In this document: positions 1 through 39,673 of the stretch, in pieces
Layout of the letters: each line of letters begins with the position of its first letter
Numbering within the stretch: the first letter of the stretch is position 1
Source of the DNA: a virus
Taxonomy: Duplodnaviria > Heunggongvirae > Uroviricota > Caudoviricetes
Virus record (IMG/VR): IMGVR_UViG_3300045988_165115
Length of the DNA stretch: 39,673 nt
Direction: 5' to 3' (one strand)
The notes under the pieces: model-generated
Told to the model about the DNA's origin: nothing
The model's input: only the letters and a program-made list of their open reading frames with translations
Databases searched by the model: none
Position numbers and translations under genes: made by a program

Positions 1-26
1 GGTAGCTCCCTCTGACAAAAGCAGGA

Positions 27-416
27 ATGATGCCATTTTCTCGTTATTTCTGCATTTTCATAAACGTTGGTTTGGGAGAATTATCTCTGGCTGGCACTGC
101 ATCGGGTGTCATTGGTCTGAATGGGTATGTAACGATTCCGTTAATTATTTCAGGTTCCCGGAGAACACTGATTATTCAGTGGGGGCAGGCGAGATTTGGT
201 GGGTCTGGTGGTGAAGATGCCGGATATCTTAATGATTTTCCTTTTGCCTTTCCGTCAGCATGTTATGGAATGATAGTTAGTCATGTGGGGCATACACCTT
301 CAGGCGCAGGAATCCTGTCGGCTTCTGCAATTACATCAAATCAGTTCCGCGGTTTTTCAAGCATAGCGACTGCTGCAAATGCTGTATTAGGTCGTTATAT
401 CGCTATAGGGGGTTAA
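27..416 (+). CDS. silent alternative tail-fibre C-terminal cassette (inverted orientation); the functional part begins at the crossover site near 60-80, and the ATG at 27 is probably not a real start
   Basis: Gly/Ser-rich fibre-tip-like translation; encodes NVGLGE at the crossover site, matching NLGLRE in the expressed fibre gene on the minus strand. Confidence 0.55.
   Translation: MMPFSRYFCIFINVGLGELSLAGTASGVIGLNGYVTIPLIISGSRRTLIIQWGQARFGGSGGEDAGYLNDFPFAFPSACYGMIVSHVGHTPSGAGILSASAITSNQFRGFSSIATAANAVLGRYIAIGG
58..83. repeat. hix/gix-like inversion crossover site, left copy of an inverted pair
   Basis: Its reverse complement AATTCTCCCAAACCAACGTTTATGA closely matches TTCTCTCAAACCAAGGTTTTGAAG at 1585-1608; the shared core AAACCAAGGTTT resembles Hin/Gin/Pin recombination sites. 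Confidence 0.6.
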
Positions 417-417
417 T

Positions 418-855
418 ATGTTTTATAGTCCATCATTAAACATTTTTGTGAATCCTGCGCTTAAGGATGATTACATTAATGCAAATTCATGGCCAGATGA
501 TGCTCTGGCTGTCAGTGATGATGTTTATAATGAATTTGCAATCAATACGCCCCCATATGACAAAATTCGTGTTGCAGGAAAAAATGGATTACCCACATGG
601 GCACTAATACCTCCACCATCGCATGAAGAACTTATTCAACAGGCAGAATCAGAAAGGCAATTATTGCTTAATCAGGCCAACGAATACATGAACAGTAAAC
701 AATGGCCCGGTAAAGCCGCTATTGGTCGTCTGAAAGACGAGGAACTGGCACTATATAATTTGTGGCTGGATTACCTGGACGCACTGGAACTGGTGGATAC
801 CTCCAGTGCTCCAGATATTGAATGGCCTACACCTCCGGTAACTCAGGCCAGCTAA
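418..855 (+). CDS. tail fibre assembly protein (Tfa-like), alternative copy inside the invertible segment
   Basis: C-terminal motif [22 protein letters not shown] parallels [22 protein letters not shown] in the minus-strand Tfa; tail-to-tail with that gene. Confidence 0.75.
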   Translation: MFYSPSLNIFVNPALKDDYINANSWPDDALAVSDDVYNEFAINTPPYDKIRVAGKNGLPTWALIPPPSHEELIQQAESERQLLLNQANEYMNSKQWPGKAAIGRLKDEELALYNLWLDYLDALELVDTSSAPDIEWPTPPVTQAS

Positions 856-1252
856 TCTCAGGAGCCGTCGAAGTGTCGACGGCTTTTACTTCTTTTTTGT
901 AGTCCATCCAGGCGGATAGTTTTTCTTTATCTGTACTGCTGATATCACCAAGCATTAATTCCACTCGCCAGTCAGCTGTGACATTATCGGCATGAGCAAG
1001 TAACTGCATTCGCTGATTTTCAGCACGTGCGACATAATCAATCGCCGGAGATTTCAGTACCGGTAAACCATTTTCATCTGACGTGATTAATTTACCCCCT
1101 TCCTGCTGTCCGGCAATTAATTCATTGTATAAGTCTGTACTTATCTCAACAATGTCAGCAGGCATGTCGCTGTTTATACCATCAAAGAAAAAACCATTAG
1201 TCGATTTTGAGAAATAAATCATAGATATACCTATACACCGATTGCTACCCAA
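827..1252 (-). CDS. tail fibre assembly protein (Tfa-like), currently expressed orientation
   Basis: 141 aa; conserved Tfa C-terminal motif; start overlaps the end of the upstream fibre gene. Confidence 0.75.
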
Positions 1253-1887
1253 AAACAGGACCTTTCATATTTGACAATTTCTCCCTGAGATATACCGCCA
1301 ACAATTATATAGAACTGTGATTTGGTGATATCAGAACAGTTCGCAATGCCCATTGCAGATATACCCGCCACCGACGTTGTATGTGGTACAGCCAACAGCG
1401 CAAGTGAACGACTTGGGAATGTTACCGGGTAAGTCACCGTATAGTTTGATGCTCCACTGACTATACCCCACTGAATAATCAGACCTGAAGGGAGTTTTTG
1501 AAAACCCGTTGATGAAAGTGAACTGGCAAACGCCGCCATATCCGGAATTTGGTTTTGCTCGTTACCCACATTTCGTTTTGCCGCTTCTCTCAAACCAAGG
1601 TTTTGAAGAGCCGTTTTCACCGTGCCGTCCGATTTGATATCGCCAAACGGATTTTTGCGACTTAACAGCAGCGCACGAAGCGCGGTAAGCAGCTGGTCAT
1701 GCCGCCCCTTCTCCAGGCTGGCACCGGATGCCTCCACCACGCTGCAGAGCTCTTCCTGCAACATGTCAAAGTAGTCATCATCCAGATCGGTGGCAGGCGT
1801 GCCGGTCTGGGGGTTACCACGGGTAAAACCGTTCTTACCCGCGCCGAACTTATCCTTCTGCGCGGTTTTCGTGTCTATACGATGCAT
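1231..1887 (-). CDS. short side tail fibre protein; the crossover site lies inside it at the constant/variable junction
   Basis: 218 aa directly after the baseplate genes; contains the crossover site at codons about 93-100 (ALQNLGLRE). Confidence 0.7.
1585..1610. repeat. hix/gix-like inversion crossover site, right copy
   Basis: TTCTCTCAAACCAAGGTTTTGAAGAG, an imperfect palindrome around AAACCAAGGTTT, inverted relative to the copy at 58-83. Confidence 0.6.
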
Positions 1888-1890
1888 GGA

Positions 1891-2475
1891 TTACTCCGGA
1901 TATTTAAAAATTACGTAGGTATGCGACGGGCAGAGTTTGTTAAGCACACATTCGACAACTGTGTCGCCCCAGATACGCAGTGCGGAATCACAGGGATCGC
2001 CACATGTCATCCAGGTGGTGTTGGTGGCGGCTGGGATGTTGACCTGCCCGTAATACCGCCATTCAGGCGCGTTCACAGCGTCAGTACAGGCCGATGAGCA
2101 GGTGAACGTGCTTTTGTCGTATCGCGTGATAGTGGCATCTGGTCTGCCCAGGGCAGCAAGCTGTGCAAGATAAAAATCCTCGTTGATGCCGCCCGCCAGG
2201 TTAACCTTCGCATCCAGCCGTTGCTGACGCTGGCGAAGGGTCTGTGTCCCTGCGGGAATACATTCATCCGGCAGACCGCACAGACGCTCCCAGCGGTTTA
2301 TCAGTTCAGTGGTGGTGCGCGGATCCAGCTCCCGCATCAGGGCATCCGCACGCTGATGAACGCGGGATAATGACGGTGCCGCACCGGCAATCGCCGGATC
2401 GCTGGCTGACCACGCCGGACCGGGGGGCAACAGTGCCGACAACAGACGGATGTAATCATCGTTTGTCACGTCCAT
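1891..2475 (-). CDS. tail/baseplate protein, Mu gp48-like (DUF2313)
   Basis: 194 aa immediately downstream of the baseplate J-like gene; the e14 tail cluster has the same order. Confidence 0.6.
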
Positions 2476-3524
2476 GAAATCGTCCCCAGTACCGCCAGTT
2501 CATTTTTTGCAATGGAGATATTGTCTGCCGGTGCAAGCAACTGATGGCTGTATTCCCCGTTCGCACCGGAAATCGCCTCACTGATACGCGATACCTTCAG
2601 TTCTCCCTGCGGATAACCATCACGCAGCAGGAACGAACGCAACTCCGCGGTGATGGCAGCCCGTATTTCCGGTGTGTCCGGCGTCACACGGATATGAAAA
2701 TCCACCGTATGTGCCACCGGCCTGAACACATACAAATCAGAGCCTGCCACCGGGGCCAGTGGCCCGATATGTTGTCTTGCTGCCGTTTCCGTTGATTCTT
2801 CCGGAATGGGATTAATCAGGTCACTGCTGGCAATCATCACACCGACAGTCCCCGTTCCCATCCAGTGACGGTATGTCCATGCGCGGGTAATGCCGGGCAC
2901 TTCTTTAGCCCAGACGACATAGTCCCTGTCAGCCCCGCCCTGCGGCGTCCAGTAATACCGCTCAATGACGCGGGCTCGCCACGTTTCCAGCTCTTCAGTA
3001 TCAAATCCACCTGTCAGGGTATCTGCCACGCCGGAAGACGGCAGACCATTAACCGGCGTGACCAGGATTAATGACGTACCGTCGTCAGCGTTACCGACCG
3101 CGCCTGCACTTGAGCAGGCGATCGGCACGCGCAGGACACCACCGGAGCTGGTTGCATCGGCAGTTGCCGTGTACTGAACCAGGTCATCGCGCTGAATAAC
3201 ACTCCCGGCGGTCACCTTCAGGCCATCGCTGACACCTTCCCAGCGCATATACCCGCTGGCAGCAGTGGCCCCCTTGCGCGGACACCGTTTCATCGCAGCA
3301 TGTCGCGCCAGCCAGGACTCATCGCACAGGTCAGGCAGCATGTTCATCGCCAGATAATCGATGTACCCGTAAACCGTATGCAGCGCCGCCGCATACACCT
3401 TTGCCCGCACGTCTTCATCCATGCGCCGGAGCGTGTCGCTGACGTCCAGCCTGGCGAATAAATCGTTACGGAGCATACTGATATTTTCTGCCAGCGTCGG
3501 GCGCTGAAATTCACTGTCCGCCAT
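2466..3524 (-). CDS. baseplate J-like protein (Mu gp47 family)
   Basis: 352 aa in a translationally coupled baseplate cluster; size and position fit. Confidence 0.7.
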
Positions 3525-3939
3525 GCGTTATCGCACTCCACAGATCATCAAAAGAAATCATTACCGGTCCGTCACGACGCCAGAGAGTGATACTGTTACC
3601 CAGTTCATTAATCCCAGTGCGGCGGATATCCAGATCAATACGGGACACCACGCCGTCATCAATCATCCATTGCAGGCATTCGCGGATATACCCCCTTACC
3701 GTCTGCACCAGCTGATTGGTCAGTTTGCTGCGCTGAAGCAGCCACAGTCGGGAGCCGTAACGGTCATTCTGTACCGCAGGCCAGGTATCCCCCCACCATC
3801 CCATCGGGACGTCGGCGTTGTCATCAGGCTCCGCCCGCCGCCAGGTAAACAGGGAAATCACCACGGCGCGGGTCAGCGGATCCAGCGGTGCGCTGGCGCA
3901 GGTGCGTTTACCGTTCACCGTCAGCCACAGTTCCATCAT
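3511..3939 (-). CDS. baseplate protein, Mu gp46 / GPW-like
   Basis: 142 aa between the spike and J-like genes; overlapping start/stop coupling. Confidence 0.6.
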   Translation of the reverse strand: MMELWLTVNGKRTCASAPLDPLTRAVVISLFTWRRAEPDDNADVPMGWWGDTWPAVQNDRYGSRLWLLQRSKLTNQLVQTVRGYIRECLQWMIDDGVVSRIDLDIRRTGINELGNSITLWRRDGPVMISFDDLWSAITHGGQ

Positions 3940-4484
3940 GCCTCCATCGCTTTATCAGGTTTGTCGGTGTTACTGCCCTGACCGTTCTCTCTGTGACGAT
4001 GCCCGTTATAGGCAAGCCGCATCGCTGACATGGTAGTGCCGCTGGAGTCGCACAGGTCTTTCACCTGTCCTGTCACTTCCAGGTCCATTTCAAAACGTGC
4101 TTTAGGTGAATTGCGAAACGTGATCGTTTTACCTGCACCGTCCACCACGATCCCCTCCCGGGTCAGCGTCACGGACTGCCCCTGATCGTCATAGACAGCC
4201 ACCTCACCCGTCTGCAGCCCTTTCAGGCGGTAGCGCCGGTCCGACACCGTAACAACCACCGCATGAGAACGGTCGCCATCCGGAAACAACACCACCGCTT
4301 CCGCACCGCTGTTTGCCCTTGCGGTAAAACCGTAGGGTTCAAGATGCTCAACCCCGGCTTTGGGTTCACCGGCAATCAGGGACACATCCACGGTCTGACA
4401 TTTCGTGGCGGCACTGATGCTTTTCACCACGGCCCGCCCAATCAGGCCGAGGAGTTGTCGCTGCATGGCTTCAATCGTCCTCAT
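3936..4484 (-). CDS. baseplate spike / assembly protein V-like (Mu gp45)
   Basis: 182 aa; position after the hub protein; beta-rich translation typical of gpV. Confidence 0.6.
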   Translation of the reverse strand: MRTIEAMQRQLLGLIGRAVVKSISAATKCQTVDVSLIAGEPKAGVEHLEPYGFTARANSGAEAVVLFPDGDRSHAVVVTVSDRRYRLKGLQTGEVAVYDDQGQSVTLTREGIVVDGAGKTITFRNSPKARFEMDLEVTGQVKDLCDSSGTTMSAMRLAYNGHRHRENGQGSNTDKPDKAMEA

Positions 4485-5563
4485 CAGAACGGGTCCTCCT
4501 GTACTCTGGCTTTTTTCTTTTTCCGCGCGCCGGGGGCTTCGGGTTCAGGCAGATAAGCATCAGACGGGCCGACACGGATTTCCGTCAGGGTGCCGTTCTG
4601 GTCCTGAGTAAACGTGACTTCCGAAACAAGCAGTTCGGTATTATCGAAACCACAGACCGGATCGAAGACAATCACCCGCTGGTTAGGCTGCCACAGCGTA
4701 CCGTTACCCTGTCGCCAGCCCTGCACCACATAGGTGGTTTCATCCGTCCGCGCCGCCCGTTGTCGGGCTTCAAAGTCAGCACGGGCAATACAGCCTGCCC
4801 CCGTAGCCTGCCCTGTCTGCCTGATATACATCGGACGGTAACGGGCAATAAATGCGTCCTCTGTGCGGGCCCGCAGCGCGGTGGTGGTAGCCTCACCGAA
4901 ATCATCGTCGTTTCCGGCACGCTGCCCCGCCACCTGGTAAACTGAAAACCGCTCCCGGATACTCTTCTCCGTATCGCAGGAAAGGATGTTTTCCCCGAGT
5001 ACCAGCGCGGTATGTGCCCGCGTTGAGCCAATACCGCCAATCACCAGCCTGCCGTGCGGGTCGTCGTAAGCCAGTGCCTGCTGCTGACCGAGTATTTTGT
5101 TGATCACCTCAATCACCGTTTCGCCGTGATCAGGCTGGACATCAGGAATAACACCCGACGGCGCACCGCTGTTCACCACCTCAATGCCGAAAGGCGCAGC
5201 AAGCGCCTGCGCAATCTGAACCAGCGATCGTCCGTTAAACGGTGTCGGTTCGGCTGCACAGTCAATCAGGTCAGCGGTCAGACTACGCCCGGCAATACCG
5301 GTGCTGACCGAACGGGCATCGTAACGAACGGGGGTCGCTTCCACCCAGCCAGTGATCACCAGCTCATCACCAATCAGCACTTCCACTTTTGAACCGTTTT
5401 TAATACGCGGCTGAAGCGTGGTGATACCCTCATCTCCCGGCCACTGGCGGGTGATCTCCACACTGAAATCCCGCGCCAGCCGTTCAATACCGGCACCGAT
5501 GCGCACCGATGTCCAGCCATTCCACTCCCGGCCATTTACCCGTAGCGTGACGTTATCGTTCAT
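4484..5563 (-). CDS. baseplate hub protein (Mu gpP / gp44-like)
   Basis: 359 aa directly downstream of the DNA circulation protein, as in Mu-like tails. Confidence 0.65.
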   Translation of the reverse strand: MNDNVTLRVNGREWNGWTSVRIGAGIERLARDFSVEITRQWPGDEGITTLQPRIKNGSKVEVLIGDELVITGWVEATPVRYDARSVSTGIAGRSLTADLIDCAAEPTPFNGRSLVQIAQALAAPFGIEVVNSGAPSGVIPDVQPDHGETVIEVINKILGQQQALAYDDPHGRLVIGGIGSTRAHTALVLGENILSCDTEKSIRERFSVYQVAGQRAGNDDDFGEATTTALRARTEDAFIARYRPMYIRQTGQATGAGCIARADFEARQRAARTDETTYVVQGWRQGNGTLWQPNQRVIVFDPVCGFDNTELLVSEVTFTQDQNGTLTEIRVGPSDAYLPEPEAPGARKKKKARVQEDPF

Positions 5564-6930
5564 TGCACTGGCACCTTCAGAGGGATCACCGGCACAAAGC
5601 CGGGATGCGTAATGGCATTACGCCGGATAATGTCCGCGTCACGCGCCGCGTTATCAAACCAGGTCGCCGCCAGCACCAGCGCGGGTAAAACCTCATCCGG
5701 CGTGCGCTGAATGATCCGTGCAGACTGTTCAAGGCGCGTGTTGATATCCGCATTCAGATCTGCTTTCACCCGGCGCAGCGCCAGAAACAGCGCATCACTG
5801 GTTGTACGGGACAACTCCTTATCAATTGCCGTATTCAGTGTGTCGCGAATGTCAGTCAGTTCTTCCCACGTCGGCAGGTCAACCGTGCTTTTCACCGCCG
5901 GTGCATTGTTCAGTGCCGGATGCGTGACGGAAGGCCAGCCAGTGCTCTGCGCGGGTGTTGTTGCCTGCCCCACTGCGGCATTCTGCATCACCGCGGAAGT
6001 TGTTGGCGCAGGCAATCGGGTAACGGCATACGCCGCTTCGCTGATTGCAGTCGTACGAAGGGTGCTGGCAACCACGTTACGCTGCTGCGTCGCCGTGGCG
6101 GTGGTTTTACTGTCCGTTTTCCAGACGCCGCGCGGTTGCAGATCGCTGCCAAGGCTGACACCAGAAAGCGTTTTGATCATGGTGACCAGGTCGCTGGCGT
6201 TACCGTAAAGGCGTTTCCCGGTACGCCACATTTTCTGCACCTGCTCAACGAAATTTTTGCCTGACGATGGTGGCGGCAGAAGTACCGAGATATCCCCCTG
6301 CAACAGCCTGGCCGCATCCGATACGGCAGAATCCACCACTTTCATCGCATCAGAAACATACCCAAGCATTGTGCTGACATTACCAACGACGTCGTTCTGC
6401 ACAAAATCCGCCACGCCATCGATACTGAAACCGCTGAAGCTGTCACTGATGCAGTCATCCAGTGCAGAACAGGATGACATCAGCGTCTGCGCCGTCGCCG
6501 CACCTGATATGGGGTAAGAGAGCTCTCCTGCTTCGACAAACTTTAGGTCAAAGCGGACAATACGCCCTTCACTTTTCGATGTGCTGACCCGAACTTCCCC
6601 GTCAACACAGACTTTCAGCTCACCGTATGTCGGATGGACAAGCGTGCCGGGACCGGGTTTATTCAGCGCGTCAATCAGGCGATCGCGCTGGTCAAAGCAG
6701 TCATCTCCCACCACATAAGCCGTGATGGACGGGCGGAAAGTGATTTTCCCCAGGTCTTCGGTATAGGGTTTGTCGCGGTTCGGGTATTCGTGCGTTTCCA
6801 CACGACGACCGGTTCCCGCACTTTCTTCTTCAACCTTAAACGGCACACCGCGAAATGACGCGTCCTGAAGTCTGTCTTTCCACGTCATATAAACTCCGTA
6901 CATAAAAAATCCCACCGGAGTGGGACTCAT
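5560..6930 (-). CDS. DNA circulation protein (Mu gpN family); real start possibly the internal MTWKDRL
   Basis: N-terminal motif WKDRLQDASFRGVPF...GRRVETHEYPNRDKPYTEDLGK is characteristic of the DNA_circ_N domain; follows the tape measure gene. Confidence 0.75.
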   Translation of the reverse strand: MSPTPVGFFMYGVYMTWKDRLQDASFRGVPFKVEEESAGTGRRVETHEYPNRDKPYTEDLGKITFRPSITAYVVGDDCFDQRDRLIDALNKPGPGTLVHPTYGELKVCVDGEVRVSTSKSEGRIVRFDLKFVEAGELSYPISGAATAQTLMSSCSALDDCISDSFSGFSIDGVADFVQNDVVGNVSTMLGYVSDAMKVVDSAVSDAARLLQGDISVLLPPPSSGKNFVEQVQKMWRTGKRLYGNASDLVTMIKTLSGVSLGSDLQPRGVWKTDSKTTATATQQRNVVASTLRTTAISEAAYAVTRLPAPTTSAVMQNAAVGQATTPAQSTGWPSVTHPALNNAPAVKSTVDLPTWEELTDIRDTLNTAIDKELSRTTSDALFLALRRVKADLNADINTRLEQSARIIQRTPDEVLPALVLAATWFDNAARDADIIRRNAITHPGFVPVIPLKVPVQ

Positions 6931-6948
6931 TAACAGATTAATTTTTCA

Positions 6949-8784
6949 TTACCTGCCAAAGCGCGTATAGCCAACATCATGGCTGACATCAAAACCGCTG
7001 GATCGCGTTTCCATAACCCGCATACCCGGAGGCGAATTCACAAAAGAGACCTTGATCTCACCATCAACTTTTGGCGCAGAAGCTTTGTTAATCATGAAGG
7101 GATTCGGGCCTGTGGCATCGGAGGCGTTGTTTGACTGAGCCAGATCTACCGCCGGATAAGGTGTGTATCCCCGCGCCGGTATTCCCGTCCCATAAGCATC
7201 ATAAGCACCCGCGCCCCACTGCGCAGAGTTAATGGCATCGACCGTGTCACCGGAACTGTCGGTAAACCACTCAATAATTGGCTTCAGCTTGTCCCACATA
7301 TCCTGAAACCACTTAACAACCGGCCCCCAGTTATTGATCACCATACCCAGCGGCGACCAGGCAAAAACTTTCTTAAGGAGTTCCCAGCCAGCCTCAAAAT
7401 AAGGACCAATGGTTTCCCAGAGTTTCTTAAAATAAGGTCCGACAACATCCCAGTTAGTGATAATTAATCCCGCAGCCAGGGCTATCGCCGTCGCAATCAT
7501 GCCAATCGGCGTCATCGACATAATCCTGCTGACAATACTGATGGCACCGCCAACGCCCATCAATCCCAGTTTCAGAATCGCAAGACCGGCAGCAAGCCCG
7601 ACGACGCCGCGAATAACCCGGGGATTTTCATCCGCAAACTTCGTGAATTTTTCCCCCAACTCCCCCAGCCACTGCGTGATGTTTTTAGCGTCATCAGAAA
7701 ATGCGCCACCAATAGCCGCAAGGCCGTTAGTTGCGGTCCCCGTCATTGCCTCCCACAGGTTGGACAGCGTACCAAGCTGTGCCTGAACACGTTTATTCAG
7801 GCTGGCCTGTTTATTCATCTTTTGCTGGATCTGATCGTAACCATCCTTTCCTTTATCGATCAGCGCATTGACCACCTGAAGGGTTTCGGCATCATCACCA
7901 AATATTGCCTTAAGTACACCTGTTCGCTTAACGTCGGTCAGTTTTCGCAGCTTTGTCAGTTGCTTAAACATGTTATCAAGACCGCCAAAACTTCCTTTGC
8001 TGTCAGTAAAATCGAGCTGTACCCCGAGTTTCTGGCGGGCCATGACTTTATTGACGTCCCTGATTTTCTTAACGCTTAATCCAGACTGAATAACTTTTCG
8101 CAGGGCATTACCTGCCGACTCCCCGTTCATCCCCATCTGATCCATCATGACGCTGATGGGGGCAAGGCTCTGGGCAGCCTGAAGACCGTCCTTATTCACC
8201 ATCTTCAGAATAGAACTGGTTTTAGTGAAAAAGGACAACATGTTGGTATCGTCAACGCCCAGATAAAACGCCTTCTGAATTGTGTCGAACAGCCCCATCA
8301 TGTCTTCTGATGCCGTTCCGGTAGCATCCTGCATCTTTGCGGCAAACTCAGCAGCCGCTTCCGGTGTTTTTTTCAGTTGTATCGCAAGATAAGCCGTCGC
8401 TTTACCCACACCGCCAAGAATGTTTTCTGCCGGGATCCCCTGACGCACCAGCATCTGCATCATATTCTGAAAATCAGCCGTTGTGCCGGGTAGCTGGTTA
8501 CCCAGGCCAATAGCCAGTTTATTGATGTCCTGAAAGCTCTTTCCGACCTCACCGTTCGCATCCATCATGGCAACTTTCAGCCCGGTGGCGGCGTTTTCCT
8601 GATCGGCATAAGATTTCAGGGAAAGCGTCAGACCCGCTGCCAGCCCGCCACCAAGCGCCAGCCCACCCTGTGACGCTTCTTCCGCCTGACGTTTAAATCC
8701 CCGGATTTTCTTTTGCATTTTCGACAGTGCGGGAGAAAGCCTGTCGACACCGGTGATCAACGCCTTAAGCTCAAATTCAGCCAT
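6949..8784 (-). CDS. tail tape measure protein
   Basis: 611 aa, Ala/Gly-rich with internal hydrophobic segments, located between the chaperone and baseplate genes. Confidence 0.8.
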   Translation of the reverse strand: MAEFELKALITGVDRLSPALSKMQKKIRGFKRQAEEASQGGLALGGGLAAGLTLSLKSYADQENAATGLKVAMMDANGEVGKSFQDINKLAIGLGNQLPGTTADFQNMMQMLVRQGIPAENILGGVGKATAYLAIQLKKTPEAAAEFAAKMQDATGTASEDMMGLFDTIQKAFYLGVDDTNMLSFFTKTSSILKMVNKDGLQAAQSLAPISVMMDQMGMNGESAGNALRKVIQSGLSVKKIRDVNKVMARQKLGVQLDFTDSKGSFGGLDNMFKQLTKLRKLTDVKRTGVLKAIFGDDAETLQVVNALIDKGKDGYDQIQQKMNKQASLNKRVQAQLGTLSNLWEAMTGTATNGLAAIGGAFSDDAKNITQWLGELGEKFTKFADENPRVIRGVVGLAAGLAILKLGLMGVGGAISIVSRIMSMTPIGMIATAIALAAGLIITNWDVVGPYFKKLWETIGPYFEAGWELLKKVFAWSPLGMVINNWGPVVKWFQDMWDKLKPIIEWFTDSSGDTVDAINSAQWGAGAYDAYGTGIPARGYTPYPAVDLAQSNNASDATGPNPFMINKASAPKVDGEIKVSFVNSPPGMRVMETRSSGFDVSHDVGYTRFGR

Positions 8785-8959
8785 GTGTGCGTTTCTCCTG
8801 CTCTATCCTGTTTGCCTGACTGACCAGTAAGGGAATTTCACTGATCGGCATATTCAGCAATTCGAAGGGATTAATGCGCCAGTAGCTGGCGCAGTCAAAG
8901 AAGCGATCAGTGAGGTATTCAGCCGTCAGGCCTGGAGGAAAAAACCGGCCACAAGCCAC
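8777..8959 (-). CDS. tail assembly chaperone -1 frameshift extension (lambda GT-like)
   Basis: Frame -1 relative to the 89-aa ORF; the slippery heptamer lies on the minus strand at plus coordinates 8938-8944; the extension ends where tape measure begins. Confidence 0.5.
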   Translation of the reverse strand: MACGRFFPPGLTAEYLTDRFFDCASYWRINPFELLNMPISEIPLLVSQANRIEQEKRTHG

Positions 8960-9195
8960 GCCGCCGCATTCAGATCTGCGGGAGACATCTGGTCGACAGA
9001 GCTTTGCGGCACTTTCGCCAGCCGCACAATGTATTTCGACACCACATGCGCCAGAAGTCTGACGGACTCATCCTGATTCATCTGGTAGGGATACCCCAGC
9101 TCGCGGACATCCTTCCCGGTGGGCTCATCAAACTCCAGTACGGAGAGTGTCTCGCCATGAGCAGTAATCGATTTCTTTAACTCAAGCTCTTTCAT
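8926..9195 (-). CDS. tail assembly chaperone, upstream frame (lambda G-like)
   Basis: 89 aa between tail tube and tape measure; ends just after a slippery T_TTT_TTC heptamer. Confidence 0.6.
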   Translation of the reverse strand: MKELELKKSITAHGETLSVLEFDEPTGKDVRELGYPYQMNQDESVRLLAHVVSKYIVRLAKVPQSSVDQMSPADLNAAAWLVAGFFLQA

Positions 9196-9551
9196 TACTG
9201 GTAATCCCCTTCTTCACCGTGGAACTCAATATCGACCGTGCCTTCTTCGGCATTATGGTTCGCTTCGCCGTGCAGCCAGGCAGACGACAGTACATAGACC
9301 TGACCGTTCGCCAGCTCGGCAGTGATGGTCATCTCATCAGACGAGGTGATTTTGCTCACCGGAAAATTCTTCGGCACCTTGAAGGTCCCTTTAACATAAG
9401 GCGCACGGTGAGTTTCCTTGCGGTCCACTGAACCATCCAGGCCGATGATGTCATCATTGACCGTCCTGTTCATGGGCACCTCAATGCCGCCGGTCAGCGA
9501 TAGCTGCTGACCGTCAATTTTGAAATAACAGGTTCCCCCGATACGGGCCAT
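9195..9551 (-). CDS. tail tube protein (Mu gpM-like)
   Basis: 118 aa immediately downstream of the sheath gene with a 1-nt overlap. Confidence 0.7.
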   Translation of the reverse strand: MARIGGTCYFKIDGQQLSLTGGIEVPMNRTVNDDIIGLDGSVDRKETHRAPYVKGTFKVPKNFPVSKITSSDEMTITAELANGQVYVLSSAWLHGEANHNAEEGTVDIEFHGEEGDYQ

Positions 9552-11047
9552 TATGCAGACTCCTCTGAATACTGAAGACGGAACTGATTAACCACGGCAA
9601 AGACACGCAACTGGTTAACATAGTCAGGCGGGAACAGCGTATTCAGGCGGTTCGGATCGCTGGCATCACGCTCCACAACCAGGTACTGCTTAAAAAGTTC
9701 GTAGTTTTCCACGATCCCCGCACGCTCAAGCTGACGGTAGGTTGCCAGCAGTTCCCCTTTGATCACCGCCGGGGTGACAATCGCCTGACCGGGACCAAAG
9801 CGGGTACCGTCGCTGGCAAGCTTGTGACGCCCGTACTTACTGGTAATGACGGATTTCAGTTTGCGCAGTACATACGCACTGGTATGCAGCGTCTCGCTGT
9901 CGAGGTAGCTGTTATCCGCAACCCCGTAAGCGTTTTTCCTGTACGTGGTGACATCACGCTGAATGCGCAGCACCCCGCTTTCGACATACGCCGTTGCCAC
10001 GCCATGAGACAGCAGGGTCTGCTGCTCGGTCATCGTGAACCGTTTCCCCTTCGGCGCAGGCAGCATACCCACCAGCTCACCGGTCTGCGTGGGACGTGCA
10101 GGATCGTTGCGAATAAACACCGCTGCGCGGGCGGTACGGCTTGCCGCCAGCTCGTCGGCAGGCGTCTGGGTGTCTTTTTCGTACCCCGCCAGGGTAATGT
10201 GCTGCTGGTTAAACTGGTCACCTGCGGTCACCAGTTCTGACAGCGTGCCGATCTTTGCCGTATACACATGACCATACAGCTGACGCGCATAGCTCCAGCG
10301 ACCGCTGGTATCGTTCATCTCGGTCACCAGCGTGTTAACGGAGCCCGTGTCGTTGAACGGCAGGCCGATATAATCAAACGGCTCATCCGCCATTGCAGCC
10401 ACCGCGCCGGTGAGAACCGGAGCGCCCGTTCCGGCGGTCCCCGTCGCCACGGCAATCTGTACGCCCGCTGGCAGCACTTCGCCCCCACCAAAGCCGTAGT
10501 AATTGAGGCTGACAGGAATTTCATTCCCGCAAAGCCCCTTATGACGCGCGGTCAGTGTGACCACGCCAGCCGAAGATGAGGCCGTAAACGGCAGGGCCGG
10601 AACGGCATTGATGGCATCCTGGATACTGCTGGCAATCGTCGCGACGTTATCGCCGTTGGTCACCGATGCCTGCACGCGGGTACGTCCCACATAAACATTC
10701 ACCGTGCCGGTTTCGGTTGCCGCCCCGGTCACCGTCAGCGTAACCGTTGCCGCCGCGCCTGTGGCTTCCGGAACGGCAATCACATACAGCTCGCCAAACG
10801 GGTCAGTCTGGCGATAAGCCTCGACCATACGCGCCAGCTGACTTCCCGCACCACAAATCTGGCGTGCATAGTCTGCCGACGGCATCAGCACCAGACTGTT
10901 GGCAACAATCTCTGTACCGTTATTGGCGTGACCAATCAGCAACGATGCCCCGCTGTCCTGTGCAGTATTCGCCGCCTGGTTATCCATTTCCGCATAAAAC
11001 AGCGGAACCAGCGTATTCGACGGAATGGTGTTAAAGCTTATCGTCAT
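9551..11047 (-). CDS. contractile tail sheath protein (Mu gpL-like)
   Basis: 498 aa; size, Thr/Ala/Gly-rich composition and position upstream of the tube gene. Confidence 0.8.
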   Translation of the reverse strand: MTISFNTIPSNTLVPLFYAEMDNQAANTAQDSGASLLIGHANNGTEIVANSLVLMPSADYARQICGAGSQLARMVEAYRQTDPFGELYVIAVPEATGAAATVTLTVTGAATETGTVNVYVGRTRVQASVTNGDNVATIASSIQDAINAVPALPFTASSSAGVVTLTARHKGLCGNEIPVSLNYYGFGGGEVLPAGVQIAVATGTAGTGAPVLTGAVAAMADEPFDYIGLPFNDTGSVNTLVTEMNDTSGRWSYARQLYGHVYTAKIGTLSELVTAGDQFNQQHITLAGYEKDTQTPADELAASRTARAAVFIRNDPARPTQTGELVGMLPAPKGKRFTMTEQQTLLSHGVATAYVESGVLRIQRDVTTYRKNAYGVADNSYLDSETLHTSAYVLRKLKSVITSKYGRHKLASDGTRFGPGQAIVTPAVIKGELLATYRQLERAGIVENYELFKQYLVVERDASDPNRLNTLFPPDYVNQLRVFAVVNQFRLQYSEESA

Positions 11048-11209
11048 CGGTGTTCACCTTTTTATTCACGCGCCGGATATCACCCGCGGCTTCACGGCGC
11101 AGCCAGTAGTTGTTCTCATCAACATTTCGCCCCTCGGCGGGCAAAAGGTCGCCGCGGGCAGGGTCAGGAACTGACCGCCCTTTAACAGGTTTCACAAACA
11201 TGAAGATTC

Positions 11210-11770
11210 TCAGGAAGGAAGGGTTATTTCGGTGTGATATTCGATATCGCCGTCAGGCCCGTTACCGGGATCGAGATAATCAACATCAATCGCCAGCGTT
11301 CGCAGTTCATCCAGACTGTTCAGATCATCCTGCTGGCGGGTATCGTCTTCGGTCAGCTCGCTGATGACCGAAAAATCGAACTGATAAATCAGCTCATGAC
11401 GATTCAGATCCAGCAGCGTGCCGCCGTCATAGGTAATCGGGTTACCGCACGCCTCCGGGTTCCAGCCCAGCAGGGCCTTAAAGAGCATCTGCCGGACATC
11501 GTCCACCACATCATACGAGGCAAACTGACCGCGCTCATCACGCCCGTTACTCAGTATGACAACCACGGAGAAACCCTCTTTCAGCTCCTGCCAGTAGTCG
11601 GTCTGGCTTTTGTTTTCTCCCGGAGAATCATCACCCGGTACAACATATGCCGCCGGGAGTTTCAGCTTTCCGACCTCCGGCAGATTTTTGAACTGGGCCG
11701 CGCCTGCAACCCGGTTTTCAAAATACGGACAGCGGGCACGCAGTGCAGCAATAACAGGCGTCAGTTTCAT
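11210..11770 (-). CDS. Mu gp37-like virion protein (DUF1834-like)
   Basis: 186 aa upstream of the sheath gene; assignment from position and recalled family features. Confidence 0.45.
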   Translation of the reverse strand: MKLTPVIAALRARCPYFENRVAGAAQFKNLPEVGKLKLPAAYVVPGDDSPGENKSQTDYWQELKEGFSVVVILSNGRDERGQFASYDVVDDVRQMLFKALLGWNPEACGNPITYDGGTLLDLNRHELIYQFDFSVISELTEDDTRQQDDLNSLDELRTLAIDVDYLDPGNGPDGDIEYHTEITLPS

Positions 11771-12273
11771 CTGTGTCGTCGCTCCGGCTTCAGTGATTTA
11801 CGCAATTCCCGCGCCAGAAAATAGCGTGTCCAGCTGCGGTTCTTTTCAAGCGTTTCCACCATGAAGTTATTACGTGGAGCCAGTCGCCAGCCGCTGCCAC
11901 CGGATGCACCACGATGATGGCTGCGACGACGCTTTGCCCCTCGCCTCACACCATAGAACAAAAAAGCCGGATAAAAATCACCGCTGATACGGCGGTTTCC
12001 CTCTCCATTACGCTGGTTAGGGGCTATACGTGCCATAAAACCAGGGCGATGTTTACTGGCTCTGGGTACCATGTAACCAATCGAACGAGCCAGGCGTCCG
12101 GTCTGATAACCGGGGTTTTCACCCGGTGCCGACCGCGCACGGCGCATCACCAGCCGACGGGCATCACGCATATGACGCTGACCAATCGTGACAAACGCCC
12201 GCCGGACACGGGCGCGGTTAAAGCGCATCTCCGCGGGCTGCTGAAAATCAACGTGCAAAAAGGAAGTCGTCAT
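11767..12273 (-). CDS. HK97 gp10-like tail-completion / morphogenesis protein
   Basis: 168 aa, Arg-rich; follows the head-tail adaptor genes as in the HK97 gene order. Confidence 0.5.
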   Translation of the reverse strand: MTTSFLHVDFQQPAEMRFNRARVRRAFVTIGQRHMRDARRLVMRRARSAPGENPGYQTGRLARSIGYMVPRASKHRPGFMARIAPNQRNGEGNRRISGDFYPAFLFYGVRRGAKRRRSHHRGASGGSGWRLAPRNNFMVETLEKNRSWTRYFLARELRKSLKPERRHR

Positions 12274-12658
12274 TGTTGCCTCCGTGACTCTGCCTACATT
12301 CGCCCAGCTCCGTACACTCCAGCAGCAGAAAGCGCCGCGCCCCGTTCAGATCGCGCTGACGTTTCACCCGGTACACACTGTCACCGCAGACCACCTCATA
12401 ATCAGCGGTGATCCCCCGGCGATAACGAATGGTGATGTAATGGGTGATGGCGTCCCCTGTCTGCGCGGTTTCCTGCCAGGTGGTGGCACTGGTCTGGATA
12501 ACCTTCGCCCATGTCCGGAACGTAACCGGGTATTGAGGCTCCACGCCAAAGTTATCCGCGGGCATATCCACCCGCAGGCGGATCAGGACGCGTTTATTCA
12601 GTTCACCGGGGTCCGGCAGAATGTAGGTTGCGCTGGTCTGCGCCTGACGAATTTTCAT
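12248..12658 (-). CDS. head closure / head-tail adaptor protein
   Basis: 136 aa; position between the gp6-like and gp10-like genes. Confidence 0.55.
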   Translation of the reverse strand: MKIRQAQTSATYILPDPGELNKRVLIRLRVDMPADNFGVEPQYPVTFRTWAKVIQTSATTWQETAQTGDAITHYITIRYRRGITADYEVVCGDSVYRVKRQRDLNGARRFLLLECTELGECRQSHGGNNDDFLFAR

Positions 12659-12978
12659 TGCGGAAAGTACCTGTACGGGCCGACAAGCCAGCCAAAACTC
12701 TGCGGCATGTCGAGTTTCTCCACTTCCGTAACCGACGAGCGGTTTTCGTAAAAATGGCTGATAAGCATCAGCATCCCCAGACGAATATCATCCGGCAGGT
12801 GCAGCCCGTCCGGATCGCTGTCCGGAATGGTTTCATCCGGTGCATAGAGCTTCCGGTTCAGATACGTTTCCGTCCGCTTTTGTGCCGCACAGGCCAGCAG
12901 TTGCAGATGGCGGTCATCAGCATCGAAATCCTCATCCAGCCGGAGTTGGGCTTTAATCTCTTCCATTGTCAGAAGCAT
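12655..12978 (-). CDS. gp6-like head-tail connector protein
   Basis: 107 aa, acidic, first gene after the capsid block. Confidence 0.55.
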   Translation of the reverse strand: MLLTMEEIKAQLRLDEDFDADDRHLQLLACAAQKRTETYLNRKLYAPDETIPDSDPDGLHLPDDIRLGMLMLISHFYENRSSVTEVEKLDMPQSFGWLVGPYRYFPQ

Positions 12979-12980
12979 AC

Positions 12981-13181
12981 TCAGCCCTCTTTACTGGTCG
13001 TGGCTTTTTTCTCTTTTGCCGCTTTACTGCTTTTTGCACTGGTTCCGCGCTCTGCTAACCCGGCCTGAAGTGCAATCTCCTGCACCCGGGCAGGAAGCGC
13101 CCCGTCGTCATACTCACCGGCCCGAATGACCTCAACACGCATACCGTCCGGTGACCATTTCAGATCTTGTTTCAGGATCAT
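12981..13181 (-). CDS. small hypothetical protein with a Lys-rich tail
   Basis: 66 aa ORF filling the gap between capsid and connector genes, same strand; no family recognised. Confidence 0.35.
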   Translation of the reverse strand: MILKQDLKWSPDGMRVEVIRAGEYDDGALPARVQEIALQAGLAERGTSAKSSKAAKEKKATTSKEG

Positions 13182-13230
13182 GATTCTTCACCCGCCAGAA
13201 CAGGGGGCGCGGTTCCGCGCCCCTGAGTGA

Positions 13231-14436
13231 TTACGCCGCTGCAATCTTCAGCAGTTTGATGGCCTGCGAATCGACCAGCATCCCGCCGGTGCGCTTGGTG
13301 GTATAAAAACCGACAAACGGTTTATTGGTGTACGGGTCACGCAGAATGCGGGTGCCGATACGGTCAACGATGGTGTAACCCCGTTTGAAGTTACCAAATG
13401 CAATGGCTTTCGCATCAGCGGCGATATCCGGCATCTGTTCGTTTTCAGCGATACCGTAACCCGCCAGAGAGGACGGCTGCCCCAGTTCCAGCCCCGGACG
13501 CCACAGATAGTTACCCTCGGTGTCTTTCAGCAGACGGATGGCAAACAGGCTGTTGTTGTTCATCATGAACTTCGCGCCGGTGCGGTGTGCCTTACGCAGC
13601 GTGTAAATCAGTTTGATAATGGCGTCTGCGGTCACCGCAGTCGCGTCGCCGGATACAATATGCTGAAGTTTGCCGAACGCCCGGACCTTATCGGTTTCAT
13701 CCGTGGATTCATACGCCAGGAACCCTTTCGGCTTCTTGGTACCATCGCCGGTGGTAAAGGCAATTTCTTCCTGTTCGGCAAATTCGGTTGCCAGCTCGCT
13801 GTTGATCCATGCTTCCACGTTGAAAAAGGCATCATCCAGCATTTTCTGGGTGGCCTGCGGGTTACCGTAGATTTCCCCCATGAAAGGTTCAATCAGGCCC
13901 AGTTTTGAGGTGGCAGTCTGGGAGCGCGCGTCAGTCTCGCCAACCCATCCGGAAGCCGTGCCGCCCAGATTCACCAGTTTTTTGTAGTCGGAACCACCAA
14001 CGGTGATCACCGTGGCTTCCTGGCGCATCACCACTTCATCTTTCAGCAGGGTCAGAATGTTGCGATCCAGCGCTTCCGGCACGGCATAGCCGCCGTCTTC
14101 ATCGGTGCCCACCTGTAATGCCTTGCGCTCCAGATCGCGCAGACCATCTTCACGGCCTTTACGCAGGAAGCCCACAAACGCTTCTTTATGCTCGGTGGTC
14201 AGTTTATTTTGCGCACCACCTGCCGGACGTTTCAGCTCAAGCAGCTCTTTTTCAAGATCGCTTTTGAGGTTTTCCAGCTCGCTGAGTTTTCCGTTCAGGG
14301 TTTCCACCTGCCCGGCAAGCTTGCCTTTTTCCTGCTCAATCGCATCCACGCGCTTGTCGTTCTTTGCTTTGAAGTCGTCAAACTTCTGCTGCAGCTCCTG
14401 CGCGACCTGTTCGACATCTTTAATATCAACCGCCAT
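13231..14436 (-). CDS. major capsid protein, HK97 family
   Basis: 401 aa with an N-terminal coiled-coil delta-domain-like region (ELQQKFDDFKAK...LELKRP) and follows the prohead protease gene. Confidence 0.85.
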   Translation of the reverse strand: MAVDIKDVEQVAQELQQKFDDFKAKNDKRVDAIEQEKGKLAGQVETLNGKLSELENLKSDLEKELLELKRPAGGAQNKLTTEHKEAFVGFLRKGREDGLRDLERKALQVGTDEDGGYAVPEALDRNILTLLKDEVVMRQEATVITVGGSDYKKLVNLGGTASGWVGETDARSQTATSKLGLIEPFMGEIYGNPQATQKMLDDAFFNVEAWINSELATEFAEQEEIAFTTGDGTKKPKGFLAYESTDETDKVRAFGKLQHIVSGDATAVTADAIIKLIYTLRKAHRTGAKFMMNNNSLFAIRLLKDTEGNYLWRPGLELGQPSSLAGYGIAENEQMPDIAADAKAIAFGNFKRGYTIVDRIGTRILRDPYTNKPFVGFYTTKRTGGMLVDSQAIKLLKIAAA

Positions 14437-14450
14437 CGTATTTCTCCTGA

Positions 14451-15137
14451 TTAGAAGTTCAGATTTTTCAGTGCATTCAGTGCAGAGCCCACATCCTCAG
14501 CGTCGCGCAGGGACAGTGCGCCATAGCCCCCGGCCATGAATGCTTTGGCCTGGGTACGGGAGAGTCCGACATCACGCAGGACTCTTTCGATTTTTTTCTG
14601 TTCGGGGATTTCCCCGCGGGCCAGTGCGTTCTTGACGTCGCTGATCCGCGCCTCGTCGTTAGACGGGAACGTCACCAGGCTGACTTCCCAGAGGTCGATT
14701 TCTTTCAGCAGAAAGGCTTCTTTGCTCCGGTCGTATTCCCAGTCTTTCAGGACGTACCCAATAGAAAGGCCGGTTAACGAACCGGCCTTCATGTGTGCAT
14801 GTGCGCGTTTTGCGAGGGGATCATCATCAATAAGCAACCGTCCCCTGACGTAAAGCCCGACATCGTCTTCCTTCATTTCGGTGTAAACACCGATGGGTTC
14901 ATCCATGCGGTGCTGCCAGAGCAGCGCAGGTAACGCTTTTCTGTCACTCCACGCCCGCAGGGAAGCAGCAAATGCCCCGGACATCACCACATCATCGTGG
15001 CTGTCCTTTACACCAAAGACGGAGCCATACCCTTCAAACTCACCGGAGTCACTGACAGATTTCAGACTCAGCGGTACATCAAGACGTTGTTTCGTCTGCA
15101 TTGGCGTTATCCTTCTGCTTACCGGCTTTACTGCCAT
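14451..15137 (-). CDS. prohead serine protease, HK97 family
   Basis: 228 aa between portal and capsid genes; overlaps the portal 3' end. Confidence 0.8.
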   Translation of the reverse strand: MAVKPVSRRITPMQTKQRLDVPLSLKSVSDSGEFEGYGSVFGVKDSHDDVVMSGAFAASLRAWSDRKALPALLWQHRMDEPIGVYTEMKEDDVGLYVRGRLLIDDDPLAKRAHAHMKAGSLTGLSIGYVLKDWEYDRSKEAFLLKEIDLWEVSLVTFPSNDEARISDVKNALARGEIPEQKKIERVLRDVGLSRTQAKAFMAGGYGALSLRDAEDVGSALNALKNLNF

Positions 15138-16320
15138 CGGAGGGTTTCGTGGTCATGTTCATCGGTGTGAGATAGACATCCCCACCGGGACGCGGATTCA
15201 TATCTTCCAGGTCGCGGCAGTCATTGGGAGAGTAAATTCCCCAGTTAATCCCGGTGGCGTAGGCTTCAAAACGGGACTTCATATCCCCGCGCAGTAACGC
15301 CCCGGCGTTAAATTTGGCGTAATAAACGCCCTGCTTACTTTTTCGTACCAGTCCGGTGTTGATCCGCTGTTCGATGCGGGTCAGATACGGCACCAGTGAA
15401 TAGTTGATAAATCCCAGCCCCAGCTCTTCGATATTGTTGAAGGTGGCGCGATCGGTGTTCTGCACCATGTGCAACGGCACCCGGAACAGACGACAGATTT
15501 CTTCAAGCTGAAACTTGCGGGTTTCCAGGAACTGGCTGTCCTCGGCGTTCAGCGCCATCGACTTCCAGTCCAGCCCCATCTCAAGGATCATCGGGCGGTG
15601 AGCATTGCCAAGCCCGGTGTGACGCTCCTCAAAATCTTTCTTCAGGCGCTCATAAGCCTGATCTGACAGCGTCTGCTCTGTACGCAACACACCCGACGTC
15701 ACCGCGCCATTGCTGAACAGTCTGGCCCCGTGCTCTTCGGTCGCTGCCGCCAGCGATATTGCCTCGCGGGCATAGGCGATGGGATTCAGCCCCACCAGTC
15801 CGTCCAGCGTCAGCGTGCGCACATGCCAGATATCCTCCTGGCTCAGTACATCCGTGGAGCCATCCGGGAATGTGACCTGATAGACCGGCTCCCAGCTACT
15901 GTTAAGCTTCGGTACCACACAGCCGGGATCGACGGGCAGCAGTTCAGCCACTTCGCCAAATGCTTTCACTTTGTAGGCGTAAAAGTTTCCCCGCAGGCAC
16001 AGACAGGTGACCACCAGCTCCCAGAACTCCTGCGGCGTCATATAGCCATTGGGATGCGTGGAGATCAGCTTATGCAGACGTTCGCCAGTGGCTCTCTGCT
16101 TCAGGCTGCCGTTCAGGTGATACAGGTTGCAGGGCAACATCCCGACCGACTCCGCCAGCACCCTGACACAGGAAAAAACCGCCGTCAGTCGCATGGCCCG
16201 CTGGCTGCTGATCTGCTTTCCGGTATAGGTGTCGTAGGACAACCCGATAGCATCCGCCAGCTCTGCTGGCGTGGTCACCGGTGCGTCACTTTTTTGTTGA
16301 AATAATCCCGAAAAGAACAC
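15079..16320 (-). CDS. portal protein, HK97 family
   Basis: 413 aa downstream of the large terminase. Confidence 0.85.
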   Translation of the reverse strand: MFFSGLFQQKSDAPVTTPAELADAIGLSYDTYTGKQISSQRAMRLTAVFSCVRVLAESVGMLPCNLYHLNGSLKQRATGERLHKLISTHPNGYMTPQEFWELVVTCLCLRGNFYAYKVKAFGEVAELLPVDPGCVVPKLNSSWEPVYQVTFPDGSTDVLSQEDIWHVRTLTLDGLVGLNPIAYAREAISLAAATEEHGARLFSNGAVTSGVLRTEQTLSDQAYERLKKDFEERHTGLGNAHRPMILEMGLDWKSMALNAEDSQFLETRKFQLEEICRLFRVPLHMVQNTDRATFNNIEELGLGFINYSLVPYLTRIEQRINTGLVRKSKQGVYYAKFNAGALLRGDMKSRFEAYATGINWGIYSPNDCRDLEDMNPRPGGDVYLTPMNMTTKPSDGSKAGKQKDNANADETTS

Positions 16321-16502
16321 TATTTACCTCCGCCGACAGACGACTGTGTACGGTCGAGATATCGCGCCACCAGCCACGACCAGAACAGGCACAACGCCCC
16401 GGCAACAACAAACCCCGCCGGGGGATAAATCAGCCAGGCACCATACGCCAGCAAAAGCGCCCCCAGCACGCCCACCAGAGGCGCGAGAATCAGCATGATC
16501 AT
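16320..16502 (-). CDS. small membrane protein with two predicted transmembrane helices
   Basis: 60 aa, two hydrophobic helices; lies between terminase and portal with a 1-nt overlap onto the portal start. Confidence 0.4.
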
Positions 16503-16513
16503 AATTACCTCAG

Positions 16514-18247
16514 TTAAAGCGAGCGGATCCCATAGGACTCAATGTGGTCAGACAGCGTGTCTTCTTTCTCGTACAGCATGGCTCTGCCAACCGCCATAAT
16601 CAGCGCAACTGCACCATCGATTTTGTTTTCCGCCTGCTCTTTGACGGGCTTCACCACATCATCGTTACCCGGAATGGTTTTGCCGACCACGTTGCCGATA
16701 CACCAGGTCATGATGGGATTGCCATCATGATGAAAGCGCCCCGATTCAATTGCCGCTTCCAGCTCTTTCATCGGGTCGGACATGTTGGTGTAGTTCTGAA
16801 TGATAGTGATGGGGTTCAGGTCTTCATCAGCAAGGTCATGTGACAACCCGGTCGCCCCGAAGGGGTCGATGGGTGACTCACTGACCGGGCTGATTTTGTT
16901 CGCCGCTTTGGCCTCCTCGAGGATGTAGCGATAATCCACCTCCGCACCATCGGTAACGGTCAGAACGCCCATTTCCACCCATTTCTGAAAGCGTTCGGCT
17001 GTCCGTCGATCTTCATTTTTCTCGACGCTGTACACCGTGTCATACGGTACCCAGAAACGCGGGGCCACACTGTAGTAATGCGTTTTACCGTCAATCTCGC
17101 GGGTATAAAGTCGCGCCATGCTGTTCATATCCAGCTTACGCGCCAGGTCAAAGGCCAGAATGCACGGCTGCCCCTCGAACTGCTCAAGGGTCAGTGATTT
17201 ATCCTCGCAGCTCTGCCAGCTCACCAGGTTGAAATACGCCGAACGCGCCGACACCCAGATATTGAGGTGTTTTGTTTTAAAGACGTTTGCCAGACGGGCG
17301 TTATTTTTCGCACGCTGCTGCTGACTTAACAAAAATTCGCGATAAACCGACACGCCAATATTCGGGTTAGCTTTTTCCAGCACCTGCGGGTCAGTCCAGT
17401 CATCGCCTTCGTCAACGGTATAGATGATCCCGAACAGTTCATCGTTGGGTACCGACCCGTTGAGCATCTCGATAACTTCCCGTCGCTTGTCGTAGCACGG
17501 CCCCTCAATGTTGTACCCGGCAGTAGTAATGGCCCACATCAGTGGCTGACGTCGCGCCCCCATCCCGGTAAGCATCGTGGTGTAAAGCGCATCGGTGGCG
17601 TGCTCGTGATATTCATCCACCACCGCACAGTGGGGTGATGAACCATCACCGGGGTTACCGATCAGCGGTTCAAACCGCGCGCCATCCTCCGGACGATTCA
17701 TGTTTGAGGCGTTAACCTCAATCCCGAACGCTTCCGTCAGCATGGGTGTGCGTTTACACATCAGTCTTGCCGGACGAAAGACTTCCCATGCCTGTTTCTC
17801 CGTCGTGGCACCGGAATACACTTCCGCGCCGAACTCGTTATCACAGGCAAAACAATACAGGGCGACACCGGCAGAGATTGCTGATTTGCCGTTCTTACGG
17901 GGGATTTCGGTATACACCTCCCGGAAGCGGCGCAGCCGGGAGCCTTTATTGACCCAGCCAAACGCGCAGCAGATCACAAAGAGCTGCCACGGCTCCAGCG
18001 TGATGGGCATCCTCTTGAATGCCCACTCACCCTTGGTGTGCGGCAACAGCTGAATAAATTTGGCGGCCCGTTCAGCCAGGTCCTTGTCGAAGCGGTAACG
18101 AAACGACTTACTTTTTTCCGCCATCAGGTCATCAAGATGGCGCTGGCAGGCCTGAATCACAAACTGGCAGGCCACAATCTTTCCGCGCACGACATCCCGG
18201 GCATACTGATTGGCAGCATTTACGTTGGGGTAAGATTTCCGGCTCAT
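16514..18247 (-). CDS. terminase large subunit
   Basis: 577 aa with an ATPase-like N-terminal half and nuclease-like C-terminal half; immediately after the small subunit. Confidence 0.85.
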
Positions 18248-18747
18248 GATTCGATGATTTTCAGAAACGGGTTAGTGGCTTTCTTCTGCCCCGCCAGGCC
18301 AATCAGACGCTGGCGGCTGCTGGGGTCGAGTCCGAGCATTGCCCCCGTGCTGCTCATCTCGGACTCCTGTTCTTTTTTGGCTGTCAGCTCCGGATTTTTG
18401 ACCCTGCCGCCCATTGCGCCGGTGATGGTGTTGCCCTGTATGGCAATATTTTTCACAGCACGTCGCCAGAACTCATAGGCCACGCACCACCGCTCAAGCA
18501 CCGCGAGGTCAGTCACGCACAGCAGGCCCTGACCGCAGAGTTCTTTGGTTGTCAGTTGCCACATGATCGTGGCGAGAGGGAGATCTTCTTCAGCGAACCA
18601 CTCCGGTGGCTCAACACCTTTGATGGGCGTAAAAACAGGTTCATCTTTGTTCAGGGCTCGCTTGCCGGGATTTCCGGCCAGCGCCTTGCGCGCCGTTGGC
18701 TTGGGGCGACGCCCGGAACGCCCCGCCGTTCCAGCCATATGCGGCAC
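18244..18747 (-). CDS. terminase small subunit (P27-type)
   Basis: 167 aa, basic N-terminus; 4-nt overlap with the large subunit start. Confidence 0.7.
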
Positions 18748-18863
18748 TCCTGGTTAAATTTCATTTTTCGCGGGTATAAAAAAACGATGGGGCGGGCAGT
18801 CCGGAAGACGTCAGGCCGCAGGGATTTGACCCGCCCCTCCCCTCAGGCAGTTGAGAATCATTA

Positions 18864-19214
18864 TCACTTCAACCGTTCACGGGCCGTCTTCGCCTTATGA
18901 CACGGCCAGCACAGACTCTGCAGATTACAGTCGGCATCAGTGCCGCCATGCGATTTAGGGATGATGTGGTCAACGGTCTTCGCCTCACGCACCACACCAG
19001 CACGCAGACATAACTGACACAGGCCTTTGTCACGCTTCAGGACACGCGCGCGGATACTGTCCCACTTCGAACCGTAGCCGCGCTGATGACGGGATTGTCC
19101 AGGTTTGTATTGCTTCCAGCCTTCGCTTTTGTGGCTTTCGCAGTAGCCTGAAGGGTCCGTGGTTGTAGAGCGGCAGCCGCGAACACGGCAGGCTTTTGGG
19201 GTTCGTGGGGGCAT
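18864..19214 (-). CDS. HNH endonuclease (terminase-associated)
   Basis: 116 aa with CxxC...HIIPKSHGG...CWPCH zinc-finger/HNH motifs, upstream of the terminase genes as in HK97-like cos phages. Confidence 0.8.
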   Translation of the reverse strand: MPPRTPKACRVRGCRSTTTDPSGYCESHKSEGWKQYKPGQSRHQRGYGSKWDSIRARVLKRDKGLCQLCLRAGVVREAKTVDHIIPKSHGGTDADCNLQSLCWPCHKAKTARERLK

Positions 19215-19738
19215 ATGTACTCCAATGAAGAAACCAGCGAAATAGCTGCCTTCATTCGTAGTAAACCTTTTTCATCAACGCAGTAATGGATTCTTTGAAG
19301 AGTCGCAATCAATACAACTCACTAATGGAGAGACTTGTCTCACGCATGAGACAAATTTCCCGTTTGAATTAATGGACACTATAGAGGGACAGAATGCCTT
19401 CCTCACTCGAATCACATCAATTAAGGAAGTTCAACATGTTTCATTCCACAAGTCATCAGGCTGTAATTATGGCAGCATCAGTTTGTGCCACAGACCTTTT
19501 CCGCTTCACTTTGAGCCTGATTCATTTCTACCTGACCGGCTCGCTTCTATCTTTTTAATCCCCGCTTTATCCAAATTGCATTGCCAGAATGCCGACAACA
19601 GACTGACATTCAAATCCTGACTACCTCCAATAGTCTGACCGTACACCTATATAGTTTTAATTTTCATCAATCCATTTAACTATCGTTTAATTGTTGTCAC
19701 ATAGGATTCTGCCGTTTTTAACAATGCAGGATAATAAG

Positions 19739-20032
19739 ATGAAAAAAATGTTGTTTTCTGCCGCTCTGGCAATGCTTATTACAGGATGTGCTCAACAGAC
19801 GTTTACTGTTGGAAACAAACCTACAGCAGTAACACCAAAGGAAACCATCACCCATCATTTCTTCGTTTCGGGAATTGGACAGCAGAAAACTGTTGATGCA
19901 GCCAAAATTTGTGGCGGCGCAGAAAATGTTGTTAAAACAGAAACCCAGCAAACATTCGTAAATGGATTGCTCGGTTTTATTACTTTAGGCATTTATACTC
20001 CGCTGGAAGCGCGTGTGTATTGCTCACAATAA
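19739..20032 (+). CDS. bor: Bor lipoprotein (serum-resistance factor)
   Basis: Translation MKKMLFSAALAMLITGCAQQTFTV... is nearly identical to lambda Bor as recalled; lipobox LITGC; AGGA Shine-Dalgarno 7 nt upstream; opposite to the lysis genes as in lambda. Confidence 0.9.
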   Translation: MKKMLFSAALAMLITGCAQQTFTVGNKPTAVTPKETITHHFFVSGIGQQKTVDAAKICGGAENVVKTETQQTFVNGLLGFITLGIYTPLEARVYCSQ

Positions 20033-20063
20033 TTGCATGAGTTGCCCATCGATATGGGCAGCT

Positions 20064-20525
20064 CTATCTGCACTGCTCATTAATATACTTCTGGGTTCCT
20101 TCCAGTTGTTTTTGCATAGTGATCAGCCTCTCTCTGAGGGTGAAATAATCCCGTTCAGCGGTGTCTGCCAGTCGGGGGGAGGCTGCATTATCCACGCCGG
20201 AGGCGGTGGTGGCTTCACGCACTGACTGACAGACTGCTTTGATGTGCAACCGACGACGACCAGCGGCAACATCATCACGCAGAGCATCATTTTCAGCTTT
20301 CGCATCAGCTAACTCCTTCGTGTATTTTGCATCGAGCGCAGCAACATCACGCTGACGCATCTGTATGTCAGTAATTGCCGCGTTCGCCAGCGTCAGTTCT
20401 CTGGCATTTTTGTCGCGCTGGGCTTTGTAGGTAATGGCGTTATCACGGTAATGATTAACCGCCCATGACAGACAGACGATGATGCAGATAACCAGAGCGG
20501 AGATAATCGCGGTTAATCTGTTCAT
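20064..20525 (-). CDS. Rz: Rz i-spanin
   Basis: 153 aa with N-terminal transmembrane helix and coiled coil; overlaps the endolysin stop; Rz1 is embedded in it. Confidence 0.9.
20123..20305 (-). CDS. Rz1: Rz1 o-spanin lipoprotein, embedded in Rz in the +1 frame
   Basis: 60 aa with lipobox VVVGC and a proline-rich stretch (PPPPPAW...PPPDW), as in lambda Rz1. Confidence 0.85.
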
Positions 20526-20998
20526 ACCTCAATCTCTCTGACCATTCCGCCCGCTTCTTTGAATTTTGCAATCAGGCTGTCAGCCTTATGCTCGAACTGA
20601 CCATAACCAGCGCCCGGCAGTGAAGCCCAGATATTGCTGCAACGGTCGATAGCCTGACGAATATCACCGCGATCAATCATCGGTAAAGCGCCACGCTCTT
20701 TAATCTGTTGCAGTGCCACAGCGTCCTGGCTTTTCGGAGAGAAGTCTTTCAGGCCAAGCTGCTTGCGGTAAGCATCCCACCAGCGTGAAAGAAGTTGATA
20801 ACGGCCTGCAGCTGTTGATTTGAGTTTCGGGTTTAGCGTGACAAGTTTGCGAGGGTGATCGGAGTAATCAGTGAAGAGTTCTCCACCGACAATAACGTCA
20901 TAACCGTGGTTACGTGTCGGTTGTCGCCCGTTATCCGTTCCCTCTGACCATGCCACCATATCCAGGAAAGCTTTACGCTGGGAATTTAGTACCTGCAT
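20522..20998 (-). CDS. R: endolysin, lambda R-type lytic transglycosylase
   Basis: 158 aa; ...[35 protein letters not shown]... matches lambda R as recalled. Confidence 0.9.
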
Positions 20999-21001
20999 AA
21001 A

Positions 21002-21328
21002 TTACTCCTTAGAGCCACCAAACTTGTTACCGATTACTCTCATTGCAGCCCCACGAATAGCATCAACACCGATCAGCCCCACCCCACCACCAATGGCAAC
21101 AGATAGTGATTTAGGCCATCCGACATACTCAAGAGCGGATGCAAAAGTCAGCGTCAGAGCGCCACAGAGTAGAATTTCGAGTGTTTTTCGCTTCCAGCCG
21201 CCACCACCGCCAAAATAGGCAATACGTAAACCAGCCATAACAATCGACATAATCACTGCGCCCAGCGGTGTGTCTCCACGCCACCAGCTCTGGACCAACT
21301 CCAGCCATGTATTTGGGTTATGAGGCAT
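21002..21328 (-). CDS. S: holin, lambda S family (class I)
   Basis: 108 aa with hydrophobic helices and a charged C-terminus (GNKFGGSKE); sits directly upstream of the endolysin. Confidence 0.75.
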   Translation of the reverse strand: MPHNPNTWLELVQSWWRGDTPLGAVIMSIVMAGLRIAYFGGGGGWKRKTLEILLCGALTLTFASALEYVGWPKSLSVAIGGGVGLIGVDAIRGAAMRVIGNKFGGSKE

Positions 21329-21467
21329 TTGTAGTTATCTCTCACCTCGCTGATACAGCAGGTGCAAATTGAGGAAACATCATGTACCGCAAATCAGAAG
21401 CGGAAACGTCAAAGAAGCCGAGTCAATGGATAACTGCGGGATAGGCTAGGACCAAGGAATCCCCAGA

Positions 21468-21502
21468 CCCAGAAACGACAAAACCCGCTCGATGGCGGGT
21501 TT
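21468..21502 (-). terminator. rho-independent terminator-like hairpin, candidate tR' of the late operon
   Basis: Perfect 8-bp stem AAACCCGC/GCGGGTTT with a 6-nt loop; on the minus strand it is followed by TTTTGTCGTTTCT. Confidence 0.5.
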
Positions 21503-21619
21503 AAGCTGTGTGGCGAAGTGAGCACACTTAACAGATTACGATATTTTTTGCGTACGCGTTAGTGTTTTGATAGAATTTTCAGCCACATAAAAATTCATTC
21601 TTATAATTCGGGATATATA

Positions 21620-22795
21620 ATGGATATAACTTGTTTAGAATGTGGCAATGTTCTTGACGACCCAACTGTAGCTTGCGATAAATGCGGTGCCACGCCTCAT
21701 GTTGTAGTGCTGGGCAAACAATCGTACTTTCCTATTGGTGCTGTAACAGCAAATCTTGAAAAAAATGATTCAAGAGCATTTGATTATCGATTAGGTGAAG
21801 TTTGGGATCTAAAAAATGAAGTCACATCTGAATTCATAACCAGAATTGAGAAAAAATTTAGCCGAAAAAACAAATTTCATAACTTCCTAGACTCAGATCA
21901 CAACCCTTCATCCATTCCTACGATCCTAAAAAAATACATTAATAAAAATAATGAATTCATTGATTTATCTAGAGCTATAATAGAGAAGCTTAAACATAAT
22001 GCTAATAACGAATCGAGAGTTGCCCAACTTCAGGGGGGGAGCGTTGTTTTCATCCACTATAAGTCTACCGAACCAGAGGATTTGGGGAAACTTCTAATCG
22101 TAATGGTTGATAAACAAAGCGCCTATGACTTTGATTCGGATAAGTTGACCCCAACAAGATTAAATCCAATTAATACCGATGCCTTACGGCAGGCTGCGAT
22201 GTTCGATTTAACTTTATTCGAAGCCAGTTATCCAGAAAACAAGGGTGACTCATATGTACATTTCTTGCAAGGTAAATCTAAAAGCGATTTTTTCAAAGAC
22301 TCATTAGGTTGCCGACATGATTCGGACAATAAAAGAAGCATTCAGCAATTATTCAGTGCTATAGATATTTTTGCTAGTAAAAACTCACTCGGTCGTGTAC
22401 TGCGTGATACTATTGACAATGAAGTTAAATCCTTACTGGAAAAAAAATCAAAAGATAAACACGGAAATAAGTCCGTTAAGATAGAGGATATTTCAAAAAT
22501 AATTGACTCATGCCTGACTGATTCACACAAATGTAAGGGAACGTTTGTCGATTTTGTTAATCTTAATGGTTTCCAGATTGACCCTCAATTTGAACCAACT
22601 CCTAAAGCAGCTGAAAGCGCGCTTACAATTGAAGTGGCAGATAACGACAATAATTTTAAGTTGAAAATAATGCGTGGAGCTATTGGAGACGAAAAGTCAA
22701 ATAAGCCTGTAATTCTCACTGACAACAAATGCGAAATTGTGATAAAATTGAGTCAGGCAAATTATGATGAACTCAAAAGATATAGAGACAGCTAA
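21620..22795 (+). CDS. zinc-ribbon plus NdpA/YejK-like (NA37) nucleoid-associated-protein-like domain protein; first gene of the cargo operon
   Basis: N-terminal CxxC-x12-CxxC; central region (GGSVVFIHY...LNPINTD...DLTLFE...YVHFLQGKS...DFFKDSLGC) follows the YejK/NdpA motif pattern as recalled; AT-rich; opposite strand to the late genes. Confidence 0.55.
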   Translation: MDITCLECGNVLDDPTVACDKCGATPHVVVLGKQSYFPIGAVTANLEKNDSRAFDYRLGEVWDLKNEVTSEFITRIEKKFSRKNKFHNFLDSDHNPSSIPTILKKYINKNNEFIDLSRAIIEKLKHNANNESRVAQLQGGSVVFIHYKSTEPEDLGKLLIVMVDKQSAYDFDSDKLTPTRLNPINTDALRQAAMFDLTLFEASYPENKGDSYVHFLQGKSKSDFFKDSLGCRHDSDNKRSIQQLFSAIDIFASKNSLGRVLRDTIDNEVKSLLEKKSKDKHGNKSVKIEDISKIIDSCLTDSHKCKGTFVDFVNLNGFQIDPQFEPTPKAAESALTIEVADNDNNFKLKIMRGAIGDEKSNKPVILTDNKCEIVIKLSQANYDELKRYRDS

Positions 22796-22797
22796 TA

Positions 22798-24012
22798 ATG
22801 ACAATTGCTGATGACTTATCAAGATTAGCGCAGATTATTAACGGAGCCTCAAGCAGAGTTGAGGGCTACTACACTGTCATAAGTCTTGAAGAAAGCATTG
22901 TTATTGTAAATAGTTCTGAAATAATTAGACTGTTACAATCTATAGGTTATAAAAAGGCAACAACCTGCATCGAAAATAATGAAATTTGGCTAGATCGCCA
23001 AGCTTCATCTTGGGATGATGCTATAATTTATGAGAATGTTGAGTCTTTTTGGTCTAGAGTAAACACCCAAAACGCTCTTCCGAAAAATTATATCATCGGA
23101 ACGCCGTTAATACTCCCTACTTCTAAGAATGAAAGCATCGAAAAAATCCATATTTTCTTTATGTGGAAAGATATCCTTTCATTAATTTCTGATCATCATA
23201 ACAGTGACTGCTCTGTCTTATTTTTCACCAATGAAGACAAAAGTTATACAGTCGAACTCACGCATTTTTTACAATATAGCGAGATTAATCGCTTATCGAA
23301 CTCGTCTCTTAAATATGAAATTATAAAGGAGCTTCTCGACACAATAAAAATCAATGATTTACACAAAAGCGAGCGCAAGCTCGTTATACGCTCAGCCATA
23401 AACGAAGTATTTAAAGCAAATGGTACGTTCAATTTCTTTGACTTGCTTAACTCTACTGAACTCGTCAGGAAAAAATATGATGAACTATATGAGATTTACA
23501 CAAAGAGGTTTTCTGTAAATAAAATTCTTAACGAACTCGATGAGAAAAATCTTGAGTTCACGAGTAAAATTAACGAATTCATATCATCTAATCAGACAAA
23601 AGCATTGACTATTCCCGGTGCATTAATAGCAGCTGGTGGCTTAGTGAAGGCTAATGAAACAACCGAAGCAATATTGATTATCGCAGGACTTTGGATGATA
23701 AAAAAAGTCAATTACATTTCTATTGAGATATTCAATGAAACATTCGACAACTTACGTTCTCGAGTGGAGTCCGCTTTCGATAAGTATTTAAAGTTTGAAG
23801 AAAATAAAGAAATCAAAGATAATGCAGATAGTATTAAGAGTAGCATTACAGGTTTGATTGATAAAGCTAAAAAAAGGATGAGAACTGTTAAATATCTCGC
23901 ATCAGCCATGTTTTATGGAGGCCTTATTTACGTTGGATATAAACAGTTCCCAGTCTTTTTTGAAAAATCGGCAGTAAATCTATTTTATTTTTTATGCCAT
24001 ACTATAAGCTAA
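22798..24012 (+). CDS. hypothetical membrane-associated protein, second gene of the cargo operon
   Basis: 404 aa; ATG 2 nt after the upstream stop; hydrophobic segments LTIPGALIAAGGLV, AILIIAGLWMI and YLASAMFYGGLIYVGY; 3' end overlaps the Q 3' end by 21 nt. Confidence 0.55.
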   Translation: MTIADDLSRLAQIINGASSRVEGYYTVISLEESIVIVNSSEIIRLLQSIGYKKATTCIENNEIWLDRQASSWDDAIIYENVESFWSRVNTQNALPKNYIIGTPLILPTSKNESIEKIHIFFMWKDILSLISDHHNSDCSVLFFTNEDKSYTVELTHFLQYSEINRLSNSSLKYEIIKELLDTIKINDLHKSERKLVIRSAINEVFKANGTFNFFDLLNSTELVRKKYDELYEIYTKRFSVNKILNELDEKNLEFTSKINEFISSNQTKALTIPGALIAAGGLVKANETTEAILIIAGLWMIKKVNYISIEIFNETFDNLRSRVESAFDKYLKFEENKEIKDNADSIKSSITGLIDKAKKRMRTVKYLASAMFYGGLIYVGYKQFPVFFEKSAVNLFYFLCHTIS

Positions 24013-24363
24013 CATTGCTAAACAGCCATCAACAAACCCCATTGCAGTTTGCAGTTCCTTCCTAATTGTGCCATCAGAGCATTTTCTCTTCTTCGCAATA
24101 GTGCGTAATGAGATACCGATAACAAAGTGGGCGATGATGAGCTCATATTCCTCTGGTTTATACCTTCTCAACCGAGCCACACAACTGTCTATCATGATGC
24201 CTTCGTCATCATCACACTGAATCCGTGACTTTTTGCCATGAGGTAAAAGTCCCTTGAAACCAGCCGCTATCGGCTGCCAGTCCACTCCGCTATTGTCTGA
24301 AGCAGCCCAAGCTCCCCAACGATCCATTACTTCATACATATCACGCATCAACTTTCTCCACAA
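23992..24363 (-). CDS. late-gene antiterminator Q
   Basis: 123 aa; ...MDRWGAWAASDN...WQPIAAGFKGLLP...CDDDEGIMID...CSDGTIRKELQTA... matches the Q (QuuD-like) family pattern as recalled. Confidence 0.75.
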   Translation of the reverse strand: MWRKLMRDMYEVMDRWGAWAASDNSGVDWQPIAAGFKGLLPHGKKSRIQCDDDEGIMIDSCVARLRRYKPEEYELIIAHFVIGISLRTIAKKRKCSDGTIRKELQTAMGFVDGCLAMLAYSMA

Positions 24364-24365
24364 AA

Positions 24366-25361
24366 TCAGGCCAACACACCAATTGCCAGCGCACGATCGA
24401 TAAAACGAAATATCAACTCCAGCTGGGAGCCATACTTCTCTTCAAATGCCACGGTATCCGCATGCAGCTCGTCGTGATGCTTTCTGCACAAAGGCAGCAC
24501 AAAGAGATCATGCTCTTTTGTACCCATTCCCCCCTGACCGTGGCCTATCAGATGGTGGGGATCATCAGCAGGCTTTCCACAACATGCACACGGCTGCGTC
24601 TTAACCCAGCGCGTGTACTTTTCATTAACCCAGCGGCGACGTTTTGGGCGTAACATAAAAGACTCCGGCGACTCCGGATCCACTTTCAGCGCCAGCACCT
24701 TTTTAGCTTTATCCTGGATGATGCTGGTGGCAGGAACCGAAGGCACAAGGTCACTTTCCCGGGTGACAGATGGCACAACAGGCTTCGGTAATCTCAGTGC
24801 CTTACGGGCTGCACTTTCCGGTAAGGCATCCGCCAGATCATTACGAACCAGCCACCAGCACAGTTCCGGCATTGTCACAACGTGACTGTCATCAAAACCG
24901 AGATCCCGACGCACGACAGACAACACCCAGCGGGCACAGTTATCCGTTGCCATTGATTCCAGCCGTTCCGTGAACTGGTCACGCAGCTGGTTATCGCAGT
25001 GCCAGCACAGACGAATTGCTCCCGGAGCGTGCCGCATTGTGGTCATGTTCTCGCTGTGCCAGTCAGAATGAGGCCACTGACAGCCCTTTTCACGAAGTAA
25101 CCAGCTTTCAAGACATTCCACGCCACCAGCACGACGGATCACTGCCTCATTGCGGAACACGGTCCGAACGGCAGGATCATCCGCCAGCGGTTGTGATGCC
25201 GCCGGAACGGCACCACTGGCGAAAGATGAATAACGTTCCGGCTCTGGCTCCAGCAGGACACGCCCCTGCATAAACAGGGGCATCAGCTCTGAACCTGGCC
25301 TGAACAATACGATCCCCATACGCGGGGCAATTTCAGGCGTCAGTAGTGCTCTCACGGTCAC
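24366..25361 (-). CDS. DUF968/YdfU-like protein with a C-terminal HNH-like zinc-finger motif
   Basis: 331 aa; C-terminal CACCGKPADDPHHLIGHG...LCRKHHDELH; immediately upstream of Q. Confidence 0.55.
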   Translation of the reverse strand: MTVRALLTPEIAPRMGIVLFRPGSELMPLFMQGRVLLEPEPERYSSFASGAVPAASQPLADDPAVRTVFRNEAVIRRAGGVECLESWLLREKGCQWPHSDWHSENMTTMRHAPGAIRLCWHCDNQLRDQFTERLESMATDNCARWVLSVVRRDLGFDDSHVVTMPELCWWLVRNDLADALPESAARKALRLPKPVVPSVTRESDLVPSVPATSIIQDKAKKVLALKVDPESPESFMLRPKRRRWVNEKYTRWVKTQPCACCGKPADDPHHLIGHGQGGMGTKEHDLFVLPLCRKHHDELHADTVAFEEKYGSQLELIFRFIDRALAIGVLA

Positions 25362-25362
25362 C

Positions 25363-26160
25363 TCAATGAACGGTATCGAGTAGCTTTAACAGCTCAGGGA
25401 ATCGGGATTCGAAGAAATGCGGCTGCGTCTCGCGCGGATTTGCGGGACTGGTGATGTTCTTGCCGAACATGCAGCCTTTCGCCGTCAGCGACCAGAATTT
25501 TTTGATGTTGTTAATCGCGGTACGGCTGTATCGTTCGCGCTGCTCGACGATCCCCAGCTTCACCATCTGGTGATATGCCTGATTAGCTGTCAGGCGGATA
25601 CCATACTGCTTCAGCAGTGCACTCAGTGACAGCGTGGGGCGGCTTGAGCCATCAGGCGCGTCAGCAGGAGCATCAATGGCATAGCGCGGTGCCAGATTCG
25701 GTAAGCCAACAGCCTCCTGGAGTTTCTGACAGGCTCCAAGCACTGAAGAGTTAGACAGATTTAACTCCCGGCGCATAAAGTCCAGCAGAATCACGCCAGC
25801 CTGCATCTTGTCAGCAGCCTGTCCGGATAATTTTTCAGGTGCGCTGGTTACCATGTCGAAAGTACGGATCACCTTCAGATGGAATGACGGGCTGATCCAC
25901 ATTGCATAGGCATACACCAGTTCTTTGCAGACATACGTCCCCTGGTTATTTCCGCCACGAATAACGTTAACTGGCTCTATATTGACCGAGTTGCAAATCT
26001 GCAACTCGCTTATTAAACGTTCAGTTTGCTCATTGCGGAGCCAGAATGCAGGCTTATGCTTATCCAGAGAATCGGCAGCCCTGTGCAGATCGTTCAGGCT
26101 GTAACGACCATAAGCATCACGACGAACTTCAATACCATCAATGACCATCAGATTATTCAT
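25363..26160 (-). CDS. KilA-N domain protein
   Basis: N-terminal MVIDGIEVRRDAYGRYSLNDLHRA... fits the KilA-N pattern; nin-region position. Confidence 0.5.
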   Translation of the reverse strand: MNNLMVIDGIEVRRDAYGRYSLNDLHRAADSLDKHKPAFWLRNEQTERLISELQICNSVNIEPVNVIRGGNNQGTYVCKELVYAYAMWISPSFHLKVIRTFDMVTSAPEKLSGQAADKMQAGVILLDFMRRELNLSNSSVLGACQKLQEAVGLPNLAPRYAIDAPADAPDGSSRPTLSLSALLKQYGIRLTANQAYHQMVKLGIVEQRERYSRTAINNIKKFWSLTAKGCMFGKNITSPANPRETQPHFFESRFPELLKLLDTVH

Positions 26161-26179
26161 ACTTCGTTTCTCCTCTTAA

Positions 26180-26569
26180 TCAGGCGGCTGCACCCGCCGG
26201 TTTCTCGTACTTACTGATAGTGATCTCAACCTTCCCTTCCGGGATAACCGGTCCCCACTCCACCAGCATTCTTTTCACCTGACTGTCGTCTTCCCACACA
26301 CCCGCGTGGGTCAGGGCGTCAAACAGCGCCTTGTTATAGTTGTCCAGATCGCGGATCCGGTTATCCGGAGGAAACAACACGATCTCCACTGAAGCAGGTG
26401 CCGACGTTGGTTTCGGCAGACGACGTAACTGCTCAACTATTGCTGCGCACGCCGCGCTCTGAAATTTTCGCCCCGCCTCGCTTATCAGGCTCTTACCAGC
26501 AAATGCCCCTTTGTTGGGGTGTCGCCAGTACGTGTTCACACTGGGCGGGAAAGGAAGGATCAACTTCAT
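26180..26569 (-). CDS. rusA: RusA-family Holliday junction resolvase
   Basis: 129 aa; motifs PPSVNTYWRH and RDLDNYNKALFDALTHAGVWEDDSQV match the RusA family. Confidence 0.85.
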   Translation of the reverse strand: MKLILPFPPSVNTYWRHPNKGAFAGKSLISEAGRKFQSAACAAIVEQLRRLPKPTSAPASVEIVLFPPDNRIRDLDNYNKALFDALTHAGVWEDDSQVKRMLVEWGPVIPEGKVEITISKYEKPAGAAA

Positions 26570-26892
26570 ACTTTCAGGCCCCTCTCATGTAACCAGTGGG
26601 CTGCACGCAACCTAGCGTTCTCCTCAGCGGCAAGCAGTGCGCGGATGATACCGACCGCTTCGCTGTCGTCGTCCTTCACTGCGGTATGAAGCGTGATCCC
26701 CCGGGCCACGCCACGCTTTATCGTGATGACGCCTTTTTTCTCCAGTGCGCGAAGATGCTCCACCGCTGCATTCACTGAACGGTATCCCAGCATGGTTGCC
26801 ACCTCCTGATTGGTTGGCGGGAAGCCACGTTCTTTCTGGTAAGAAATCAGCATATCCAGCACCTGCTGCTGGCATTGAGTTAACGTCGTCAT
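26566..26892 (-). CDS. LexA N-terminal DNA-binding-domain-like protein lacking the S24 peptidase domain
   Basis: LTQCQQQVLDMLISYQKERGFPPTNQEVATMLGYRSVNAAVEHLRALEKKGVI closely parallels the LexA winged-helix domain; only 108 aa, no Ser/Lys peptidase region. Confidence 0.65.
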   Translation of the reverse strand: MTTLTQCQQQVLDMLISYQKERGFPPTNQEVATMLGYRSVNAAVEHLRALEKKGVITIKRGVARGITLHTAVKDDDSEAVGIIRALLAAEENARLRAAHWLHERGLKV

Positions 26893-27542
26893 GCCGCCAT
26901 CTCCCTGACCAGTTTTTCCGCCTGCTGGCGAACCTGTGCCAGAAAGGCCTCACCACATGCCTCAAGTTCATCGCGCCCGATGTAGCTGATTGCCGGTCCC
27001 TTCCAGGTCTTGTCGAAAACAGCAATAGCACCAGCGAAGAAAGCGCCTGTCGGCACCTGCTTCTCATCTTTCGGGATAAACCAGGCAGGCAGTTCAAAAC
27101 CAATACGCCCGCGAATAAAAGCAATATGGTCTGCATCTTCCGGCCACCACACTTCGCTGGTGGCAGCTTTGATCAGGAAAACATAGCGCCCGCCTTTATC
27201 ACGCATGGCACCGGCATGTTTCATGATGTAACGCATGCCGGTGATGTATTGCCCCTCATGCTGACTGGCGCGACTGTATGGGGGATTACCAAAGGCAGCA
27301 CCTTTAAGCTCCGCAAGACGTTCTGACCAGTCATGCGCCAGCGCGTTGTCTTCCGCCGTGTAATACGCGGTACATTTGGCGTTATCACCGTCAGTAAACA
27401 GATCCAGGACAAACGGGCCAAACAGGGTGTTAATTCCCCAGAAAATGTTATCCGGCGTGCGCCACTGATCGCCCACTTCCTTCAGTTCATGGGCTGGTTT
27501 GTTCCGCAGTTCCACCAGCGCCCGGCAATATTTATTACTCAT
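26889..27542 (-). CDS. phage DNA N6-adenine methyltransferase (Dam-like); start set to the internal MSNKYCR
   Basis: NPPY catalytic motif (GNPPYS); TAATG stop/start overlap with the upstream gene at 27542. Confidence 0.75.
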   Translation of the reverse strand: MSNKYCRALVELRNKPAHELKEVGDQWRTPDNIFWGINTLFGPFVLDLFTDGDNAKCTAYYTAEDNALAHDWSERLAELKGAAFGNPPYSRASQHEGQYITGMRYIMKHAGAMRDKGGRYVFLIKAATSEVWWPEDADHIAFIRGRIGFELPAWFIPKDEKQVPTGAFFAGAIAVFDKTWKGPAISYIGRDELEACGEAFLAQVRQQAEKLVREMAA

Positions 27543-28036
27543 TAAGCCCCCACGTAATTCCCTGACAGATACCACTCTTCACCCGATGCAGCGCGCTTGC
27601 TGCTTTTCCGTAAGCACCGCTCACGACGTGCCAGAAAATTGTTTCGTTCTGGCTGGGAGTGGCTTTCACGGAATGCCGCCATCCACACGGTTGCAGCACG
27701 ACGGTATAAGCCCCTTGACTCCAGTTCTTCAGCCTGGCGGGTCAGGCATAAAATCACCCGGGGATCGTTAGTGCCGACATAGAAATTGCGCACAGGTCTG
27801 GTTTCACGAACTGGTTGTGGTTCCGGCTCCTGCGCTCTCTCAGTCAGGCGCGGGAAATGTCTGCGTGTATCTCCTTCACAACGGTGAGCCACACGCCCAC
27901 TCTGACGTAACTTGCTTGCTGACTGCAGAACGCGCTGCCGTGAGTAACCTGCAAAAGCATCCGCAATGTCTCCGGAAGTACAGCCCGGATGGGCTTCAAT
28001 GAATTTCTGAACGTCATTCAAAAGACTCATGCTCAC
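27542..28036 (-). CDS. hypothetical regulator, winged-helix-like N-terminus and PerC-like C-terminal segment (tentative)
   Basis: 164 aa; C-terminal LESRGLYRRAATVWMAAF resembles the PerC family signature as recalled; overlaps the replication gene stop. Confidence 0.35.
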   Translation of the reverse strand: MSMSLLNDVQKFIEAHPGCTSGDIADAFAGYSRQRVLQSASKLRQSGRVAHRCEGDTRRHFPRLTERAQEPEPQPVRETRPVRNFYVGTNDPRVILCLTRQAEELESRGLYRRAATVWMAAFRESHSQPERNNFLARRERCLRKSSKRAASGEEWYLSGNYVGA

Positions 28037-28974
28037 CCCCTGAATCCTGCCGGGATCTGGCTGTAGTCCACATTGTCGTAACTGGCTTTGAAGTACGGGT
28101 CTTCGCGTTTTTCTGTGTACGTGCTGACGGACGGCGATAAGCGCAGGGAAAGCTCATCCCATTTTTCCCGCAGCTTCGACGGGCTGAGCACGTTACGGCA
28201 CCAGAACGGATCGCGGCTGACGCGGCTGTACATCTCGCAGATTTGTTTGTGAGTACGACCATCCTGCACACACATCAGGCGAATTTCGTTTGCCCAGGCT
28301 GTCCAGTTCGGTTCTTTGGGACGAACCACCTCGCCGTCACATTCGGCAGCCTGCTCGTACAGGGCGATGATTTTTTTCCAGAGCCACTGTGCGCAGGTCA
28401 AATCATCCTGCGTCCCCCACTGGCGCTTTTTAGGGCTGAATACAACCGCATCAGGATGGCGAGTTAAAAAATCCTGTTCAGCCGTCTGCGTGTCCGGTTG
28501 CGAAGCGTCCGGACGAGAAGTTTTTTTATCTGACGGATCATGTTTTGATTTTACTGACGGATCCCCGCCAGATTCTGACGGGTGAAAACCCGCTTTTTTG
28601 CCAGATTTCGACGCATCAAATTTTGACGGGTCAGATTTTGATGCGTCAGATTTTGACGGGTCAGAATCTGACAGTTGAGAAAATGCCGCTGCCTGAAGCT
28701 TCGCAACGTTAAGCTGATAAACATTCGACGCATTGCGGTTACCCTGGCGACGCGCCTTACGCGTTAACCAGCCTTCTGCTTCCAGCCGTGCGATAGCCGT
28801 TCTGACGGTACTCATCCCCGCGCCAATCTGACGGGCAATGGTTTTAATTGATGGCCAGCACACACCTTCGTCATTACTGAAATCAGCCAGGCGGGCCATA
28901 ATTGCCACGCTGGATAACTTCATGCCTGATGCAGCGCAACCATCCCATACATAGCCGGTTAATTTAGTGCTCAT
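28033..28974 (-). CDS. replication initiator / replisome organiser (lambda O-like) with internal iterons
   Basis: 313 aa; winged-helix N-terminus, a central SDPSKSDASKSDPSKFDASKS repeat encoded by the DNA iterons, and a conserved C-terminal domain. Confidence 0.7.
   Translation of the reverse strand: MSTKLTGYVWDGCAASGMKLSSVAIMARLADFSNDEGVCWPSIKTIARQIGAGMSTVRTAIARLEAEGWLTRKARRQGNRNASNVYQLNVAKLQAAAFSQLSDSDPSKSDASKSDPSKFDASKSGKKAGFHPSESGGDPSVKSKHDPSDKKTSRPDASQPDTQTAEQDFLTRHPDAVVFSPKKRQWGTQDDLTCAQWLWKKIIALYEQAAECDGEVVRPKEPNWTAWANEIRLMCVQDGRTHKQICEMYSRVSRDPFWCRNVLSPSKLREKWDELSLRLSPSVSTYTEKREDPYFKASYDNVDYSQIPAGFRG
28528..28678. repeat. iteron array, putative replication origin inside the initiator gene
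   Basis: At least six direct repeats of about 15 bp, consensus CAGATTTTGACGGG, at 28569, 28601, 28616, 28631, 28646 and 28661, the last four with a 15-bp period. Confidence 0.7.
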
Positions 28975-28983
28975 GACCGACCT

Positions 28984-29322
28984 CTATTTCCCTGAATTTA
29001 CGACGAAACTGTTCGAGCGGACTGAAGCATTCATGCTCATAACCTTCGCGGAGGTAGATAACCCGTTGTGTTTCCGGCTCCCAACGAATGACTCTGACGG
29101 GCACTCCGTAGTGATCTTTGAACCAGCGGTTAACTTGTCGCAAAGGACTGTCTCCTTCTGCCGGTTGAAATCACCCACAGCCCACTCTGCAAAGCTGTGG
29201 GTTACAATTTCCCTGTCACCTGGTACATTCACTGCATAGCAATATTCCACCTTCGCTTTTCCACCCGGTACCGGAAGCGCAATCAGTTGCGAGCGACGGT
29301 AGTGTGTTGTTAAACTGTTCAT
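28984..29322 (-). CDS. hypothetical early-operon protein, positional equivalent of e14 ymfM
   Basis: 112 aa between the YmfL-like gene and the replication initiator. Confidence 0.4.
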
Positions 29323-29876
29323 GCGTTAGTTTCTCCACAACCAGAAGCAATCGACGCCACGACGCCCGGAGCTGCACACTCGCGGGCGTCATTACTTTCT
29401 GAAATGCAAAAAATTTTGTAGACAAGTGCTGCATGCTCCTGCAGCTTCGAAATTGAGAGATACAGCTCGTCGTTAATTGCTGTCTTCTCATGCGGTTCCA
29501 CTACACCGTCTTCGATTGCTGAACGAATCTGTTTTGAATAACTGCCGATCTGTTCAATGACTTCCAGCAGACGCTGGTTAATATCGGCGTTGTCCACATC
29601 CTCGACGTCAGGAAGAGACACAAAGACGCCATTTGCAGACTGCGCCACAGCATCAGCAATGAAGTGAGTGCCACCAGCACGCTGTAAAACCATTGCCCAT
29701 CCCAGCGGGAAAATCTGATCGCCATCTGCACGAAGGCGGTTGAATAAAGCGTTTTCTGTTACATCGAGCCAGTCAGCCGCTTCAGCGTAACCACCCGGCA
29801 ACGCCGCGATAGTTTTTCTGACAGCTTTCACGTACCACTCAGGCTGTTTTTCTATTTTCCAGTGATGCTTACCCAC
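29319..29876 (-). CDS. hypothetical early-operon protein, positional equivalent of e14 ymfL / lambda cII
   Basis: 185 aa directly downstream of cro with overlapping stop/start. Confidence 0.45.
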
Positions 29877-30129
29877 GGTTCACCTCCTGTTCCTGTGGTT
29901 TAAACCCATTCTGATTTTGGCTAGATTGAAAACGTGCCGGATAAAGAATCTGCATTTCGCTGACTTCACCCTTAAAAAAATTGGCTAAACGTTCTGCAAG
30001 CTCGATAGATGGAATCTGCTCCAGCCTCTCAATACGACTCAACGTCGCTGGATTGACTTGAACACCCGCAGCAACATGCTGCAAAGTGAAACCATGCGCC
30101 TTACGCACATTTCGTAATGGTGATTGCAT
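29869..30129 (-). CDS. Cro-like HTH (XRE-family) regulator
   Basis: 86 aa; helix-turn-helix LQHVAAGVQVNPATLSRIE; divergent from the cI-like repressor across a 97-bp operator region. Confidence 0.8.
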   Translation of the reverse strand: MQSPLRNVRKAHGFTLQHVAAGVQVNPATLSRIERLEQIPSIELAERLANFFKGEVSEMQILYPARFQSSQNQNGFKPQEQEVNRG

Positions 30130-30140
30130 ATACCCTCCAA

Positions 30141-30226
30141 ATATTGCGCGTTATGCATGTTATTTCACGCAATTATTTTGCGCAAGTTGATTTGCTTATC
30201 ACGCAATAAAGAAATGTAATAAACGC
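30141..30226. promoter_or_regulatory. cI/cro divergent operator-promoter region with repeated TTGCG/CGCAA half-sites
   Basis: Half-sites at 30144 (TTGCGCG), 30166 (CACGCAA), 30178 (TTGCGCAA) and 30200 (CACGCAA); 15-bp palindrome CGCAATTATTTTGCG at 30168-30182. Confidence 0.6.
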
Positions 30227-30919
30227 ATGAACATAGGAAACCGAGTCAGACAACTTCGCCAAGCGAAGAACATGAAAATCGCCGATCTCGCTGAAGCAAT
30301 AGGAGTAGATGCGGCGAACATCTCGCGCTTAGAAACGGGTAAGCAAAAACAATTTACCGAACAAACACTGAGTAATATTGCCAAGAGCTTAGGTGTTGAT
30401 ATTGCTGATCTCTTTACCTCTGCCCTCAAAAGTAATACTGTATATAAAAACAGTAATAATGAGGATGTTGCGCAGGTGAAGGATGTGTTCCGTATTGAAA
30501 TGCTGGATATCAGTGCCAGTGCGGGAAATGGCCTTATCCAGGGCGGTGATGTCATTGATGTGATTCATGCCATCGAATACAGAACTGATAATGCTGTATC
30601 AATGTTCGGCGGACGACCAGCCAATCACATCAAAGTTATCAACGTTCGTGGGGACAGTATGTGTCCAACCATTGAGCCAGGAGATCTCATCTTCGTTGAT
30701 GTCAGCATCAATCAGTTTGATGGTGATGGTATATATGTCTTTGGTTTTGATGACAAAATATACGTTAAAAGACTTCAAATGATTCCTGACAAACTGCTGG
30801 TGATTTCTGATAACCAGATTTACCGTGAATGGGGAATTACTAGCGAAAACGAACACCGATTCATGGTCTTTGGAAAGGTCTTAATCAGTCAGTCGCAAAC
30901 CCTTAAGAGACATAATTAA
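30227..30919 (+). CDS. CI-like prophage repressor (HTH_XRE plus S24 LexA-like autopeptidase)
   Basis: N-terminal HTH (NMKIADLAEAIGVDAANISRLETGK) and C-terminal S24 motifs (GDSMCPTIEPGDLIFVD ... KRL). Confidence 0.9.
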   Translation: MNIGNRVRQLRQAKNMKIADLAEAIGVDAANISRLETGKQKQFTEQTLSNIAKSLGVDIADLFTSALKSNTVYKNSNNEDVAQVKDVFRIEMLDISASAGNGLIQGGDVIDVIHAIEYRTDNAVSMFGGRPANHIKVINVRGDSMCPTIEPGDLIFVDVSINQFDGDGIYVFGFDDKIYVKRLQMIPDKLLVISDNQIYREWGITSENEHRFMVFGKVLISQSQTLKRHN

Positions 30920-30938
30920 CCTCAATATCCCATCCATC

Positions 30939-30963
30939 GGCCACCGAAAGGTGGCTTTTTATT
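30939..30963 (+). terminator. rho-independent terminator downstream of the repressor gene
   Basis: GCCACC-GAAA-GGTGGC hairpin followed by TTTTTATT. Confidence 0.75.
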
Positions 30964-31196
30964 ACCCATCATTTTGCATATATCGCAATATTACTTGCAT
31001 ATCTCGCAATTTAATTTTATCTTTTGTTCCAGACCAACTACAGGATTACAACAAAATCTGGTTGCAAAACGGTGCATGTGTCGTAAGCGGTCAGTAAATG
31101 TCAAAAACGAACAGGCAGGACGCCCACGAAGTAGCAGCCTGGGGCATATGAAGTCCAGGATGATTCGTTAGCGGATGATTTCAGTGGAGAGAATAG

Positions 31197-31505
31197 ATGA
31201 ATGAGCAGGATTTGAAGCATGTGATCGCATTGTTGCTGGAAGACGCTAAACGTTTGCAGCAGATAGAGCCAAATGCAGGCACTGAGGCCCGTATTTTGTT
31301 AGCAAAACAGGCATTAAAGACTTGCGAGGCGCAAGACCCTGATCGAACCAAGTTCATGAATTTCATGGCTAACACGATCACCCCACTGCCATGCAATGGA
31401 GAGAGGGTGAGCCGTGTTTATCACGACACAATGGTTAAGGCATTAAGAATCGAGCTTGATGGGCTTAGGCGTAAGATCGTGATGAACAAAATCGTTGCCA
31501 ACTAA
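31197..31505 (+). CDS. hypothetical protein, positional equivalent of e14 ymfJ
   Basis: 102 aa; GGAGA Shine-Dalgarno 6 nt upstream of the ATG. Confidence 0.5.
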   Translation: MNEQDLKHVIALLLEDAKRLQQIEPNAGTEARILLAKQALKTCEAQDPDRTKFMNFMANTITPLPCNGERVSRVYHDTMVKALRIELDGLRRKIVMNKIVAN

Positions 31506-31784
31506 GGAAGCAGACGGAAGTAAGCATGCGCTTTGTTCAAATTTGCAGACAAATATATTTGCGTCAACACCAGCACTGTTAGCAATGGAAAAAGTTTGAT
31601 CAAGGATTTGTTGGCAGTTCATTGTGCTTTTGAGGATATATCCCTCTGGAATCAGTCTGCAGCAGCTATCGTCAGACTCTTTGATTGTTTTCTGGTACAG
31701 AAAGTTAAGCATTAATTCTTCAAATTTTTTGGTCTGTTCGGCTGTTGCTTCAAACAGACGAACGTGAACATAAAACTGGTTCAT
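31443..31784 (-). CDS. hypothetical protein, positional equivalent of e14 ymfI; start set to the internal MNQFYV
   Basis: AAGGAAA Shine-Dalgarno upstream of the internal ATG; convergent 3' overlap with the 31197 gene. Confidence 0.45.
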   Translation of the reverse strand: MNQFYVHVRLFEATAEQTKKFEELMLNFLYQKTIKESDDSCCRLIPEGYILKSTMNCQQILDQTFSIANSAGVDANIFVCKFEQSACLLPSASLVGNDFVHHDLTPKPIKLDS

Positions 31785-32063
31785 TAGGTTTCCTTGCTGG
31801 CTGTGTGAGAACTCCAGCATACCACCGAGCCTGAAGTGGTGAAAAGACAGGCAATAGTTTCATTGCTGTGTGTAGTCCTGGCGGTACCAGTTTGTACCCT
31901 TGCTTCCGGCTGGTACCGCTCTTTTTACAAAACAGAGAAGAGCATCACCGGACGACGGGCTCATAACCCAATCCATCCGGGCGGCTGCCACCGCAGGTGT
32001 TCTTCTCTGTTTTGTGGAGAAACCAACCGACCTTGCAGGGTCGATATGATGAGGAGCAGCAAA

Positions 32064-32426
32064 ATGGCTAGCGAACGCGGTACTGATGTGCAGGCATTTA
32101 TCGGGGAGCTGGACGGCGGCGTATTTGAAACCAAAATCGGCGCAGTTCTCAGTGAAGTCGCTTCCGGTGTGATGAACACGAAAACCAAAGGTAAGGTCTC
32201 ACTCAACCTGGAAATCGAACCATTTGATGAGAACCGTGTGAAAATCAAACACAAACTCTCATATGTTCGCCCGACTAACCGCGGGAAAATTTCCGAAGAA
32301 GACACCACCGAAACGCCGATGTATGTCAATCGCGGTGGGCGCCTGACTATTCTGCAGGAAGACCAGGGACAATTACTGACTCTTGCCGGTGAGCCTGACG
32401 GAAAACTCCGCGCAGCAGGTCATTAA
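32064..32426 (+). CDS. YfdP-like prophage protein; start set to the internal MASERG
   Basis: GAGGAG Shine-Dalgarno 7 nt upstream of the ATG at 32064; the longer ORF from 31836 has a poor N-terminus. Confidence 0.5.
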   Translation: MASERGTDVQAFIGELDGGVFETKIGAVLSEVASGVMNTKTKGKVSLNLEIEPFDENRVKIKHKLSYVRPTNRGKISEEDTTETPMYVNRGGRLTILQEDQGQLLTLAGEPDGKLRAAGH

Positions 32427-32491
32427 TATCGTTCTTAATTAACTGATTATTTACCTCATCACTGAATATCTTTATATAGTGAGGACTTATT

Positions 32492-33316
32492 ATGTCTCAG
32501 AACTTAGACGCAACCGCAATTAATCAAATCCATGCCCTTATTTCTGCTCAGGGTGTTAATGAAATTATCAGTAAGATTGGTGCCGACGCAGTGGCATTAC
32601 CTGAAAATTTCCGCATTCATGATCTGGAAAAATTTAATTTAAATCGCTTCCGTTTCCGTGGCGCGCTTTCCACTGCCTGCATCGATGACTTTACCCGTTA
32701 TTCTAAAGATCTTGCAGATGAAGGCACCCGCTGCTTTATCGATGCCGATAATATGCGTGCCGTCAGTGTTCTTAACCTGGGTACTATTGATGAACCAGGT
32801 CACGCAGATAATACCGCCACTCTCAAACTGAAAAAGACAGCACCGTTCTCTGCACTGTTGTCTGTTAACGGCGAGCGTAACTCCCAGAAGTCACTGGCAG
32901 AATGGATTGAAGACTGGGCCGACTACCTTGTGGGCTTTGATGCTAATGGTGACGCCATTCAGGCAACCAAAGCGGCTGCGGCGATCCGTAAAATCACAAT
33001 TGAAGCGAACCAGACTGCTGATTTTGAAGACAATGACTTCAGCGGCAAACGCTCCCTGATGGAGTCTGTCGAAGCGAAGACCAAAGACATTATGCCAGTG
33101 GCATTTGAATTTAAATGCGTTCCGTTTGAAGGCCTGAAAGAACGTCCGTTTAAATTACGCCTCAGCATTATCACTGGCGATCGTCCTGTACTGGTACTAC
33201 GCATTATTCAGCTGGAAGCAGTGCAGGAGGAAATGGCTAACGAATTTCGTGATCTGCTTGTTGATAAATTCAAAGACAGCAAAGTAGAAACCTTTATTGG
33301 TACTTTCACCGCCTGA
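32492..33316 (+). CDS. YfdQ-like (DUF2303-like) prophage protein
   Basis: 274 aa; same size and neighbourhood as CPS-53 yfdQ as recalled. Confidence 0.5.
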
Positions 33317-33444
33317 TTTCATTACTGCAAATGCCCCTGCGGGGGCATTTATGGAAACGTAATTGACTCAATAATCGCCTGATGGCGAGGGTTTTCTTTA
33401 ACCAAAATTCAGCGCGGTGCAGCGCATATAACGTGGAGAACAAA

Positions 33445-33981
33445 ATGTCATTTATTAAAACTTTTTCTGGGAAGCATTTTTATTATGACAAGATAAATAA
33501 AGACGACATCGTTATTAACGATATCGCGGTTTCCCTTTCAAATATCTGCCGCTTTGCAGGACACCTTTCACACTTCTATAGCGTCGCCCAACATGCGGTG
33601 CTTTGCAGCATGCTGGTACCGCAGGAATTTGCTTTTGAAGCATTAATGCATGATGCAACAGAAGCGTATTGCCAGGACATCCCCGCAGCACTGAAACGCC
33701 TTCTTCCTGACTATAAACGGATGGAAGAAAAAATAGACGCCGTAATCCGTGAGAAATACGGGTTACCTCAGGCTATGAGCACGCCCGTGAAATATGCCGA
33801 TCTCATCATGCTGGCAACCGAACGCCGCGATCTCGGGCTTGATGATGGCTCTTTCTGGCCAGTATTGGAAGGTATCCCGGCAACAGAGATGTTCGAAGTT
33901 GTTCCTCTGGCTCCTGGCCATGCCTACGAGATATTTATGGAACGTTTTAAAGAGCTGCATAAGATACATAAGCAATCCTGA
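33445..33981 (+). CDS. HD-domain hydrolase, YfdR-like 5'-deoxynucleotidase
   Basis: HD motifs (SVAQHA ... LMHDATEAYCQD); GGAGAA Shine-Dalgarno upstream of the ATG at 33445. Confidence 0.6.
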   Translation: MSFIKTFSGKHFYYDKINKDDIVINDIAVSLSNICRFAGHLSHFYSVAQHAVLCSMLVPQEFAFEALMHDATEAYCQDIPAALKRLLPDYKRMEEKIDAVIREKYGLPQAMSTPVKYADLIMLATERRDLGLDDGSFWPVLEGIPATEMFEVVPLAPGHAYEIFMERFKELHKIHKQS

Positions 33982-34021
33982 CAGCGAAATTAACTAGTGA
34001 AATAGTTTTGTAGCAAAAGAA

Positions 34022-34282
34022 ATGAGGTTATCAAAAATGCTTCAAATGCTGACACTTGAGGAATGGGCTGCGGAAAAATTTAGGAGTAATCCTCCAAGTG
34101 TGTCCACATTGCGTCGTTATGCTAAGCAGAATTTATTTTGTCCACCAGCAATGAAACAAGGTCGACTCTGGCGAGTACGTGAGGACGCAGAGTTAGTTGG
34201 GGAATTAGTTACTCCAGTAATCAAGAAAAGTGATTCTATTATTCTGCAAAGGATTTTAAGCAATGGCAGCCAGACCACGTAA
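34022..34282 (+). CDS. xis: excisionase (lambda Xis-like); start uncertain, alternative ATGs at 34037 and 34046
   Basis: LTLEEWAAEKFRSNPPSVSTLRRYAKQNLFCPPAMKQGRLW parallels lambda Xis; overlaps the int start. Confidence 0.7.
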   Translation: MRLSKMLQMLTLEEWAAEKFRSNPPSVSTLRRYAKQNLFCPPAMKQGRLWRVREDAELVGELVTPVIKKSDSIILQRILSNGSQTT

Positions 34283-35390
34283 AAATAATGTTTCAGTACC
34301 TAACTTGTATCCGCTTTATAGTAGAAAAGTAAATAAAGTCTATTGGCGATATAAGCATCCAGTGACCGGGAAATTTCATTCGTTGGGCACAAATGAAGCT
34401 GAAGCTATTGCTATTGCCACTGAAGCTAACACTCGTCTGGCTGAGCAAAGAACCCGGCAGATTCTAGCTATCAGTGATAGGATCGCAACCAGCAAAGGAA
34501 AAGCGATCACAACGTCAACCTGGTTAGATCGCTATCAAGCGATCCAGGATGACAGGCTCAAAAGTGGTGATATAAGACTCAACACCTATAAGCAAAAAGC
34601 TAAACCAGTATCCTTGCTCAGAGAACGAGCAGGAATGAAGTTGATCTCATCCGTTGATGTTAGAGATATAGCACAATTGCTTGATGAGTATATTGCAGCT
34701 GGACAGCCTAGAATGGCCCAAGTCGTTAGGTCTGTATTGATCGATGTGTTTAAGGAAGCACAGCATTATGGCGAAGTTCCGCCAGGGTATAACCCTGCTC
34801 TTGCGACGAAGCAACCCAAAAGAAAAATTACCCGTCAACGCCTCAGCCTGGAAGAATGGCAAAAAATATTCGATATAGCAGACGCCAGTCATCGTTACAT
34901 GGGAAATGCCATGCTCCTAGCTTTGGTCACTGGGCAGCGTTTGGGAGATATATCCAAAATGAAATTTAGTGATATTTGGGAAGATCATCTTCACGTCATT
35001 CAGGAAAAGACTGGAAGCAAAATCGCTATCCCTCTTTCTCTTCGCCTCAATGCGATTAACTGGAGTTTACGCGATGTAATAGCCCGCTGCCGTGACTATG
35101 CAGTCAGCCCATACCTAGTGCATTTTTTCCGTTCAACTTCACAAGCAGAACGTGGGGCACAGGTTAAATCCAATACATTGACGATGAACTTTAGTAAAGC
35201 GAGAGATTTAGCAGGAATTGACTGGGGTGATGGCTCACCCGCAACATTCCATGAACAAAGATCGTTATCTGAACGCCTGTACAAGGAGCAAGGGATAGAT
35301 ACCAGAAAGCTACTTGGGCATAAAACACAACAACAAACCGATCGTTACCATGATGACCGAGGGAAAGGTTGGAGCAAAGTAGCTTTGTGA
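34263..35390 (+). CDS. int: tyrosine site-specific integrase, lambda Int family
   Basis: 375 aa; catalytic-region motifs (LALVTGQRLGDISKMKFSD; HEQRSLSERLY; LLGHKTQQQTDRYHDDRG) align with lambda Int. Confidence 0.9.
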   Translation: MAARPRKNNVSVPNLYPLYSRKVNKVYWRYKHPVTGKFHSLGTNEAEAIAIATEANTRLAEQRTRQILAISDRIATSKGKAITTSTWLDRYQAIQDDRLKSGDIRLNTYKQKAKPVSLLRERAGMKLISSVDVRDIAQLLDEYIAAGQPRMAQVVRSVLIDVFKEAQHYGEVPPGYNPALATKQPKRKITRQRLSLEEWQKIFDIADASHRYMGNAMLLALVTGQRLGDISKMKFSDIWEDHLHVIQEKTGSKIAIPLSLRLNAINWSLRDVIARCRDYAVSPYLVHFFRSTSQAERGAQVKSNTLTMNFSKARDLAGIDWGDGSPATFHEQRSLSERLYKEQGIDTRKLLGHKTQQQTDRYHDDRGKGWSKVAL

Positions 35391-35600
35391 GCGTTTAAGT
35401 TTCTCAATCCCACATTAATTATCTCATCACACATGTAACAGGCCAAACAGACTGCTCTGAGCGACGAACCGTTGTTGACCAGTAACGCCATAGAGTATAT
35501 TCAGTAAGTGTTCCAATGTATATAAGAAATGCGCTGTGTATATTTTTAATTCAAAATAGTTTGAAGCACAATCATGAAACAGATTCTTATGAATACAAAA

Positions 35601-36716
35601 TTAAATTAAATCAAATAGCCCATGTTCATCTATAGCCTTTGAACTAATTAAGTTCGCGGCTTCTATGTCATTGTCACTTGCCTCAGAAATAAGGAAAAAT
35701 GAATCAACATGATTTTGCAAAATAATTTCCTTATACTTCTTGAGCCATTGTAATTTACCTGTAGTGAACAATACTTTACGCGGTAGCAAAATACGGCTAA
35801 AAACTGATGGAAGATACTCACTTCTATTAAATGGAATAAAAGGGTCGCCTAAAGAAAGAATAGTTAGACGATTAAATTCACCGTGCGAATTCAATTTTTC
35901 AGCTGATTTGGCTATACCACTTGGTAAAAAAACACCTGTCTTGATACCGTTGCGTAAAGCAACAACAGCCATCATTTTATCAAAGGCAGTACCTCCAAAT
36001 AATAAGGAATATCCTTTTTTAACAGAAAGATCAATAGTATCAAGAACAACTTGTTTTTCTATATCACTTGGTGACGTGCTCGAAATTATCGAAAGATCAA
36101 AATCAGTAAATAACTGCCCAGTATAATAAAGATTTTTGCCGGTGAAAGTTGACAACTTTAAAGGAAACATTTTATCATCATGCTTAATTTCAGATACATT
36201 AAGATCTGTTAAGGATGGATAGTTAAAGTTTGGTGAGGCTTTTCCGTGTTTATTATTTTTTGATGCCTGCGGACTAAAAACTAGAATTTCATTTTTATTA
36301 TTACACAGGTAATCCTGTATCATTTTTTTTACAATATCCCAATCAAGACCACCGTGACCACAACCTAAAGCTGGCAGGGTGATTGTTTTTCCATGTTTAT
36401 TATCCAAATATTTCGAGAGCCAATGCAGTCCTTTTTCGATATATTCGTACTTAGACTTATTTCTCCAATGATCCTTGGTGGGAAAGTTTATGATTTCTAT
36501 TTCCTTACCATACGTATCATTACCTTTCCAAACAGCTGGTCTTCCTGGAGATATTTCTCCTTTTTTACACAGCAATACGTATTCATTATACATTTCAGGA
36601 AACTTATTCTTAAAAGCAAAAGCAACCCCTGCCCCCATTACACCAACACAATTAACTGTATTAATTCTAATGTCAGCAGCATAATCGAAAAAATCACCAT
36701 CAACATATCTAATCAT
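35601..36716 (-). CDS. macrodomain protein (TARG1/DarG-type) with a C-terminal Rossmann/SLOG-like domain; candidate DarG-like partner
   Basis: Start set at MIRYVDG, preceded by AAGGAGG; macro motifs GDFFDYAADIRINTVNCVGVMGAGVAFAFKNKF and LPALGCGHGGLDW resemble TARG1/DarG; C-terminal LLFGGTAFDKMMAVVA glycine-rich loop; AT-rich. Confidence 0.6.
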   Translation of the reverse strand: MIRYVDGDFFDYAADIRINTVNCVGVMGAGVAFAFKNKFPEMYNEYVLLCKKGEISPGRPAVWKGNDTYGKEIEIINFPTKDHWRNKSKYEYIEKGLHWLSKYLDNKHGKTITLPALGCGHGGLDWDIVKKMIQDYLCNNKNEILVFSPQASKNNKHGKASPNFNYPSLTDLNVSEIKHDDKMFPLKLSTFTGKNLYYTGQLFTDFDLSIISSTSPSDIEKQVVLDTIDLSVKKGYSLLFGGTAFDKMMAVVALRNGIKTGVFLPSGIAKSAEKLNSHGEFNRLTILSLGDPFIPFNRSEYLPSVFSRILLPRKVLFTTGKLQWLKKYKEIILQNHVDSFFLISEASDNDIEAANLISSKAIDEHGLFDLI

Positions 36717-37186
36717 AAAACCTCCTTTGGTCAGAGTATACATCCTTATTTCTGGCTCTTCAATTCTATTGTCAAAAACTTTTACAAAGTCTGCATCAGT
36801 AAAACTGATGGCGCATTTTAAAATTAAAATCAATATGTCCATATCAAACGTTATATTTGTTATTTTTTGTATTTATTATTCATATCCATCATGTGCTATT
36901 AAATCGCCCAAAAGAACATAATAAATTATGTGCACCACTTTCTTCTTATTGAATTTTGGATTACATTACGATCTAAATTAGATCTTTTGCCAATATCATA
37001 AACATATGCAGCAAACGTTGCAACAAGCTGTTCTCATTCTAACAGTTAGTAGAATATAAACTCTGTAATTAGCACACTGAATTCCCTTCATCTATGAGTT
37101 ACAACATCCTTTAAGTGAATAGTATTGTTAGTTTAAATCTATTAATATCATTCATAAAACTATTTTATATAGTTAAAGTCATTATA

Positions 37187-37214
37187 AATCCATCTGAATA
37201 TATACAGATGGATT
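37187..37214. repeat. perfect 10-bp inverted repeat in the intergenic gap between the DarT-like and macro genes
   Basis: AATCCATCTG - 8-nt loop - CAGATGGATT. Confidence 0.5.
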
Positions 37215-37423
37215 CTGCCAATAGTCTTTGCAGGTGAAGTGCATGTTATATATTTTTTAGGGAATATATTTTCTAATTATTTCTCAGATAAAAATTTGCA
37301 GAACGAAATTACTTTACATAATACCGAATGTTACAGATTATTTTATTGCATATAAGCATTGAACTAACCACTATCACAGTGACTATGTTAATCATAAAAT
37401 CTGCATCAAATTCAAAAAGCTCC

Positions 37424-38770
37424 TCATAAACTGTTCCCCTGCAATCTTTGGAGAACTTCATCCCGGAGATCATCGATCCCGTCAGAAACCTGAGCTAACC
37501 AAACTTGACTTAATGAGCCAATATCAGCCTTACTTAGGGCTACTAACATATTGATATCTTCAGAAGATGTAACTATATCGAACAACTGATTTTTATTCCT
37601 CCCTTTAGCTACTATTTCCCCCAATAAATCATCATACGTAACTAACATCATTATTTTTCTAACTAGATCGGTTTGTATGACTGGCAGATCTTCTGTCAAA
37701 ATTCGTTGTAGCATCGCAAGTGACTTCCTAGGATGCTCTCCATCTGCCTCATGCATGTAATTATTATTCCAACGTGTTTTAGGCCCTTTGCCTATATCAT
37801 GCAAATAAGCGGCCAACTCCAAAACTTCCTGATGAATAGAGTCTAATTGATAAAACTCTGGTGAATTAACTACAAGACTAGCCACTCGTCGACTATGAGA
37901 GCCAACATCTTCATTATGAGGCCCGTAGCTCGTCCCCAATCCATCGATATCTTCAAGCTCTTGGATGGAGGAGAAATTACCACGAATTGCACTTAGAGCA
38001 TCACTAATACTTTGAAATTTTGGCCTCGTTTCTCGTTGAAATGAAGTTACATATTCAATAGCTTCATCAAAAAGCATTTTTAACACTACCGGTCCCGTGA
38101 CTAAGGATGAGGACCAGTTTCCAGGTTGATAATAATAATGTTGAAAATCACCCTCAACAATATTTGGTGGAACAATACCTTTGTTCTGGAAAATACTCCT
38201 CACAATATCAGACATAGAACGATTCCATGTAATTATCTGATTTATTTCGCTTAAAGAGACATGATCTGGCAGCAAAAGTTCTGCCATCTTTTTATGCCTC
38301 TGAGTCTCGTCAGCATAACCCCATGCATTATTATCTATGGTAGCCCAATCTAATACATCAAGCTGGTCAGCTTGAGTATTACCAGAATAAAAGTTCGGTG
38401 GATTAACTGTATTTGCGGAAGCATCTGTAAAATATGACCCATTCCTTGTTTCGAGTGATAATATAGAAACTGAAAGATAGATAATAAATTGCTGATCTAC
38501 ATTTTTTTTATGAAGAACAGACAATTGCATGGGCGTTTTTTTTGCAAAATAAAAAGGAACATAATCATGAACACAACGACCATTCGTATTAGGCACCTGC
38601 ATCACTGCCCTACGCCCCTGTATTCCTTCATCAGCAACATTCACATGTGATATACGACGTGCAATTTTCTGATTAGTCGAAAACAGCCCAGTTTCAATTA
38701 TTGATTCAAGATTATCTACTGACGTAAAGTGATATGCATTTCGGTGTCTATGGTGAACAGGAACTGTCAT
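37424..38770 (-). CDS. DarT-like (DUF4433) DNA ADP-ribosyltransferase domain fused to a C-terminal HD phosphohydrolase domain
   Basis: N-terminal YHFTSVDNLESIIETGL, HDYVPFYFAKKTPM, YFTDASANT and AELLL match DarT motifs including the catalytic glutamate position; C-terminal H...LHDIGKG HD signature; GGGGGA Shine-Dalgarno upstream. Confidence 0.6.
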   Translation of the reverse strand: MTVPVHHRHRNAYHFTSVDNLESIIETGLFSTNQKIARRISHVNVADEGIQGRRAVMQVPNTNGRCVHDYVPFYFAKKTPMQLSVLHKKNVDQQFIIYLSVSILSLETRNGSYFTDASANTVNPPNFYSGNTQADQLDVLDWATIDNNAWGYADETQRHKKMAELLLPDHVSLSEINQIITWNRSMSDIVRSIFQNKGIVPPNIVEGDFQHYYYQPGNWSSSLVTGPVVLKMLFDEAIEYVTSFQRETRPKFQSISDALSAIRGNFSSIQELEDIDGLGTSYGPHNEDVGSHSRRVASLVVNSPEFYQLDSIHQEVLELAAYLHDIGKGPKTRWNNNYMHEADGEHPRKSLAMLQRILTEDLPVIQTDLVRKIMMLVTYDDLLGEIVAKGRNKNQLFDIVTSSEDINMLVALSKADIGSLSQVWLAQVSDGIDDLRDEVLQRLQGNSL

Positions 38771-39112
38771 GTATCCCCCATGAAAAACTATAAAAATTTA
38801 GGTAGTGTGCTTTATATTATTACAGTAATTGTAAATTACCGATATAGGATATCAACCTTCCTGTGATCTAGGTCACTCAGGATGAGCAACTTCCTATTGA
38901 TTAGGATTCAAAATGTTTGAAATGTGCGCTTACAGAACCACAGGCCACTTTGAGCGAAGAACAGACCTAAATATAAACGAGGGTTAATCAGCAATAATTA
39001 TAATAAACTGAGGTATGCCTAATTGGAACTTGACAATATAACTACCATCTCTCCCTAAACAACTAGGAGTTTTGATAACTTATTTTGATAAAATTTTGAT
39101 AACCGTTAGCAG

Positions 39113-39148
39113 ACTAACAAAAAACAACGGGAGCGTTACACTCCCGTT
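39113..39148 (-). terminator. rho-independent terminator downstream of the icd 3' end
   Basis: AACGGGAG-loop-CTCCCGTT hairpin followed on the minus strand by TTGTTTTTTGTT. Confidence 0.7.
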
Positions 39149-39171
39149 AATAGATTTAACAAATCACGATA

Positions 39172-39334
39172 TTACATATTCTTGATGATCGCATCACCAA
39201 ATTCTGAACATTTCAGCAGTTTAGCACCTTCCATCAGACGTTCGAAGTCATAGGTTACGGTCTTCGCGTTGATTGCGCCTTCCATACCTTTAACAATCAG
39301 GTCTGCGGCTTCAGTCCAACCCATATGGCGCAGC
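39172..39334 (-). pseudogene. icd: 3' terminal fragment of isocitrate dehydrogenase gene icd (about 54 codons), attachment-site copy for the e14-like phage
   Basis: Minus-strand translation [54 protein letters not shown] matches the Icd C-terminus; similarity stops abruptly at about 39334. Confidence 0.8.
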
Positions 39335-39673
39335 AGTATATAAAAATTATGTATTCAACTCGCTGATATTTAATCATAAATATTATTTTCTTGTCTTTGT
39401 ATTAGCCAAAATCAACTTTATTCAACCGTTTGATTTCATTGACGTTCGTTTTTATTTTGGGGAAAGATTTTCTCTACCATTTATATCAAAATTACAAGTC
39501 TACATTTTATTAACATCTCAATACATGTGTGGCCTTGCAAGCCATTGCGAGGCCTTATGTGTCTCAGTTTTGTCCCGCCTTGTATTACGACTTGCATAGC
39601 CAATGAAGATAAACGTGACGACAAACAAAGCAGCTGTCTTCTTTTCTTTCACACTTTCCCCACTCAGCAGCAT

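Follow-up and report, generated by a model that had tools for sequence, protein, structure and literature searches.

The window analysed here, a viral stretch of DNA of 39,673 nucleotides (IMGVR_UViG_3300045988_165115), carries at positions 27-1887 a segment that our analysis supports as an invertible tail-fibre cassette of the Mu G / e14 P type, with gix/pix-like boundary sites. We consider it probable (roughly 0.7) that this is a Din-family segment of the e14 P type whose own invertase, once encoded in cis, has decayed to a remnant, and that the segment is inverted in trans by another Din-type invertase. Tail-fibre segments that invert are textbook examples of host-range switching, and the switch itself adds little; what is new, to a modest to moderate degree, is its orphaned yet still active state. 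The lineage of the window is a naturally occurring example of a segment that goes on flipping after its cis invertase was destroyed. Flipping without an invertase in cis would in turn imply cross-talk between prophages, or between a prophage and a plasmid, in the control of phage host range.

The window covers the whole prophage between a pin stub and icd. Its closest whole-window match, S87 (99.9% identity over 24 kb), likewise has the stub; its annotation comprises terminase, portal, protease, capsid, sheath, tube, tape measure, and Mu-like baseplate genes, in addition to lysis genes, Q, a repressor region, and xisE/intE. The features that define the e14 family of SfV-like prophages were all found: insertion into icd, the 3' end of which is duplicated; the genes intE/xisE; and a Mu-like baseplate module (homologues of gp44-48, ymfQ) that is followed by the fibre gene. 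The host element is apparently a complete SfV-like, e14-family E. coli prophage integrated in icd. Phages SfI, SfII, SfIV, and SfV match window positions 1563/1584-3000 at ~96% identity, a level that also holds, in nucleotides, for the constant N-terminal region of the fibre gene. Since this similarity ends just before the right-hand crossover site (site R, described below), that site is also a mosaic boundary.

A reading made from the sequence alone, hereafter the sequence-only reading, had described two tail-fibre C-termini and two assembly genes arranged tail-to-tail, and we recovered every one of these elements from open reading frames and Pfam matches. The expressed tail fibre, a protein of 218 aa with a Gp53-like_C domain (Pfam) at residues 131-217, is encoded on the minus strand at 1231-1887. 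Its constant N-terminal part, codons 1 to ~96 (1599-1887), is near-identical to the N-terminus of K-12 StfP, and its variable, receptor-binding C-terminal part (1231-1598) lies within the inverted block. The chaperone gene of this expressed cassette is found on the same strand at 827-1222 (Pfam Caudo_TAP, E=1.8e-24), and is annotated by PGAP in EC28 and S87. The plus strand holds the silent cassette, composed of an orphan fibre C-terminus of 129 aa (27-416; Pfam Gp53-like_C, E=1.8e-12) and a second chaperone gene (418-855; Pfam Caudo_TAP, E=1.8e-33), whose product is 50% identical to K-12 TfaP over 101 aa. The two chaperone genes are convergent, and their 3' ends overlap by 29 nt. The gene next to the fibre encodes a homologue of Mu gp48 / YmfQ, as identified by Pfam.

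The invertible segment itself spans positions 67-1598, with 1,530 bp between the site centres, and is present as its exact reverse complement in MS1657, compared with the window and EC28, and in 22-250, compared with 22-245. The constant fibre N-terminus stays put, and either C-terminus can be joined to it. The orphan open reading frame consists of a 12-residue leader, MMPFSRYFCIFI, which is read through the left-hand crossover site (site L), and the fibre C-terminus. When we flipped the segment in silico at the central dinucleotides of the two sites, the constant N-terminus was joined in frame to the orphan C-terminus, giving a fibre of 212 aa; the corresponding gene is annotated in flipped genomes as a 639-nt CDS. 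Both orientations yield complete in-frame fibres (218 and 212 aa), each with its own chaperone, as in the Mu/P1/e14 subtype. With both orientations occurring in nature and both giving in-frame fibres, the Mu G / e14 P arrangement that had been proposed is borne out.

Site L is a pix-type site of 26 bp at 55-80 (TTTTCATAAACGTTGGTTTGGGAGAA), in which TTTTCATAAACG and GGTTTGGGAGAA flank a central TT at 67-68. Site R, also of 26 bp, occupies 1585-1610 (TTCTCTCAAACCAAGGTTTTGAAGAG), with TTCTCTCAAACC and GGTTTTGAAGAG on either side of a central AA at 1597-1598. The right-hand site had been placed correctly by the sequence-only reading, whereas the left-hand one, given as 58-83, was 3 nt out of register; similarly, the core it named for both, AAACCAAGGTTT, is exact at the right site, and the left site reads AAACGTTGGTTT. 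It was accurate in stating that the reading frame runs through both sites, which encode NVGLGE and NLGLRE. Compared in inverted orientation, site L and site R match at 19 of 26 positions and share the central TT/AA, forming two inverted 26-bp sites with matching non-palindromic central dinucleotides, as in the Din family.

As a repeat, this pair does not exceed chance: shuffling the 1.9-kb region yields a pair matching at 19/26 positions or more in 70% of cases, the core motif shows no enrichment (3 matches against 1.56 expected), and the repeat search did not list the site pair, whose exact core is only 8 nt long. Because shuffles and motif counts fit chance, we dropped the repeat as stand-alone evidence. 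That the sites are real follows from their identity or near-identity to the pix sites of K-12, together with natural inversions that map exactly to them. Site L is identical at 26/26 positions to the K-12 e14 pix site beside pinE, and site R at 23/26 to the K-12 pix site in stfP, while identity to Mu gix is 17-18/26 (17/26 for site L); an alignment with gix and pix, which had been suggested as a check, came out in favour of the assignment. From the centre of site L to the start codon of the invertase gene the distance is 67.5 bp, equal to that in K-12 and between gixR and gin in Mu. The spacer from the start codon to site L (1-54) has the sequence of the haplotype that carries the stub.

Inversion at exactly these sites has been repeated and recent in natural strains. 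We compared window positions 1-3000, and an in-silico flipped version, with 5,426 complete E. coli genomes by megablast, requiring collinearity over at least 80%, and found the window orientation in 14 genomes and the flipped orientation in 9. The group at 99.9% identity holds both states (EC28, A42, VTB96929v, and S87 as in the window, MS1657 flipped), and so does the group at 99.3-99.4%, in which ESBL 15, MB06102, 19AR0254, 22-245, and CFSAN061769 are in the window state and 442/2, OkiPb01685, and 22-250 are flipped. Strains 22-245 and 22-250 come from a common source, and have chromosomes of 5,073,334 and 5,073,329 bp, with the locus at the same coordinate in both. Between them, a block of 1,532 nt is the exact reverse complement, and the flanks, 3,566 and 4,092 nt long, show no differences. 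The only differences in a control region of 50 kb located 2 Mb away are one SNP in a 23S rRNA gene and, upstream of a 16S rRNA gene, a small indel cluster; so little divergence makes the two strains near-isogenic and the flip a recent one.

The segment of MS1657 is likewise the exact reverse complement of that of the window, with 0 mismatches and identical flanks. In this genome, the G/A difference at site position 21 travelled with the segment and the G/C difference at position 12 stayed, which places the crossover inside TTGGTTTG. This stretch includes the central dinucleotide, so that these are real inversions at the site centres, as expected for the Din family. In three independent pairs, the endpoints of natural inversion are site L on the left and site R on the right.

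The sequence-only reading had further placed a Pin-like invertase just upstream of position 1. The window ends at the start codon of the invertase gene, and the region beyond was read in seven genomes of the same haplotype (EC28, ESBL 15, 22-245, 22-250, MS1657, 442/2, and S87). In all seven, a leftward pseudogene of 144 nt, annotated as 'recombinase family protein', abuts position 1 from the left with the A of its start codon and is missing about three quarters of the invertase protein; next come a gene for a 629-aa DUF262 protein, the icd' attachment remnant, and chromosomal genes. No intact invertase was found within 6 kb to the left of position 1 in these genomes, and the small serine invertase gene that adjoins one site in Din-family systems is absent from both the window and all seven. 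The stub matches pinE to about nt 136 and then diverges, and it carries the substitution R7C in the conserved YVRVS motif; for these two reasons, it cannot encode an invertase. It is identical in the six genomes that were compared base by base, and the same annotated pseudogene is present in S87. We also considered an invertase elsewhere in a circularly permuted window; tblastn with PinE found no PinE-like open reading frame in the whole window, and the right end is made up of intE, DarTG, and icd.

The source genome of the window almost certainly carries the pin stub too, since window positions 1-66 are identical to the stub haplotype of EC28, 22-245, 22-250, and MS1657. The leader of the window differs at about 10 positions from K-12 and UPEC-245U, both of which have an intact pinE. 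In UPEC-245U, an intact pinE of 555 nt lies at the predicted place, beside the same two cassettes at 97% identity and with a GIY-YIG gene beyond, and K-12 has an intact pinE at the corresponding place with mcrA beyond. Because of these two genomes, the guess of an adjacent invertase fits the ancestral design of the locus, while for the haplotype of the window it has to give way to the stub.

The DUF262 protein that lies past the stub is a full-length match to the PADLOC model of a type IV methyl-directed restriction enzyme. Its gene is single-copy, occurs in 305 of the 5,426 genomes, and never stands beside an intact pinE. We infer that pin lost its 3' three quarters in the lineage of the window when the defence-gene cargo carried at the end of the prophage was swapped. 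The sequence-only reading had named the lack of an invertase on the left, combined with a single orientation, as what would speak against an invertible cassette; the former is what the same-haplotype genomes show, and the latter is not, both orientations being found among genomes.

A truncated invertase gene could also mean a switch that has been dead ever since the truncation of pin, a frozen relic whose orientations were fixed earlier or came to lie beside the stub when related prophages exchanged DNA by homologous recombination. That the cis invertase is dead is clear, and the window orientation is seen in five of the six stub genomes whose chromosome lacks another pinE-like sequence; both points accord with such a history. 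However, 22-245 and 22-250 both carry the stub and, near-isogenic as they are, differ by an exact inversion, and opposite orientations occur inside both the 99.9% and the 99.3-99.4% identity groups. The junction between the stub and the DUF262 gene is shared by 305 genomes with up to 3% divergence; it is therefore old, and the flips are younger than the junction. We consider a dead switch unlikely on these grounds. Less likely still is the view of the sequence-only reading, in which the source genome has an intact Pin-like invertase directly left of position 1 and the switch acts in cis. The whole pinE genes at that position in UPEC-245U, whose cassettes are the same at 97% identity, and in the e14 prophage of K-12 would favour it, but positions 1-66 of the window agree base for base with the stub haplotype and are unlike both haplotypes with an intact pin, and the stub is present in 7/7 examined genomes at 99.3-99.9% identity, including S87, the closest match to the window as a whole.

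With the cis-encoded invertase missing, one might also attribute the flips to RecA-dependent homologous recombination between short inverted repeats, or to assembly artefacts, instead of to site-specific recombination. The crossover, however, shares just 8-14 bp of identity, and a better substrate for homology is at hand within the segment: a perfect 17-nt inverted repeat (168-184 / 1466-1482), which encodes LIIQWG in both domains. This repeat was never an inversion endpoint in the three independent pairs, all of which have their endpoints at the pix sites, and its lack of use is evidence against homology-driven inversion. The inversions are also exact and come from independent assemblies of different laboratories, and we regard both origins as highly improbable, more so than either of the other two accounts. 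Site-specific inversion of a segment that has lost its own invertase is the reading we follow below.

Wild-type Din invertases are inactive without a Fis-bound enhancer, and the enhancer that wild-type Hin needs is 65 bp long, has a Fis site at each end, and natively lies ~99 bp from hix (PMC3798978). For Mu, the enhancer is placed 'within the invertase gene' by the title of Kahmann et al. 1985, as cited in PMC3798978. In the stub-bearing genomes, the stub spans 67-203 bp from site L and includes a stretch homologous to the Fis enhancer, located just outside the window; it covers this stretch because the spacing from site to start codon is the same in the lineage of the window, K-12, and Mu. 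In a four-way alignment reaching from the stub to Mu gin, the blocks GTATCAACAAAT and TGTGCAGGATG show no variation, and the spacer retains a TAATG element that was noted in the hin enhancer (PMC3798978). Candidate 15-bp G..C Fis cores are found at stub nt 22-36 and 71-85, which places them 95.5 and 144.5 bp away from the site L centre; the second of them has a middle part that is not AT-rich. By these comparisons, the sites and a putative enhancer would be intact in cis, with the enzyme supplied from elsewhere.

Given that the stretch homologous to the Fis enhancer is still contained in the stub, inversion is probably catalysed in trans, most likely by another Din-family invertase encoded elsewhere in the genome. 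It is classical that Gin, Cin, Pin, and Hin complement one another. PinQ of prophage Qin inverts the e14 P segment in trans, and deletion of pinE in K-12 locks the P segment despite the presence of pinQ (PMC12529663). PinQ at its native level may not be enough for inversion, or the deletion of pinE may have taken the enhancer along too.

Sequences resembling pinE are close to universal in E. coli: a query composed of pinE and part of the DUF262 gene had matches in 4,826 of the 5,426 genomes, with the DUF262 gene present in only 305. The MS1657 chromosome has two extra places that match, and these are pinE-like since its DUF262 gene was confirmed to be single-copy; 22-245 and 22-250 have two extra places each, as counted with the query that includes part of the DUF262 gene. 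By blastn, a second chromosomal pinE-like sequence is absent from six stub genomes (EC28, A42, S87, A8, CFSAN061769, and L65), and L65 is flipped although it belongs to this set. Enzymes of the PinQ type, whose protein identity to PinE is only 38%, would escape blastn. The first 50 kb of the 240-kb IncHI-type plasmid p22-245 contained no invertase. The ratio of window to flipped orientation is 5 to 1 among genomes without extra pin-like genes and 6 to 6 among those with them, a difference that is suggestive, not significant.

We propose the following mechanism for the switch. The late operon, on the minus strand, runs through the baseplate genes into the fibre gene, of which the first ~96 codons (1887 to 1599) are fixed and the C-terminal domain, with the following chaperone gene, is part of the 1.53-kb segment. 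A serine invertase would bind both sites and be activated by Fis on the enhancer, cut at the central TT/AA, and religate the half-sites after a turn of 180 degrees. The constant N-terminus would in this way be joined to either the 218-aa or the 212-aa version, and the matching chaperone placed downstream. The adjoining pin would have been cut to a remnant of ~136 nt when the neighbouring defence-gene cargo was replaced; this remnant would keep the stretch homologous to the Fis enhancer, and a Din-type invertase from elsewhere in the genome would act in trans.

A more specific version of this proposal seems to us an even bet. The deletion would have stopped about 50 bp past the Fis enhancer, leaving an orphaned but active switch in which an invertase borrowed from a different prophage toggles the host range of a complete prophage in about 300 E. 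coli lineages, and the stub would be a functional cis-element and not simply debris. By analogy with the report on PinQ, the toggled product could alternatively be a headless fibre-tip protein. Since the truncation spares the enhancer region, it provides a natural test of whether an enzyme supplied from another locus still needs the enhancer in cis. Judged by annotation pipelines and prophage-completeness calls, the switch would count as dead on account of its recombinase pseudogene, whereas the comparative data suggest otherwise.

Among known systems, the P segment and PinE of the cryptic prophage e14 reportedly go back to Plasterk and van de Putte. The segment was re-examined in 2025 (PMC12529663). 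Judged by site identity, neighbours, and attachment site, the system of the window is an allele of the e14 P segment. The two share the icd attachment site, the neighbours ymfQ, the J/gp47 baseplate gene, and intE/xisE, the constant fibre N-terminus, the crossover sites (26/26 on the invertase side, 23/26 for the other) with their 67.5-bp spacing, and the layout of two fibre C-termini with two convergent chaperone genes that overlap by 29 nt. They differ in the size of the segment, 1.53 kb here and about 1.8 kb in e14, and in both variable cassettes, which are different alleles: the orphan C-terminus here is unrelated to StfE beyond a 17-aa leader, and the expressed C-terminus shares just the Gp53-like fold with StfP. 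Moreover, the prophage described here is full length (about 39 kb, with all virion genes), whereas e14 is a remnant of 15 kb; of pinE only a stub is left, and the DUF262 type IV restriction gene stands in the place of mcrA. The action of PinQ on the e14 P segment resembles the mode proposed here, in that a serine recombinase of another prophage flips an e14-type fibre segment. In K-12, however, PinE is intact and the effect in trans was seen mainly with overproduced PinQ (PMC12529663), whereas with the cis gene destroyed, action in trans would be obligatory.

The G segment of Mu and its invertase Gin resemble the system in joining alternative C-termini, each with its cognate chaperone, to a fixed fibre N-terminus, and in having 26-bp sites that are read in frame. 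In both, the invertase gene is transcribed away from the segment at 67.5 bp from the site centre and has the enhancer, here a putative one by homology, in its 5' end, and the first ~135 nt of the stub align with gin in long invariant blocks. Unlike in the window, the central dinucleotide of the Mu sites is TC and not TT, with overall site identity at 17-18/26, the segment measures 3 kb and has much larger fibre genes, and Gin is intact and encoded in cis. The H segment of Salmonella, inverted by Hin, belongs to the same recombinase family and also has 26-bp sites, with its Fis enhancer in the 5' end of the invertase gene, at ~99 bp from one of them (PMC3798978); it differs in flipping a promoter, not coding cassettes, and in having hin inside the invertible segment.

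The right-hand crossover site of the invertible tail-fibre segment (site R, window 1585-1610) coincides, judging from alignments with other phages, with a module boundary. The Shigella phages SfI, SfII, SfIV and SfV share ~96% nucleotide similarity with the window from the baseplate genes through the constant part of the fibre, and this similarity ends 1-22 nt short of site R (window 1563-1610 region). Approached from the other side, the match to phage Cartapus (window 673-1607) ends at the same site. Within the invertible segment we also found a perfect 17-nt inverted repeat, CTGATTATTCAGTGGGG (window 168-184 and 1466-1482), from which both Gp53-like domains derive their LIIQWG motif. Although this repeat exceeds the crossover sites' exact core in length, inversion endpoints never fell at it.

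The orphan cassette, which carries the silent alternative fibre C-terminus, begins with a leader (window 27-62) that has its own ATG and reads through the left-hand crossover site, L. The leader is conserved, at 12-17 residues (MMPFSRYFCIFI, compared with MPFACYFFIFI in K-12). For StfE/StfE2, the K-12 equivalent of the predicted orphan product, both synthesis and a block to T2 adsorption have been reported (PMC12529663). Downstream, the two convergent chaperone genes overlap at their 3' ends by 29 nt (window 827-855), and therefore the conserved chaperone C-terminal motif ...DTS(S/T)AP(D/E)I.WP... is encoded twice over almost the same stretch, once on each strand. An equal 29-nt overlap is seen between tfaP and tfaE of the K-12 prophage e14 (5518-5546 of the K-12 locus, L003).

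Defence genes were detected towards both ends of the prophage. In the interval bounded by intE and the icd attachment site, still inside the prophage, PADLOC and Pfam identified a DarTG-type toxin-antitoxin/defence pair (window 35601-36842 and 37424-38770, both on the minus strand). It comprises DarG, a macro-domain protein (PADLOC DarG, E=7e-58), and DarT, an ADP-ribosyltransferase with a fused HD domain (PADLOC DarT, E=1e-42; Pfam DarT and HD). Since DarTG gives way to a gene annotated 'P-loop ATPase, Sll1717 family' in the matched region of the related prophages MS1657, VTB96929v and A42, this position looks like a swappable cargo slot. At the opposite end, a short way left of the window, a gene encoding a 629-aa DUF262 protein (3886-5775 of the EC28 locus, L001) replaces the 3' part of the invertase gene pin; the protein aligns over its full length with the PADLOC model for type IV methyl-directed restriction enzymes. 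The equivalent slot beyond pin holds mcrA in K-12 and a GIY-YIG gene in UPEC-245U; the occurrence of these three genes at one slot suggests that the pin-side end is a second hotspot for defence cargo.

Elsewhere in the prophage, iss (increased serum survival lipoprotein; window 19691-20032, plus strand), named from the S87 annotation at the equivalent position (L011, 25369-25659), lies between terminase/HNH genes and lysis genes. A plus-strand gene pair at window 21620-24012, coding for a nucleoid-associated protein and a hypothetical protein of 404 aa, is flanked by the genes for holin and Q. At the right-hand end of the window, the final ~340 nt (39336-39673), within icd, fall outside the 99.9% match to S87, and the alignments of MS1657 and VTB96929v reach the window end despite their lower overall coverage. 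Differences between icd alleles in the 3' part of the gene, close to the attachment site, are the probable reason that this stretch drops out of the S87 match.

Follow-up and report, generated by a model that had tools for sequence, protein, structure and literature searches.

A predicted programmed -1 frameshift of the P2 E/E+E' kind in the gene encoding the tail assembly chaperone in an SfV-like prophage

RESULTS

Gene order of the tail module

The window, i.e., the whole stretch of 39,673 nucleotides that was analyzed (IMG/VR record IMGVR_UViG_3300045988_165115), contains a tail module in which the neighborhood of the chaperone gene is encoded entirely on the minus strand, in the order sheath, tube, 89-amino-acid (aa) chaperone open reading frame (ORF), and tape measure. 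The features considered here are the following.

9551..11047, minus strand: tail sheath protein, 498 aa (PF04984, PF17482, and PF17481)
9195..9551, minus strand: tail tube protein, 118 aa, directly upstream of the chaperone (PF10618, E = 6e-33; phrog_185)
8926..9195, minus strand: zero-frame tail assembly chaperone ORF, 89 aa (ATG 9195-9193, stop TGA 8928-8926)
8938..8944, minus strand: putative slippery heptamer T_TTT_TTC (mRNA U_UUU_UUC), P-site codon 85 TTT and A-site codon 86 TTC
8777..8938, minus strand: -1 frame extension, 53 codons plus stop, sequence PPGLTAEYLTDRFFDCASYWRINPFELLNMPISEIPLLVSQANRIEQEKRTHG followed by the stop; base 8938 would be read twice
8777..9195, minus strand: predicted whole recoded gene, join(9195..8938, 8938..8777), 139-aa fusion
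8875..8893, minus strand: hairpin UGCGCCAG-CUA-CUGGCGCA within the extension and 45 nt 3' of the heptamer
6949..8784, minus strand: tail tape measure protein, 611 aa (PF10145, E = 9e-26; phrog_28 and others)

The chaperone ATG and the stop codon of the tube gene share bases (TAATG). The start of the tape measure gene (ATGGCTGA, ATG 8784-8782) is overlapped by the stop codon of the -1 frame (TGA 8779-8777), and its Shine-Dalgarno sequence AGGAG (8799-8795) lies within the extension. The presence of a sheath gene indicates that this tail module is contractile and of the Mu/SfV type, and it shares 98% DNA identity with orf11-14 of phage SfV. The element that harbors the chaperone gene is an SfV-like prophage; the window is collinear with and nearly identical to Escherichia coli EC28 only up to approximately 20.3 kb, and the EC28 annotation served as a map for this part alone.

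Reading frames at the end of the chaperone ORF

A first-pass annotation of this DNA had stated that the 89-aa ORF ends soon after a minus-strand T_TTT_TTC heptamer and that a -1 frame ORF continues to the start of the tape measure gene, and both statements agree with the sequence. The zero frame ends with GCC GGT TTT TTC CTC CAG GCC TGA. Direct inspection showed that the heptamer at 8944-8938 sits in X_XXY_YYZ phase, with 9 nt between the end of the A-site codon and the zero-frame stop. Beginning 123 nt 5' of the heptamer, the -1 frame stays open as far as its stop codon, which overlaps the tape measure start; by contrast, the +1 frame closes within 7 nt. The -1 ORF occupies a 141-nt gap that is otherwise devoid of annotation. 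A shift at this site would generate a fusion of 139 aa with the predicted junction peptide ...AAWLVAGFFPPGLTAEYLTDR; the corresponding fusions of 13 relatives measure 136 to 150 aa.

T_TTT_TTC is the sole in-phase heptamer of the 89-aa ORF, and the in-phase tetramers in the overlap all belong to it. However, in-phase X_XXY_YYZ heptamers are frequent: the window's ORFs with 80 or more aa contain 77 of them, corresponding to approximately 1 per 230 codons, and in 7 of these 77 cases the -1 frame continues for more than 60 nt beyond the stop, mostly in spurious antisense ORFs. The sequence TTTTTTY occurs 42 times in the whole window. Judged by the window sequence by itself, the slip site is no more than chance. 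It rises above chance by its location, which is between the tube gene and the tape measure gene, and by its conservation in 83 of 83 relatives, as detailed below. The sequence U_UU.U_UU.C is proven to be shifty in E. coli, where it exceeds 0.1% even when no stimulator is present, and it is a member of the efficient class H_HH.U_UU.Y (PMC4066793).

Family assignment of the chaperone

The 89-aa ORF matches the Pfam family PF10109 (Phage_TAC_7) with an E value of 3.1e-14 and a score of 53.2 bits (cutoff, 25); the match comprises residues 4 to 86 and covers profile positions 2 to 78 of 79. The same model scores 47.8 bits on P2 E+E'. The ORF also belongs to phrog_166 ("tail protein"), and its PGAP name is "phage tail assembly protein." When the 139-aa fusion was scanned against Pfam (E ≤ 0.01), PF10109 was the only match, and no family of lambda gpG or gpT, which we take to be Phage_TAC_2 and Phage_tail_T, was detected. 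By sequence, the chaperone is thus assigned to the P2 gpE/Mu gp41 family and not to that of lambda gpG/gpT. The first-pass annotation had termed the gene a G/GT-type chaperone; this term is appropriate as an analogy of mechanism and position but does not hold as a statement of sequence membership.

Other resources added little. Neither the window fusion nor P2 E+E' is matched by an NCBIfam model, and a sequence search of the Protein Data Bank with the fusion retrieved spurious matches to light-harvesting proteins alone (E ≥ 0.001). An alignment-free structure prediction of the fusion had a mean pLDDT of 45.9 and a pTM of 0.31, values that are insufficient for searching by fold.

Conservation of the slip site among relatives

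Conservation was assessed in 83 distinct relatives, which belong to Enterobacterales, Pseudomonas, and Burkholderia or are phages; the material comprised 9 phages, whose chaperones are 39 to 77% identical, and 78 distinct genome loci. A scan of viral contigs with the window chaperone retrieved relatives that are 99 to 100% identical, which were used solely for checks of close variants, and a scan with P2 gpE likewise gave only relatives at 99 to 100% identity.

A number of observations can be made from these sequences. (i) T_TTT_TT(C/T/G) is present at the homologous codon and in phase in all 83 relatives, whereas the position of the zero-frame stop varies (9, 18, 27, 30, 48, or 63 nt past the heptamer). 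Each of the 83 also has a -1 frame that reaches approximately to the tape measure start and encodes a conserved peptide. (ii) In the 78 genome loci, the -1 frame extends 128 to 149 nt beyond the zero-frame stop and, in nearly all of them, ends within a few nucleotides of the tape measure start; the single outlier is an artifact of the crude start-finder. The +1 frame is mostly closed after 16 nt. (iii) The codon 5' of TTT is GGT in 39 cases, AGT in 38, CGT in 4, and AAT and CCT in 1 each. Its final base is always T although the encoded residue varies among G, S, R, N, and P, and the Ala codon preceding it is found with all four third bases. (iv) In the flanking genes of the Pseudomonas loci, TTT accounts for 26% of the Phe codons, AGT for 12% of the Ser codons, and GGT for 21% of the Gly codons. 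The invariant heptamer goes against this local codon usage and is under constraint at the nucleotide level. (v) When P2 gpE was aligned with 9 relatives, the Phe residue at the slip site was one of four invariant columns. (vi) As a point against a frameshift, 3 of 80 near-identical prophage loci have GGG in place of GGT before the Phe codons and hence lack the canonical first base.

The -1 frame extension

The extension corresponds to phrog_32181 (E = 4e-40). Among relatives, substitutions at positions 1, 2, and 3 of the -1 frame codons number 85, 49, and 195, respectively, and an alignment shows that the peptide motif of the extension is kept across clades. This pattern indicates that the -1 frame is protein coding and under purifying selection. 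A profile search with the extension domain retrieved 71 proteins of 31 to 104 aa, none of which contains a Pfam domain. This search gave no unsplit, single-ORF fusion of about 140 aa, so the split appears to be ancestral.

The relationship of the extension to its P2 counterpart is less evident. PF06528 (Phage_P2_GpE), which matches P2 E+E' with an E value of 1.2e-21, matched neither the window extension nor three diverged homologues at E ≤ 10. An hhalign comparison of a profile of 12 extensions with P2 E' resulted in a weak match (E = 0.0016; probability, 16%) over 41 collinear columns, and homology of the extension to P2 E' is possible. Searched alone against Pfam at E ≤ 10, the extension retrieved nothing relevant, the lambda gpT family included.

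Stimulatory elements and RNA structure

The first-pass annotation had suggested a search for a downstream stem-loop or pseudoknot, and no such structure, as is typical of frameshift signals of the IS3/IS911 and dnaX type, was found at the canonical spacing of 5 to 9 nt past the heptamer. In 18 of 18 sequences, folding of the first 45 nt downstream does not surpass that of shuffled sequences (z scores of -1.85 to +0.68), and these 18 sequences share no structure in this segment; the 96 nt centered on the heptamer fold with a z score of +0.81. Furthermore, GGCGGCGTGGCTTGTGGCCGG contains no GGAGG-like element 6 to 17 nt upstream of the heptamer. Both a classical downstream stimulator and an upstream Shine-Dalgarno-like stimulator were consequently rejected, as they are absent by folding and by sequence. 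A scan of 8500-9400 against Rfam gave no family match, and its single subthreshold match, to a CRISPR repeat, is attributed to chance. Because there is no stimulator at the canonical distance, the efficiency of frameshifting may be low.

Separate observations concern the RNA of the extension itself. In 17 relatives from several clades, the 100 nt past the heptamer fold far better than shuffled sequences, with a mean z score of -2.2; five controls taken at the same loci from the adjoining coding sequences for the chaperone, tube, and tape measure had means of -0.0 to -0.8. The 8-bp hairpin at 8893-8875 is invariant in 15 distinct sequences, with nucleotide conservation confined to the enterobacterial clade, and invariant third-codon positions amount to 5 of 5 in its stem versus 3 of 40 elsewhere in the extension. 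RNAalifold paired UUUUUCCU at the slip site with AGGAGAAA in the tape measure gene, with no compensatory changes, and covariation supporting an RNA structure in the extension was not observed. The possibility that the hairpin palindrome is a repeated DNA site was rejected, since it is unique in the window.

It is conceivable, although we regard it as rather doubtful, that the 141-nt stretch translated by frameshifted ribosomes alone carries a functional RNA structure, of which the hairpin may be a part. Such a structure, if real, may (i) tune frameshifting from an unusually long distance of 45 nt, (ii) sustain expression of the tape measure gene by protecting, against Rho or RNases, a segment of the operon that is almost free of ribosomes, or (iii) gate the ribosome binding site of the tape measure gene.

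Predicted synthesis of two proteins from one start

The proposal of the first-pass annotation that this is one gene with two products, made by a programmed -1 frameshift, is supported by the gene order, the PF10109 match, the phase of the heptamer, the P2-like layout, and the conservation in 83 of 83 relatives. We consider it very probable that the 89-aa chaperone and the 139-aa fusion arise by programmed -1 ribosomal frameshifting, as in P2 E/E+E'. Because a slippery site and a -1 extension like those of P2 E/E+E' are present, it is almost certain that two proteins are made from one start.

The majority of ribosomes translating the tail operon would remain in frame and terminate at UGA 8928-8926, releasing the 89-aa chaperone. 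In a minority, tRNA-Phe on UUU in the P site (codon 85) and tRNA-Phe on UUC in the A site (codon 86) would slip one base back on U_UUU_UUC and re-pair with UUU UUU, and decoding in the -1 frame would resume at CCU. These ribosomes would add 53 residues and end at UGA 8779-8777 atop the tape measure AUG, thereby producing a 139-aa fusion with the same N terminus as the short product. A frameshift efficiency of a few percent is expected. By extrapolation from lambda gpG/gpGT, the common N-terminal domain would coat the tape measure protein, which is the expected client of the chaperone, and the rare C-terminal extension would recruit the tail tube protein, its partner by analogy, so that the tube polymerizes around the tape measure; both the chaperone and the fusion would be absent from the virion. 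In the literature, we found no proteomic or reporter data on the fusion in SfV-type phages.

Three other explanations were weighed. The one that fares best is that RNA polymerase adds one U at the T6 run (8944-8939) in some transcripts, which would yield the same 139-aa fusion. The conserved element is a homopolymer, with 6 T in 79 and 7 T in 4 of the 83 relatives, and insertion of one U causes the same frame change; the conservation data are compatible with either mechanism, and sequence alone cannot separate the two. However, a run of 6 T is short, since efficient slippage of bacterial RNA polymerase generally needs about 8 to 9 or more A or T. The run also always begins at the third base of a codon, which fits tandem tRNA slippage, although this argument is weak, as the conserved Phe-Phe/Leu residues constrain this phase as well. 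The sequences UUUUUUU and AAAAAAA have been noted as indel prone in mRNA through transcriptional slippage (PMC4066793), whereas for the homologous site of P2 both the annotation and the literature (PMC3091744) give translational frameshifting. We regard transcriptional slippage as improbable and infer that the shift is ribosomal.

According to the second explanation, there are two separate genes, and the 60-codon ORF at 8959-8777 yields a small protein of its own through initiation at GTG 8959 or at an internal start, with no recoding. This is how gene callers list it: the ORF is a separate coding sequence in phage vB_EcoM-689R6, a 60-aa "hypothetical protein" on approximately 1,000 contigs, and a PHROG family of its own (phrog_32181). 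The first-pass annotation had named an efficient initiation site of the downstream ORF as evidence against its proposal, and GTG 8959 proved to be the sole upstream in-frame start of the -1 frame in the window. It is not conserved, and the sequence that precedes it, GAATGCGGCGGC, contains no Shine-Dalgarno motif. When the -1 frame was scanned from the last upstream stop to 10 codons past the heptamer, 51 of the 83 sequences contained no ATG, GTG, or TTG, and the domain is nonetheless conserved in them. The extension consequently appears to have no independent start. Moreover, two separate genes would leave the invariance of the heptamer, against local codon usage, without explanation, and we assign this reading a very slight chance.

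Equally implausible is that a frameshift mutation in a defective prophage, or a coincidental heptamer with an open frame, has left only the 89-aa protein of relevance: although 7 in-phase heptamers with open -1 frames occur by chance in the window and a few close relatives have changes in the T run, the same split is found at the same codon in 83 of 83 distinct sequences, viable phages such as SfV, SfI, SfII, AH07, and EPP-1, as well as P2, have it, the -1 frame shows the signature of purifying selection, and no unsplit version was found.

DISCUSSION

Occurrence and annotation

Among 5,426 complete E. coli genomes, approximately 1,100 contain a prophage of this type. The type is also represented by the serotype-converting Shigella phages SfV, SfI, SfII, and SfIV and by SfV-like tail clusters found in Pseudomonas; these clusters have been interpreted in published work as pyocin-like bacteriocins. 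In each of the records inspected, the short product alone is annotated, and the extension is either blank or a "hypothetical protein"; a collection of 15 billion proteins does not contain the 139-aa fusion, and the extension domain has no family of its own in Pfam. The value of the present analysis is therefore mainly one of annotation: with join(9195..8938, 8938..8777), these genomes would gain a tail assembly protein that is probably essential. In addition, the slip site would have to be kept when these tails or tailocins are engineered.

Comparison with known systems

Phage Mu has the tail module closest to the SfV type in gene order, namely, L (sheath), M (tube), gp41, and gp42 (tape measure). 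Mu gp41 (Mup41) is named in the description of PF10109 and is a tail assembly chaperone in RefSeq; in a tblastn search with the window protein, Mu was not found at E ≤ 1e-3. Unlike the window chaperone, Mu gp41 has 144 aa and no in-phase -1 heptamer, and in Mu it is the +1 frame and not the -1 frame that remains open until 14 nt short of the start of the tape measure gene.

The lambda gpG/gpGT genes share with the window gene the position in the operon and the strategy, i.e., two products with a common N terminus that depend on a -1 shift occurring at a low level close to the end of the chaperone ORF. By position and mechanism, lambda gpG is the counterpart of the 89-aa ORF and lambda T that of the extension. 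The system was reportedly worked out by Levin in 1993 and by Xu, Hendrix, and Duda in 2004, 2013, and 2014. However, there is no detectable sequence relationship between these genes and the window gene, the lambda tail is noncontractile whereas the window module is contractile, and the lambda heptamer, G_GGA_AAG, is different. In the functional model for lambda, the tape measure protein is bound by the common domain and the tube protein by the extension, with a ratio of approximately 30:1 (PMC5009743).

The closest match is E/E+E' of the P2 FETUD tail operon, the -1 frameshift of which is described in PMC3091744 (citing Christie 2002 and Xu 2004) and annotated for E+E' in the RefSeq record NC_001895. 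The differences are that (i) the last base of the heptamer is C in the window (T_TTT_TTC) and G in P2 (T_TTT_TTG), (ii) the N-terminal domains of the window chaperone and P2 gpE are only 17% identical, (iii) the window extension, unlike P2 E', has no PF06528 match, and (iv) the P2 frameshift is described in the literature, whereas that of the window is predicted from sequence. In both cases, a PF10109 protein is encoded between the tube and tape measure genes of a contractile tail, and the chaperones (89 aa in the window and 91 aa in P2) and fusions (139 and 142 aa, respectively) are of similar size. The slip site, a T6 run in both, lies at the same aligned codon (85 in the window and 84 in P2), the -1 frame terminates 8 nt beyond the ATG of the tape measure gene in either case, and an immediate downstream stimulatory structure is absent in the window and, according to PMC3091744, in P2 and its relatives as well. 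The window gene thus represents a known and well-described phage device that opens no new question and confirms once again the stability of the chaperone frameshift.

An in-phase heptamer and an open -1 frame in the chaperone gene

The DNA around the tail assembly chaperone gene shares 98% identity with the Shigella phages SfV, SfI, and SfII and with the E. coli phages vB_EcoM-689R6 and SKA5. Identity to the chaperone region of the window is 100% in prophages of several completely sequenced E. coli genomes, and a match is present in approximately 1,100 of 5,426 complete E. coli genomes. The tail genes concerned are as follows.

11047-9551 (-), sheath, 498 aa; PF04984, PF17482, and PF17481
9551-9195 (-), tube, 118 aa; PF10618
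9195-8926 (-), chaperone ORF, 89 aa; PF10109
8925-8785 (-), unannotated gap, 141 nt
8784-6949 (-), tape measure, 611 aa; PF10145

On the minus strand, the 3' end of the 89-aa ORF reads ...GCC GGT TTT TTC CTC CAG GCC TGA. The heptamer T_TTT_TTC (8944-8938) is in X_XXY_YYZ phase, with TTT as codon 85 and TTC as codon 86, and the zero-frame stop is the TGA at 8928-8926. The first codon following a -1 slip is CCT, and 53 codons are open up to the TGA at 8779-8777, which falls within ATGGCTGA, where the tape measure gene begins (ATG 8784-8782). The resulting fusion of chaperone and extension, as we term the -1 frame peptide, has 139 aa; the +1 frame is closed almost immediately. The first-pass annotation had described this ORF, its heptamer, and a -1 ORF continuing to the tape measure start, and its description and coordinates were correct throughout. 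Taken alone, a heptamer with an open -1 frame is unremarkable. In-phase heptamers number 77 in the window's ORFs of 80 aa or more; 7 of them have a -1 frame extending more than 60 nt beyond the stop (mostly in spurious antisense ORFs). TTTTTTY occurs 42 times in the window. The case depends on the context and on the relatives.

As to its type, the window represents a lambdoid prophage whose tail is of the SfV/Mu type. The counterpart prophage of E. coli EC28, which adjoins icd, is identical to the window only as far as approximately 20.3 kb. The window also codes for an Iss/Bor-like lipoprotein (19739-20032, +) and carries two convergent sets of tail fiber and fiber assembly genes (30-855, +, and 827-1887, -). 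These sets (30-1887) look like an invertible host range segment; a search within the window gave no strong inverted repeats.

Conservation of the slip site

Nine phages with chaperones 39 to 77% identical to that of the window were compared, namely, Pantoea AH07, Edwardsiella EPP-1, Burkholderia BgVeeders33, Pseudomonas DVM-2008 and PG1, SfIV, ST64B, phiP27, and SfV. A further 78 distinct loci, mainly from Pseudomonas and also from Enterobacterales and Burkholderia, came from a scan in which each species was represented by one genome. In all 83 distinct sequences from phages and genome loci, the T run is in phase at the homologous codon (T6 in 79 and T7 in 4), and the A-site codon is TTC in 77, TTT in 4, and TTG in 2. 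The zero-frame stop shifts, lying 9, 18, 27, 30, 48, or 63 nt past a heptamer of constant position. The -1 frame of the 78 genome loci reaches 128 to 149 nt beyond this stop, and in nearly all of them its end is no more than a few nucleotides from the tape measure start, the one outlier being an artifact of the crude start finder; the +1 frame in relatives usually closes after 16 nt.

The codon preceding the first Phe ends in T in 83 of 83 sequences (GGT, 39; AGT, 38; CGT, 4; AAT, 1; CCT, 1), while the amino acid may be G, S, R, N, or P, and all four third bases are in use at the Ala codon two before the first TTT. In the flanking genes of the Pseudomonas loci, the share of TTT among Phe codons is 26%, that of AGT among Ser codons 12%, and that of GGT among Gly codons 21%. 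The slip site is thus maintained against codon preference. Variants are found in the prophage loci L025, L056, and L062 (3 of 80 near-identical IMG/VR prophage loci, ~1750-1760), where GGG replaces GGT so that they read GGG TTT TTC or GGG TTT TTT, with the canonical first heptamer base replaced by G. In addition, three E. coli genomes encode a 63-aa protein (P0023; MQRRGLWPVFPPGLT...) that implies a T5 run. These GGG and T5 variants may reflect prophage decay, homopolymer sequencing errors, or reliance on A-site-only slippage.

Proposed mechanism of fusion

The sequence U_UU.U_UU.C is a member of the efficient H_HH.U_UU.Y class and, unaided by a stimulator, gives more than 0.1% shift in E. coli (PMC4066793). 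Tandem -1 slippage of tRNA-Phe on U_UUU_UUC is the best explanation of the gene: both tRNAs would slip together, yielding a minority 139-aa fusion next to the 89-aa chaperone. Slippage during transcription of the T6 run would lead to an identical product and fits the sequence equally; we rate its probability as low, because a run of six T is short for slippage by bacterial RNA polymerase.

Two further alternatives concern the -1 frame itself. Substitutions at codon positions 1, 2, and 3 of this frame amount to 85, 49, and 195, respectively, in the non-overlapping part of the extension (11 enterobacterial relatives), and those in the chaperone of enterobacterial relatives to 149, 86, and 449. 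The extension peptide keeps the motif L..[FY][DEN].A.[FY][WF][RK]..P ... A.RI across clades. A start of its own for the downstream ORF, which the first-pass annotation had named as part of what would speak against frameshifting, was sought. In the window, GTG 8959 is preceded by GAATGCGGCGGC, and no Shine-Dalgarno sequence is present there; in 51 of the 83 sequences, the -1 frame contains no ATG, GTG, or TTG from the last upstream stop to ten codons beyond the heptamer. Judged from these sequence patterns, the -1 frame is protein-coding and has no start of its own. Independent initiation of the extension ORF is contradicted by the comparative data, and so is an origin of the open frame by decay or chance. 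Run against 5.8 billion protein clusters, the extension profile matched 71 proteins of 31 to 104 aa, none with a Pfam domain; no single ORF of approximately 140 aa was among them, indicating that the split arrangement is the conserved state.

RNA structure

A downstream stem-loop or pseudoknot, for which the first-pass annotation had suggested a search, was not found in the first 45 nt 3' of the heptamer: in 18 of 18 sequences this segment folded no better than shuffles (z from -1.85 to +0.68), and no structure was common to them. The 96 nt centered on the heptamer gave a z of +0.81, no Shine-Dalgarno-like element was detected upstream of the slip site, and no Rfam family matched.

The extension RNA is structured to an unusual degree. 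The 100 nt 3' of the heptamer, which are read only by ribosomes that have shifted frame, have a folding energy of -32 kcal/mol (z = -3.4) in the window (8838-8937, -). Over 17 relatives the mean z is -2.2; five control windows placed in the chaperone, tube, and tape measure coding regions of these loci gave means of -0.0 to -0.8. The SfIV/ST64B/phiP27 clade departs from this pattern (z of approximately 0), and the positions of the structures differ between clades. In the window, an 8-bp hairpin, UGCGCCAG-CUA-CUGGCGCA (8893-8875, -), lies inside the extension; its sequence occurs only once in the window. As UGCGCCAG-NUA-CUGGCGCA, it is invariant except for the first loop base in 15 distinct enterobacterial sequences, which show no covariation because nothing varies. 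In the stem, 5 of 5 third codon positions are invariant; for the remainder of the extension, the figure is 3 of 40 (Fisher P = 5e-5, although one of the five belongs to a Trp codon and the columns lack independence). Neighboring third positions vary. The hairpin is absent from the homologous place in the Pseudomonas and SfIV clades and, starting 45 nt 3' of the heptamer, is too distant for a classical stimulator. RNAalifold also paired UUUUUCCU at the slip site (8936-8943, -) with AGGAGAAA (8792-8799, -), which lies 137 nt 3' of the slip site and forms the tape measure gene's Shine-Dalgarno region. Changes are one-sided only (U-A to U-G) and compensatory pairs are lacking; this pairing may thus be mere pyrimidine-purine complementarity.

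State of annotation

No joined two-ORF annotation was present among the GenBank/RefSeq records inspected (SfV, SfIV, ST64B, phiP27, AH07, EPP-1, BgVeeders33, DVM-2008, PG1, and PGAP-annotated E. coli genomes), and the exact 139-aa fusion is absent from 15 billion proteins. The 89-aa protein is found on at least 1000 contigs as "phage tail assembly protein." PGAP leaves the 141-nt stretch 8785-8925 without annotation in E. coli genomes, and other pipelines name a 60-aa -1 ORF "hypothetical protein" on approximately 1000 contigs. Some extension-only fragments at contig ends (P0059, P0064, P0086, and P0094) are titled "phage tail assembly protein, partial," and in one protein entry of Shigella flexneri K-1770 (P0096), the zero frame passes into the extension at a different point.

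Comparison with P2, lambda, and Mu

The 89-aa protein exceeds the gathering score of PF10109 ("Phage tail assembly chaperone proteins, E, or 41 or 14"; 53.2 versus 25 bits). P2 E+E' matches the same family and, through its extension, PF06528. The sole match of the window extension is phrog_32181, a PHROG family of unknown function; no Pfam family matched even at E<=10, and a profile of 12 extensions aligned with P2 E' collinearly but weakly (hhalign E = 0.0016, probability 16%). Homology is thus established for the N-terminal domains of the window chaperone and P2 gpE and only plausible for the extensions.

In P2, the 91-aa E and the 142-aa E+E' share one start, with a -1 shift at TTTTTTG (PMC3091744), and RefSeq lists the CDS of E+E' as a join, marked with a "site of -1 translational frameshift." Features computed for both with one script are closely alike: P2 and the window have, respectively, zero-frame products of 91 and 89 aa, heptamers T_TTT_TTG and T_TTT_TTC, P-site codons 84 and 85, and fusions of 142 and 139 aa, and in both the -1 stop ends at +8 nt relative to the tape measure ATG. 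The slip-site Phe is one of only four invariant columns in P2 gpE aligned with nine relatives. As at the window's slip site, no downstream structure was found in P2 (PMC3091744). In lambda, the ratio of gpG to gpGT is approximately 30:1 (PMC5009743). By analogy with this pair, we infer that the domain shared by chaperone and fusion would bind the tape measure protein and that the extension would recruit the tube protein.

Phage Mu gp41 (L093; NC_000929, 3553-4131) is a 144-aa tail assembly chaperone at the same gene position. Unlike the window gene, it lacks an in-phase -1 heptamer. The -1 frame of gp41 closes early, and the +1 frame stays open between a point 35 nt upstream of the stop and one 14 nt short of the tape measure start; recoding there, if any, would go in a different direction. 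The programmed -1 frameshift put forward by the first-pass annotation is supported by the P2-like layout and by the heptamer in 83 of 83 distinct sequences, and the data support the window gene as an ordinary, though unannotated, case of a tail chaperone frameshift of the P2 E/E+E' class.

Follow-up and report, generated by a model that had tools for sequence, protein, structure and literature searches.

Gene organization between Q and S

The window, by which we mean the whole 39,673-nt stretch of DNA analyzed here, belongs to an E. coli lambdoid prophage. Its antiterminator gene Q lies on the minus strand at 23992–24348 and encodes 118 amino acids from the ATG used by RefSeq; the mechanically called open reading frame reaches back to a TTG at 24363. 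The Q protein matches Pfam PF06530 (Phage_antitermQ) with 159.8 bits over residues 6–120, covering the complete domain, and gives a distant match, weak but specific, to the Q21 structures 6P18 and 6JNX (E = 1e-3, 22 bits). Holin gene S, of the lambda family (Pfam PF05106, 88 bits), occupies 21002–21328 on the same strand and heads the late genes beyond the terminator described below. Between Q and S, two cargo genes run on the plus strand at 21620–22795 and 22798–24012, and the DNA from 21329 to 21619, bounded by the holin ATG at 21328 and the cargo gene 1 start at 21620, is intergenic. Q and cargo gene 2 are convergent, and their 3′ ends share 21 nt (23992–24012), leaving no non-coding DNA after Q; the end of Q, the overlap, and the lack of room behind it agree with the coordinates given in a first-pass annotation of this sequence. 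Homology to Q genes of the same type ends within the gene, at 24021–24038, which is 27–44 nt before the stop codon, and the C-terminal tail (approximately the last 10–15 codons) is specific to the cassette.

The cargo is the DS-1 anti-phage system (DefensePredictor), with a defense function predicted from sequence. Cargo gene 1, coding for a YejK/NA37-like nucleoid-associated protein as DS-1 component 1, matches NCBIfam NF053868 (DS1_1_antiphage) with 451.4 bits (cutoff 330) and also Pfam NA37, and cargo gene 2, DS-1 component 2, matches NF053869 (DS1_2_antiphage) with 375.3 bits (cutoff 315). Both scores exceed the equivalog cutoffs, the genes share a strand and are 2 nt apart, and RefSeq labels both products anti-phage. 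PADLOC 2023 gave no model or match for the cargo. A YejK-domain defense system has been validated (PMC13092281). The DS-1 version of the locus, with a cassette spanning approximately 21573–24020, was found in 99 complete E. coli genomes, where the neighboring genes are intact.

A conserved module lies beside the holin gene

A conserved module of ~90–100 bp at 21471–21572, read on the minus strand, contains a palindrome, a TAnnnT hexamer, a leader, and a terminator. The same module occurs in every examined relative with this Q family, including 434, PA-2, DLP12, SfII, SfIV, cdtI, mEp460, and several Stx phages. The palindrome, GCGTACGC (21550–21557), is unique in the window and sits between late-strand A-tracts at 21544–21549 and 21565–21568, immediately upstream of a −10-like hexamer, as does the QBE in phage 21; we regard it as a putative Q-binding element peculiar to this Q subtype.

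The sequence most likely to serve as the −10 hexamer of pR′ is TAATCT (21533–21538, minus strand), which abuts GTTAAG. In the hexamer at this position, A2 and T6 were present in 73 of 73 unique sequences, T6 having been set by the search pattern and A2 not, and TAnnnT in 92%, with variable inner bases. TATCGT (21538–21543) is an alternative −10, with TAAGTG then serving as the SDPE in phage 21 geometry; the hexamer at that position was −10-like in just 53% of unique sequences, however, compared to 100% at the position abutting GTTAAG. A third reading takes AAAAnT (an offset −10, present in 82%) as the −10 and TAnnnT as a pause element, and is less likely because the spacing is too short and a −35 is missing. 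The candidate pR′ thus has a reasonable −10, but its −35 match is essentially nil (TAACGC/CTAACG) and it has no clean extended −10; a σ70 consensus scan of the minus strand from 21440 to 21640 at a 9/12 threshold returned no promoter, and no convincing σE-type promoter was seen by eye in the module.

The discriminator and leader (GTTAAGTGTGCTCACTTCGCCACACAGCTTAAACCCGCC..., ~50 nt; 21481–21532, minus strand) are nearly invariant, unique in the window, and kept across all four Q subtypes and every downstream context. The 120 IMG/VR loci were collected with a pattern derived from the leader, so the selection itself accounts for part of its invariance there; a BLAST-derived set is smaller and free of this bias. 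We place the predicted transcription start at ~21526 ± 2, with ~21531 as the alternative. AAGTGT (21524–21529) or CACTTC (21515–21520) are possible σ-dependent pause elements, corresponding to imperfect candidates AAGAGT/AAGTGT at approximately −3 to +3 and TACTTC/CACTTC at approximately +7 to +12; a clear TAnnnT pause element was not found from +1 to +15.

A predicted tR′-like intrinsic terminator (21471–21502, minus strand) ends the module. Its hairpin, AAACCCGC-CATCGA-GCGGGTTT followed by TGTCGTTTCT, has a stem of 8 pairs, 5 of them G-C, at 21502–21481 and a T-rich tail that reaches ~21471. This site, which folds as predicted and lies 152 nt upstream of S, was the best terminator-like site in 20900–24500. 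The first-pass annotation had called it the only such hairpin on the late strand; it is the sole strong one and the sole one kept in relatives, being present in every relative examined, but relaxed scanning picks up five more hairpins on the minus strand, all of them weaker (23383–23370, 23001–22986, 22476–22461, 24432–24414, and 24390–24370). The expected terminated RNA is ~52–56 nt, compared to ~50 nt in phage 21. Rfam gave no match in the whole window at gathering thresholds and chance-level matches only at relaxed thresholds over 21380–21700, and the short RNA therefore corresponds to no described family.

Palindromes track Q subtypes across a variable cassette slot

Across 100 loci from IMG/VR and reference phages, clustering of Q at 70% identity gave four clusters (n = 43, 29, 23, and 5), which corresponded to four palindromes (TTTAC-N4-GTAAA, GCGTACGC, GCGGTCCGC, and TGTTATAACA) in 100 of 100 cases, although these counts are not independent events because Q and the element are linked. 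Sequences beyond the terminator were common to different Q clusters. The distance from Q to the element took ~40 different values between 37 and 2882 nt, and at least 40 cassette variants or lengths occupied the same slot between Q and the module, with cargo nearly always antisense. Slot and module were seen together in SfII, SfIV, Stx2a_WGPS2, mEp460, cdtI, 569R4, and Stx1_14040, and also in 434, PA-2, Lambda_4C10, mEp332, and K-12 DLP12. Six loci had no cassette; here the gap between Q and the element was 37–41 nt and the Q stop codon lay ~37 nt from the hexamer. In one of these (L020), the palindrome begins 13 nt past the stop codon of Q, and the terminator is followed by late-region genes.

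The window itself carries antisense cargo between the Q 3′ end and the leader/terminator element, which is the arrangement that characterizes the DLP12/434/PA-2-type slot. As judged by these sequence comparisons, the region from Q to pR′ is a recurrent cargo insertion hotspot, and the layout in the window is common in this phage family rather than anomalous.

Placement of the late transcription switch

The candidate late promoter lies 2.46 kb from Q, and not immediately downstream as in the usual lambdoid late cassette. In phage 21, the annotation, which has an experimental basis, places a −35 after the Q stop, then a 16-bp QBE that adjoins the −10, then the start site with an SDPE at +2, and last a terminator whose end is at approximately +50 (Yin et al., 2019, bioRxiv 10.1101/651190; OL657228). 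Because of the pairing of Q subtypes with palindromes, the cassette-free loci, and the match to the phage 21 layout, we consider it likely that pR′, the Q target, and tR′ lie within ~21471–21572 beside S and that the DS-1 cassette occupies a slot between Q and its target. Sequence comparison directly establishes the anatomy of the locus, its conservation, the pairing of Q with palindrome, and the layout of relatives that lack a cassette; that the promoter is active, where it starts, and that Q binds and mediates read-through we infer by analogy. By the phage 21 precedent, RNA polymerase would initiate near 21526 and, without Q, would halt at the 21481–21502 hairpin to yield an RNA of ~55 nt. 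The early rightward transcript would supply Q from a gene ~2.5 kb distant; Q would bind GCGTACGC next to the promoter and load onto polymerase, allowing the modified enzyme to continue beyond the terminator and transcribe S, R, Rz, and the structural genes. With the pR′ module between cargo and S, late transcription should therefore not cross the cargo.

The first-pass annotation had offered two placements for pR′, and the comparison with phages of the same Q type that it proposed, now carried out, puts the conserved module on the S side in every relative examined. Its first option, the 21503–21620 gap, is supported at the level of sequence: the conserved module is there, its palindrome tracks the Q subtype, and it adjoins Q in cassette-free relatives. 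Its second option, a late start near Q with ~2.4 kb of antisense transcription, found no support, given that nothing is conserved downstream of Q, that no promoter there exceeds chance, and that varied cassettes fill the slot in functional phages (434 and Stx).

Among other explanations, the one that survives best, although we regard it as improbable, is that the module comprises a Q site, a TAnnnT pause hexamer, and a terminator without a promoter of its own, with Q loading at the module and polymerase arriving from cassette-specific DNA at 21573–21640 or by read-through from the early promoter pR after traversing the cargo in antisense. The poor −35 and the empty consensus scan are compatible with this arrangement. 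The palindrome and TAnnnT centers are 18 bp apart, resembling the QBEd–SDPE spacing in phage 21, which we calculate as ~20 bp, and on this basis the conserved TAnnnT could mark a pause instead of a −10. A promoterless module would, however, require that a promoter be recreated in dozens of unrelated cassettes, would leave just ~37 nt between the Q stop and the hexamer in cassette-free loci, and would need σ-dependent pausing kilobases from a promoter. Such pausing is inefficient at kilobase distances, which counts against a module of this kind.

Slightly less probable still is that the Q system is a relic in which antitermination was lost, by change of the Q C-terminus or by separation of Q from its site, and in which S, R, and Rz, if expressed, are under host regulation. 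The cassette-derived C-terminal tail of Q fits this idea, as do the crypticity of DLP12, which has the same layout, and control of the DLP12 lysis operon by RpoE as well as Q, for which a statement in PMC7918800 cites earlier work. Against decay, the same layout is found in plaque-forming 434, PA-2, SfII, cdtI, and mEp460 and in Stx-converting phages, the Pfam domain of Q is complete (residues 6–120), and the DS-1 version persists in those 99 complete genomes with its neighbors intact.

Least credible is a pR′ with Q loading at or inside the Q 3′ end and ~2.4 kb of antisense transcription through the cargo to S, silencing it: Q-modified polymerase would disregard the weak cargo hairpins, and Q is followed by no intergenic space, but the Q end has no conserved non-coding or promoter-like sequence, the last 27–44 nt being cassette-specific, and such a promoter would leave unexplained the far-side Q-subtype palindrome with its fixed TAnnnT and the cassette-free loci in which the module directly follows Q. 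We rejected promoter candidates at the Q end, as the AT-rich cargo contained 12 minus-strand promoter-like matches compared to 10.6 expected, which is chance level.

Returning to a switch on the S side, Q-dependent antisense transcription over the cargo is unlikely and early read-through past Q into the cargo is possible. Should lytic growth silence the cargo, early read-through or Q bound over the cargo promoter is more likely to be the cause than Q-dependent late transcription. An S-side switch removes the apparent anomaly of the locus in that late transcription need not traverse the defense operon, and Q is not expected to affect DS-1 expression.

A candidate promoter for the cargo

The cargo has a candidate promoter of its own on the plus strand at 21548–21576, divergent from pR′, with a −35 of TTGCGT (21548–21553), a 17-bp spacer, and an extended −10, TGaTAGAAT (21568–21576). 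Its −35 overlaps the palindrome GCGTACGC. Among 24 unique subtype-A junctions with many different cassettes, 75% have TAnnnT at precisely 17 bp from TTGCGT; the pattern was not evident in subtype B. From these sequence features, the cargo is probably transcribed from this site, diverging from pR′ and converging on the Q 3′ end. The palindrome center is 18 bp from the center of the pR′ hexamer and 20 bp from that of the cargo hexamer. It is conceivable, if doubtful, that Q proteins of this family bind the palindrome, midway between the divergent −10s, as symmetric dimers, that a single such binding event loads Q at the −35-less pR′ while occluding the cargo −35, and that convergent cargo transcription damps Q in the lysogen. 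In lambda and phage 21, paQ damps Q. If this scheme were true, the cargo would be turned off as the late genes are turned on, giving a prophage-borne defense system a built-in switch for self-immunity.

Relationship to characterized late regions and cargo slots

Like phage 21, the window has a PF06530 Q, a candidate Q-specific element abutting a candidate −10, a predicted start a few nucleotides on, and a terminator expected to give an RNA of ~50 nt before the holin gene. The phage 21 promoter, however, begins 6 nt after the Q stop, whereas in the window 2.46 kb and an antisense operon separate Q from the candidate promoter. Phage 21 also has a perfect TTGACA −35 and a QBE built as a direct repeat (ATTGAGCA/AATGAGCA), whereas the element here is an inverted repeat with no recognizable −35. 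The four pairs of Q subtype and palindrome provide directly testable candidate Q-binding sites. To our knowledge, the only characterized binding site within this Q family is that of Q21.

The closest layout is Q–nmpC/lc porin–S in DLP12 (qsr′), 434, and PA-2, which have a Q of the same family, antisense cargo, and the same leader and terminator before the holin gene. These phages differ from the window in carrying a porin rather than a two-gene defense system, a Q that is 43–44% identical to the window Q and is paired with TTTAC-N4-GTAAA rather than GCGTACGC, and an S21-type rather than a lambda-type holin. Among the papers searched by keyword and by sequence, none gave a published start site or Q binding for the DLP12 essD promoter. 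The lux reporter fragment of PMC7918800 begins 645 nt upstream of the essD ATG and takes in the module without localizing the promoter.

Many lambdoid phages of E. coli and Shigella, Stx1, Stx2, and cdt phages among them, share the slot between Q and pR′, which could be mined for new defense systems because its flanks are exact. Variable accessory cassettes at a fixed position between conserved phage flanks are also the mark of the P2 and P4 defense/moron hotspots. Unlike those hotspots and the stx slot, however, the slot described here lies between a regulator gene and its predicted DNA target and not downstream of the late promoter. The stx genes of Stx phages sit downstream of pR′ and are under Q control; slot cargo should not be, since its orientation nearly always opposes that of the phage operons on either side. 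For Stx phages with this type of Q, the conserved module predicts the location of the late promoter that controls the toxin genes.

Layout of the late region

In the lambdoid prophage carried by the window, the early-right and late operons both lie on the minus strand. Pfam searches identified a CI-like repressor (30227-30919, plus strand) and, on the minus strand, a CII-like protein (29319-29876), a DUF968/HNH protein (24366-25361), the antiterminator Q (23992-24348/24363; PF06530, 159.8 bits) and the lambda-family holin S (21002-21328). The minus-strand ORF at the expected endolysin position (20522-20998) had no match in the Pfam search; RefSeq names the matching gene a glycoside hydrolase family 24 protein. 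Two low-GC, plus-strand genes (21620-22795 and 22798-24012) occupy the space between Q and S, and the second overlaps the 3' end of Q by 21 nt, confirming the convergent arrangement described in the first-pass annotation. That annotation also took a single hairpin to be the only terminator-like structure on the late strand. The minus-strand hairpin at 21502-21481, which has a T-rich tail and precedes the S start codon by 152 nt, is indeed the top-ranked site of the region, but a lenient scan also scored several weak hairpins.

A conserved element between the cargo genes and S

Alignments of the late strand revealed a constant order of an A-rich stretch, a short palindrome and then an A-tract, ~5 variable bases, a TAnnnT hexamer, the almost invariant GTTAAGAGTGGTTACTTCGCCACACAGCTTAAA and a terminator. 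In the window, these parts correspond to the palindrome GCGTACGC (21557-21550), the A-tract (21549-21544), the hexamer TAATCT (21538-21533), the leader (21532-21503) and the terminator stem (21502-21481), and the palindrome and leader each occur only once. In the hexamer abutting GTTAAG, A2 and T6 were present in 73 of 73 unique sequences, with T6 imposed by the search pattern and A2 free of it, and the inner positions varied freely; fixed outer and free inner bases are the signature of a putative -10-type element. A consensus scan called no minus-strand promoter in the gap between the cargo genes and S. A-tracts of one strand lie on both sides of the palindrome (21544-21549 and 21565-21568), ~20 nt or two helical turns apart, which suggests an intrinsic bend or an UP-like element in a divergent promoter region.

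BLAST comparisons with phage records set the limits of homology. On the Q side, similarity to other phages ends within Q at 24021-24038, 27-44 nt short of the stop codon; on the S side, it extends up to 21568. Stx2a_WGPS2 has different late genes after the terminator yet shares 21480-21568 alone with the window, and we therefore regard the element as a discrete conserved unit. Each phage with the window's Q type carries its own antisense cassette tight against the Q 3' end, followed by the element and then the late genes (SfII, SfIV, WGPS2, mEp460, cdtI, 569R4, Stx1_14040). In phage 434, PA-2, Lambda_4C10, mEp332 and K-12 DLP12, where Q is of the QuuD type, the cargo between Q and the holin is a porin gene (nmpC or lc), and the element borders it as well. 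The 1986 PA-2 record (L009, J02580) annotates an lc CRP-binding site at 1067-1087, equivalent to window 21506-21526 and thus within the late leader, which hardly varies; only the QuuD-type version of this leader has the TGTGA half-site.

The palindrome follows the type of Q

Using a degenerate leader pattern, we collected 120 IMG/VR loci, 100 of which have a PF06530-type Q upstream on the same strand. These Q proteins formed four clusters at 70% identity (n = 43, 29, 23 and 5), each with one palindrome: TTTAC-N4-GTAAA, (T/C)GCGTACGC(A), TGCGGTCCGCA or TGTTATAACA. Cluster and palindrome agreed in 100 of 100 loci, a sample ascertained through the leader and composed of phylogenetically non-independent loci. 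Because this pairing holds while post-terminator sequence is common to different Q clusters and Q-to-element distances take about 40 different values (37-2882 nt), the palindrome appears to track Q rather than the cassette or the late genes, as expected of a candidate Q-binding element. Antisense orientation of the cassette genes holds in every cluster but the smallest (L019, L035, L047, L094 and L112), in which Q is 62% identical to QuuD, the palindrome is TGTTATAACA and a single 214-aa sense ORF lies between Q and the element. Six loci lack a cassette altogether. In one of these, L020, the Q stop codon is followed by 13 nt, the palindrome, hexamer, leader, terminator and late-region genes; this position of the element is the canonical place of pR', the late promoter.

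Where late transcription would start

The first-pass annotation had left two options, pR' in the 21503-21620 gap or late transcripts that begin near Q. The conserved element in the S-side gap, the pairing of its palindrome with Q and the cassette-free loci favor the former, and we consider it likely on these comparative grounds that the module of pR', the Q target site qut and the late terminator tR' is S-proximal. Late transcription would then start downstream of the cargo, with pR' firing near 21526, or near 21531 if the -10 element is TATCGT. Without Q, transcripts would stop at the terminator; Q at the palindrome would modify polymerase and allow read-through. The other option, antisense transcription through the cargo, requires both a promoter and a Q site within the Q coding sequence and would leave the subtype-specific palindrome beyond the cassette unexplained, making it highly improbable. 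Some residual, Q-independent antisense transcription of the cargo is nevertheless plausible: no strong terminator follows Q on the early transcript that expresses it, and this transcript must enter the cargo 3' end. Given such read-through, the first-pass criterion against antisense transcription, a complete absence of antisense RNA after induction, is too strict.

The S-proximal element matches the order and dimensions of the phage 21 late promoter region, for which the curated record gives the Q stop codon, a -35 element six nt on, a 16-bp QBE abutting the -10 element, the start, an SDPE spanning +2 to +8 and a terminator whose end is near +50 (experimental work in bioRxiv 10.1101/651190). 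Unlike phage 21, the window element has no recognizable -35 match and no assigned pause element, and its putative Q site forms an inverted repeat in place of a direct one. In DLP12, the essD promoter is reported to be under Q control. The lux reporter fragment starts 645 nt upstream of essD and includes the element, with the promoter not localized (PMC7918800).

The DS-1 cargo and its possible coupling to Q

The cargo proteins matched the NCBIfam equivalogs DS1_1_antiphage (451 bits; cutoff 330) and DS1_2_antiphage (375 bits; cutoff 315), and newer RefSeq annotations give both genes matching anti-phage names; PADLOC 2023 has no model recognizing the system. Protein 1 contains a YejK/NA37 nucleoid-associated domain (Pfam), and a YejK-domain defense system was validated among the DS-numbered systems of the DefensePredictor paper (PMC13092281). 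Of 5426 complete E. coli genomes, 99 carry the identical 3.9-kb arrangement. DS-1 takes the position held by nmpC/lc in DLP12, 434 and PA-2, and is a new occupant of a Q-pR' cargo slot that is long present but little described.

A candidate plus-strand cargo promoter combines TTGCGT (21548-21553), which overlaps the palindrome, with TGaTAGAAT (21568-21576), 17 bp on. As TAnnnT stands at exactly this spacing in 75% of 24 unique subtype-A junctions, which border a wide variety of cassettes, the slot may supply a shared -35 element to incoming cassettes. Measured from the palindrome center, the late -10-like hexamer is 18 bp away and the cargo hexamer 20 bp away, so Q bound at the palindrome could possibly also turn the cargo off. 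Conversely, cargo transcription running into Q could dampen Q in the lysogen. The four Q/palindrome pairs and this possible promoter coupling are both testable.

Additional features

Three loci (L018, L051 and L117) have Q and the DS-1 cassette as in the window, with GTATTGTATTGT replacing ATATCGTAATCT between the A-tract and GTTAAG (window 21533-21549), which implies recombination breakpoints within the predicted promoter core. The last 10-15 codons of Q (window 24021-24038; residues ~104-118) are non-homologous between phages with different cassettes, and Q lengths span 108-131 aa. It seems that the tail of Q arrives with the cassette, and this may influence Q activity because C-terminal residues of Q21 contact RNA polymerase (bioRxiv 10.1101/651190). 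In L011 (Stx1a phage Stx1_14040, 3561-6621), a cassette of three antisense genes stands between Q and the element, stx1A lies ~440 nt downstream of the element, and the Q-controlled promoter of stx1 is therefore predicted to lie about 2.2 kb from Q.

Antisense and directly downstream of the Rz region, a 113-aa ORF (19691-20032, plus strand) with a lipoprotein signal (…LITGC…) presumably resembles lambda Bor, as judged by eye; lambda bor occupies the equivalent position. Immediately past the prophage integrase (34263-35390), minus-strand genes at 35601-38770 encode a macro-domain protein of 413 aa and a 448-aa protein with DarT and HD domains, which look like a DarTG-like toxin-antitoxin or defense pair with an unusual DarT-HD fusion.

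Follow-up and report, generated by a model that had tools for sequence, protein, structure and literature searches.

The cassette between Q and the holin gene

The window analysed here is a stretch of 39,673 nucleotides of prophage DNA, and the genes that flank the two-gene cassette described below were annotated from RefSeq record NZ_CP006834.2, which is 100% identical to the window. A cassette of two plus-strand genes separates the antiterminator Q gene of this E. coli prophage from its holin gene, in the orientation opposite to the late genes, which lie on the minus strand (Table 1). The stop codon of the first gene (TAA, 22793-22795) and the ATG of the second are separated by 2 nt. The GC content of the cassette (21569-24012) is 0.346, compared to 0.540 in positions 1-21000 and 0.449 in positions 24401-39673 of the window. 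At this composition about 7.6% stop codons are expected, and reading frames as long as these (391 and 404 codons) would stay open by chance with a probability of about 1e-14. In addition, both proteins have conserved homologues. The initial annotation had described two coupled, AT-rich genes in this position and orientation, and the open reading frames, the 2-nt gap and the GC content of 34.6% all agree with that description.

Table 1. Features of the cassette and its flanks, with positions in the window
Feature	Position	Strand	Basis
Endolysin gene	20522-20998	-	RefSeq annotation
Rz and Rz1 genes	flank	-	RefSeq annotation
Lambda-family holin gene, first of the lysis cassette, on the opposite side of the cassette from Q	21002..21328	-	WP_001120496.1, ORF table
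Phage backbone between cassette and holin start	21329..21568	-	about 92% identical to phage SfII
Intrinsic-terminator-like hairpin within the backbone, possible late-operon tR'	21502..21481	-	putative terminator
Upstream region with probable native DS-1 promoter and RBS	21569..21619	+	cassette-specific DNA, consensus promoter scan
Promoter-like hexamers TTGATA and AAAAAT	21567-21572 and 21589-21594	+	consensus promoter scan
Perfect TATAAT and GGGA	21602-21607 and 21610-21613	+	sequence read
DS-1A, 391 aa, Zn ribbon and NA37/YejK-like domain	21620..22795	+	NF053868, identity to WP_000355468.1
DS-1A Zn-ribbon motif, residues 5-22	21632..21685	+	cysteine positions
DS-1A NA37 (YejK-like) domain, residues 42-382	21743..22765	+	Pfam, HHpred of the DefensePredictor authors, Foldseek
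DS-1B, 404 aa, without Pfam family	22798..24012	+	NF053869, identity to WP_000150292.1
DS-1B soluble N-terminal part, residues 1-268	22798..23601	+	model secondary structure, alignment
DS-1B hydrophobic and coiled-coil C-terminal module	23596..23946	+	family-averaged hydropathy, model helices
Antiterminator Q family gene, right cassette border, TAA at 23992-23994	23992..24348	-	WP_001205470.1, ORF table

At the left border, homology to the SfII backbone stops at about position 21568 and cassette-specific DNA begins at about 21569; the start originally placed at 21540 thus lies about 30 nt inside the phage backbone. At the right border, the 3′ ends of Q and the second gene overlap tail to tail by 21 nt. 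The DNA directly upstream of the first gene carries promoter-like elements and probably functions as the promoter of the operon. A scan of the minus strand from 21503 to 21620 revealed no consensus Q-dependent late promoter, and neither tRNA genes nor Rfam families occur in the whole window.

Identity with DS-1 and features of the two proteins

By its sequence, the operon at 21620-24012 was shown to be the DS-1 anti-phage system, carried as prophage cargo. The first protein matched the NCBIfam model NF053868 (DS1_1_antiphage) with 451.4 bits (cut-off 330, E 2.1e-135, profile positions 3-369 of 369) and the second matched NF053869 (DS1_2_antiphage) with 375.3 bits (cut-off 315, E 2.7e-112, profile positions 1-337 of 337). 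Both models are curated equivalogs, and both cut-offs were passed. The first protein is identical to DS-1A (WP_000355468.1; Table S8, PMC13092281) in 391 of 391 residues, and the second to DS-1B (WP_000150292.1) in 398 of the 399 residues printed. The sole difference is a serine instead of an alanine at position 131, and serine is also the family consensus at this position, which lies inside an LSDH motif in the homologue alignment. In NZ_CP006834.2 the second protein is annotated as WP_000150293.1. The transcription unit of 2393 bp, with A upstream of B, corresponds in length and order to the published DS-1 unit (220602-222994). Compared to the published operon, the one described here therefore differs only by A131S, and its context here is an SfII/e14-like prophage, where it lies between Q and the holin gene.

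DS-1 (DS-1A/DS-1B, working name D390) was reported in the DefensePredictor study (bioRxiv January 2025; Science 2026, doi 10.1126/science.adv7924), which describes the YejK domain as newly validated in defence and contains no analysis of the genomic context or mechanism of DS-1. The operon had thus received its name, after cloning and testing, in 2025-2026; since it is both published and labelled by the NCBI annotation pipeline, the initial call was right about a defence system but is no discovery. The initial annotation had called the pair undescribed and without a named family, which did not hold; no match was seen at that stage because knowledge of the PADLOC v2.0.0 (2023) era lacks DS-1. 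A PADLOC search had been proposed as a check, and PADLOC v2.0.0 returned 0 families at E <= 1 for either protein. As this release predates DS-1, we do not count the result as evidence of novelty. Our additions are the borders of the cassette, the evidence for a swap site, the pairing of A and B out to Pseudomonas and a confident model of DS-1B with conserved hydrophobic helices. In the initial annotation a real defence system had been recognised from raw sequence alone.

The published phenotype was obtained with a low-copy plasmid carrying DS-1 with its native promoter and upstream region in E. coli MG1655, and is marked 'replicated TRUE' (doi 10.1126/science.adv7924). In that screen the -log10 EOP was 7.6 for Bas1, 2.7 for Bas26, 1.7 for Bas3, 1.7 for T3, 1.0 for T5 and 0.9 for T7, corresponding to a plating drop of about 10^7 for Bas1, about 500-fold for Bas26 and 8- to 50-fold for T3, Bas3, T5 and T7. 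SECphi27 formed small plaques on DS-1 cells, and the screen has no T4 entry (doi 10.1126/science.adv7924). Protection was published for the near-identical A131 construct and is predicted for the S131 allele found here. The anti-phage function proposed initially for a DNA binder with a hydrophobic-helix partner is thus borne out by DS-1A and DS-1B, whose cloned genes protect MG1655 against several phages.

The initial annotation had assigned a YejK/NdpA-like (NA37) domain to the first protein, and this was confirmed. Pfam PF04245 matched residues 64-376 of DS-1A with E 1.2e-23, and the HHpred analysis of the DefensePredictor authors placed NA37 over residues 42-382 with a probability of 1. The YejK structure 9be2 matched DS-1A by sequence (E 1.2e-9) and was the sole Foldseek match of its AlphaFold model (pLDDT 85.3; E 2.5e-14). 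E. coli YejK/NdpA (PDB 9be2) and DS-1A therefore have the NA37 fold in common, but their identity is only about 19%, and with 81.4 bits DS-1A stays below the cut-off of 341 of the YejK equivalog NF001557. We therefore rejected DS-1A as a YejK orthologue. Unlike YejK/NdpA, DS-1A has an extra N-terminal zinc ribbon, is prophage-encoded and always occurs with its DS-1B partner. The four cysteines of this ribbon (C5, C8, C19 and C22) are present as noted initially, but with a spacing of CxxC-x10-CxxC instead of x12. The Pfam match to Zn_Ribbon_1 is below threshold (E 0.07), and the DefensePredictor authors obtained a NinF-like zinc ribbon at 86% with HHpred. The cysteines are kept in enterobacterial and Pseudoalteromonas homologues and missing from those of Pseudomonas, and this part of the model is of low confidence (pLDDT 53-67).

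DS-1B matched phrog_5023 with E 5e-158, and its AlphaFold model has a pLDDT of 84.9. In the model the N-terminal part consists of an alpha/beta domain (residues 1-165) followed by helices (169-268). The motif with the highest conservation in the family alignment closes this region: KKYDELYEIYTKRFSVNK.LNELDEK.LEFTSKINE. Residues 1-268 have a net charge of -8 and a pI of 5.3; the charge of the same region ranges from -2 to -18 in 40 of 41 homologues and is 0 in the remaining one. In the C-terminal module, a hairpin of two helices (about 267-285 and 289-308) holds the invariant KALTIPGALIA.GA motif and is followed by an amphipathic hairpin (309-362) and a third hydrophobic helix (363-383). Family-averaged hydropathy has its maxima at 265-311 and 361-388, and the helices of the model span 271-283, 288-331 and 337-383. 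The C-terminal hydrophobic helices noted initially are thus present, and their pattern is conserved in the family, but they are only moderately hydrophobic: by Kyte-Doolittle (19 residues) one borderline stretch exceeds 1.4, in windows from residue 291, with a maximum of 1.56. Lysine and arginine residues cluster at the predicted cytoplasmic sides, and some relatives have an SH3 domain at the C-terminus, in support of a predicted extracytoplasmic location of this end. A sequence search of DS-1B against the PDB gave nothing at E <= 10, and Pfam searches of DS-1B and its homologues found no toxSAS or other enzymatic domain. Pfam matches of DS-1B and 41 homologues to SWIB, CdvA, FlgN and gpD were sub-threshold noise without a consistent family, and a match to SLATT_fungal (E 0.003) in one distant relative was rejected, as no other member agrees.

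Distribution and the cargo gap

Of the complete E. coli genomes, about 2% contain the cassette, at a single fixed prophage position and with at least 99% identity. No divergent DS-1 alleles were detected in E. coli by distant blastn (107 of 107 records were at least 99% identical), and a tblastn search with DS-1B against 50,697 phage records gave no match. In the megablast search against phage records the 240-bp backbone alone matched, in SfII and SfIV. The locus offers a natural context for studying the mechanism of DS-1.

In sister prophages the Q-holin gap carries other defence candidates, such as the PADLOC candidate PDC-M53A/B in phage SfII. Like DS-1, this cargo lies at the same insertion point, opposite to the late genes and next to the same 240-bp holin-side backbone, whereas its proteins are unrelated to those of DS-1. 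This fits a swap site for interchangeable defence cargo, in line with the cargo hotspot that had been suggested from the sequence.

In all distant loci sampled, namely four from Pseudomonas and one each from Pseudoteredinibacter, Pseudoalteromonas and a metagenome contig, the A homologue is directly followed by a B homologue (hhalign probability 100). Moreover, many A matches and B matches fell on contigs of equal length. By this shared inheritance, A and B are functionally linked. It had been proposed to look for the pair in other defence islands, and away from lysis cassettes it was found adjoining an integrase gene or AbiEii and AAA_21 genes. In P. aeruginosa the pair adjoins a Pf prophage.

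Proposed mode of action and comparison with known systems

In our view the locus is best explained as DS-1 cargo in an SfII/e14-like prophage, acting through a PANGU-like abortive mechanism, and we give this explanation a probability of roughly 0.6. The mechanism is modelled on the architecture of the operon and on published work on type II PANGU. In the lysogen the promoter of the operon itself would drive expression, in convergence with Q, and DS-1A, as a YejK-like NA37 protein, would rest on the host nucleoid. Degradation or remodelling of the host DNA by a phage would free DS-1A, which could then bind the mildly acidic N-terminal domain that DS-1B would expose to the cytoplasm. DS-1B is presumably anchored in the inner membrane by the conserved hydrophobic hairpin and the third hydrophobic helix. 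Engaged DS-1B would damage membrane function, so that the infected cell no longer supports phage growth. The phages restricted by DS-1 (T5-like, T7-like and T1-like) are known to degrade host DNA. With the odds against it, the placement of the cassette between Q and the late-operon leader, where it converges on Q and overlaps its end by 21 nt, might also be regulatory: early transcription through Q at induction could then silence DS-1 by antisense collision. If true, the prophage would in this way avoid triggering its own abortive-infection system.

For type II PANGU, a model has been put forward in which a YejK-like nucleoid-associated protein (NAP) quits the nucleoid upon degradation of the host DNA and engages a membrane effector, with an abortive outcome (bioRxiv 10.64898/2026.04.06.716658, April 2026). 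In the same preprint, both genes of the E. coli operon, encoding a NAP and a TM protein, were needed and neither was toxic alone; growth curves appeared abortive and cultures at high MOI were arrested; the NAP-GFP fusion departed from the nucleoid upon T4 infection; the NAP and the acidic N-terminal domain of its partner interacted with a KD of 19 nM; and T4 escaped by inactivating the host-DNA endonuclease denA (bioRxiv 10.64898/2026.04.06.716658). The abortive-infection logic that the initial annotation had read into the pair is thus reported for a system of the same architecture, and would apply to DS-1 by analogy.

YejK of E. coli is a DNA-binding protein that modulates both gyrase and topoisomerase IV. 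An NA37 protein could therefore disturb the topology of phage DNA, and DS-1 might act by direct exclusion, with DS-1A binding the incoming phage DNA and DS-1B tethering or positioning it at the membrane near the entry site. The phage DNA would then be sequestered, or its replication or topology blocked, and the cell would survive. Many superinfection-exclusion functions are prophage-encoded as DS-1 is, the combination of a DNA binder with a membrane partner would suit this role, and the complete block of Bas1 (no plaques, 10^7.6-fold) is what would be expected of an early exclusion. However, the smaller plaques with modest EOP drops of T3, T7, Bas3 and SECphi27 are a better fit to leaky abortive infection, and by analogy the arrest of high-MOI cultures in type II PANGU, where the NAP quits the nucleoid and no membrane foci were seen, would also argue against exclusion. 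We regard exclusion as unlikely.

In a toxin-antitoxin arrangement, DS-1B would be a membrane toxin restrained by DS-1A, and loss or titration of DS-1A caused by the phage would free the toxin. This would suit the tight coupling of the two genes, which were co-inherited everywhere sampled, and membrane-active toxins are common effectors of abortive infection. Here the gene order is that of a sensor followed by an effector, however, and Pfam, NCBIfam and PADLOC revealed no likeness to known toxins or antitoxins. The type II PANGU genes, moreover, are both required and non-toxic alone, and the authors see the NAP as an activator of its partner and not as a neutraliser; by analogy, we judge such an arrangement for DS-1 to be quite improbable. 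Very improbable is a role that is not primarily in defence, with the NA37 protein as a regulator or silencer of its own mobile element (cf. NdpA2, ICE PAPI-1), DS-1B as a membrane protein that assists lysis of the prophage or lysogenic conversion and the plasmid-borne protection as a side effect. The pair converges on Q and separates it from the lysis genes, in P. aeruginosa it lies beside a Pf prophage, and an NA37 paralogue of a Pseudomonas ICE is a transcriptional regulator of transfer (PMC8565334), all of which would agree with such a role. However, the operon by itself protects a prophage-free MG1655 background up to 10^7-fold, the pair also occurs away from lysis cassettes, and PDC-M53A/B in the gap of sister prophages fits interchangeable defence cargo.

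A PANGU-like abortive mechanism thus remains our preferred explanation, and DS-1 can be compared with both types of PANGU. In type I PANGU (Pag1A NAP and GRel toxSAS Pag1B), like in DS-1, a YejK-like NAP is the proposed sensor of host-genome degradation. Its effector, however, is an alarmone synthetase that is soluble and carries a DNA-mimic domain at its C-terminus, whereas DS-1B has no such enzymatic domain, and the case for the N-terminal half of DS-1B as a DNA mimic is weak, as it is only mildly acidic. Type II PANGU (Pag2A NAP and Pag2B TM effector), like DS-1, is bicistronic with the YejK-like NAP encoded first, the comparison being one of architecture. As predicted for DS-1B, its partner protein joins a soluble N-terminal part of net acidic charge to hydrophobic helices at the C-terminus, and, like DS-1, the system is present in E. 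coli and widely distributed. The two systems differ in that T4 is blocked by PANGU-Ecu while T1 and T5 are not, whereas DS-1 affects T5, Bas26, T3, T7, Bas1 and Bas3 and has no T4 entry. This disagreement in host range speaks against a PANGU-like mechanism of DS-1, as do the mild acidity and the borderline hydropathy of DS-1B. Furthermore, the PANGU preprint does not mention a zinc ribbon, whereas DS-1A has the motif. Because the range of DS-1 covers T5-, T7- and T1-like phages with T4 absent, and many members add a zinc ribbon, we tentatively propose, as an idea with the odds against it, that DS-1 forms a branch of NAP-based immunity with a trigger unlike the T4 EndoII-dependent one of PANGU, and that its fixed placement may be regulatory too.

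Identity of the two-gene cassette

The AT-rich two-gene operon between Q and the holin gene had been put forward in the initial annotation as an undescribed candidate anti-phage system. The anti-phage reading was good, as the pair is the validated system DS-1, but it is not undescribed: both proteins are named in NCBIfam and are identical to, or one residue off, the validated DS-1 proteins. The cassette is thus a system already known, named and validated. Its identity was decided with the NCBIfam release 20 profiles. The first protein, DS-1A, scored 451 bits against NF053868 (DS1_1_antiphage, "nucleoid-associated anti-phage protein", equivalog; cut-off 330) and the second, DS-1B, scored 375 bits against NF053869 (DS1_2_antiphage; cut-off 315). 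In Pfam, NA37 was found over residues 64-376 of DS-1A (E 1.2e-23) and DS-1B was without any match; PADLOC v2.0.0 gave no match for either protein.

The Laub laboratory's DefensePredictor study is the source of DS-1 (bioRxiv January 2025; Science 2026; PMC13092281). In its supplementary tables the system (working name D390) is a 2393-bp transcription unit with both protein sequences printed, DS-1A being WP_000355468.1 (391 aa; NA37 at residues 42-382 by HHpred) and DS-1B WP_000150292.1 (404 aa) (PMC13092281). DS-1A of the window is identical to the published protein at 391/391 residues, and DS-1B has a single difference, S131 for A131. Serine is the family consensus at this position and the window allele is WP_000150293.1. 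The published −log10 EOP values (Table S7) are 7.6 for Bas1, 2.7 for Bas26, 1.7 for Bas3, 1.7 for T3, 1.0 for T5 and 0.9 for T7; SECphi27 formed small plaques on DS-1, and the DS-1 result is flagged as replicated (PMC13092281). The main text presents the YejK nucleoid-associated domain as newly validated in defence and does not give a mechanism for DS-1 (PMC13092281).

The Q-holin gap as a cargo site

ORFs, G+C content and RefSeq annotation confirmed two coupled plus-strand genes in AT-rich DNA, flanked by Q and the holin gene on the minus strand. The DS-1A stop codon (TAA, 22793-22795) and the DS-1B ATG (22798) are spaced by 2 nt. The cassette-specific DNA (21569-24012) has a G+C content of 34.6%, compared to 54.0% in the left and 44.9% in the right flank; with such a base composition, a frame staying open for ~400 codons would arise by chance with a probability near 1e-14. 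The cassette starts at ~21569 and not, as annotated before, at 21540, and the zinc ribbon of DS-1A is CxxC-x10-CxxC (C5, C8, C19, C22) instead of having an x12 spacing. Immediately downstream of the lysis cassette lies a second AT-rich plus-strand moron, the iss/bor serum-survival lipoprotein gene (19739-20029; 'increased serum survival lipoprotein Iss' in RefSeq), a virulence-associated cargo of this APEC-type prophage.

Features of the cassette, its neighbours, alternative cargo and DS-1B (window coordinates, except residues and compared loci L, which are numbered locally)
Feature	Location	Strand	Basis
DS-1A ORF, 391 aa	21620..22795	+	
DS-1B ORF, 404 aa	22798..24012	+	
Lambda-family holin	21002-21328	-	annotation of 100% identical RefSeq record, E. 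coli APEC O2-211
Antiterminator Q family gene	23992-24348	-	annotation of same record
Endolysin, Rz, Rz1 (further neighbours)		-	annotation of same record
PDC-M53A/B-like two-gene cassette	L001 (phage SfII) 2786-4400 (SfII_50/SfII_49); L007 (E. coli 04-00955) 5288-6899		
Three-gene cargo: TIGR04255 family protein first, then 114- and 204-aa hypotheticals	L008 5401-7128; L009 5401-7128		
DS-1B N-terminal alpha/beta domain	residues 1-165		model
DS-1B helical region, its end the family's most conserved motif	residues 169-268		model and alignment
DS-1B hydrophobic hairpin with invariant KALTIPGALIA.GA motif	residues about 267-308		model
DS-1B amphipathic helical hairpin	residues 309-362		model
DS-1B third hydrophobic helix	residues 363-383		model

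DS-1B and Q converge, and their 3′ ends share 21 nt (23992-24012), which leaves no space for the late promoter next to Q and means that the two transcription units must collide. On a more speculative reading, transcription from Q would silence the operon when its own prophage is induced. We found no plus-strand terminator-like site after DS-1B. The 240 bp beside the holin gene (21329-21568) are phage backbone common to Shigella phages SfII and SfIV and contain a minus-strand terminator-like hairpin (21502..21481); the late-operon leader is therefore likely to be found on the cassette's holin side. No sigma-70-like late promoter was found on the minus strand in 21503-21620.

The proposed cargo hotspot was supported, because different cassettes in the same orientation fill this gap in SfII and sister E. 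coli prophages. One is a gene pair encoding 340-aa and 194-aa proteins, unannotated in their records, which match the PADLOC candidates PDC-M53A (E 2e-32) and PDC-M53B (E 3e-54). For the three-gene TIGR04255 set, 0/3 proteins had a PADLOC match. The cargo of the gap alternates between defence and defence-candidate modules.

Distribution and pairing of the two genes

The DS-1 cassette is present in 106 of 5,426 complete E. coli genomes (107 records), every copy being at least 99% identical; no diverged alleles were found among these genomes, and there was no match among sequenced phage records. An antiterminator Q family gene adjoins the cassette in all listed records of the query extending into Q. 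In the newest RefSeq records (match H55) the genes already carry anti-phage names. One of the 107 copies is plasmid-borne, and in one E. coli genome (NZ_OZ547033.1, match H39) DS-1A is interrupted by IS1, a natural knockout.

DS-1A relatives form 110 clusters (90% identity) from Enterobacterales to Pseudomonas, Vibrio, Oceanimonas and Vogesella; enterobacterial and Pseudoalteromonas members have the zinc ribbon and Pseudomonas members lack it. For DS-1B, a word-indexed search gave 69 clusters and an exhaustive profile search 780 clusters (50% identity, E <= 1e-3), nearly all of 380-450 aa, so that the full-length architecture is conserved. In every distant locus examined, the NA37 gene is directly followed by a DS-1B homologue (hhalign probability 100), usually overlapping, and the two therefore constitute an obligate two-gene module. 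These loci come from two Pseudomonas species (one adjoining a Pf filamentous prophage), Pseudoalteromonas (integrase adjoining), one metagenome contig and Pseudoteredinibacter. The P. aeruginosa pair (L004-L006, 6001-8422) consists of an NA37 protein without zinc ribbon and a 425-aa DS-1B homologue, with a 17-nt gene overlap, and directly adjoins a Pf-like filamentous prophage (Zot, DUF2523). In Pseudoteredinibacter the pair (L010, 6617-9584) adjoins genes for an AAA_21/AAA_15 ATPase and for AbiEii, a defence-island-like neighbourhood.

Predicted structures and comparison with PANGU

The NA37/YejK assignment of the first protein was borne out by Pfam and by structure: the DS-1A model (pLDDT 85.3) had E. 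coli YejK as its sole match among solved structures (Foldseek E 2.5e-14). DS-1A falls below the YejK equivalog cut-off (81 versus 341 bits), which marks it as a paralogue distinct from the housekeeping protein. In the DS-1B model (pLDDT 84.9, pTM 0.62), the annotated C-terminal hydrophobic helices are present, but are only moderately hydrophobic. In some distant relatives (P0197, 615 aa; P0059, 527 aa) the last hydrophobic helix is followed by a bacterial SH3 domain, which suggests that the C-terminus lies outside the cytoplasm and may touch the cell wall.

In PANGU defence, phage-induced breakdown of the host genome is sensed by a YejK-like nucleoid-associated protein (NAP); in type II the NAP is paired with a transmembrane protein, which binds it through an acidic N-terminal "DNA-mimic" domain with a KD of 19 nM (bioRxiv 10.64898/2026.04.06.716658, April 2026). 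In the E. coli type II system both genes are needed and either alone is non-toxic, the behaviour of cultures is that of abortive infection, NAP-GFP moves off the nucleoid upon T4 infection, and T4 escapes by mutation of denA (bioRxiv 10.64898/2026.04.06.716658). Because DS-1 shares this architecture, a type II PANGU-like mechanism is the best-supported reading, to which we assign a probability of about 0.6. By analogy, DS-1A would sense phage-induced host genome degradation and bind the N-terminal part of DS-1B, and the outcome would be abortive infection. As the evidence stands, three other readings are each less likely: that the system excludes phage DNA directly at the membrane, that the genes form a toxin-antitoxin pair, or that they regulate the prophage in the manner of NdpA2.

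The likeness of DS-1 to type II PANGU is one of architecture, a YejK-like NAP with a hydrophobic-helix partner, and not of sequence comparison. Their host ranges differ: T5 is affected by DS-1, for which T4 has no entry, while PANGU-Ecu, the E. coli type II example, restricts T4 and leaves T1 and T5 unblocked.

Follow-up and report, generated by a model that had tools for sequence, protein, structure and literature searches.

The window, the whole 39,673-nucleotide stretch of viral DNA analysed here, carries an SfII-like lambdoid prophage whose cI region is 99% identical to that of Shigella phage SfII. Its minus strand carries an early-right (nin-like) operon in the order cro, cII-like, O-like, PerC, Dam, LexN, RusA, KilA-N, DUF968 and Q, where LexN is the name given here to the protein under study. 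The counterpart of LexN in SfII is SfII_44, annotated as 'LexA DNA binding domain protein'. The genes of the operon and the elements of the LexN gene are as follows.

29869-30129, minus strand: cro
29319-29876, minus strand: cII-like gene (PF06892)
28033-28974, minus strand: O-like replication protein
27542-28036, minus strand: PerC/YfdN-like gene
26889-27575, minus strand: phage Dam-type N6-adenine methyltransferase, upstream of LexN (PF05869, E=4.6e-45)
26900-26905, minus strand: Shine-Dalgarno sequence GGGAGA of LexN, within the end of the Dam gene and 7 nt before the ATG (read from the sequence)
26566-26892, minus strand: LexN gene, 108 codons for 108 aa, ATG start (ORF list)
26689-26892, minus strand: LexN residues 1-68, LexA-type winged helix-turn-helix (PF01726, BLASTP, AF2/Foldseek)
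26737-26778, minus strand: LexN residues 39-52, recognition helix SVNAAVEHLRALEK (alignments and the contact list of PMC3091678)
26584-26670, minus strand: LexN residues 75-103, two amphipathic helices, putative dimerisation module (AF2, conservation)
26180-26569, minus strand: RusA Holliday-junction resolvase, downstream of LexN (PF05866, E=5e-15)
25363-26160, minus strand: KilA-N gene
24366-25361, minus strand: DUF968/HNH gene
23992-24363, minus strand: Q-type antiterminator (from the SfII annotation)

The LexN gene is tied to both of its neighbors by ATGA overlaps, one at 26889-26892 joining the LexN start to the Dam stop and the other at 26566-26569 joining the LexN stop to the RusA start. 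The initial annotation had described LexN as translationally coupled to the Dam and RusA genes. We rejected the coupling as a clue to function, because start/stop overlaps or 1-2 nt gaps are found at most junctions of this operon in the ORF coordinates, so that those of LexN are no sign of a special tie to Dam or RusA. Beyond the downstream end of the operon, a 404-aa ORF on the plus strand (22798-24012) adjoins Q in the opposite orientation; it had no Pfam or PADLOC match and looks like a moron or cargo gene.

The N-terminal part of LexN is a LexA-type DNA-binding domain. Residues 1-65 matched the full PF01726 (LexA_DNA_bind) model with an E-value of 2.8e-19 and a score of 69 bits (cutoff 23.7), and BLASTP aligned the protein to residues 1-68 of E. 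coli LexA without gaps, with 35 of 68 residues identical (51%); its sequence matches in the PDB were exclusively LexA. The AF2 model, for which an alignment of 13 family members served as input, had a mean pLDDT of 87.6 and contained helices at residues 6-22, 28-35 and 40-52, wing strands at 56-58 and 66-68, a low-confidence linker, and two further helices at 75-87 and 93-103. Foldseek superposed the head of this model on the LexA-DNA crystal complex 3JSO with an rmsd of 0.9 Å over 68 residues. The Pfam scan gave no Peptidase_S24 match to LexN, which stops at residue 108, and the NCBIfam equivalog model for full-length LexA, TIGR00498, aligned at model positions 1-90 of 203 only and reached 67 bits, below its cutoff of 111. 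The initial description of the 108-aa protein as a LexA winged-helix domain with a short non-catalytic tail in place of the peptidase domain agrees with all of these results.

The stretch aligned with the Ala84-Gly85 cleavage site of LexA reads LLAAEE in the LexN of the window and contains A-G or A-N in relatives, and in the AF2 model it lies in a confidently predicted helix. We considered whether it might be a relic cleavage site, given that most relatives have LLAGEE where LexA has VAAGEP, and rejected the idea in view of the A-A of the window, the A-N of other members, the confident helix and the lack of a catalytic domain. Since LexN has neither a catalytic domain nor an Ala-Gly site, RecA*-stimulated self-cleavage would not be expected. 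Among the hallmarks of a canonical LexA, LexN therefore has the winged helix and lacks the S24 domain, the cleavage site and an equivalog-level score. Membership in a defence system was also considered and rejected, as PADLOC related LexN to a CARF model only weakly, through its wHTH (E=3.5e-4).

In E. coli LexA, the DNA-contacting residues of helix III are Ser39, Asn41, Ala42, Glu44 and Glu45 (PMC3091678); the Asn41 contact has been described further, together with the need for a pair of CTG motifs spaced by ten base pairs (PMC5999292). Alignment of LexN to LexA, the check that the initial annotation had pointed to, found these residues largely conserved: four of the five are kept (S39, N41, A42 and E45), and E44 is replaced by V44. 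The recognition helices of LexN (SVNAAVEHLRAL) and LexA (SPNAAEEHLKAL) are identical at 9 of 12 positions, and LexN also keeps H46 and the wing residues R64-G65-I66. In the tail-bearing family (n=13), S39 is present in all 13 members, N41 in 12, A42 in 10, E45 in 8 and E44 in none; such constancy of S39 and N41 indicates that LexN would read DNA sequence-specifically. Judged from its helix, the E. coli subgroup looks able to read CTGT-type half-sites. Across the whole family, the same comparison suggests a recognition specificity that is not uniformly LexA-like, because five of the 13 tail-bearing relatives have G, D, L, I or T at residue 45 and the Citrobacter form, 66% identical to LexN, has the helix SVNTITGHL with residues 42-45 altered (T42, I43, G45).

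The last ~35 residues of LexN form a tail whose two helices, 75-87 and 93-103, are amphipathic and modeled with a pLDDT of ~90. Its hydrophobic positions I83, L86, L87, A93, A97 and L101 are kept in relatives of 38-48% identity, and the tail is under constraint in the comparison with the Citrobacter homologue (pN 0.26, pS saturated). We read the two-helix tail as probably a dimerisation module, each copy providing half of a four-helix bundle, because this is the simplest reading of two helices that form a free hairpin behind a flexible linker. Foldseek found no convincing structural partner for the tail; in a comparison with dimeric wHTH repressors that dimerise through C-terminal helices (BlaI/MecI-, MarR- and MntR-like), the whole-length matches of LexN to MepR, MntR and Rv1846c were weak (E 4e-3 to 2e-2, rmsd 6-10 Å). 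The isolated N-terminal domain of LexA binds its operator weakly, and fusing LexA(1-87) to a heterologous zipper yields a functional repressor of SOS boxes in the E. coli two-hybrid system, one that does not depend on RecA.

LexN is widespread. Of 5426 complete E. coli genomes, 2233 (41%) carry its 327-bp gene at >=90% identity, and thousands of E. coli records annotate it as 'LexA family transcriptional regulator'. Further carriers are Stx2a- and Stx2c-converting phages, Shigella phages, serotype-converting ones among them, and induced coliphages. LexN is thus a protein that has already been annotated, and it belongs to a known kind, the protease-less phage homologues of LexA. Residues 1-108 match PHROG 362 ('transcriptional repressor') over all of profile positions 1-106 of 106 (E=7.5e-59); we found no experiment behind the word 'repressor' in that name, and a search of the full-text literature found no functional study of this coliphage family. 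Close relatives (65-97% identity) come from Escherichia, Shigella, Citrobacter, Salmonella and Hafnia, and the distant relatives retrieved by profile search (38-48% identity) are 104-135 aa long and likewise consist of a head and a tail; both the length and the C-terminal end are kept throughout the range of 38-97% identity. A scan of genome contigs for the close family returned five loci, two in Shigella flexneri and one each in Citrobacter, a 326-bp contig labeled 'Fredinandcohnia' and a Verrucomicrobiia MAG, the last matching residues 1-68 only at 41% identity.

Comparison of LexN with the Citrobacter homologue gave a pN of 0.20 against a saturated pS of 0.79, with a dN/dS of ~0.09 in the N-terminal domain; the gene is under strong purifying selection. 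The low pN beside a saturated pS, with constraint on both head and tail, marks LexN as a functional gene rather than a remnant. Two database versions of LexN, P0024 and P0030, contain short internal out-of-frame stretches, for example KKRRHHDKAWRGPG replacing KKGVITIKRGVARG; such stretches have the look of frameshifts that were compensated, or of sequencing errors, and not of true variants.

To describe the neighborhood of the gene we used 80 IMG/VR viral loci with LexN at >=97% identity. LexN lies upstream of RusA-DUF968 in every one of these loci long enough to include them, and its constant neighbors are tightly packed coding genes, namely RusA, DUF968 and mostly PerC and KilA-N, with variable immunity and Q modules around them. 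A relative of 42% identity (L004), in another lambdoid prophage, has the order P, LexN, a 67-aa ORF, RusA, DUF968 and Q. No conserved non-coding DNA travels with LexN across the 80 loci; targets in the host chromosome, or scattered targets, would therefore fit better than one private operator.

We scanned the window for SOS boxes with a weight matrix made from 25 E. coli SOS boxes. The top site lies inside the repressor gene of the prophage and is a candidate target of LexN.

30227-30919, plus strand: cI-type repressor with HTH and S24-like C-terminal domain, 99.6% identical to SfII cI
30436-30455, no strand assigned: SOS box TACTGTATATAAAAACAGTA, candidate LexN target, inside cI codons ~70-77 (PSSM score 26.7 bits)

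With 26.7 bits, TACTGTATATAAAAACAGTA equals the best site of the training set, and it is identical to the umuDC operator of E. coli K-12 in 20 of 20 bases. It sits in the variable cI linker between the HTH and the S24-like domain. The box is kept in all 22 loci with this cI type, which amounts to about 22 of the 80 LexN loci; the remaining loci have other immunity regions without a cI-internal box. Further cI-internal boxes are at 6282-6301 in L002, ~5303-5322 in L085 and 1707-1726 in L091. A strong box occurs at the same offset in the cI genes of ST64B (83% amino acid identity), Klebsiella phage 1 LV-2017 (70%) and Fels-1 (51%), and is not present in the cI of a Yersinia phage (49%). In an alignment of five cI sequences, 16 of the 20 box positions are invariant, and the linker codons beside the box diverge or cannot be aligned. 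The box could act as a LexA roadblock on the PRM transcript or as an SOS-controlled internal promoter. The idea that it drives an SOS-induced fragment consisting of the C-terminal domain only, starting at Met92, was rejected, as ST64B has ATA and the Klebsiella phage GTA at this codon and a promoter scan of 29800-31200 gave no sigma-70-like promoter. Our literature search found no paper on an SOS box inside cI, and we regard the umuDC-type operator within the cI of SfII, ST64B, Fels-1 and Klebsiella phages as a finding in its own right, which may be more interesting than LexN. We also rejected the idea that LexN and the cI-internal box must occur together: no LexN lies within 5-6 kb of the box in ST64B or Klebsiella phage 1 LV-2017, and most LexN loci are without the box.

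A second strong box, TACTGTAAAAATAAACAGTG or a near-identical variant, occurs in about 20 of the 80 LexN loci ~4-5 kb downstream of LexN, these ~20 being counted by near-identical sequence and the gene context being that of L008 alone. In L008 (10651-10670), the box overlaps codons 3-9 of a gene for a 350-aa DNA methyltransferase downstream of Q, and it is read in the same frame as the cI box, as N-T-V-x-x-x-N-S.

Elsewhere in the window, a DarT-DarG toxin-antitoxin/defence pair (35601-38770, minus strand) lies just past the prophage integrase (34263-35390). DarT (37424-38770) has an added HD domain, and DarG (35601-36842) is a macro-domain protein. An SOS-like site of moderate score, TGCTTTATATTATTACAGTA (38808-38827, 15.8 bits), lies 38 bp upstream of the darT start and has CTT in place of CTG in one half-site. 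A 50-aa ORF follows at 39172-39324 on the minus strand; its C-terminus resembles that of isocitrate dehydrogenase (icd) and may correspond to it. The icd gene is a known lambdoid attachment locus.

From the fold, the absence of the protease, the conserved contact residues, the position in the operon and the purifying selection, all of which are shown by the analysis, we infer a dimerising tail, a specificity for SOS boxes and a physiological consequence. We propose, tentatively and at somewhat less than an even chance, that LexN is a dimeric, uncleavable LexA-type repressor that re-occupies SOS-box-like operators in lytic growth. In this mechanism, LexN would be made as a delayed-early regulator, co-transcribed with cro, cII, O, PerC, Dam, RusA and Q from the rightward early promoter. 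Residues 1-68 would read DNA via a recognition helix nearly identical to that of E. coli LexA, the C-terminal hairpin would take over the dimerisation role of the LexA S24 domain, and the dimer would most likely sit on operators of the CTGT-N8-ACAG (SOS-box-like) form. LexN would still be bound once RecA* has destroyed the host LexA, because the peptidase domain is absent; RecA-independent binding of SOS boxes is plausible. As an outcome, SOS-controlled host genes, co-resident mobile elements and phage-borne boxes such as the umuDC-type box in cI may be re-repressed during lytic growth. GIL01 gp7 is a functional precedent for a phage that gains by holding LexA sites occupied after damage (PMC9700832). 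Against the proposal, most LexN phages are without the cI box and phages that bear it may lack LexN.

Variation among the contact residues is one argument for the most serious competitor of this proposal. LexN could be a phage-specific regulator with an operator of its own that acts on phage promoters and not on host SOS boxes, an explanation that we consider rather unlikely while giving it real weight. A precedent exists in gp6 of the Bacillus tectivirus GIL01, an activator of the late promoter P3 with a distinct binding site (PMC6182141), and stand-alone LexA-head proteins are widespread in unrelated phages. The variation in the recognition helix points the same way and counts against an SOS-box specificity: the family always loses E44 (0/13 keep it) and replaces E45 in 5/13, and the Citrobacter form has changed residues 42-45 though the LexA of its host should share the box. 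The E. coli subgroup, however, shares 9/12 recognition-helix residues with the host LexA, and a co-inherited private operator is not visible among the loci, where the immunity and Q/late modules vary and no non-coding segment is conserved. The same contact residues, with expression from the early operon at a time when aiding induction benefits the phage, would also suit a protein that binds SOS half-sites or boxes and competes with LexA without repressing, thereby serving as a de-repressor or modulator of SOS that helps induction. We judge this to be distinctly improbable, since a protein bound to an operator that overlaps a promoter normally represses, and since competition gains little in an induced cell in which LexA has already been cleaved.

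Two further explanations depart from operator binding altogether. LexN might act mainly by contacting other proteins, such as RusA, Dam, DUF968 or a host factor, and use its winged helix as an interaction surface or a non-specific DNA tether; the order LexN-RusA-DUF968 is held even in the 42%-identity relative, with its 67-aa ORF between LexN and RusA. Gene order in nin-type regions is generally conserved, however, and S39 and N41, which contact bases, hardly vary in the family, and we place this explanation slightly below even the de-repressor in probability. That LexN is a functionless, decaying remnant of a captured lexA is suggested by its being a truncated homologue of a host gene, and is extremely improbable: the selection analysis (pN 0.20 against saturated pS, dN/dS of ~0.09 in the head) effectively rules it out, and the conserved length and end at 38-97% identity, the full-length PHROG family and the Shine-Dalgarno sequence of its own speak against it as well.

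The SOS response triggers prophage induction and Shiga-toxin release. An early lytic, RecA-insensitive LexA-like binder could alter this response with regard to mutagenesis, filamentation, toxin modules and the induction of rival prophages, and LexN could also serve as a natural uncleavable LexA tool. In its strongest form, which we regard as unlikely, the proposal would make LexN an SOS shut-off and commitment factor that re-occupies host SOS boxes upon prophage induction. If so, recA, umuDC, sulA, SOS-induced toxins, LexA-controlled rival prophages and colicins would be silenced, LexN on the cI-internal operator would block new repressor synthesis in phages of the SfII, mEp460 and Stx2a_1447 type, and Stx-phage induction and prophage competition would be influenced in about 40% of E. 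coli strains. Should LexN instead have a private operator, it would be simply one more small phage regulator.

Compared with E. coli LexA (3JSO, 1LEA), LexN shares the winged helix with S39, N41, A42, E45, H46 and the wing RGI in common, whereas the S24 peptidase/dimerisation domain, the Ser119/Lys156 dyad and Ala84-Gly85 of LexA are all missing from the LexN of the window. LexN further differs by V44, by the two-helix tail in place of S24 and by its location in an early lytic phage operon. The LexA(1-87)-leucine-zipper fusions resemble it in combining a LexA head with a small dimerisation element; the fusions are artificial and carry an authentic LexA head, whereas in LexN the tail would be the dimerising part.

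Among natural proteins, the best-characterised analogue that we found is GIL01 gp6, a 66-aa truncated LexA homologue. Like LexN, gp6 is encoded by a temperate phage and has the LexA DNA-binding domain but no protease domain; it acts in lytic development by binding its own site at P3 and activating transcription (PMC6182141). Unlike gp6, LexN has a helical tail and a host-like recognition helix. BLASTP gave no alignment between the two at E<=100, which indicates that they were derived independently. Unrelated phages often encode small proteins of this kind: the viral structure library BFVD contains many phage proteins of 65-90 aa that consist of the LexA head alone. Meanwhile, six metagenomic proteins of 140-220 aa (P0126, P0130, P0135, P0137, P0153 and P0176) carry two LexA heads in tandem without a peptidase domain, and could be single-chain pseudo-dimers that cover a whole palindromic operator without dimerising. 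In its proposed outcome, LexN comes closest to GIL01 gp7, which keeps LexA operators occupied after DNA damage and thereby damps host SOS genes and a co-resident prophage (PMC9700832). The likeness is one of proposed outcome and not of homology: gp7 is an unrelated small protein that acts via the host LexA, whereas LexN would accomplish as one polypeptide what the gp7-LexA complex does.

Follow-up and report, generated by a model that had tools for sequence, protein, structure and literature searches.

The putative replication initiator gene of the prophage studied here carries a cluster of short repeats within its own coding sequence. This arrangement raises the question of whether the repeats form the origin from which the prophage replicates and, if so, whether selection maintains their DNA sequence or the peptide that they encode. 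The stretch of DNA we analyzed, hereafter called the window, is 39,673 nucleotides long and comprises a nearly complete SfII/SfIV-like lambdoid prophage. Over positions 27500-29400 it shares 98% DNA identity with Escherichia phage Kati, with PhiR49_1, and with the Shigella phages SfII and SfIV. The early-right operon is read from the minus strand, and its genes are listed in Table 1 together with the elements discussed below. We find no sigma-70-like promoter in 28000-29400, and no DnaA boxes inside or adjoining the repeats; the nearest boxes with one mismatch lie at 29331 and 29590, upstream of the initiator gene. A terminator-like hairpin on the antisense strand at 28579-92 was considered and discarded, its stem not being kept in homologues.

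Table 1. Positions in the window of the genes around the initiator, and of the repeats, sequence elements and protein domains within the initiator gene.
Feature	Position	Strand	Remarks
cI	30227-30919	+	
cro	29869-30129	-	
cII-like	29319-29876	-	
DUF4222 protein	28964-29143	-	
Replication initiator gene, 313 aa	28033-28974	-	Winged helix, disordered linker and C-domain
N-terminal winged-helix DNA-binding domain, aa 1-99	28678-28974	-	HTH_36; presumed iteron reader
Tandem iteron array, five units, strict 15-bp period	28601-28676	-	Tandem Repeats Finder, motif counts, repeat-family search
Core	28661-28671		TCAGAATCTGA (+ strand); perfect TCAGA-W-TCTGA dyad
Cores (two)	28646-28656 and 28631-28641		TCAGATTTTGA (+ strand)
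Core	28616-28626		TCAAATTTTGA (+ strand)
Core	28601-28611		CCAGATTTCGA (+ strand)
Sixth core	28568-28578		CCAGATTCTGA (+ strand); outside the 15-bp series
Isolated 19-bp near-perfect palindrome	28564-28582		CCCGCCAGATTCTGACGGG; contains the sixth core; 33 bp from the array
Conserved A-rich element (A-rich on the gene strand)	28522-28563		Candidate DNA-unwinding region
C-terminal helical domain, aa 169-278	28141-28470	-	Homologous to the lambda O and phi80 gp15 C-domains
PerC/YfdN-like, 164 aa	27542-28036	-	Pfam PerC E 7.9e-9; PHROG 1324 'transcriptional activator'
Dam-family N6-adenine methyltransferase	26889-27575	-	Pfam Dam E 4.6e-45; two genes downstream of the initiator
LexA-DBD protein	26566-26892	-	
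RusA	26180-26569	-	
KilA-N	25363-26160	-	

The conserved repeat unit is an 11-bp imperfect palindrome, TCARAWTYTGA, together with a variable spacer of 4 nt. In the sense of the gene the core reads TCARAWTCTGA and the unit reads TCT GAC nnn TCA AAA, which codes for S-D-(P/A)-S-K. Tandem Repeats Finder reports the array at 28602-28665, with a period of 15 in 4.3 copies (81% matches) or, alternatively, a period of 30 in 2.1 copies (88% matches). When the consensus CAGATTTTGACGGGT, with which the repeats were originally described, is allowed up to three mismatches, it matches the 39.7-kb window seven times where 1.16 matches are expected, and six of the seven matches fall within 28569-28670 (102 bp); none of 100 shuffles gave seven matches. 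The degenerate core motif occurs four times in the window, always within the array. The early region contains no other repeat cluster, and the remaining tandem arrays that Tandem Repeats Finder detects in the window are weak, consist of two to three copies, and lie elsewhere.

The preliminary description had reported at least six copies of a repeat of roughly 15 bp, and a repeat-family search does recover six, with spacings of 33, 15, 15, 15 and 15. Its strict 15-bp period also holds, although five copies (28601-28676) rather than four are in register. The repeats lie within the interval that it delimited, 28528-28678, but the left part of that interval, 28528-28563, belongs to a different, A-rich element with two CTGACGGATC words. 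The SDPSK/SDASK peptide that it read from the repeats is reproduced by the translation of the minus-strand ORF 28033-28974, which gives SDSDPSKSDASKSDPSKFDASKS. The six cores correspond to aa 102-135 of the initiator, inside the linker between its two domains.

The 19-bp palindrome that encloses the sixth core is kept in every homologue we looked at. Beyond it, downstream of the repeats in the direction of transcription, lies the A-rich element, which encodes aa 136-153 of the initiator and is followed by an FLTRHPDA motif at aa 169. Its two CTGACGGATC words are placed 24 bp apart (28530-39 and 28554-63), GATC occurs in it at 28536 and 28560, and a further degenerate core is found at 28538-48. 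In Proteus homologues the 24-bp unit of the element is present in three copies. The aspartate codon is always GAT before CC in the A-rich element, and GAC in the iterons. The roughly 60 nt that follow the array, read in the sense of the gene as TTTTsACCCgnCAGAATCTGGnGGGGATCCGTCAGTAAAtTCAAAAcaaGATCCAtCAG, are kept in all genera, third positions included. The GC content of 0.325 over the 40 bp at 28520-28559 is the lowest of 27800-29200; even so, the element is short and only moderately AT-rich, which speaks against interpreting the region as an origin. A resemblance of parts of the element to an IHF site and to oriC 13-mers was a judgement by eye; it is not conserved across homologues, and we set it aside.

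The initiator protein matches PHROG 391, 'replication initiation O-like', with E 2.9e-135, and its counterpart in SfII, whose gene is 98% identical in DNA, is named 'O protein family protein' in its record. The N-terminal domain matches Pfam HTH_36 (PF13730) over aa 23-70 (E 7.4e-11; 42.1 bits versus a cutoff of 25). The Pfam scan returned no match of the initiator to PF04492 (Phage_rep_O), the family to which phi80 gp15 is assigned at E 6e-25 in a like scan. An AlphaFold2 model, built with an alignment of 21 sequences, predicts helices at residues 3-16, 20-31, 43-50, 54-66 and 90-99 and strands at 70-74 and 84-88 for the N-domain, that is, helices with a beta-hairpin wing, and this is the single winged helix in the whole model. 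In a Foldseek search of the PDB, the N-domain retrieves nothing but MarR-like winged-helix proteins, and these weakly (best E 3.4e-3). The AlphaFold2 model leaves residues 103-166 disordered, with a pLDDT below 50, and places a confident helical domain at aa 189-278; the pLDDT of the C-domain is 80-92. The search for solved structures and folds produced nothing for the C-domain. At the level of sequence, aa 131-277 are 35.6% identical to a lambda-type O (tblastn, E 1e-18), and residues 169-278 are 36% identical to residues 176-275 of phi80 gp15 (BLASTP, E 4e-25); by analogy, the C-domain would be the part that recruits the helicase. The gene had been called O-like in the preliminary description. 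On these comparisons the label fits the architecture and the C-domain alone, since the N-terminal DNA-binding domain belongs to HTH_36 and not to PF04492.

It is important to separate selection on the DNA of the repeats from selection on the peptide. We therefore collected 80 loci from contigs chosen as one genome per species, in genera that include Citrobacter, Kosakonia, Buttiauxella, Yersinia, Pantoea, Rahnella, Proteus and Providencia. These loci yield 79 distinct genes, that of the window included, and 356 repeat units, whose codons we counted against a background formed by the rest of the same genes. The second serine of the unit (codon 4) is encoded by TCA in 86% of cases in the repeats versus 16% in the background, while TCT accounts for 85% of the serines at codon 1 versus 10%; for lysine, AAA is used in 99.6% versus 63%, and for aspartate, GAC in 82% versus 44%. 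The middle codon, on the other hand, is free to encode Ala, Pro, Thr, Gly, Val or Arg. As a control that shares the same phylogeny, residues that are invariant in the N-domain show a mean major-codon fraction of 0.55, and invariant serine columns there use up to six codons. In the conserved element, third positions hold 1.47 bit of information versus 0.66 bit in the N-domain, with a pairwise identity of 0.78 versus 0.47, and they are about as conserved as the first and second positions of the element (1.57 bit). Among 80 near-identical IMG/VR copies, amino-acid changes cluster in the spacer codon, and the number of repeats varies from -2 to +2 by whole units.

The reading frame provides a further contrast. 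The palindrome word TTTTsACCCnnCAGAATCTGr is read as G-F-H-P-S-E-S-G in the window, but as V-(L/F)-T-(L/R)-Q-N-L in phage P27 and L159, where the frame is a different one and the DNA is nonetheless kept. Thus, the DNA is the selected entity at this word, and a purely peptide-level explanation is excluded. The predicted disorder of the linker means that protein structure does not account for the conservation of the repeats either. Taken together, the codon patterns and the change of frame indicate purifying selection on the repeats, the palindrome and the A-rich element as DNA. They make the locus a clear case of dual coding, in which a constraint on the DNA dictates the peptide of the linker and two different frames are used to read a single word, depending on the phage.

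How the module is inherited bears on its function. The HTH_36 domain, the repeats and the A-rich element are joined to at least four unrelated C-domains, namely the lambda-O type, Phg_2220_C (PF09524), the P27 type and the Proteus type, with a breakpoint just past the A-rich element at about aa 160 (nt 28495). The N-domain, cores and A-rich element are inherited as one block, whatever C-domain follows. Lambdoid phages classically show such linkage, an origin moving together with the domain by which it is read. When 78 close relatives are scanned with the core pattern, most contain at least two cores at an exact 15-bp spacing; the exceptions, the Providencia/Proteus-type, Rahnella and L165 loci, have fewer matches to the pattern or other spacings. 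The core is almost invariant in the close family even though N-domains diverge to about 60% identity. Because of this near-invariance, no covariation of recognition-helix variants with the core is found within the close family. Covariation of initiator and iteron appears only against distant HTH_36 initiators, a restriction that also weighs against an origin.

The distant initiators, with 35-45% N-domain identity, are those of Stx2a_F403, Klebsiella RothC, Aggregatibacter S1249 and Vibrio D67. All four have three to four dyad-symmetric repeats of their own, which begin exactly where the coding part of the winged helix ends: GGGGTGGGGCAGGAGCTGCCC in Stx2a_F403, TATGCCATC..GATGGCAC in RothC, AGGTATGCCAGCAGATAGCACAGG in S1249 and CCTAGTGACAAAATGTCACC in Vibrio D67. 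Their repeats recur every 21-24 bp, which makes the 15-bp period peculiar to the present subfamily. So unusual a period, when these HTH_36 initiators show 21-24 bp and phi80 about 21 bp, is another point on the side against an origin. The same is true of alleles in which the array has collapsed to one or two cores, which are common in the databases (P0032 on 128 Salmonella contigs; also P0015, P0017 and P0068). Either the prophages that carry them are defective, or the full array is dispensable.

Of 5426 complete E. coli genomes, 2107 (39%) carry the module formed by the N-domain and the repeats (28480-28980), which also occurs in prophages of many Enterobacterales genera; its gene is labelled in RefSeq only as 'helix-turn-helix domain-containing protein'. 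The preliminary description had proposed that the repeats define the replication specificity of this particular phage, a claim that does not survive the comparison. Because the core is common to the family across many Enterobacterales genera, it defines a replicon family, and not the specificity of one phage. In practice, the iteron (TCARAWTCTGA at a 15-bp period) and the conserved element provide a rule by which a very common prophage replicon can be annotated. A defined iteron also makes it possible to predict replication incompatibility or cross-activation among co-resident prophages and serotype-converting Shigella phages.

Our principal conclusion is that the repeat cluster within the gene is probably the module from which an SfII/SfIV-type lambdoid prophage starts its replication, an origin on the plan of lambda; we assign this a probability of roughly 0.75. 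Both the origin function and the binding of the initiator to the cores are what we infer from the conservation and arrangement of the sequence. One alternative accepts that the sites are bound, by the initiator or by another protein, but holds that their role is regulatory, as in autorepression, a roadblock to the pR transcript or copy-number handcuffing, and that the true origin lies elsewhere. Conservation at the level of DNA proves that there is a function without telling which; plasmid iterons serve in autoregulation and handcuffing as well, and collapsed arrays are common. We nevertheless regard this alternative as unlikely, given that the early region offers no other repeat cluster, that the position of the repeats matches the annotated origin of phi80, and that a conserved A-rich element adjoins the sites on the same side as in lambda and phi80. 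Moreover, a regulatory role and an origin role are not mutually exclusive.

The other two alternatives deny the duplex DNA any role. The repeats might be a low-complexity Ser/Asp/Lys linker made by slippage and recently expanded or homogenized, as the predicted disorder and the variation of copy number in steps of five amino acids among close relatives would suggest. Slippage of this kind, however, does not account for the retention of TCT and then TCA for serine, of AAA and of GAC across genera in which the synonymous sites of the N-domain are randomized, nor for a middle codon whose amino acid is free between fixed synonymous sites, nor for the neighboring word read in another frame in P27 and L159; the explanation is very unlikely and, on these sequence patterns, already largely refuted. 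It might instead be the mRNA that is constrained, by a structure or a ribosome-pausing signal that tunes translation of the initiator. Compared with shuffled sequence, the single strand gives a better fold (z = -4.6), and synonymous conservation by itself does not separate RNA from DNA. But the predicted fold is a direct consequence of palindromic repeats, and copy number and register vary freely among relatives, which would ruin a specific RNA structure. Dyad-symmetric tandem sites beside a winged-helix domain are, furthermore, the classic pattern of protein binding, and distant relatives carry different repeats at the same place. We consider a constraint on the mRNA extremely unlikely.

If the cluster is an origin on the plan of lambda, one would expect a helicase loader, yet none was found. 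Scans of the neighbors of the initiator with Pfam, PHROG and NCBIfam reveal no homologue of P, DnaC or DnaB, and a PHROG scan of ten further ORFs outside the structural-gene region (in the early-left operon, at the integrase and near Q) finds no loader or helicase. Queries with P, phi80 gp14, DnaC-like and DnaB-like proteins against the whole window (tblastn) give a best E of 0.26. The preliminary description was therefore right that no loader of the P or DnaC kind follows the initiator, as both the HMM search of neighboring ORFs and the tblastn search of the window attest. A helicase-loading step with no recognised component is, at the same time, an observation against the origin. Among homologous loci a loader or helicase gene is present in only 10 of 76: L165 and L128 have lambda P, and the P27/Proteus type has DnaC-like and DnaB-like genes. 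The position of P in lambda, directly downstream of the initiator, is occupied here by the PerC-like gene, for whose protein we found no relative in the PDB. We considered this gene as a hidden, obligatory loader and rejected the idea: its cluster has 23 members, that of the window included, and since it is present in fewer than one-third of the 76 loci, it is not an obligatory partner.

Of the 76 homologous loci, 56 have a gene for an adenine methyltransferase no more than four ORFs away from the initiator. Such a gene is found in 53 of the 66 loci that lack a loader, versus 3 of the 10 that have a loader or helicase; both shared ancestry and the gene order of lambdoid phages confound this association, and we treat it as a lead only. 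A link between the phage Dam and the conserved GATC pair is speculative.

These features suggest how initiation might proceed. The binding sites of the initiator would lie in its own gene, where the disordered linker between the two domains is encoded. Following transcription from pR, the winged-helix domain would bind the cores and form a nucleoprotein complex similar to the O-some, in which the 15-bp spacing would place neighboring sites on roughly opposite sides of the helix. The complex would then destabilize or open the adjoining A-rich element, possibly assisted, as in lambda, by transcription from pR through the origin. The C-domain, of the type of lambda O and phi80 gp15, would recruit the host DnaB helicase. 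Since the phage has no P, DnaC or DnaB gene, this recruitment presumably occurs by direct contact with host DnaB-DnaC, in the manner of the Rep proteins of iteron plasmids, or else through an unrecognised partner; by analogy with those plasmids, direct use of host DnaB-DnaC seems the most economical inference. The locus offers a compact test case for how a C-domain of the lambda-O type works without P.

What sets this putative origin module apart as a variant is its 15-bp phasing, its lack of a loader, and a conserved GATC pair beside a co-transcribed Dam. A bolder interpretation would combine these features into an origin that is independent of a loader and gated by methylation. Its C-domain, of a type that normally depends on P, would itself recruit host DnaB-DnaC; a SeqA/Dam checkpoint would be formed by the invariant GATC pair of the A-rich element; the phage Dam would override this checkpoint and allow rapid refiring; and the tight 15-bp phasing would give an initiator filament shaped unlike the O-some of lambda. 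We consider this interpretation unlikely. If it held, the commonest prophage replicon of E. coli (39% of complete genomes) would use a mechanism absent among model phages.

Returning to the putative origin module itself, we can compare it with systems already described. The literature we searched contained no binding or replication experiment for this initiator family; the SfIV genome paper makes no mention of an origin, and the paper on the Eru replication region has no text on repeats or an origin for this type. An older subscription paper may have noted these repeats.

Iterons within the initiator gene are textbook knowledge for lambda, phi80 and P22, and the variants of ori-lambda in Stx phages have six of them. 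Such iterons are the accepted signature of an origin for lambda, P22 and phage L (PMC8022706). As in ori-lambda, the iterons lie in the initiator gene, in the linker between a DNA-binding N-domain and a C-domain; the sites are dyad-symmetric; an A/T-rich stretch lies on their downstream side; and the gene itself follows cII in the pR operon. The C-domain is homologous to that of lambda O (35.6% identity, E 1e-18), whereas the N-domain is HTH_36 (PF13730) here and Phage_rep_O (PF04492) in lambda. Further differences are the 15-bp period and 11-bp core, as opposed to iterons of roughly 20 bp in lambda (PMC8022706), the lack of a P gene after the initiator, and the strongly conserved, GATC-bearing element that adjoins the sites.

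The closest relative of the C-domain among those examined is phi80 gp15 (36% identity, E 4e-25). In the phi80 record (JX871397), gene 15 carries four annotated gp15-binding sites (aa 121-147); an A-rich stretch comes next, and after it FLSTHPEA. The same order, from sites to A-rich stretch to FL(S/T)xHP(E/D)A, is found in the window, so that the repeats occupy a position homologous to that of an annotated origin. Together with the constraint on the DNA, this shared position in the linker favors the suggestion of the preliminary description that the locus follows the logic of ori-lambda with a different iteron sequence. The four sites of phi80 differ from those described here in being 15-16 bp long, spaced by about 21 bp and unrelated in sequence (TTCCCGAAAACGG-like); the N-domain of gp15 belongs to PF04492, and gene 15 is followed by gp14, a P homologue.

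The origins in gene 18 of P22 and in gene 18 of phage L likewise consist of repeats in the initiator gene, each phage having its own sequence, and in phage L the origin was inferred from sequence alone, from six copies of an 11-bp repeat (PMC8022706). These phages encode their own DnaB-type helicase (gp12), whereas the present phage encodes neither helicase nor loader. The initiators of Stx2a_F403, RothC, S1249 and Vibrio D67 share with ours the HTH_36 N-domain and the placement of repeats directly after the winged-helix coding part, but they space their repeats at 21-24 bp, the repeat sequences are unrelated, and RothC and S1249 keep a P-like loader.

The N-domain family is also shared with HTH_36 Rep proteins of Paracoccus plasmids (PMC3832669). 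Plasmid Rep proteins such as RepA, pi and RepE have a WH1-WH2 pair, in contrast to the one winged helix of our model. In pSC101 RepA, R6K pi, F RepE and RK2 TrfA, a winged-helix initiator binds tandem direct repeats beside an AT-rich region. The iterons of plasmids measure about 17-22 bp and lie outside the rep gene, usually beside DnaA boxes; the sites described here are instead within the gene, at a 15-bp period, with no DnaA box within or beside them. Iteron plasmid replicons rely on host DnaB/DnaC and have no helicase loader of their own, and in this respect they would be the best functional analogy for the loader-less state of the present prophage.

The candidate origin, which lies within the initiator gene, contains a conserved A-rich element with Asp-Pro codons in it. 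At window positions 28536 and 28560 these codons read GATCC, a word that contains the Dam site. The first GATCC is kept in all homologous genes that we examined (loci L088-L167), and the second is kept in most of them, being replaced by GAACC in a few. The Asp codon is GAT in the A-rich element, whereas it is GAC in the iterons. In addition, we find an adenine methyltransferase gene no more than four ORFs from the initiator gene in 56 of the 76 loci. A methylation link between the GATC pair and the methyltransferase is conceivable but speculative, and it is confounded by shared ancestry.

The tandem iteron array itself is deleted in six initiator protein alleles (P0015, P0017, P0019, P0032, P0064 and P0068), each of which retains one or two cores; one of these alleles, P0032, occurs in 128 Salmonella contigs. 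The array was apparently lost by recombination between cores, and the alleles that lack it represent either defective prophages or cases in which a minimal origin is enough. In the Proteus homologues it is other conserved words that are multiplied, at about nt 435-530 of the initiator gene. Three copies of a 24-bp unit, GATCCACAAGTAAATTCAAAACAT, are present in L158, L160 and L163, and L158 has two copies of the conserved palindrome word GGTTTTCACCCTCCAGAATCTGG at a spacing of 33 bp. Genes for DnaC-like and DnaB-like proteins are likewise present at all three Proteus loci.

Other features of the window are collected in the table below. The stem of the hairpin, which sits between the iteron array and the 19-bp palindrome, is not conserved among homologues. 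The DUF4222 ORF and SfII_40 overlap in different frames; one of these two public annotations is probably wrong. The gene pair next to Q lies on the strand opposite to that of the neighbouring genes: one member encodes a 391-aa nucleoid-associated protein resembling NA37/YejK (PF04245), and the other a 404-aa product that matches phrog_5023, for which Pfam and PADLOC searches returned no match. The pair looks like a moron or a possible defence pair. The two weak tandem arrays may be attachment-site or host-flank features.

Coordinates of further features in the window
Feature	Position	Strand	Remarks
Co-oriented gene pair	21620-24012	+	between lysis region and Q
Q	23992-24363	-	
Terminator-like hairpin	28579-28592	+	CGGGTGAAAACCCG, then T-run; antisense to initiator gene
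DUF4222 ORF	28964-29143	-	59 aa; Pfam E 8.6e-19; in RefSeq annotation
112-aa ORF	28984-29322	-	annotated as SfII_40 in SfII record
Integrase gene	34263-35390		
Weak tandem array	35395-35434		period 20 x 2.1; beyond integrase gene
Weak tandem array	39070-39103		period 11 x 2.8; TTTTGATAACAA; beyond integrase gene

In phi80 (locus L087), the linker of gene 15 carries TCTGACGAATCCTCTGACGCA at about 6793-6813, just upstream of the C-domain. This stretch holds two TCTGAC words, resembling the iteron half-site of the window's initiator family, and these could be remnants left by earlier shuffling of domains, or simply coincidence.

Follow-up and report, generated by a model that had tools for sequence, protein, structure and literature searches.

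Which DNA elements are read by the repressor and by Cro at this locus, and how are they arranged? The question is raised by positions 30141-30226 of the window (the whole 39,673-nt stretch of viral DNA that was analysed), where an earlier note had recognised TTGCG and CGCAA pentamers between two divergent regulatory genes and had read them as the operators of the immunity switch. Our comparison of related immunity regions indicates that this stretch is very probably the OR of a lambdoid CI/Cro immunity cassette (approximately 29905-31105) of an SfII-like prophage, in which 15-bp dyads are the predicted operators.

Immunity locus and flanking genes

By sequence comparison, the window corresponds to an SfII/SfI-like temperate phage or prophage, with structural genes that are 97% identical, and its immunity region shares 97.9% identity with that of Shigella phage SfII. 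The two flanking genes are indeed Cro-like and CI-like, as had been proposed. The first, taken from the ORF list (29869-30129, minus strand), encodes 86 aa with a Pfam HTH_3 domain (E=5e-10) and carries the annotation 'cro' in SfII. The second (30227-30919, plus strand) encodes a 230-aa repressor, which is annotated as CI in SfII and is 99.6% identical to SfII CI. Its N-terminal HTH domain (HTH_3, 1e-11) is followed by a C-terminal S24 self-cleaving peptidase domain (Peptidase_S24, 6e-19), and the residues A99-G100, S144, and K181 are invariant among seven aligned homologues. The two genes are divergent, and the spacer from the cro ATG (30129, minus) to the cI ATG (30227, plus) measures exactly 97 bp by ORF coordinates, the length given in the earlier note. 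A CII/CP76-family (YmfL) gene, identified from the ORF list and Pfam (29319-29876, minus), adjoins cro.

The Shine-Dalgarno sequence of cro, GGAGGG, can be read directly at 30133-30138 on the minus strand, and the corresponding Cc.Cct block is conserved in the column consensus of 14 loci. An intrinsic terminator of cI is also read from the sequence (30940-30963, plus), with GCCACC-GAAA-GGTGGC followed by a T run, and the SfII record has a putative rho-independent terminator annotated at the same place.

The immunity cassette shows mosaic boundaries at about 29905 and 31105, and the exchangeable block of approximately 1.2 kb contains all six dyads described below. SfIV and PhiR49_1, which have e14-type immunity, match the window with 94-98% identity as far as about 29904, a point at the 3' end of cro and the beginning of cII, and their similarity to the window resumes from about 31106, at the leader RNA.

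Predicted recognition unit

The half-sites first noticed in the spacer are present, with TTGCG at 30144 and 30178 and CGCAA at 30168, 30181, and 30202, that is, five pentamers in 63 bp (30144-30206). TTGCG (30178) and CGCAA (30181) overlap in the 8-bp palindrome TTGCGCAA. With 79 pentamers in 39.7 kb, about 0.19 are expected per 97 bp, and the Poisson probability of finding at least five is 1.6e-6 per 97-bp interval, or about 6e-4 when corrected for about 400 intervals. Under a first-order Markov null, in which the pentamer is over-predicted (125 vs 79 observed), at least five were reached in 27 of 1000 simulations (2.7%). The clustering of pentamers is, on its own, of moderate significance, and the evidence for a 15-bp dyad is much stronger.

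We compared the DNA upstream and downstream of cI across nine phages, including SfII, mEp460, F1055, ST64B, a Klebsiella phage, phiNP, Flotzy, and ENT47670, in which CI is 99.6% to 50% identical to that of the window. An unbiased enumeration of every 4-mer dyad with spacers of 0-12 over 15 non-redundant loci ranked TTGC-N7-GCAA first, with 29 occurrences in 3.3 kb of regulatory DNA versus 2 in 45 kb of background. Based on the comparison of approximately 37 related immunity regions, the operator unit is predicted to be a 15-bp convergent dyad, TTGCR-N5-YGCAW. The centres of its half-sites are 10 bp apart, as would be expected if a 434-type helix-turn-helix domain bound as a dimer.

We then scanned the 39.7-kb window with a weight matrix whose training sites all came from five other phages. 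The top four matches were 30995-31009 (18.5 bits), 30192-30206 (18.3 bits), 30974-30988 (18.3 bits), and 30144-30158 (17.2 bits), the fifth-best match reached only 10.4 bits, and shuffled sequence yielded 0.04 matches of at least 17 bits per window. A plain search for TTGCG-N5-CGCAA with at most one mismatch found three matches in the whole window, none of them outside the two regulatory regions. Two degenerate partner halves, TGCAT (30154-58) and TTGCT (30192-96), had been overlooked at first. The earlier note was therefore right to see the operators of a CI/Cro switch in the spacer and a half-site in TTGCG/CGCAA, but the way it paired the half-sites, the palindrome that it put forward, and the extent of 30141-30226 have to be revised; the predicted set reaches beyond the spacer, to 30094-108 in cro and to 30974-31009 at OL.

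Two other groupings were considered and dropped. Units of 29 bp (TTGCG at 30144 with CGCAA at 30168, and 30178 with 30202, 34 bp apart) were abandoned because the half-site at 30168 lacks conservation. A resemblance of CGCAA-N5-TTGCG to the PurR box was rejected since the spacing is wrong, the central CG is missing, and the motif varies together with the HTH of the phage.

Predicted operators and promoters in the cro-cI spacer

Two strong dyads, both predicted operators, are found 48 bp apart in the spacer: the OR1-like '-76 site' (TTGCGCGTTATGCAT, 30144-30158) and the OR3-like '-28 site' (TTGCTTATCACGCAA, 30192-30206), named after the distance in bp from their centres to the cI ATG, the latter being as consensus-like as the former. 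Between them is a weak, OR2-like middle site, composed of TTGCGCAA (30178-85) and a degenerate partner, which can be read either as 30178-30192 (TTGCG CAAGT TGATT; -42) or as 30171-30185 (AATTA TTTTG CGCAA; -49). TTGCGCAA provides one perfect half-site in either register, and TTGCGCAAGTT is invariant in the relatives. At least nine of the ten half-site bases are present in 21/37 loci for the -42 reading and in 10/37 for the -49 reading. Both readings score below 0 bits in the window, where the middle site would be at best weak and dependent on cooperativity.

The column consensus of 14 relatives displays, in order, the dyad in cro, the start codon and Shine-Dalgarno sequence of cro, TTGCGT.tT..GCAT followed by aTTAtt, a 13-bp non-conserved gap, TTGCGCAAGTTg.TTTGCatA...CGCAA, TGTAAT, and the cI ATG. 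In 29800-30500, a stock scan for sigma-70 promoters and terminators detected no promoter, as only 3/6 bases of the -35 hexamers match, and we assigned putative promoters from this conservation and from a relaxed scan.

On the minus strand, the relaxed scan proposes TTGCGC-17-TAACAT as PR, with a putative -35 (TTGCGC, 30185-30180) inside TTGCGCAA, a putative -10 (TAACAT, 30162-30157; TAATAT in relatives) in the conserved block GCATaTTAtt, and a probable start near 30150. Both the putative start and the final 2 nt of this -10 lie within the 30144-58 dyad; the overlap with the hexamer TAnnAT could explain why the right end of the -76 site, ...GCAT, is fixed. On the plus strand, TTGCTT-17-TGTAAT is the best candidate of the relaxed scan and probably corresponds to PRM. 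Its -35 (TTGCTT, 30192-30197) is provided by the left half of the 30192-206 dyad, and its -10 (TGTAAT, 30215-30220) is 6 nt ahead of the cI ATG, a distance that is fixed in the relatives, which would place the start at the A of the ATG. As no Shine-Dalgarno sequence precedes cI in any relative compared, this position of the -10 suggests a leaderless cI mRNA.

In the GenBank records of mEp460 (L002 1958-2605) and phiNP (L086 1546-2196), cI starts at the internal Met16. These annotated starts are probably wrong: the 15 codons before Met16 are conserved, the Pfam HTH_3 domain begins at residue 7, and TGTAAT lies 6 nt ahead of the upstream ATG, all of which favour the longer, leaderless ORF.

Predicted sites in cro and downstream of cI

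The fifth-best match of the matrix is a weak operator-like dyad (ATGCGCCTTACGCAC, 30094-30108) in codons 8-12 of cro, at about +49 from the putative PR start. This site had been left out of matrix training. Its position, -126/-127 from the cI ATG, is conserved, phiNP, Flotzy, and Kluyvera have a perfect dyad there, and at least nine of ten half-site bases are kept in 16/37 loci. On the OR side, the three best sites, namely those within cro, over the PR start, and at the PRM -35, are approximately 48-50 bp apart. In the cro site, Leu is encoded by TTG and Ser by TCG in all relatives, and the third codon bases that coincide with the free operator positions 6 and 9 vary. Such fixed synonymous choices at operator positions suggest selection on the DNA rather than on the protein.

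Downstream of the cI terminator, a pair of strong dyads is present in 9/9 phages compared, with a spacing of 21-24 bp among the closer relatives. In the window, these predicted operators are the OL2-like TTGCATATATCGCAA (30974-30988) and the OL1-like TTGCATATCTCGCAA (30995-31009), the best match in the window, whose position is conserved across relatives. The left half of the OL1-like dyad is the putative -35 (TTGCAT) of PL, which combines with a putative -10 (TATCTT, 31018-31023, plus) into TTGCAT-17-TATCTT, the best plus-strand candidate, with a start near 31030. SfII, mEp460, the Klebsiella phage, phiNP, and Flotzy all retain the sequence 'TTATCTT', and the putative PL would transcribe the early-left genes. 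The OL dyads are at about -49 and -28 of this promoter, which is the geometry of the middle and -28 sites relative to PRM.

A different layout of the same kind of dyad is observed in ENT47670-type relatives (L088, L109-L122; CI approximately 50% identical), in which the downstream sites abut, with centres 15 bp apart (ATGCGCTTGACGCAT directly followed by ATGCGCTATACGCAT), and lie approximately 140-160 bp after the cI stop versus approximately 60-85 bp elsewhere. Moderate dyad matches are also found in mEp460 (L002 162-176, 10.3 bits) and F1055 (L003 156-170, 14.2 bits), at the same place in both, about 1750 bp upstream of cI in a rha/antirepressor-like gene that is absent from the window. These could be an additional CI site or a chance occurrence.

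Conservation of the dyads and the proteins that they follow

One genome per bacterial species was scanned, which yielded 77 loci, and we took the 37 in which the CI recognition helix N-(I/L/V)-S-R-(L/V)-E is kept (CI identity 100% to 46%). The -76 and -28 sites retain at least nine of ten half-site bases in 36/37 of them, a type of count that overstates the evidence, as these loci are related and not independent. The central five bases vary freely. With regard to very close relatives, an IMG/VR scan with CI returned 80 loci, all approximately 100% identical, which were used for SNP placement only; the SNPs cluster at the cro leader (30131-33), 30173, and 30175, and the half-sites are almost never hit.

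The dyads disappear with the DNA-binding domains. No such dyads are found in L123-L138, where the C-terminal domain of CI is kept and the HTH is different, nor in SfIV and PhiR49_1, where a near-identical CII is accompanied by e14-type CI/Cro and which exhibit TGTACC/GGTACA repeats instead. Based on these absences, the dyads appear to travel with the DNA-binding domains of CI and Cro rather than with CII, the S24 domain, or the host. In a MAFFT alignment, the recognition helices of CI and Cro both carry S33, R34, and E36 (S-R-x-E), which fits with the two proteins reading the same half-site. BLASTP gave no alignment between the N-terminal domain of CI and Cro. The subgroup typified by ENT47670 (CI approximately 50% identical, helix VGNLSRLERG) exhibits ATGCG-N5-CGCAT, a small shift at the outer base.

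Alternative readings of the repeats

The anatomy proposed in the earlier note, in which the pentamers are independent half-sites and a 15-bp palindrome is the core operator, for example as an OR2 over the PR spacer and -35, now seems improbable. The palindrome itself exists (CGCAATTATTTTGCG, 30168-30182): with perfect 5-bp arms around a non-palindromic centre, it is the only zero-mismatch CGCAA-N5-TTGCG in the window. SfII, mEp460, and Citrobacter L090 retain its left arm despite differing bases between the arms, and a 33-bp unit, ATWTTGCGC...TCACGCAAT, is present twice, 34 bp apart. As an operator, it is contradicted by its orientation and by its conservation. The two arms are divergent, opposite to the conserved sites, which are all convergent; CGCAA at 30168-72 is misoriented to pair with 30178-82, and one dimer geometry cannot read both arrangements. 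This left arm, located in the PR spacer, behaves as an orphan half-site, as it is kept only where CI is at least 93% identical and lost wherever CI is at most 83% identical (it is missing in ST64B, F1055, phiNP, Flotzy, and ENT47670), whereas all other half-sites persist. It also falls within the only non-conserved 13-bp stretch of the spacer and has a SNP in 1/80 near-identical loci.

It is more conceivable, although still rather unlikely, that only two OR operators work (30144-58 and 30192-206), with TTGCGCAA serving purely as PR -35 and context and the dyad in cro being a by-product of coding. The negative scores of the middle site in both registers would fit with this, as would the minus-strand TTGCGC, the best conserved candidate for the PR -35, and the low score of the site in cro, where L-R-K is a motif often seen at the N terminus of HTH_3 proteins. 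However, the middle dyad is complete in locus L092, where both halves of the -42 reading are perfect (TTGCGCAAGTCGCAT), its -49 counterparts reach 15-17 bits in the Klebsiella phage and in Rosenbergiella, and the synonymous choices of the site in cro are fixed at operator positions and free at positions 6 and 9. The probability is very small that the protein binding the repeats is instead the neighbouring CII-like (YmfL/CP76) product or a host factor, or that the repeats are only -35-like elements. TTGC does resemble the start of a -35 hexamer, three dyads overlap putative -35s, and a CII-family gene adjoins cro, but a near-identical CII next to a different CI/Cro comes without dyads, the dyads are gone when only the N-terminal domain of CI differs, and the -76 and in-cro sites keep a full dyad away from any -35 position.

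Proposed operation of the switch

With the 15-bp convergent dyads as operators, the locus could operate as follows. CI dimers on 30144-58, over the -10 and +1 of PR, would shut off this promoter of cro, and CI dimers on 30974-88 and 30995-31009 would shut off PL, so that, together with the PR site, lytic transcription would be silenced. The site at 30192-206, which covers the -35 and spacer of PRM, would be the point at which excess CI, or Cro, turns cI off. TTGCGCAA, which carries the PR -35, would be a half-consensus site that is probably filled only cooperatively, and a weak fourth site would lie in the first codons of cro. Cro should bind the same dyads by means of its S-R-x-E recognition helix. 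Self-cleavage of CI is expected from the presence of the Ala99-Gly100 site and of the Ser144/Lys181 dyad; once stimulated by RecA, cleavage at A99-G100 via S144/K181 would lift repression and induce the prophage. A lambda-style order of occupancy, in which PR is turned off before PRM, is assumed here.

A wiring unlike that of lambda, with a looped or wrapped higher-order CI complex, purely negative autoregulation of cI, and no OR2-type activation, appears unlikely. It is suggested by the half-site -35s, the spacing of approximately 48-50 bp, and the presence of a full-strength operator in the cI promoter, and the OR/OL/OD arrangement of TP901-1 provides a model for such a looped or wrapped complex.

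Comparison with known switches

Like lambda, the locus exhibits cI and cro genes that diverge from a spacer of about 100 bp, a CI that combines HTH and S24 domains, an apparently leaderless cI mRNA, operators that overlap promoters, with spacer dyads over both putative promoters, and a second operator cluster (OL) downstream of cI, before the early-left promoter. The operators of lambda are 17 bp long, with three evenly spaced OR sites. In contrast, the present ones are 15-bp dyads, the OR side comprises two strong sites, a degenerate middle site, and a site in cro, the -35 hexamers of all three putative promoters (PR, PRM, and PL) are operator half-sites, and no N homologue was noticed. The 434 repressor and Cro share the HTH_3 N-terminal fold, half-site centres approximately 10 bp apart, and a non-contacted centre, but their half-site sequence differs, the 434 operators being 14-bp ACAA-N6-TTGT. 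The nearest solved structures include 434 repressor chains (1sq8, 4.5e-5; 1per, 2e-3), a distant similarity only.

The closest systems are those of the mEp460/ST64B/SfII immunity group, which also includes LLS, with CI identities of 99.6% for SfII, approximately 96% for the mEp460 type, and 83% for ST64B. All members of this group have dyads at -126, -76, and -28 as well as downstream of the cI stop. The immC region of ST64B (sb38-sb40) confers functional immunity according to Tucker & Heuzenroeder 2004, as cited in PMC3901673. Among repressors of known specificity, the nearest by tblastn are P22 C2 (approximately 43% identity) and HK022 CI (approximately 42%), which have the same domain architecture. 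Since this similarity lies largely in the C-terminal domain (PMC12315714), shared operators are not expected. The e14 element, with YmfK/YmfT, has its neighbours cII (YmfL), ymfM, and O-type genes in common with the window and differs in immunity. It was rejected as a model, as YmfK is 100% identical to SfIV CI and the window CI aligns over a 39-aa S24 core only.

The operator specificity of the present group of repressors was called unknown in a 2025 paper (PMC12315714), and our search of the searchable literature returned no operator description for SfII, e14, ST64B, or mEp460, nor any for TTGCG/CGCAA operators. A paper on sRNA-17 that was linked to mEp460 looked unrelated. The locus resembles a lambda/434-type switch in every testable defining feature, and the predicted operator set, for a widespread immunity group, is apparently unreported.

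The cassette at 29905-31105 is present in 1040/5426 complete E. coli genomes, which places it among the commonest immunity cassettes in this species, and it is also found in the Shigella serotype-converting phage SfII, in Salmonella ST64B, and in some O157:H7 Stx2a phages. The general understanding of CI/Cro switches is unchanged by these results. The map of six predicted sites and three putative promoters is sufficient for designing EMSA and footprint probes and reporter mutants, and it could serve to predict homo- or hetero-immunity between prophages, for instance between the TTGCG and ATGCG groups.

Leader RNA and other elements near the cassette

A structured non-coding element (AACGAACAGGCAGGACGCCCACGAAGTAGCAGCCTGGGGCATATGAAGTCCAGGATGATTCGTTAG, 31106-31171, plus) is located in the leader of the putative PL transcript. 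It is also present in SfII, ST64B, F1055, phiNP, and Flotzy, as well as in SfIV and PhiR49_1, which belong to the other immunity type. RNAalifold predicts an outer stem around two hairpins, with three pairs that show compensatory changes. The element has no match in Rfam and no similarity to the early region of HK022 with which it was compared. The put RNA of HK022 occurs in two copies (putL and putR) of approximately 70 nt, downstream of PL and PR, each with two stem-loops. The location of the present element after PL fits with put, but it occurs in a single copy in the window and its predicted topology differs. The element at 31106-31171 is a candidate put-like antiterminator RNA. Relatives that lack N have been speculated to use the put mechanism (PMC12315714).

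In the window, SfII, and mEp460, approximately 75-80 nt separate the putative PL start from the leader RNA (31031-31105). ST64B, phiNP, and Flotzy are devoid of this stretch, and their leader element begins approximately 10-20 nt after the -10. On the other side of the cassette, four tandem 15-bp repeats (CAGATTTTGACGGGT, 4.3 copies) are observed at 28602-28665, inside the O-like gene (28033-28974, minus). Such repeats in a replication-initiator gene resemble the iteron origin within lambda O.

Follow-up and report, generated by a model that had tools for sequence, protein, structure and literature searches.

Genes and features of the yfd locus

The genes yfdP, yfdQ and yfdR lie in an e14/SfV-like lambdoid prophage at icd, between a cI-like repressor gene and xisE-intE, and occupy positions 32064-33981 on the (+) strand of the window (the whole 39,673-nt stretch of DNA analysed here), with a Shine-Dalgarno-like sequence before each. 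The features of this part of the prophage are as follows:

30227..30919, (+) strand: cI-like prophage repressor (HTH and S24 peptidase; Pfam Peptidase_S24 6e-19, HTH_3/HTH_26)
30939..30956, (+) strand: intrinsic-terminator-like hairpin directly 3' of the repressor gene (GGCCACCGAAAGGTGGCT, then TTTTATT)
30974..31009, no strand assigned: two tandem operator-like palindromes, 21 bp apart (TTGCATAT(A/C)TCGCAA)
31197..31505, (+) strand: ymfJ-like small early gene, 102 aa (ORF; PHROG 12693; RefSeq hypothetical protein)
31443..31784, (-) strand: ymfI, antisense (NCBIfam YmfI_phage, 161.6 bits against a cut-off of 140; RefSeq coordinates)
32064..32426, (+) strand: yfdP, 120 aa (98% identical to K-12 b2359)
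32492..33316, (+) strand: yfdQ, 274 aa, single-domain DUF2303 (PF10065, 2.9e-91; 99% to K-12 b2360)
33330..33349, (+) strand: GC-rich stable hairpin in the 128-nt yfdQ-yfdR spacer (AATGCCCC-TGCG-GGGGCATT)
33445..33981, (+) strand: yfdR, 178 aa, predicted HD-superfamily phosphohydrolase of the Atu1052/YfdR subfamily (92% to K-12 b2361)
34022..34282 (RefSeq start 34037), (+) strand: xisE-type excisionase (Pfam Exc 1.8e-12; RefSeq xisE)
34263..35390, (+) strand: intE-type tyrosine integrase at the prophage end, adjoining icd (Arm-DNA-bind_1 2e-37, Phage_integrase 1.4e-17)

The preliminary description had recognized these genes as the CPS-53 yfdP-yfdQ-yfdR block and had placed them between the repressor and xis, and both assignments hold. 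By BLASTP the proteins align with those of K-12 CPS-53 over nearly their full length (YfdP: 118/120 identical, E 3e-89; YfdQ: 271/274; YfdR: 162/176, E 1e-126), and the K-12 DNA is 96% identical to the window across 32045-33953; these matches are far beyond chance. All three genes, with unchanged order and strand, make up b2359-b2361 of CPS-53 (KplE1) and orf32-orf31-orf30 of SfV, which matches the window at 96% DNA identity. E. coli A42 and S87 contain this very prophage at 100% identity. In K-12 and SfV the block runs on into yfdS and yfdT, whereas in the window yfdR is separated by a 40 nt gap from xis and int, which come directly after the block, an arrangement found in 2 of 80 related IMG/VR loci. 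The last ~9 codons of yfdR differ from those of K-12 as a result of a mosaic joint at 33953. A further difference lies upstream, where the immunity region is intact in the window but has been lost from K-12.

The block is present in 3102 of 5426 complete E. coli genomes (57%) and in 56 phage records, its carriers including SfV, SfIV and Stx phages, and a Casjens-type survey places the cluster in early-left operons (PMC12315714). The observation is confirmed; given near-identical copies in K-12 and carriage by the majority of complete E. coli genomes, the genes are already known and ordinary. They are named, annotated in RefSeq and treated in the literature as a frequent early-left cluster of lambdoid phages, and the finding carries little weight as a discovery.

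The repressor gene, named XRE family regulator in RefSeq, has the same orientation as the yfd block. Downstream of its terminator-like hairpin the palindrome copies, at 30974-30988 and 30995-31009, carry zero and one mismatch, and a related site is found at 30192-30206 in the cI-cro intergenic region. The tandem palindromes are probably OL operators that mark the start of the early-left operon. A sigma-70 consensus scan resolved no convincing promoter for the yfd block or at these sites, and thus we infer both the operator role of 30974..31009 and a pL-dependent expression of the block. Between the palindromes and yfdP, the 3' ends of ymfJ and the antisense ymfI overlap. The yfdQ-yfdR spacer has a predicted folding energy of -39.7 kcal/mol (z = -2.45) and contains a second hairpin (33375-33388); the hairpin at 33330..33349 could terminate transcription weakly or mark the edge of a module. 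The mechanical open reading frame of yfdR begins at 33382; the start at 33445 is favoured by RefSeq and by a GGAG 6 nt before the ATG. Rfam (at the gathering threshold) and tRNA scans of the whole window gave no matches.

The yfdP-yfdQ pair and the independent HD gene

The three genes, which had been presented as one block, are two separate units, an adjacent yfdP-yfdQ pair and an independently distributed HD gene, and this is the new point of the analysis. Adjacency of yfdP and yfdQ is seen across phages of Escherichia, Vibrio, Pseudomonas, Xanthomonas and Acinetobacter. A match to the YfdP HMM lies directly upstream of yfdQ in all eight diverse phages examined, and yfdP takes the same position in 4/4 prophage loci and in 10 further records found in both tblastn lists. 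The numbers of phage records detected by tblastn (181 for YfdQ, 180 for YfdP) and the taxon counts are nearly equal. YfdR-like HD genes occur in 328 phage records with another distribution, that of Bacillus, Caulobacter, Rhizobium and Stenotrophomonas phages, and are common in large virulent phages, which points to nucleotide metabolism and away from a DnaA-specific role. In six of the eight phages examined, which infect Gammaproteobacteria, the pair is within or adjoins DNA replication/recombination genes, with annotated neighbours that comprise SSB, RecT/exonuclease, DnaQ-like exonuclease, DNA helicase, DUF2800/DUF2815 and PolA. The exceptions are LPPA56, in which all neighbours are unnamed, and LLS, in which the pair comes after the repressor. 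The pair is also present in Xanthomonas MET23-P3 and Vibrio D71, with no repressor or integrase seen in the stretch examined.

The likeness of YfdQ to DUF2303, put forward in the preliminary description, is borne out by the family model (PF10065), which scores 305.9 bits against a cut-off of 26.6 and covers residues 7-272 of 274. The DUF2303 family comprises 1861 clusters at 50% identity. Domain fusions were sought as functional hints among the best 150 of the 1861 representatives, and almost all of these proteins stand alone, with lengths of 265-285 aa. The sole YfdQ entry in the PDB, 9o7m ('YfdQ Protein'), matches YfdQ residues 16-273 (E 2.4e-44); it is a DUF2303 protein like the window YfdQ (~38% identity), is near-identical to the YfdQ of Xanthomonas phage MET23-P3 and contains 36 chains of one sequence. 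A literature search for a paper behind 9o7m found none. In a PDB set that does not include 9o7m, the AlphaFold2 model of YfdQ (pLDDT 76) gave no match below E 0.1 (best 0.15, TM ~0.3 or lower), and a BFVD search returned other DUF2303 proteins and nothing else. The idea that YfdQ is a DNA mimic was dropped, since its pI of 4.8-5.5 indicates mild acidity only.

YfdP, a 13-kDa protein, is predicted to fold as a long N-terminal helix followed by a three-strand β-meander (AlphaFold2, pLDDT 82), and all of its listed homologues carry PF27127. Nothing significant was found when the model was compared with the PDB (best E 0.011, TM ~0.3 or lower); matches to NTF2-like, CaMKII-hub and SnoaL folds were weak and were distrusted. 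YfdP and YfdQ, strictly paired, widespread and without fold relatives in these searches, are worth attention.

YfdR as an outlying HD subfamily

The final claim about the genes themselves, that the last one encodes an HD-superfamily phosphohydrolase, agrees with the HD metal-binding set, which is intact in the window YfdR (H50, H69-D70, D119). Within the YfdR family (n=31) H50, H69 and D119 are invariant and D70 is kept in at least 90% of members, which matches the H...HD...D pattern that defines the superfamily of HD-domain metal-dependent phosphohydrolases (Aravind and Koonin, 1998). Profile searches supported the assignment in part. YfdR matches PHROG 318 ('deoxyribonucleoside 5' monophosphate phosphatase') at 3e-104, whereas against the Pfam YfbR-like model PF12917 it scores 20.8-21.2 bits, below the gathering score of 25.9, and no NCBIfam model was matched at threshold (match E 0.0095). 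Weak PF12917 matches occur in 25 of the 31 family members. Membership in the superfamily is instead supported transitively, in that the YfdR family profile matches PDB 2gz4 (E 2.8e-17) and 2gz4 in turn passes PF12917 (28.6 bits). We thus describe YfdR as an outlying HD subfamily on the strength of these profile comparisons. The nearest solved structure is that same entry, Agrobacterium Atu1052, which aligns over the full length with the R-[FW], H, HD and D positions kept; Atu1052 is a chromosomal, alphaproteobacterial protein solved by structural genomics, whereas YfdR is phage-borne.

The K-12 orthologue b2361 is annotated in RefSeq as a 5'-deoxynucleotidase, and YfbR, the E. coli 5'-deoxynucleotidase (dCMP phosphohydrolase, PF12917, PDB 2paq), is an HD-superfamily protein of a size similar to that of YfdR. 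The two have in common the HD dyad, a Glu at +3 and an Asp at +8, such that the motif HDAtEayCqD of YfdR aligns with HDAsEvltgD of YfbR and YfdR E73 and D78, kept in at least 90% of the family, align with YfbR E72 and D77. The roles of these two YfbR residues reportedly go back to Zimmerman et al. 2008. Full-length homology is absent, the alignment being confined to 36-40 residues round the HD dyad (BLASTP E 0.002, hhalign probability 41%), and for this reason the substrate specificity of YfbR is not transferable to YfdR. YfdR further differs from YfbR in that it is phage-borne, the K-12 protein binds DnaA and its reported nucleotide affinity is low, much below that of YfbR (Zimmerman et al. 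2008, as cited in PMC4776307).

K-12 YfdR binds domain I of DnaA in a Phe46-dependent manner and competes with DiaA and DnaB, and initiation at oriC is inhibited when YfdR and YfdQ are overproduced together with YfdS or YfdT (PMC4776307, PMC5448010). DnaA domain I binding with oriC inhibition on joint overproduction is the sole demonstrated cellular activity of these proteins. All of these functional results were obtained by overexpressing the K-12 genes in multicopy, and the effect could be an artefact according to the authors; deletion of yfdQRST has no replication phenotype, and yfdQ with yfdR fails to suppress hda-185 when yfdS and yfdT are absent (PMC4776307). A tblastn search of the window with K-12 YfdS and YfdT gave no match at E <= 0.01, and the window therefore lacks the inhibitory cluster of Noguchi and Katayama (2016), which consists of yfdQ and yfdR with yfdS or yfdT. 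As these two genes are missing, this copy may give rise to only part of the phenotype seen on overexpression in K-12. Whether YfdR acts in infection by catalysis or by DnaA binding is a question worth attention.

Possible roles in infection

We see about an even chance that the region is an accessory part of the early-left operon, composed of two units, in which YfdR and YfdQ act via host DnaA/DnaB replication. The operon would be under the control of the repressor and the genes silent in the lysogen, while repressor cleavage would lead to transcription of the yfd genes together with xis-int. The products would then damp or redirect DnaA/DnaB-dependent host replication in favour of the phage, much as lambda P binds DnaA, and YfdR would hydrolyse nucleotides in a secondary or regulatory capacity. 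A report that overproduction of YfdQ gives rise to plaques from a co-resident phage (bioRxiv 10.1101/413146) counts in favour. The authors of PMC4776307 make the same comparison, which takes in lambda P and the genes of the lambda exo-xis region as examples of early lambdoid functions that bind to DnaA or interfere with initiation in the host. The DnaA domain contacted differs, being domain III for lambda P and domain I for YfdR, the sequences are unrelated, and any similar part played by yfdQ and yfdR during infection would be by analogy. The antisense ymfI and the hairpins, which interrupt the operon, count against this explanation, as does the dispensability of yfdP for hda-185 suppression (PMC4776307), which fits poorly with strict yfdP-yfdQ pairing.

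A more tentative proposal, which we think rather unlikely, gives the central place to the pair, with yfdP-yfdQ a self-contained two-protein device in which a large YfdQ homo-oligomer and its obligate partner YfdP would, in many Proteobacteria phages, influence either the machinery of replication or the choice between lysis and lysogeny, with YfdR as the enterobacterial addition through which the device is linked to DnaA. If true, the device would represent a previously undescribed class of phage replication modulators, as a property of the family and not of this copy. An HD gene that evolves separately from yfdP-yfdQ would also suit a YfdR that is mainly a dNMP phosphatase and, on early expression, alters deoxynucleotide pools for takeover or superinfection exclusion, with yfdP and yfdQ as unrelated passengers. 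That use of YfdR, suggested in the preliminary description, is possible, though not the one with the best support, and we consider it unlikely. The intact HD set, the Glu and Asp shared with YfbR after the dyad, the annotation of the K-12 orthologue, the PHROG 318 match and the spread of homologues through large lytic phages with their own nucleotide metabolism are all consistent with it. Against these stand the short YfbR alignment and the demonstrated DnaA binding, and such an enzyme would presumably drain precursors needed by the phage itself. An exclusion phenotype is not reported in the literature found, and PADLOC-DB 2.0, a library of defence and not anti-defence models, gave no match for YfdP, YfdQ or YfdR at E <= 0.01.

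The same PADLOC result, with the same restriction to defence models, bears on the suggestion that yfdP-yfdQ, with or without yfdR, is a DNA-transaction or counter-defence system (a recombination mediator, nuclease inhibitor or anti-restriction system) that replaces a missing Rec module. The ORFs and RefSeq annotation of the early-left operon in this phage include no exo/bet/gam-type genes, the pair adjoins SSB, RecT/exonuclease, DnaQ-like exonuclease or PolA in most phages examined, and the mild acidity of YfdQ and the 36 chains of 9o7m would also suit such a system. However, ArgO145 has the cluster together with a complete Rec module and a recombination role was judged unlikely (PMC12315714), the proteins show no likeness in fold or sequence to known recombinase, Gam, Ocr or Ard proteins, and we regard the suggestion as distinctly improbable. 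Our inspection of the ArgO145 locus confirms that the cluster lies alongside the complete Rec module, and a hidden Rec module was rejected on this counter-example. Least probable in our estimate, and indeed very doubtful, is a moron-like module that benefits the lysogen, in which low expression from the prophage would help the host to withstand oxidative, acid or alkylation stress, for instance through delayed replication initiation. Deletion of CPS-53, yfdQ or yfdS sensitizes K-12 to H2O2 and deletion of yfdQ also to MMS (both as cited in PMC4776307), and retention of the block in 57% of complete E. coli genomes extends to the decayed CPS-53. These K-12 phenotypes were obtained with a prophage that lacks the immunity region (window 28741 to 32045 missing), a loss that makes K-12 expression not representative, whereas in intact prophages the genes lie 3' of the repressor gene and operator-like sites and in line with xis-int, which is a lytic early position. 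The occurrence of the pair in MET23-P3 and D71 may likewise argue against this reading.

The yfdP, yfdQ and yfdR genes and their surroundings

Three plus-strand open reading frames between a cI-like repressor gene and xisE encode proteins with 98% (YfdP), 99% (YfdQ) and 92% (YfdR) identity to those of CPS-53, the cryptic prophage of E. coli K-12. Since the gene positions, the K-12 identities and the flanking repressor and xisE/intE all match, the yfdP/yfdQ/yfdR-like block noted in the preliminary description is confirmed.

Features of the region, in window coordinates
30227-30919, cI-like repressor gene (S24/HTH), upstream of yfdP
30939-30956, terminator of the repressor gene, upstream of yfdP
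30974-31009, two operator-like palindromes, TTGCATAT(A/C)TCGCAA, upstream of yfdP
Upstream of yfdP, plus strand, ymfJ-like gene
Upstream of yfdP, minus strand, ymfI, an antisense gene
32064-32426, plus strand, yfdP, 120 aa, Shine-Dalgarno-like sequence in front
32492-33316, plus strand, yfdQ, 274 aa, Shine-Dalgarno-like sequence in front
33445-33981, plus strand, yfdR, 178 aa, Shine-Dalgarno-like sequence in front

The yfdQ-yfdR spacer (128 nt) contains two hairpins, and yfdR is followed after a 40-nt gap by xisE, intE and then icd; neither yfdS nor yfdT was found in the window. The convergent ymfJ (+) and ymfI (-) genes overlap at their 3' ends by 63 nt (31443-31505) inside the presumed early-left transcript, and pL transcription would run antisense to ymfI.

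CPS-53 aligns with the window at yfdN/yfdO (27276-28741) and at yfdPQR (32045-33953, at 96% in DNA), while the intervening 3.3 kb (28741-32045), comprising DUF4222, cII-like ymfL, cro, cI, ymfJ and ymfI, is missing, with the deletion joint 19 bp in front of yfdP. The entire immunity region has thus been lost from the cryptic K-12 prophage. The block itself is already known, and its finding is not new. A 2.5-kb stretch of the region is present in 3102 of 5426 complete E. coli genomes and in 56 phage records, including SfV, SfIV, mEp460 and Stx2c phages; the two 100% matches, E. coli strains A42 and S87, already carry the RefSeq labels yfdP, yfdQ, yfdR, xisE and intE. Among 80 closely related IMG/VR loci the presence of yfdS and yfdT varies, and the order yfdR-xisE-intE occurs in two.

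The yfdP-yfdQ pair and the separate HD gene

Judged by sequence comparison, the block is made up of two modules, a yfdP-yfdQ pair and a YfdR-like HD gene. In tblastn searches of 50,697 phage records YfdQ was found in 181 and YfdP in 180, with nearly equal counts by taxon (YfdQ/YfdP: Escherichia 53/52, Stx2a 26/26, Stx2c 15/15, Xanthomonas 15/15, Vibrio 32/27, Pseudomonas 5/5). The reading frame directly 5' of yfdQ matched the YfdP HMM in every locus examined: in all eight diverse phages (ArgO145, VvAW1, LPPA56, MET23-P3, D71, 24E30.2, LLS and Acinetobacter 4316; E 1e-24 to 1e-64, and a spacing of 15-63 nt in the seven phages measured), in Klebsiella, Xenorhabdus and Yersinia prophages, and in ten more records common to both tblastn lists. 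Identity of the two proteins to those of the window drops in parallel, from 59%/51% (YfdP/YfdQ) in ArgO145 to 32%/38% in MET23-P3. Annotated neighbours of the pair in six of the eight phages include SSB, RecT/exonuclease, DnaQ-like exonucleases, DNA helicase, DUF2800/DUF2815 or DNA polymerase I; those in LPPA56 are all unnamed hypothetical proteins, and in LLS the pair comes after the repressor. YfdR-like proteins, in contrast, are distributed differently: the 328 phage records that contain them include Bacillus, Caulobacter, Rhizobium and Stenotrophomonas phages, and such a gene lies near the pair in only two of the eight diverse phages. Enterobacterial prophages usually have the triad, one copy being truncated. 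The Xenorhabdus yfdR homologue (L093:3900-4202) is cut to 100 aa, stopping ~30 residues past the HD dyad, and the DUF2303 gene of Acinetobacter phage 4316 (L090:3486-4335) is split into two overlapping reading frames; both point to decay or frameshifting among relatives.

The YfdQ family (DUF2303) forms 1861 clusters at 50% identity and, among the best 150 of the 1861 representatives, consists nearly entirely of single-domain proteins of 265-285 aa. A solved entry, PDB 9o7m ('YfdQ Protein', 36 chains), has a Xanthomonas-phage-type sequence almost the same as the DUF2303 protein of MET23-P3 (L086:4010-4834); no publication behind it was found. The AF2 model of YfdQ (pLDDT 76) had no fold match in a PDB copy that did not contain 9o7m, and in BFVD retrieved DUF2303 proteins only, one of them from a Gordonia phage. 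The YfdP model (pLDDT 82) places a long helix against a three-strand meander, and its fold search gave nothing significant. None of the three proteins matched a PADLOC model. Several Xanthomonas and Vibrio phage YfdP homologues (e.g. L086:3580-3954) carry the name 'translation elongation factor', which looks like a propagated misannotation because neither the YfdP sequence nor its predicted fold supports it.

YfdR and the role of the block

The HD metal-binding set of YfdR is intact: across 31 family members H50, H69 and D119 never vary and D70 is kept in 90% or more. A match at 3e-104 was obtained to PHROG 318, 'deoxyribonucleoside 5' monophosphate phosphatase'. The window protein nevertheless scores 21 bits on Pfam YfbR-like (PF12917; threshold 25.9), and an NCBIfam search gave no model at threshold. 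A Glu and an Asp behind the HD dyad have aligned counterparts in YfbR, whereas the two proteins can be aligned over only ~36-40 residues (hhalign probability 41%). By its sub-threshold scores and short YfbR alignment YfdR is an outlier within the HD superfamily. Among solved structures the nearest is that of the uncharacterised protein Atu1052 (2gz4), which the family profile hits at E 2.8e-17. Since Atu1052 itself passes the PF12917 threshold, there is transitive support for placing YfdR in the HD clan.

All experimental data on these proteins come from the K-12 versions. Purified YfdR binds DnaA, with DnaA Phe46 (domain I) important for binding, while its nucleotide affinity is far below that of YfbR and its function was called elusive (Noguchi and Katayama, PMC4776307). 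Initiation at oriC is inhibited in vivo by multicopy yfdQ and yfdR together with yfdS or yfdT, and in vitro by extracts; yfdQR alone is insufficient, yfdP is dispensable, and deletion gives no replication phenotype. The same authors proposed that the genes served the ancestral phage in the manner of lambda P (PMC4776307). According to a preprint (10.1101/413146), YfdQ overproduction in BW25113 leads to plaque formation by a resident phage.

The evidence fits best with a composite accessory module of the early-left region, which would be silent in the lysogen and switched on along with xis-int once the prophage is induced. Both the YfdP-YfdQ pair and YfdR, a DnaA-binding HD hydrolase, would then act on the replication or DNA metabolism of the host. 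The preliminary description had instead proposed a deoxynucleotidase that could reshape nucleotide pools for takeover or exclusion. This interpretation is supported in part: its HD protein and K-12 yfdPQR genes stand, and pool reshaping by YfdR is possible, but the basis for it consists of family membership and a weak reported activity, and the genes fall into two modules. The block may alternatively benefit the lysogen, although the phenotypes in question come from a decayed K-12 prophage without the immunity region (window 28741-32045). The yfdP-yfdQ pair may also have a hidden recombination or counter-defence role, but no test run here favours this directly; a published account lists two genes of the cluster as without known function and judged a recombination module unlikely (PMC12315714).

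Other gene pairs in the window

Beyond the integrase, between intE and icd, lies a DarT/DarG-like pair of low GC (32-39%; 35601-38770, minus strand). One gene product (448 aa) joins DarT (PF14487, 5e-40) to an HD domain (PF01966) at its C-terminus; the other (413 aa) carries a DarG-like macro domain (PADLOC 7e-58), and its C-terminal half is uncharacterised. The pair occupies this site in only seven complete E. coli genomes; in strain A42 a Sll1717-family P-loop ATPase is found in its place. A two-gene insert (21620-24012, plus strand, GC 33-37%), on the strand opposite to its neighbours, has the Q antiterminator on one side and the holin/Rz lysis genes on the other. Its products are a nucleoid-associated protein of NA37/YejK type (391 aa; PF04245, 1e-23) and a 404-aa protein for which Pfam and PADLOC gave no match; the insert resembles a moron or candidate defence cargo.
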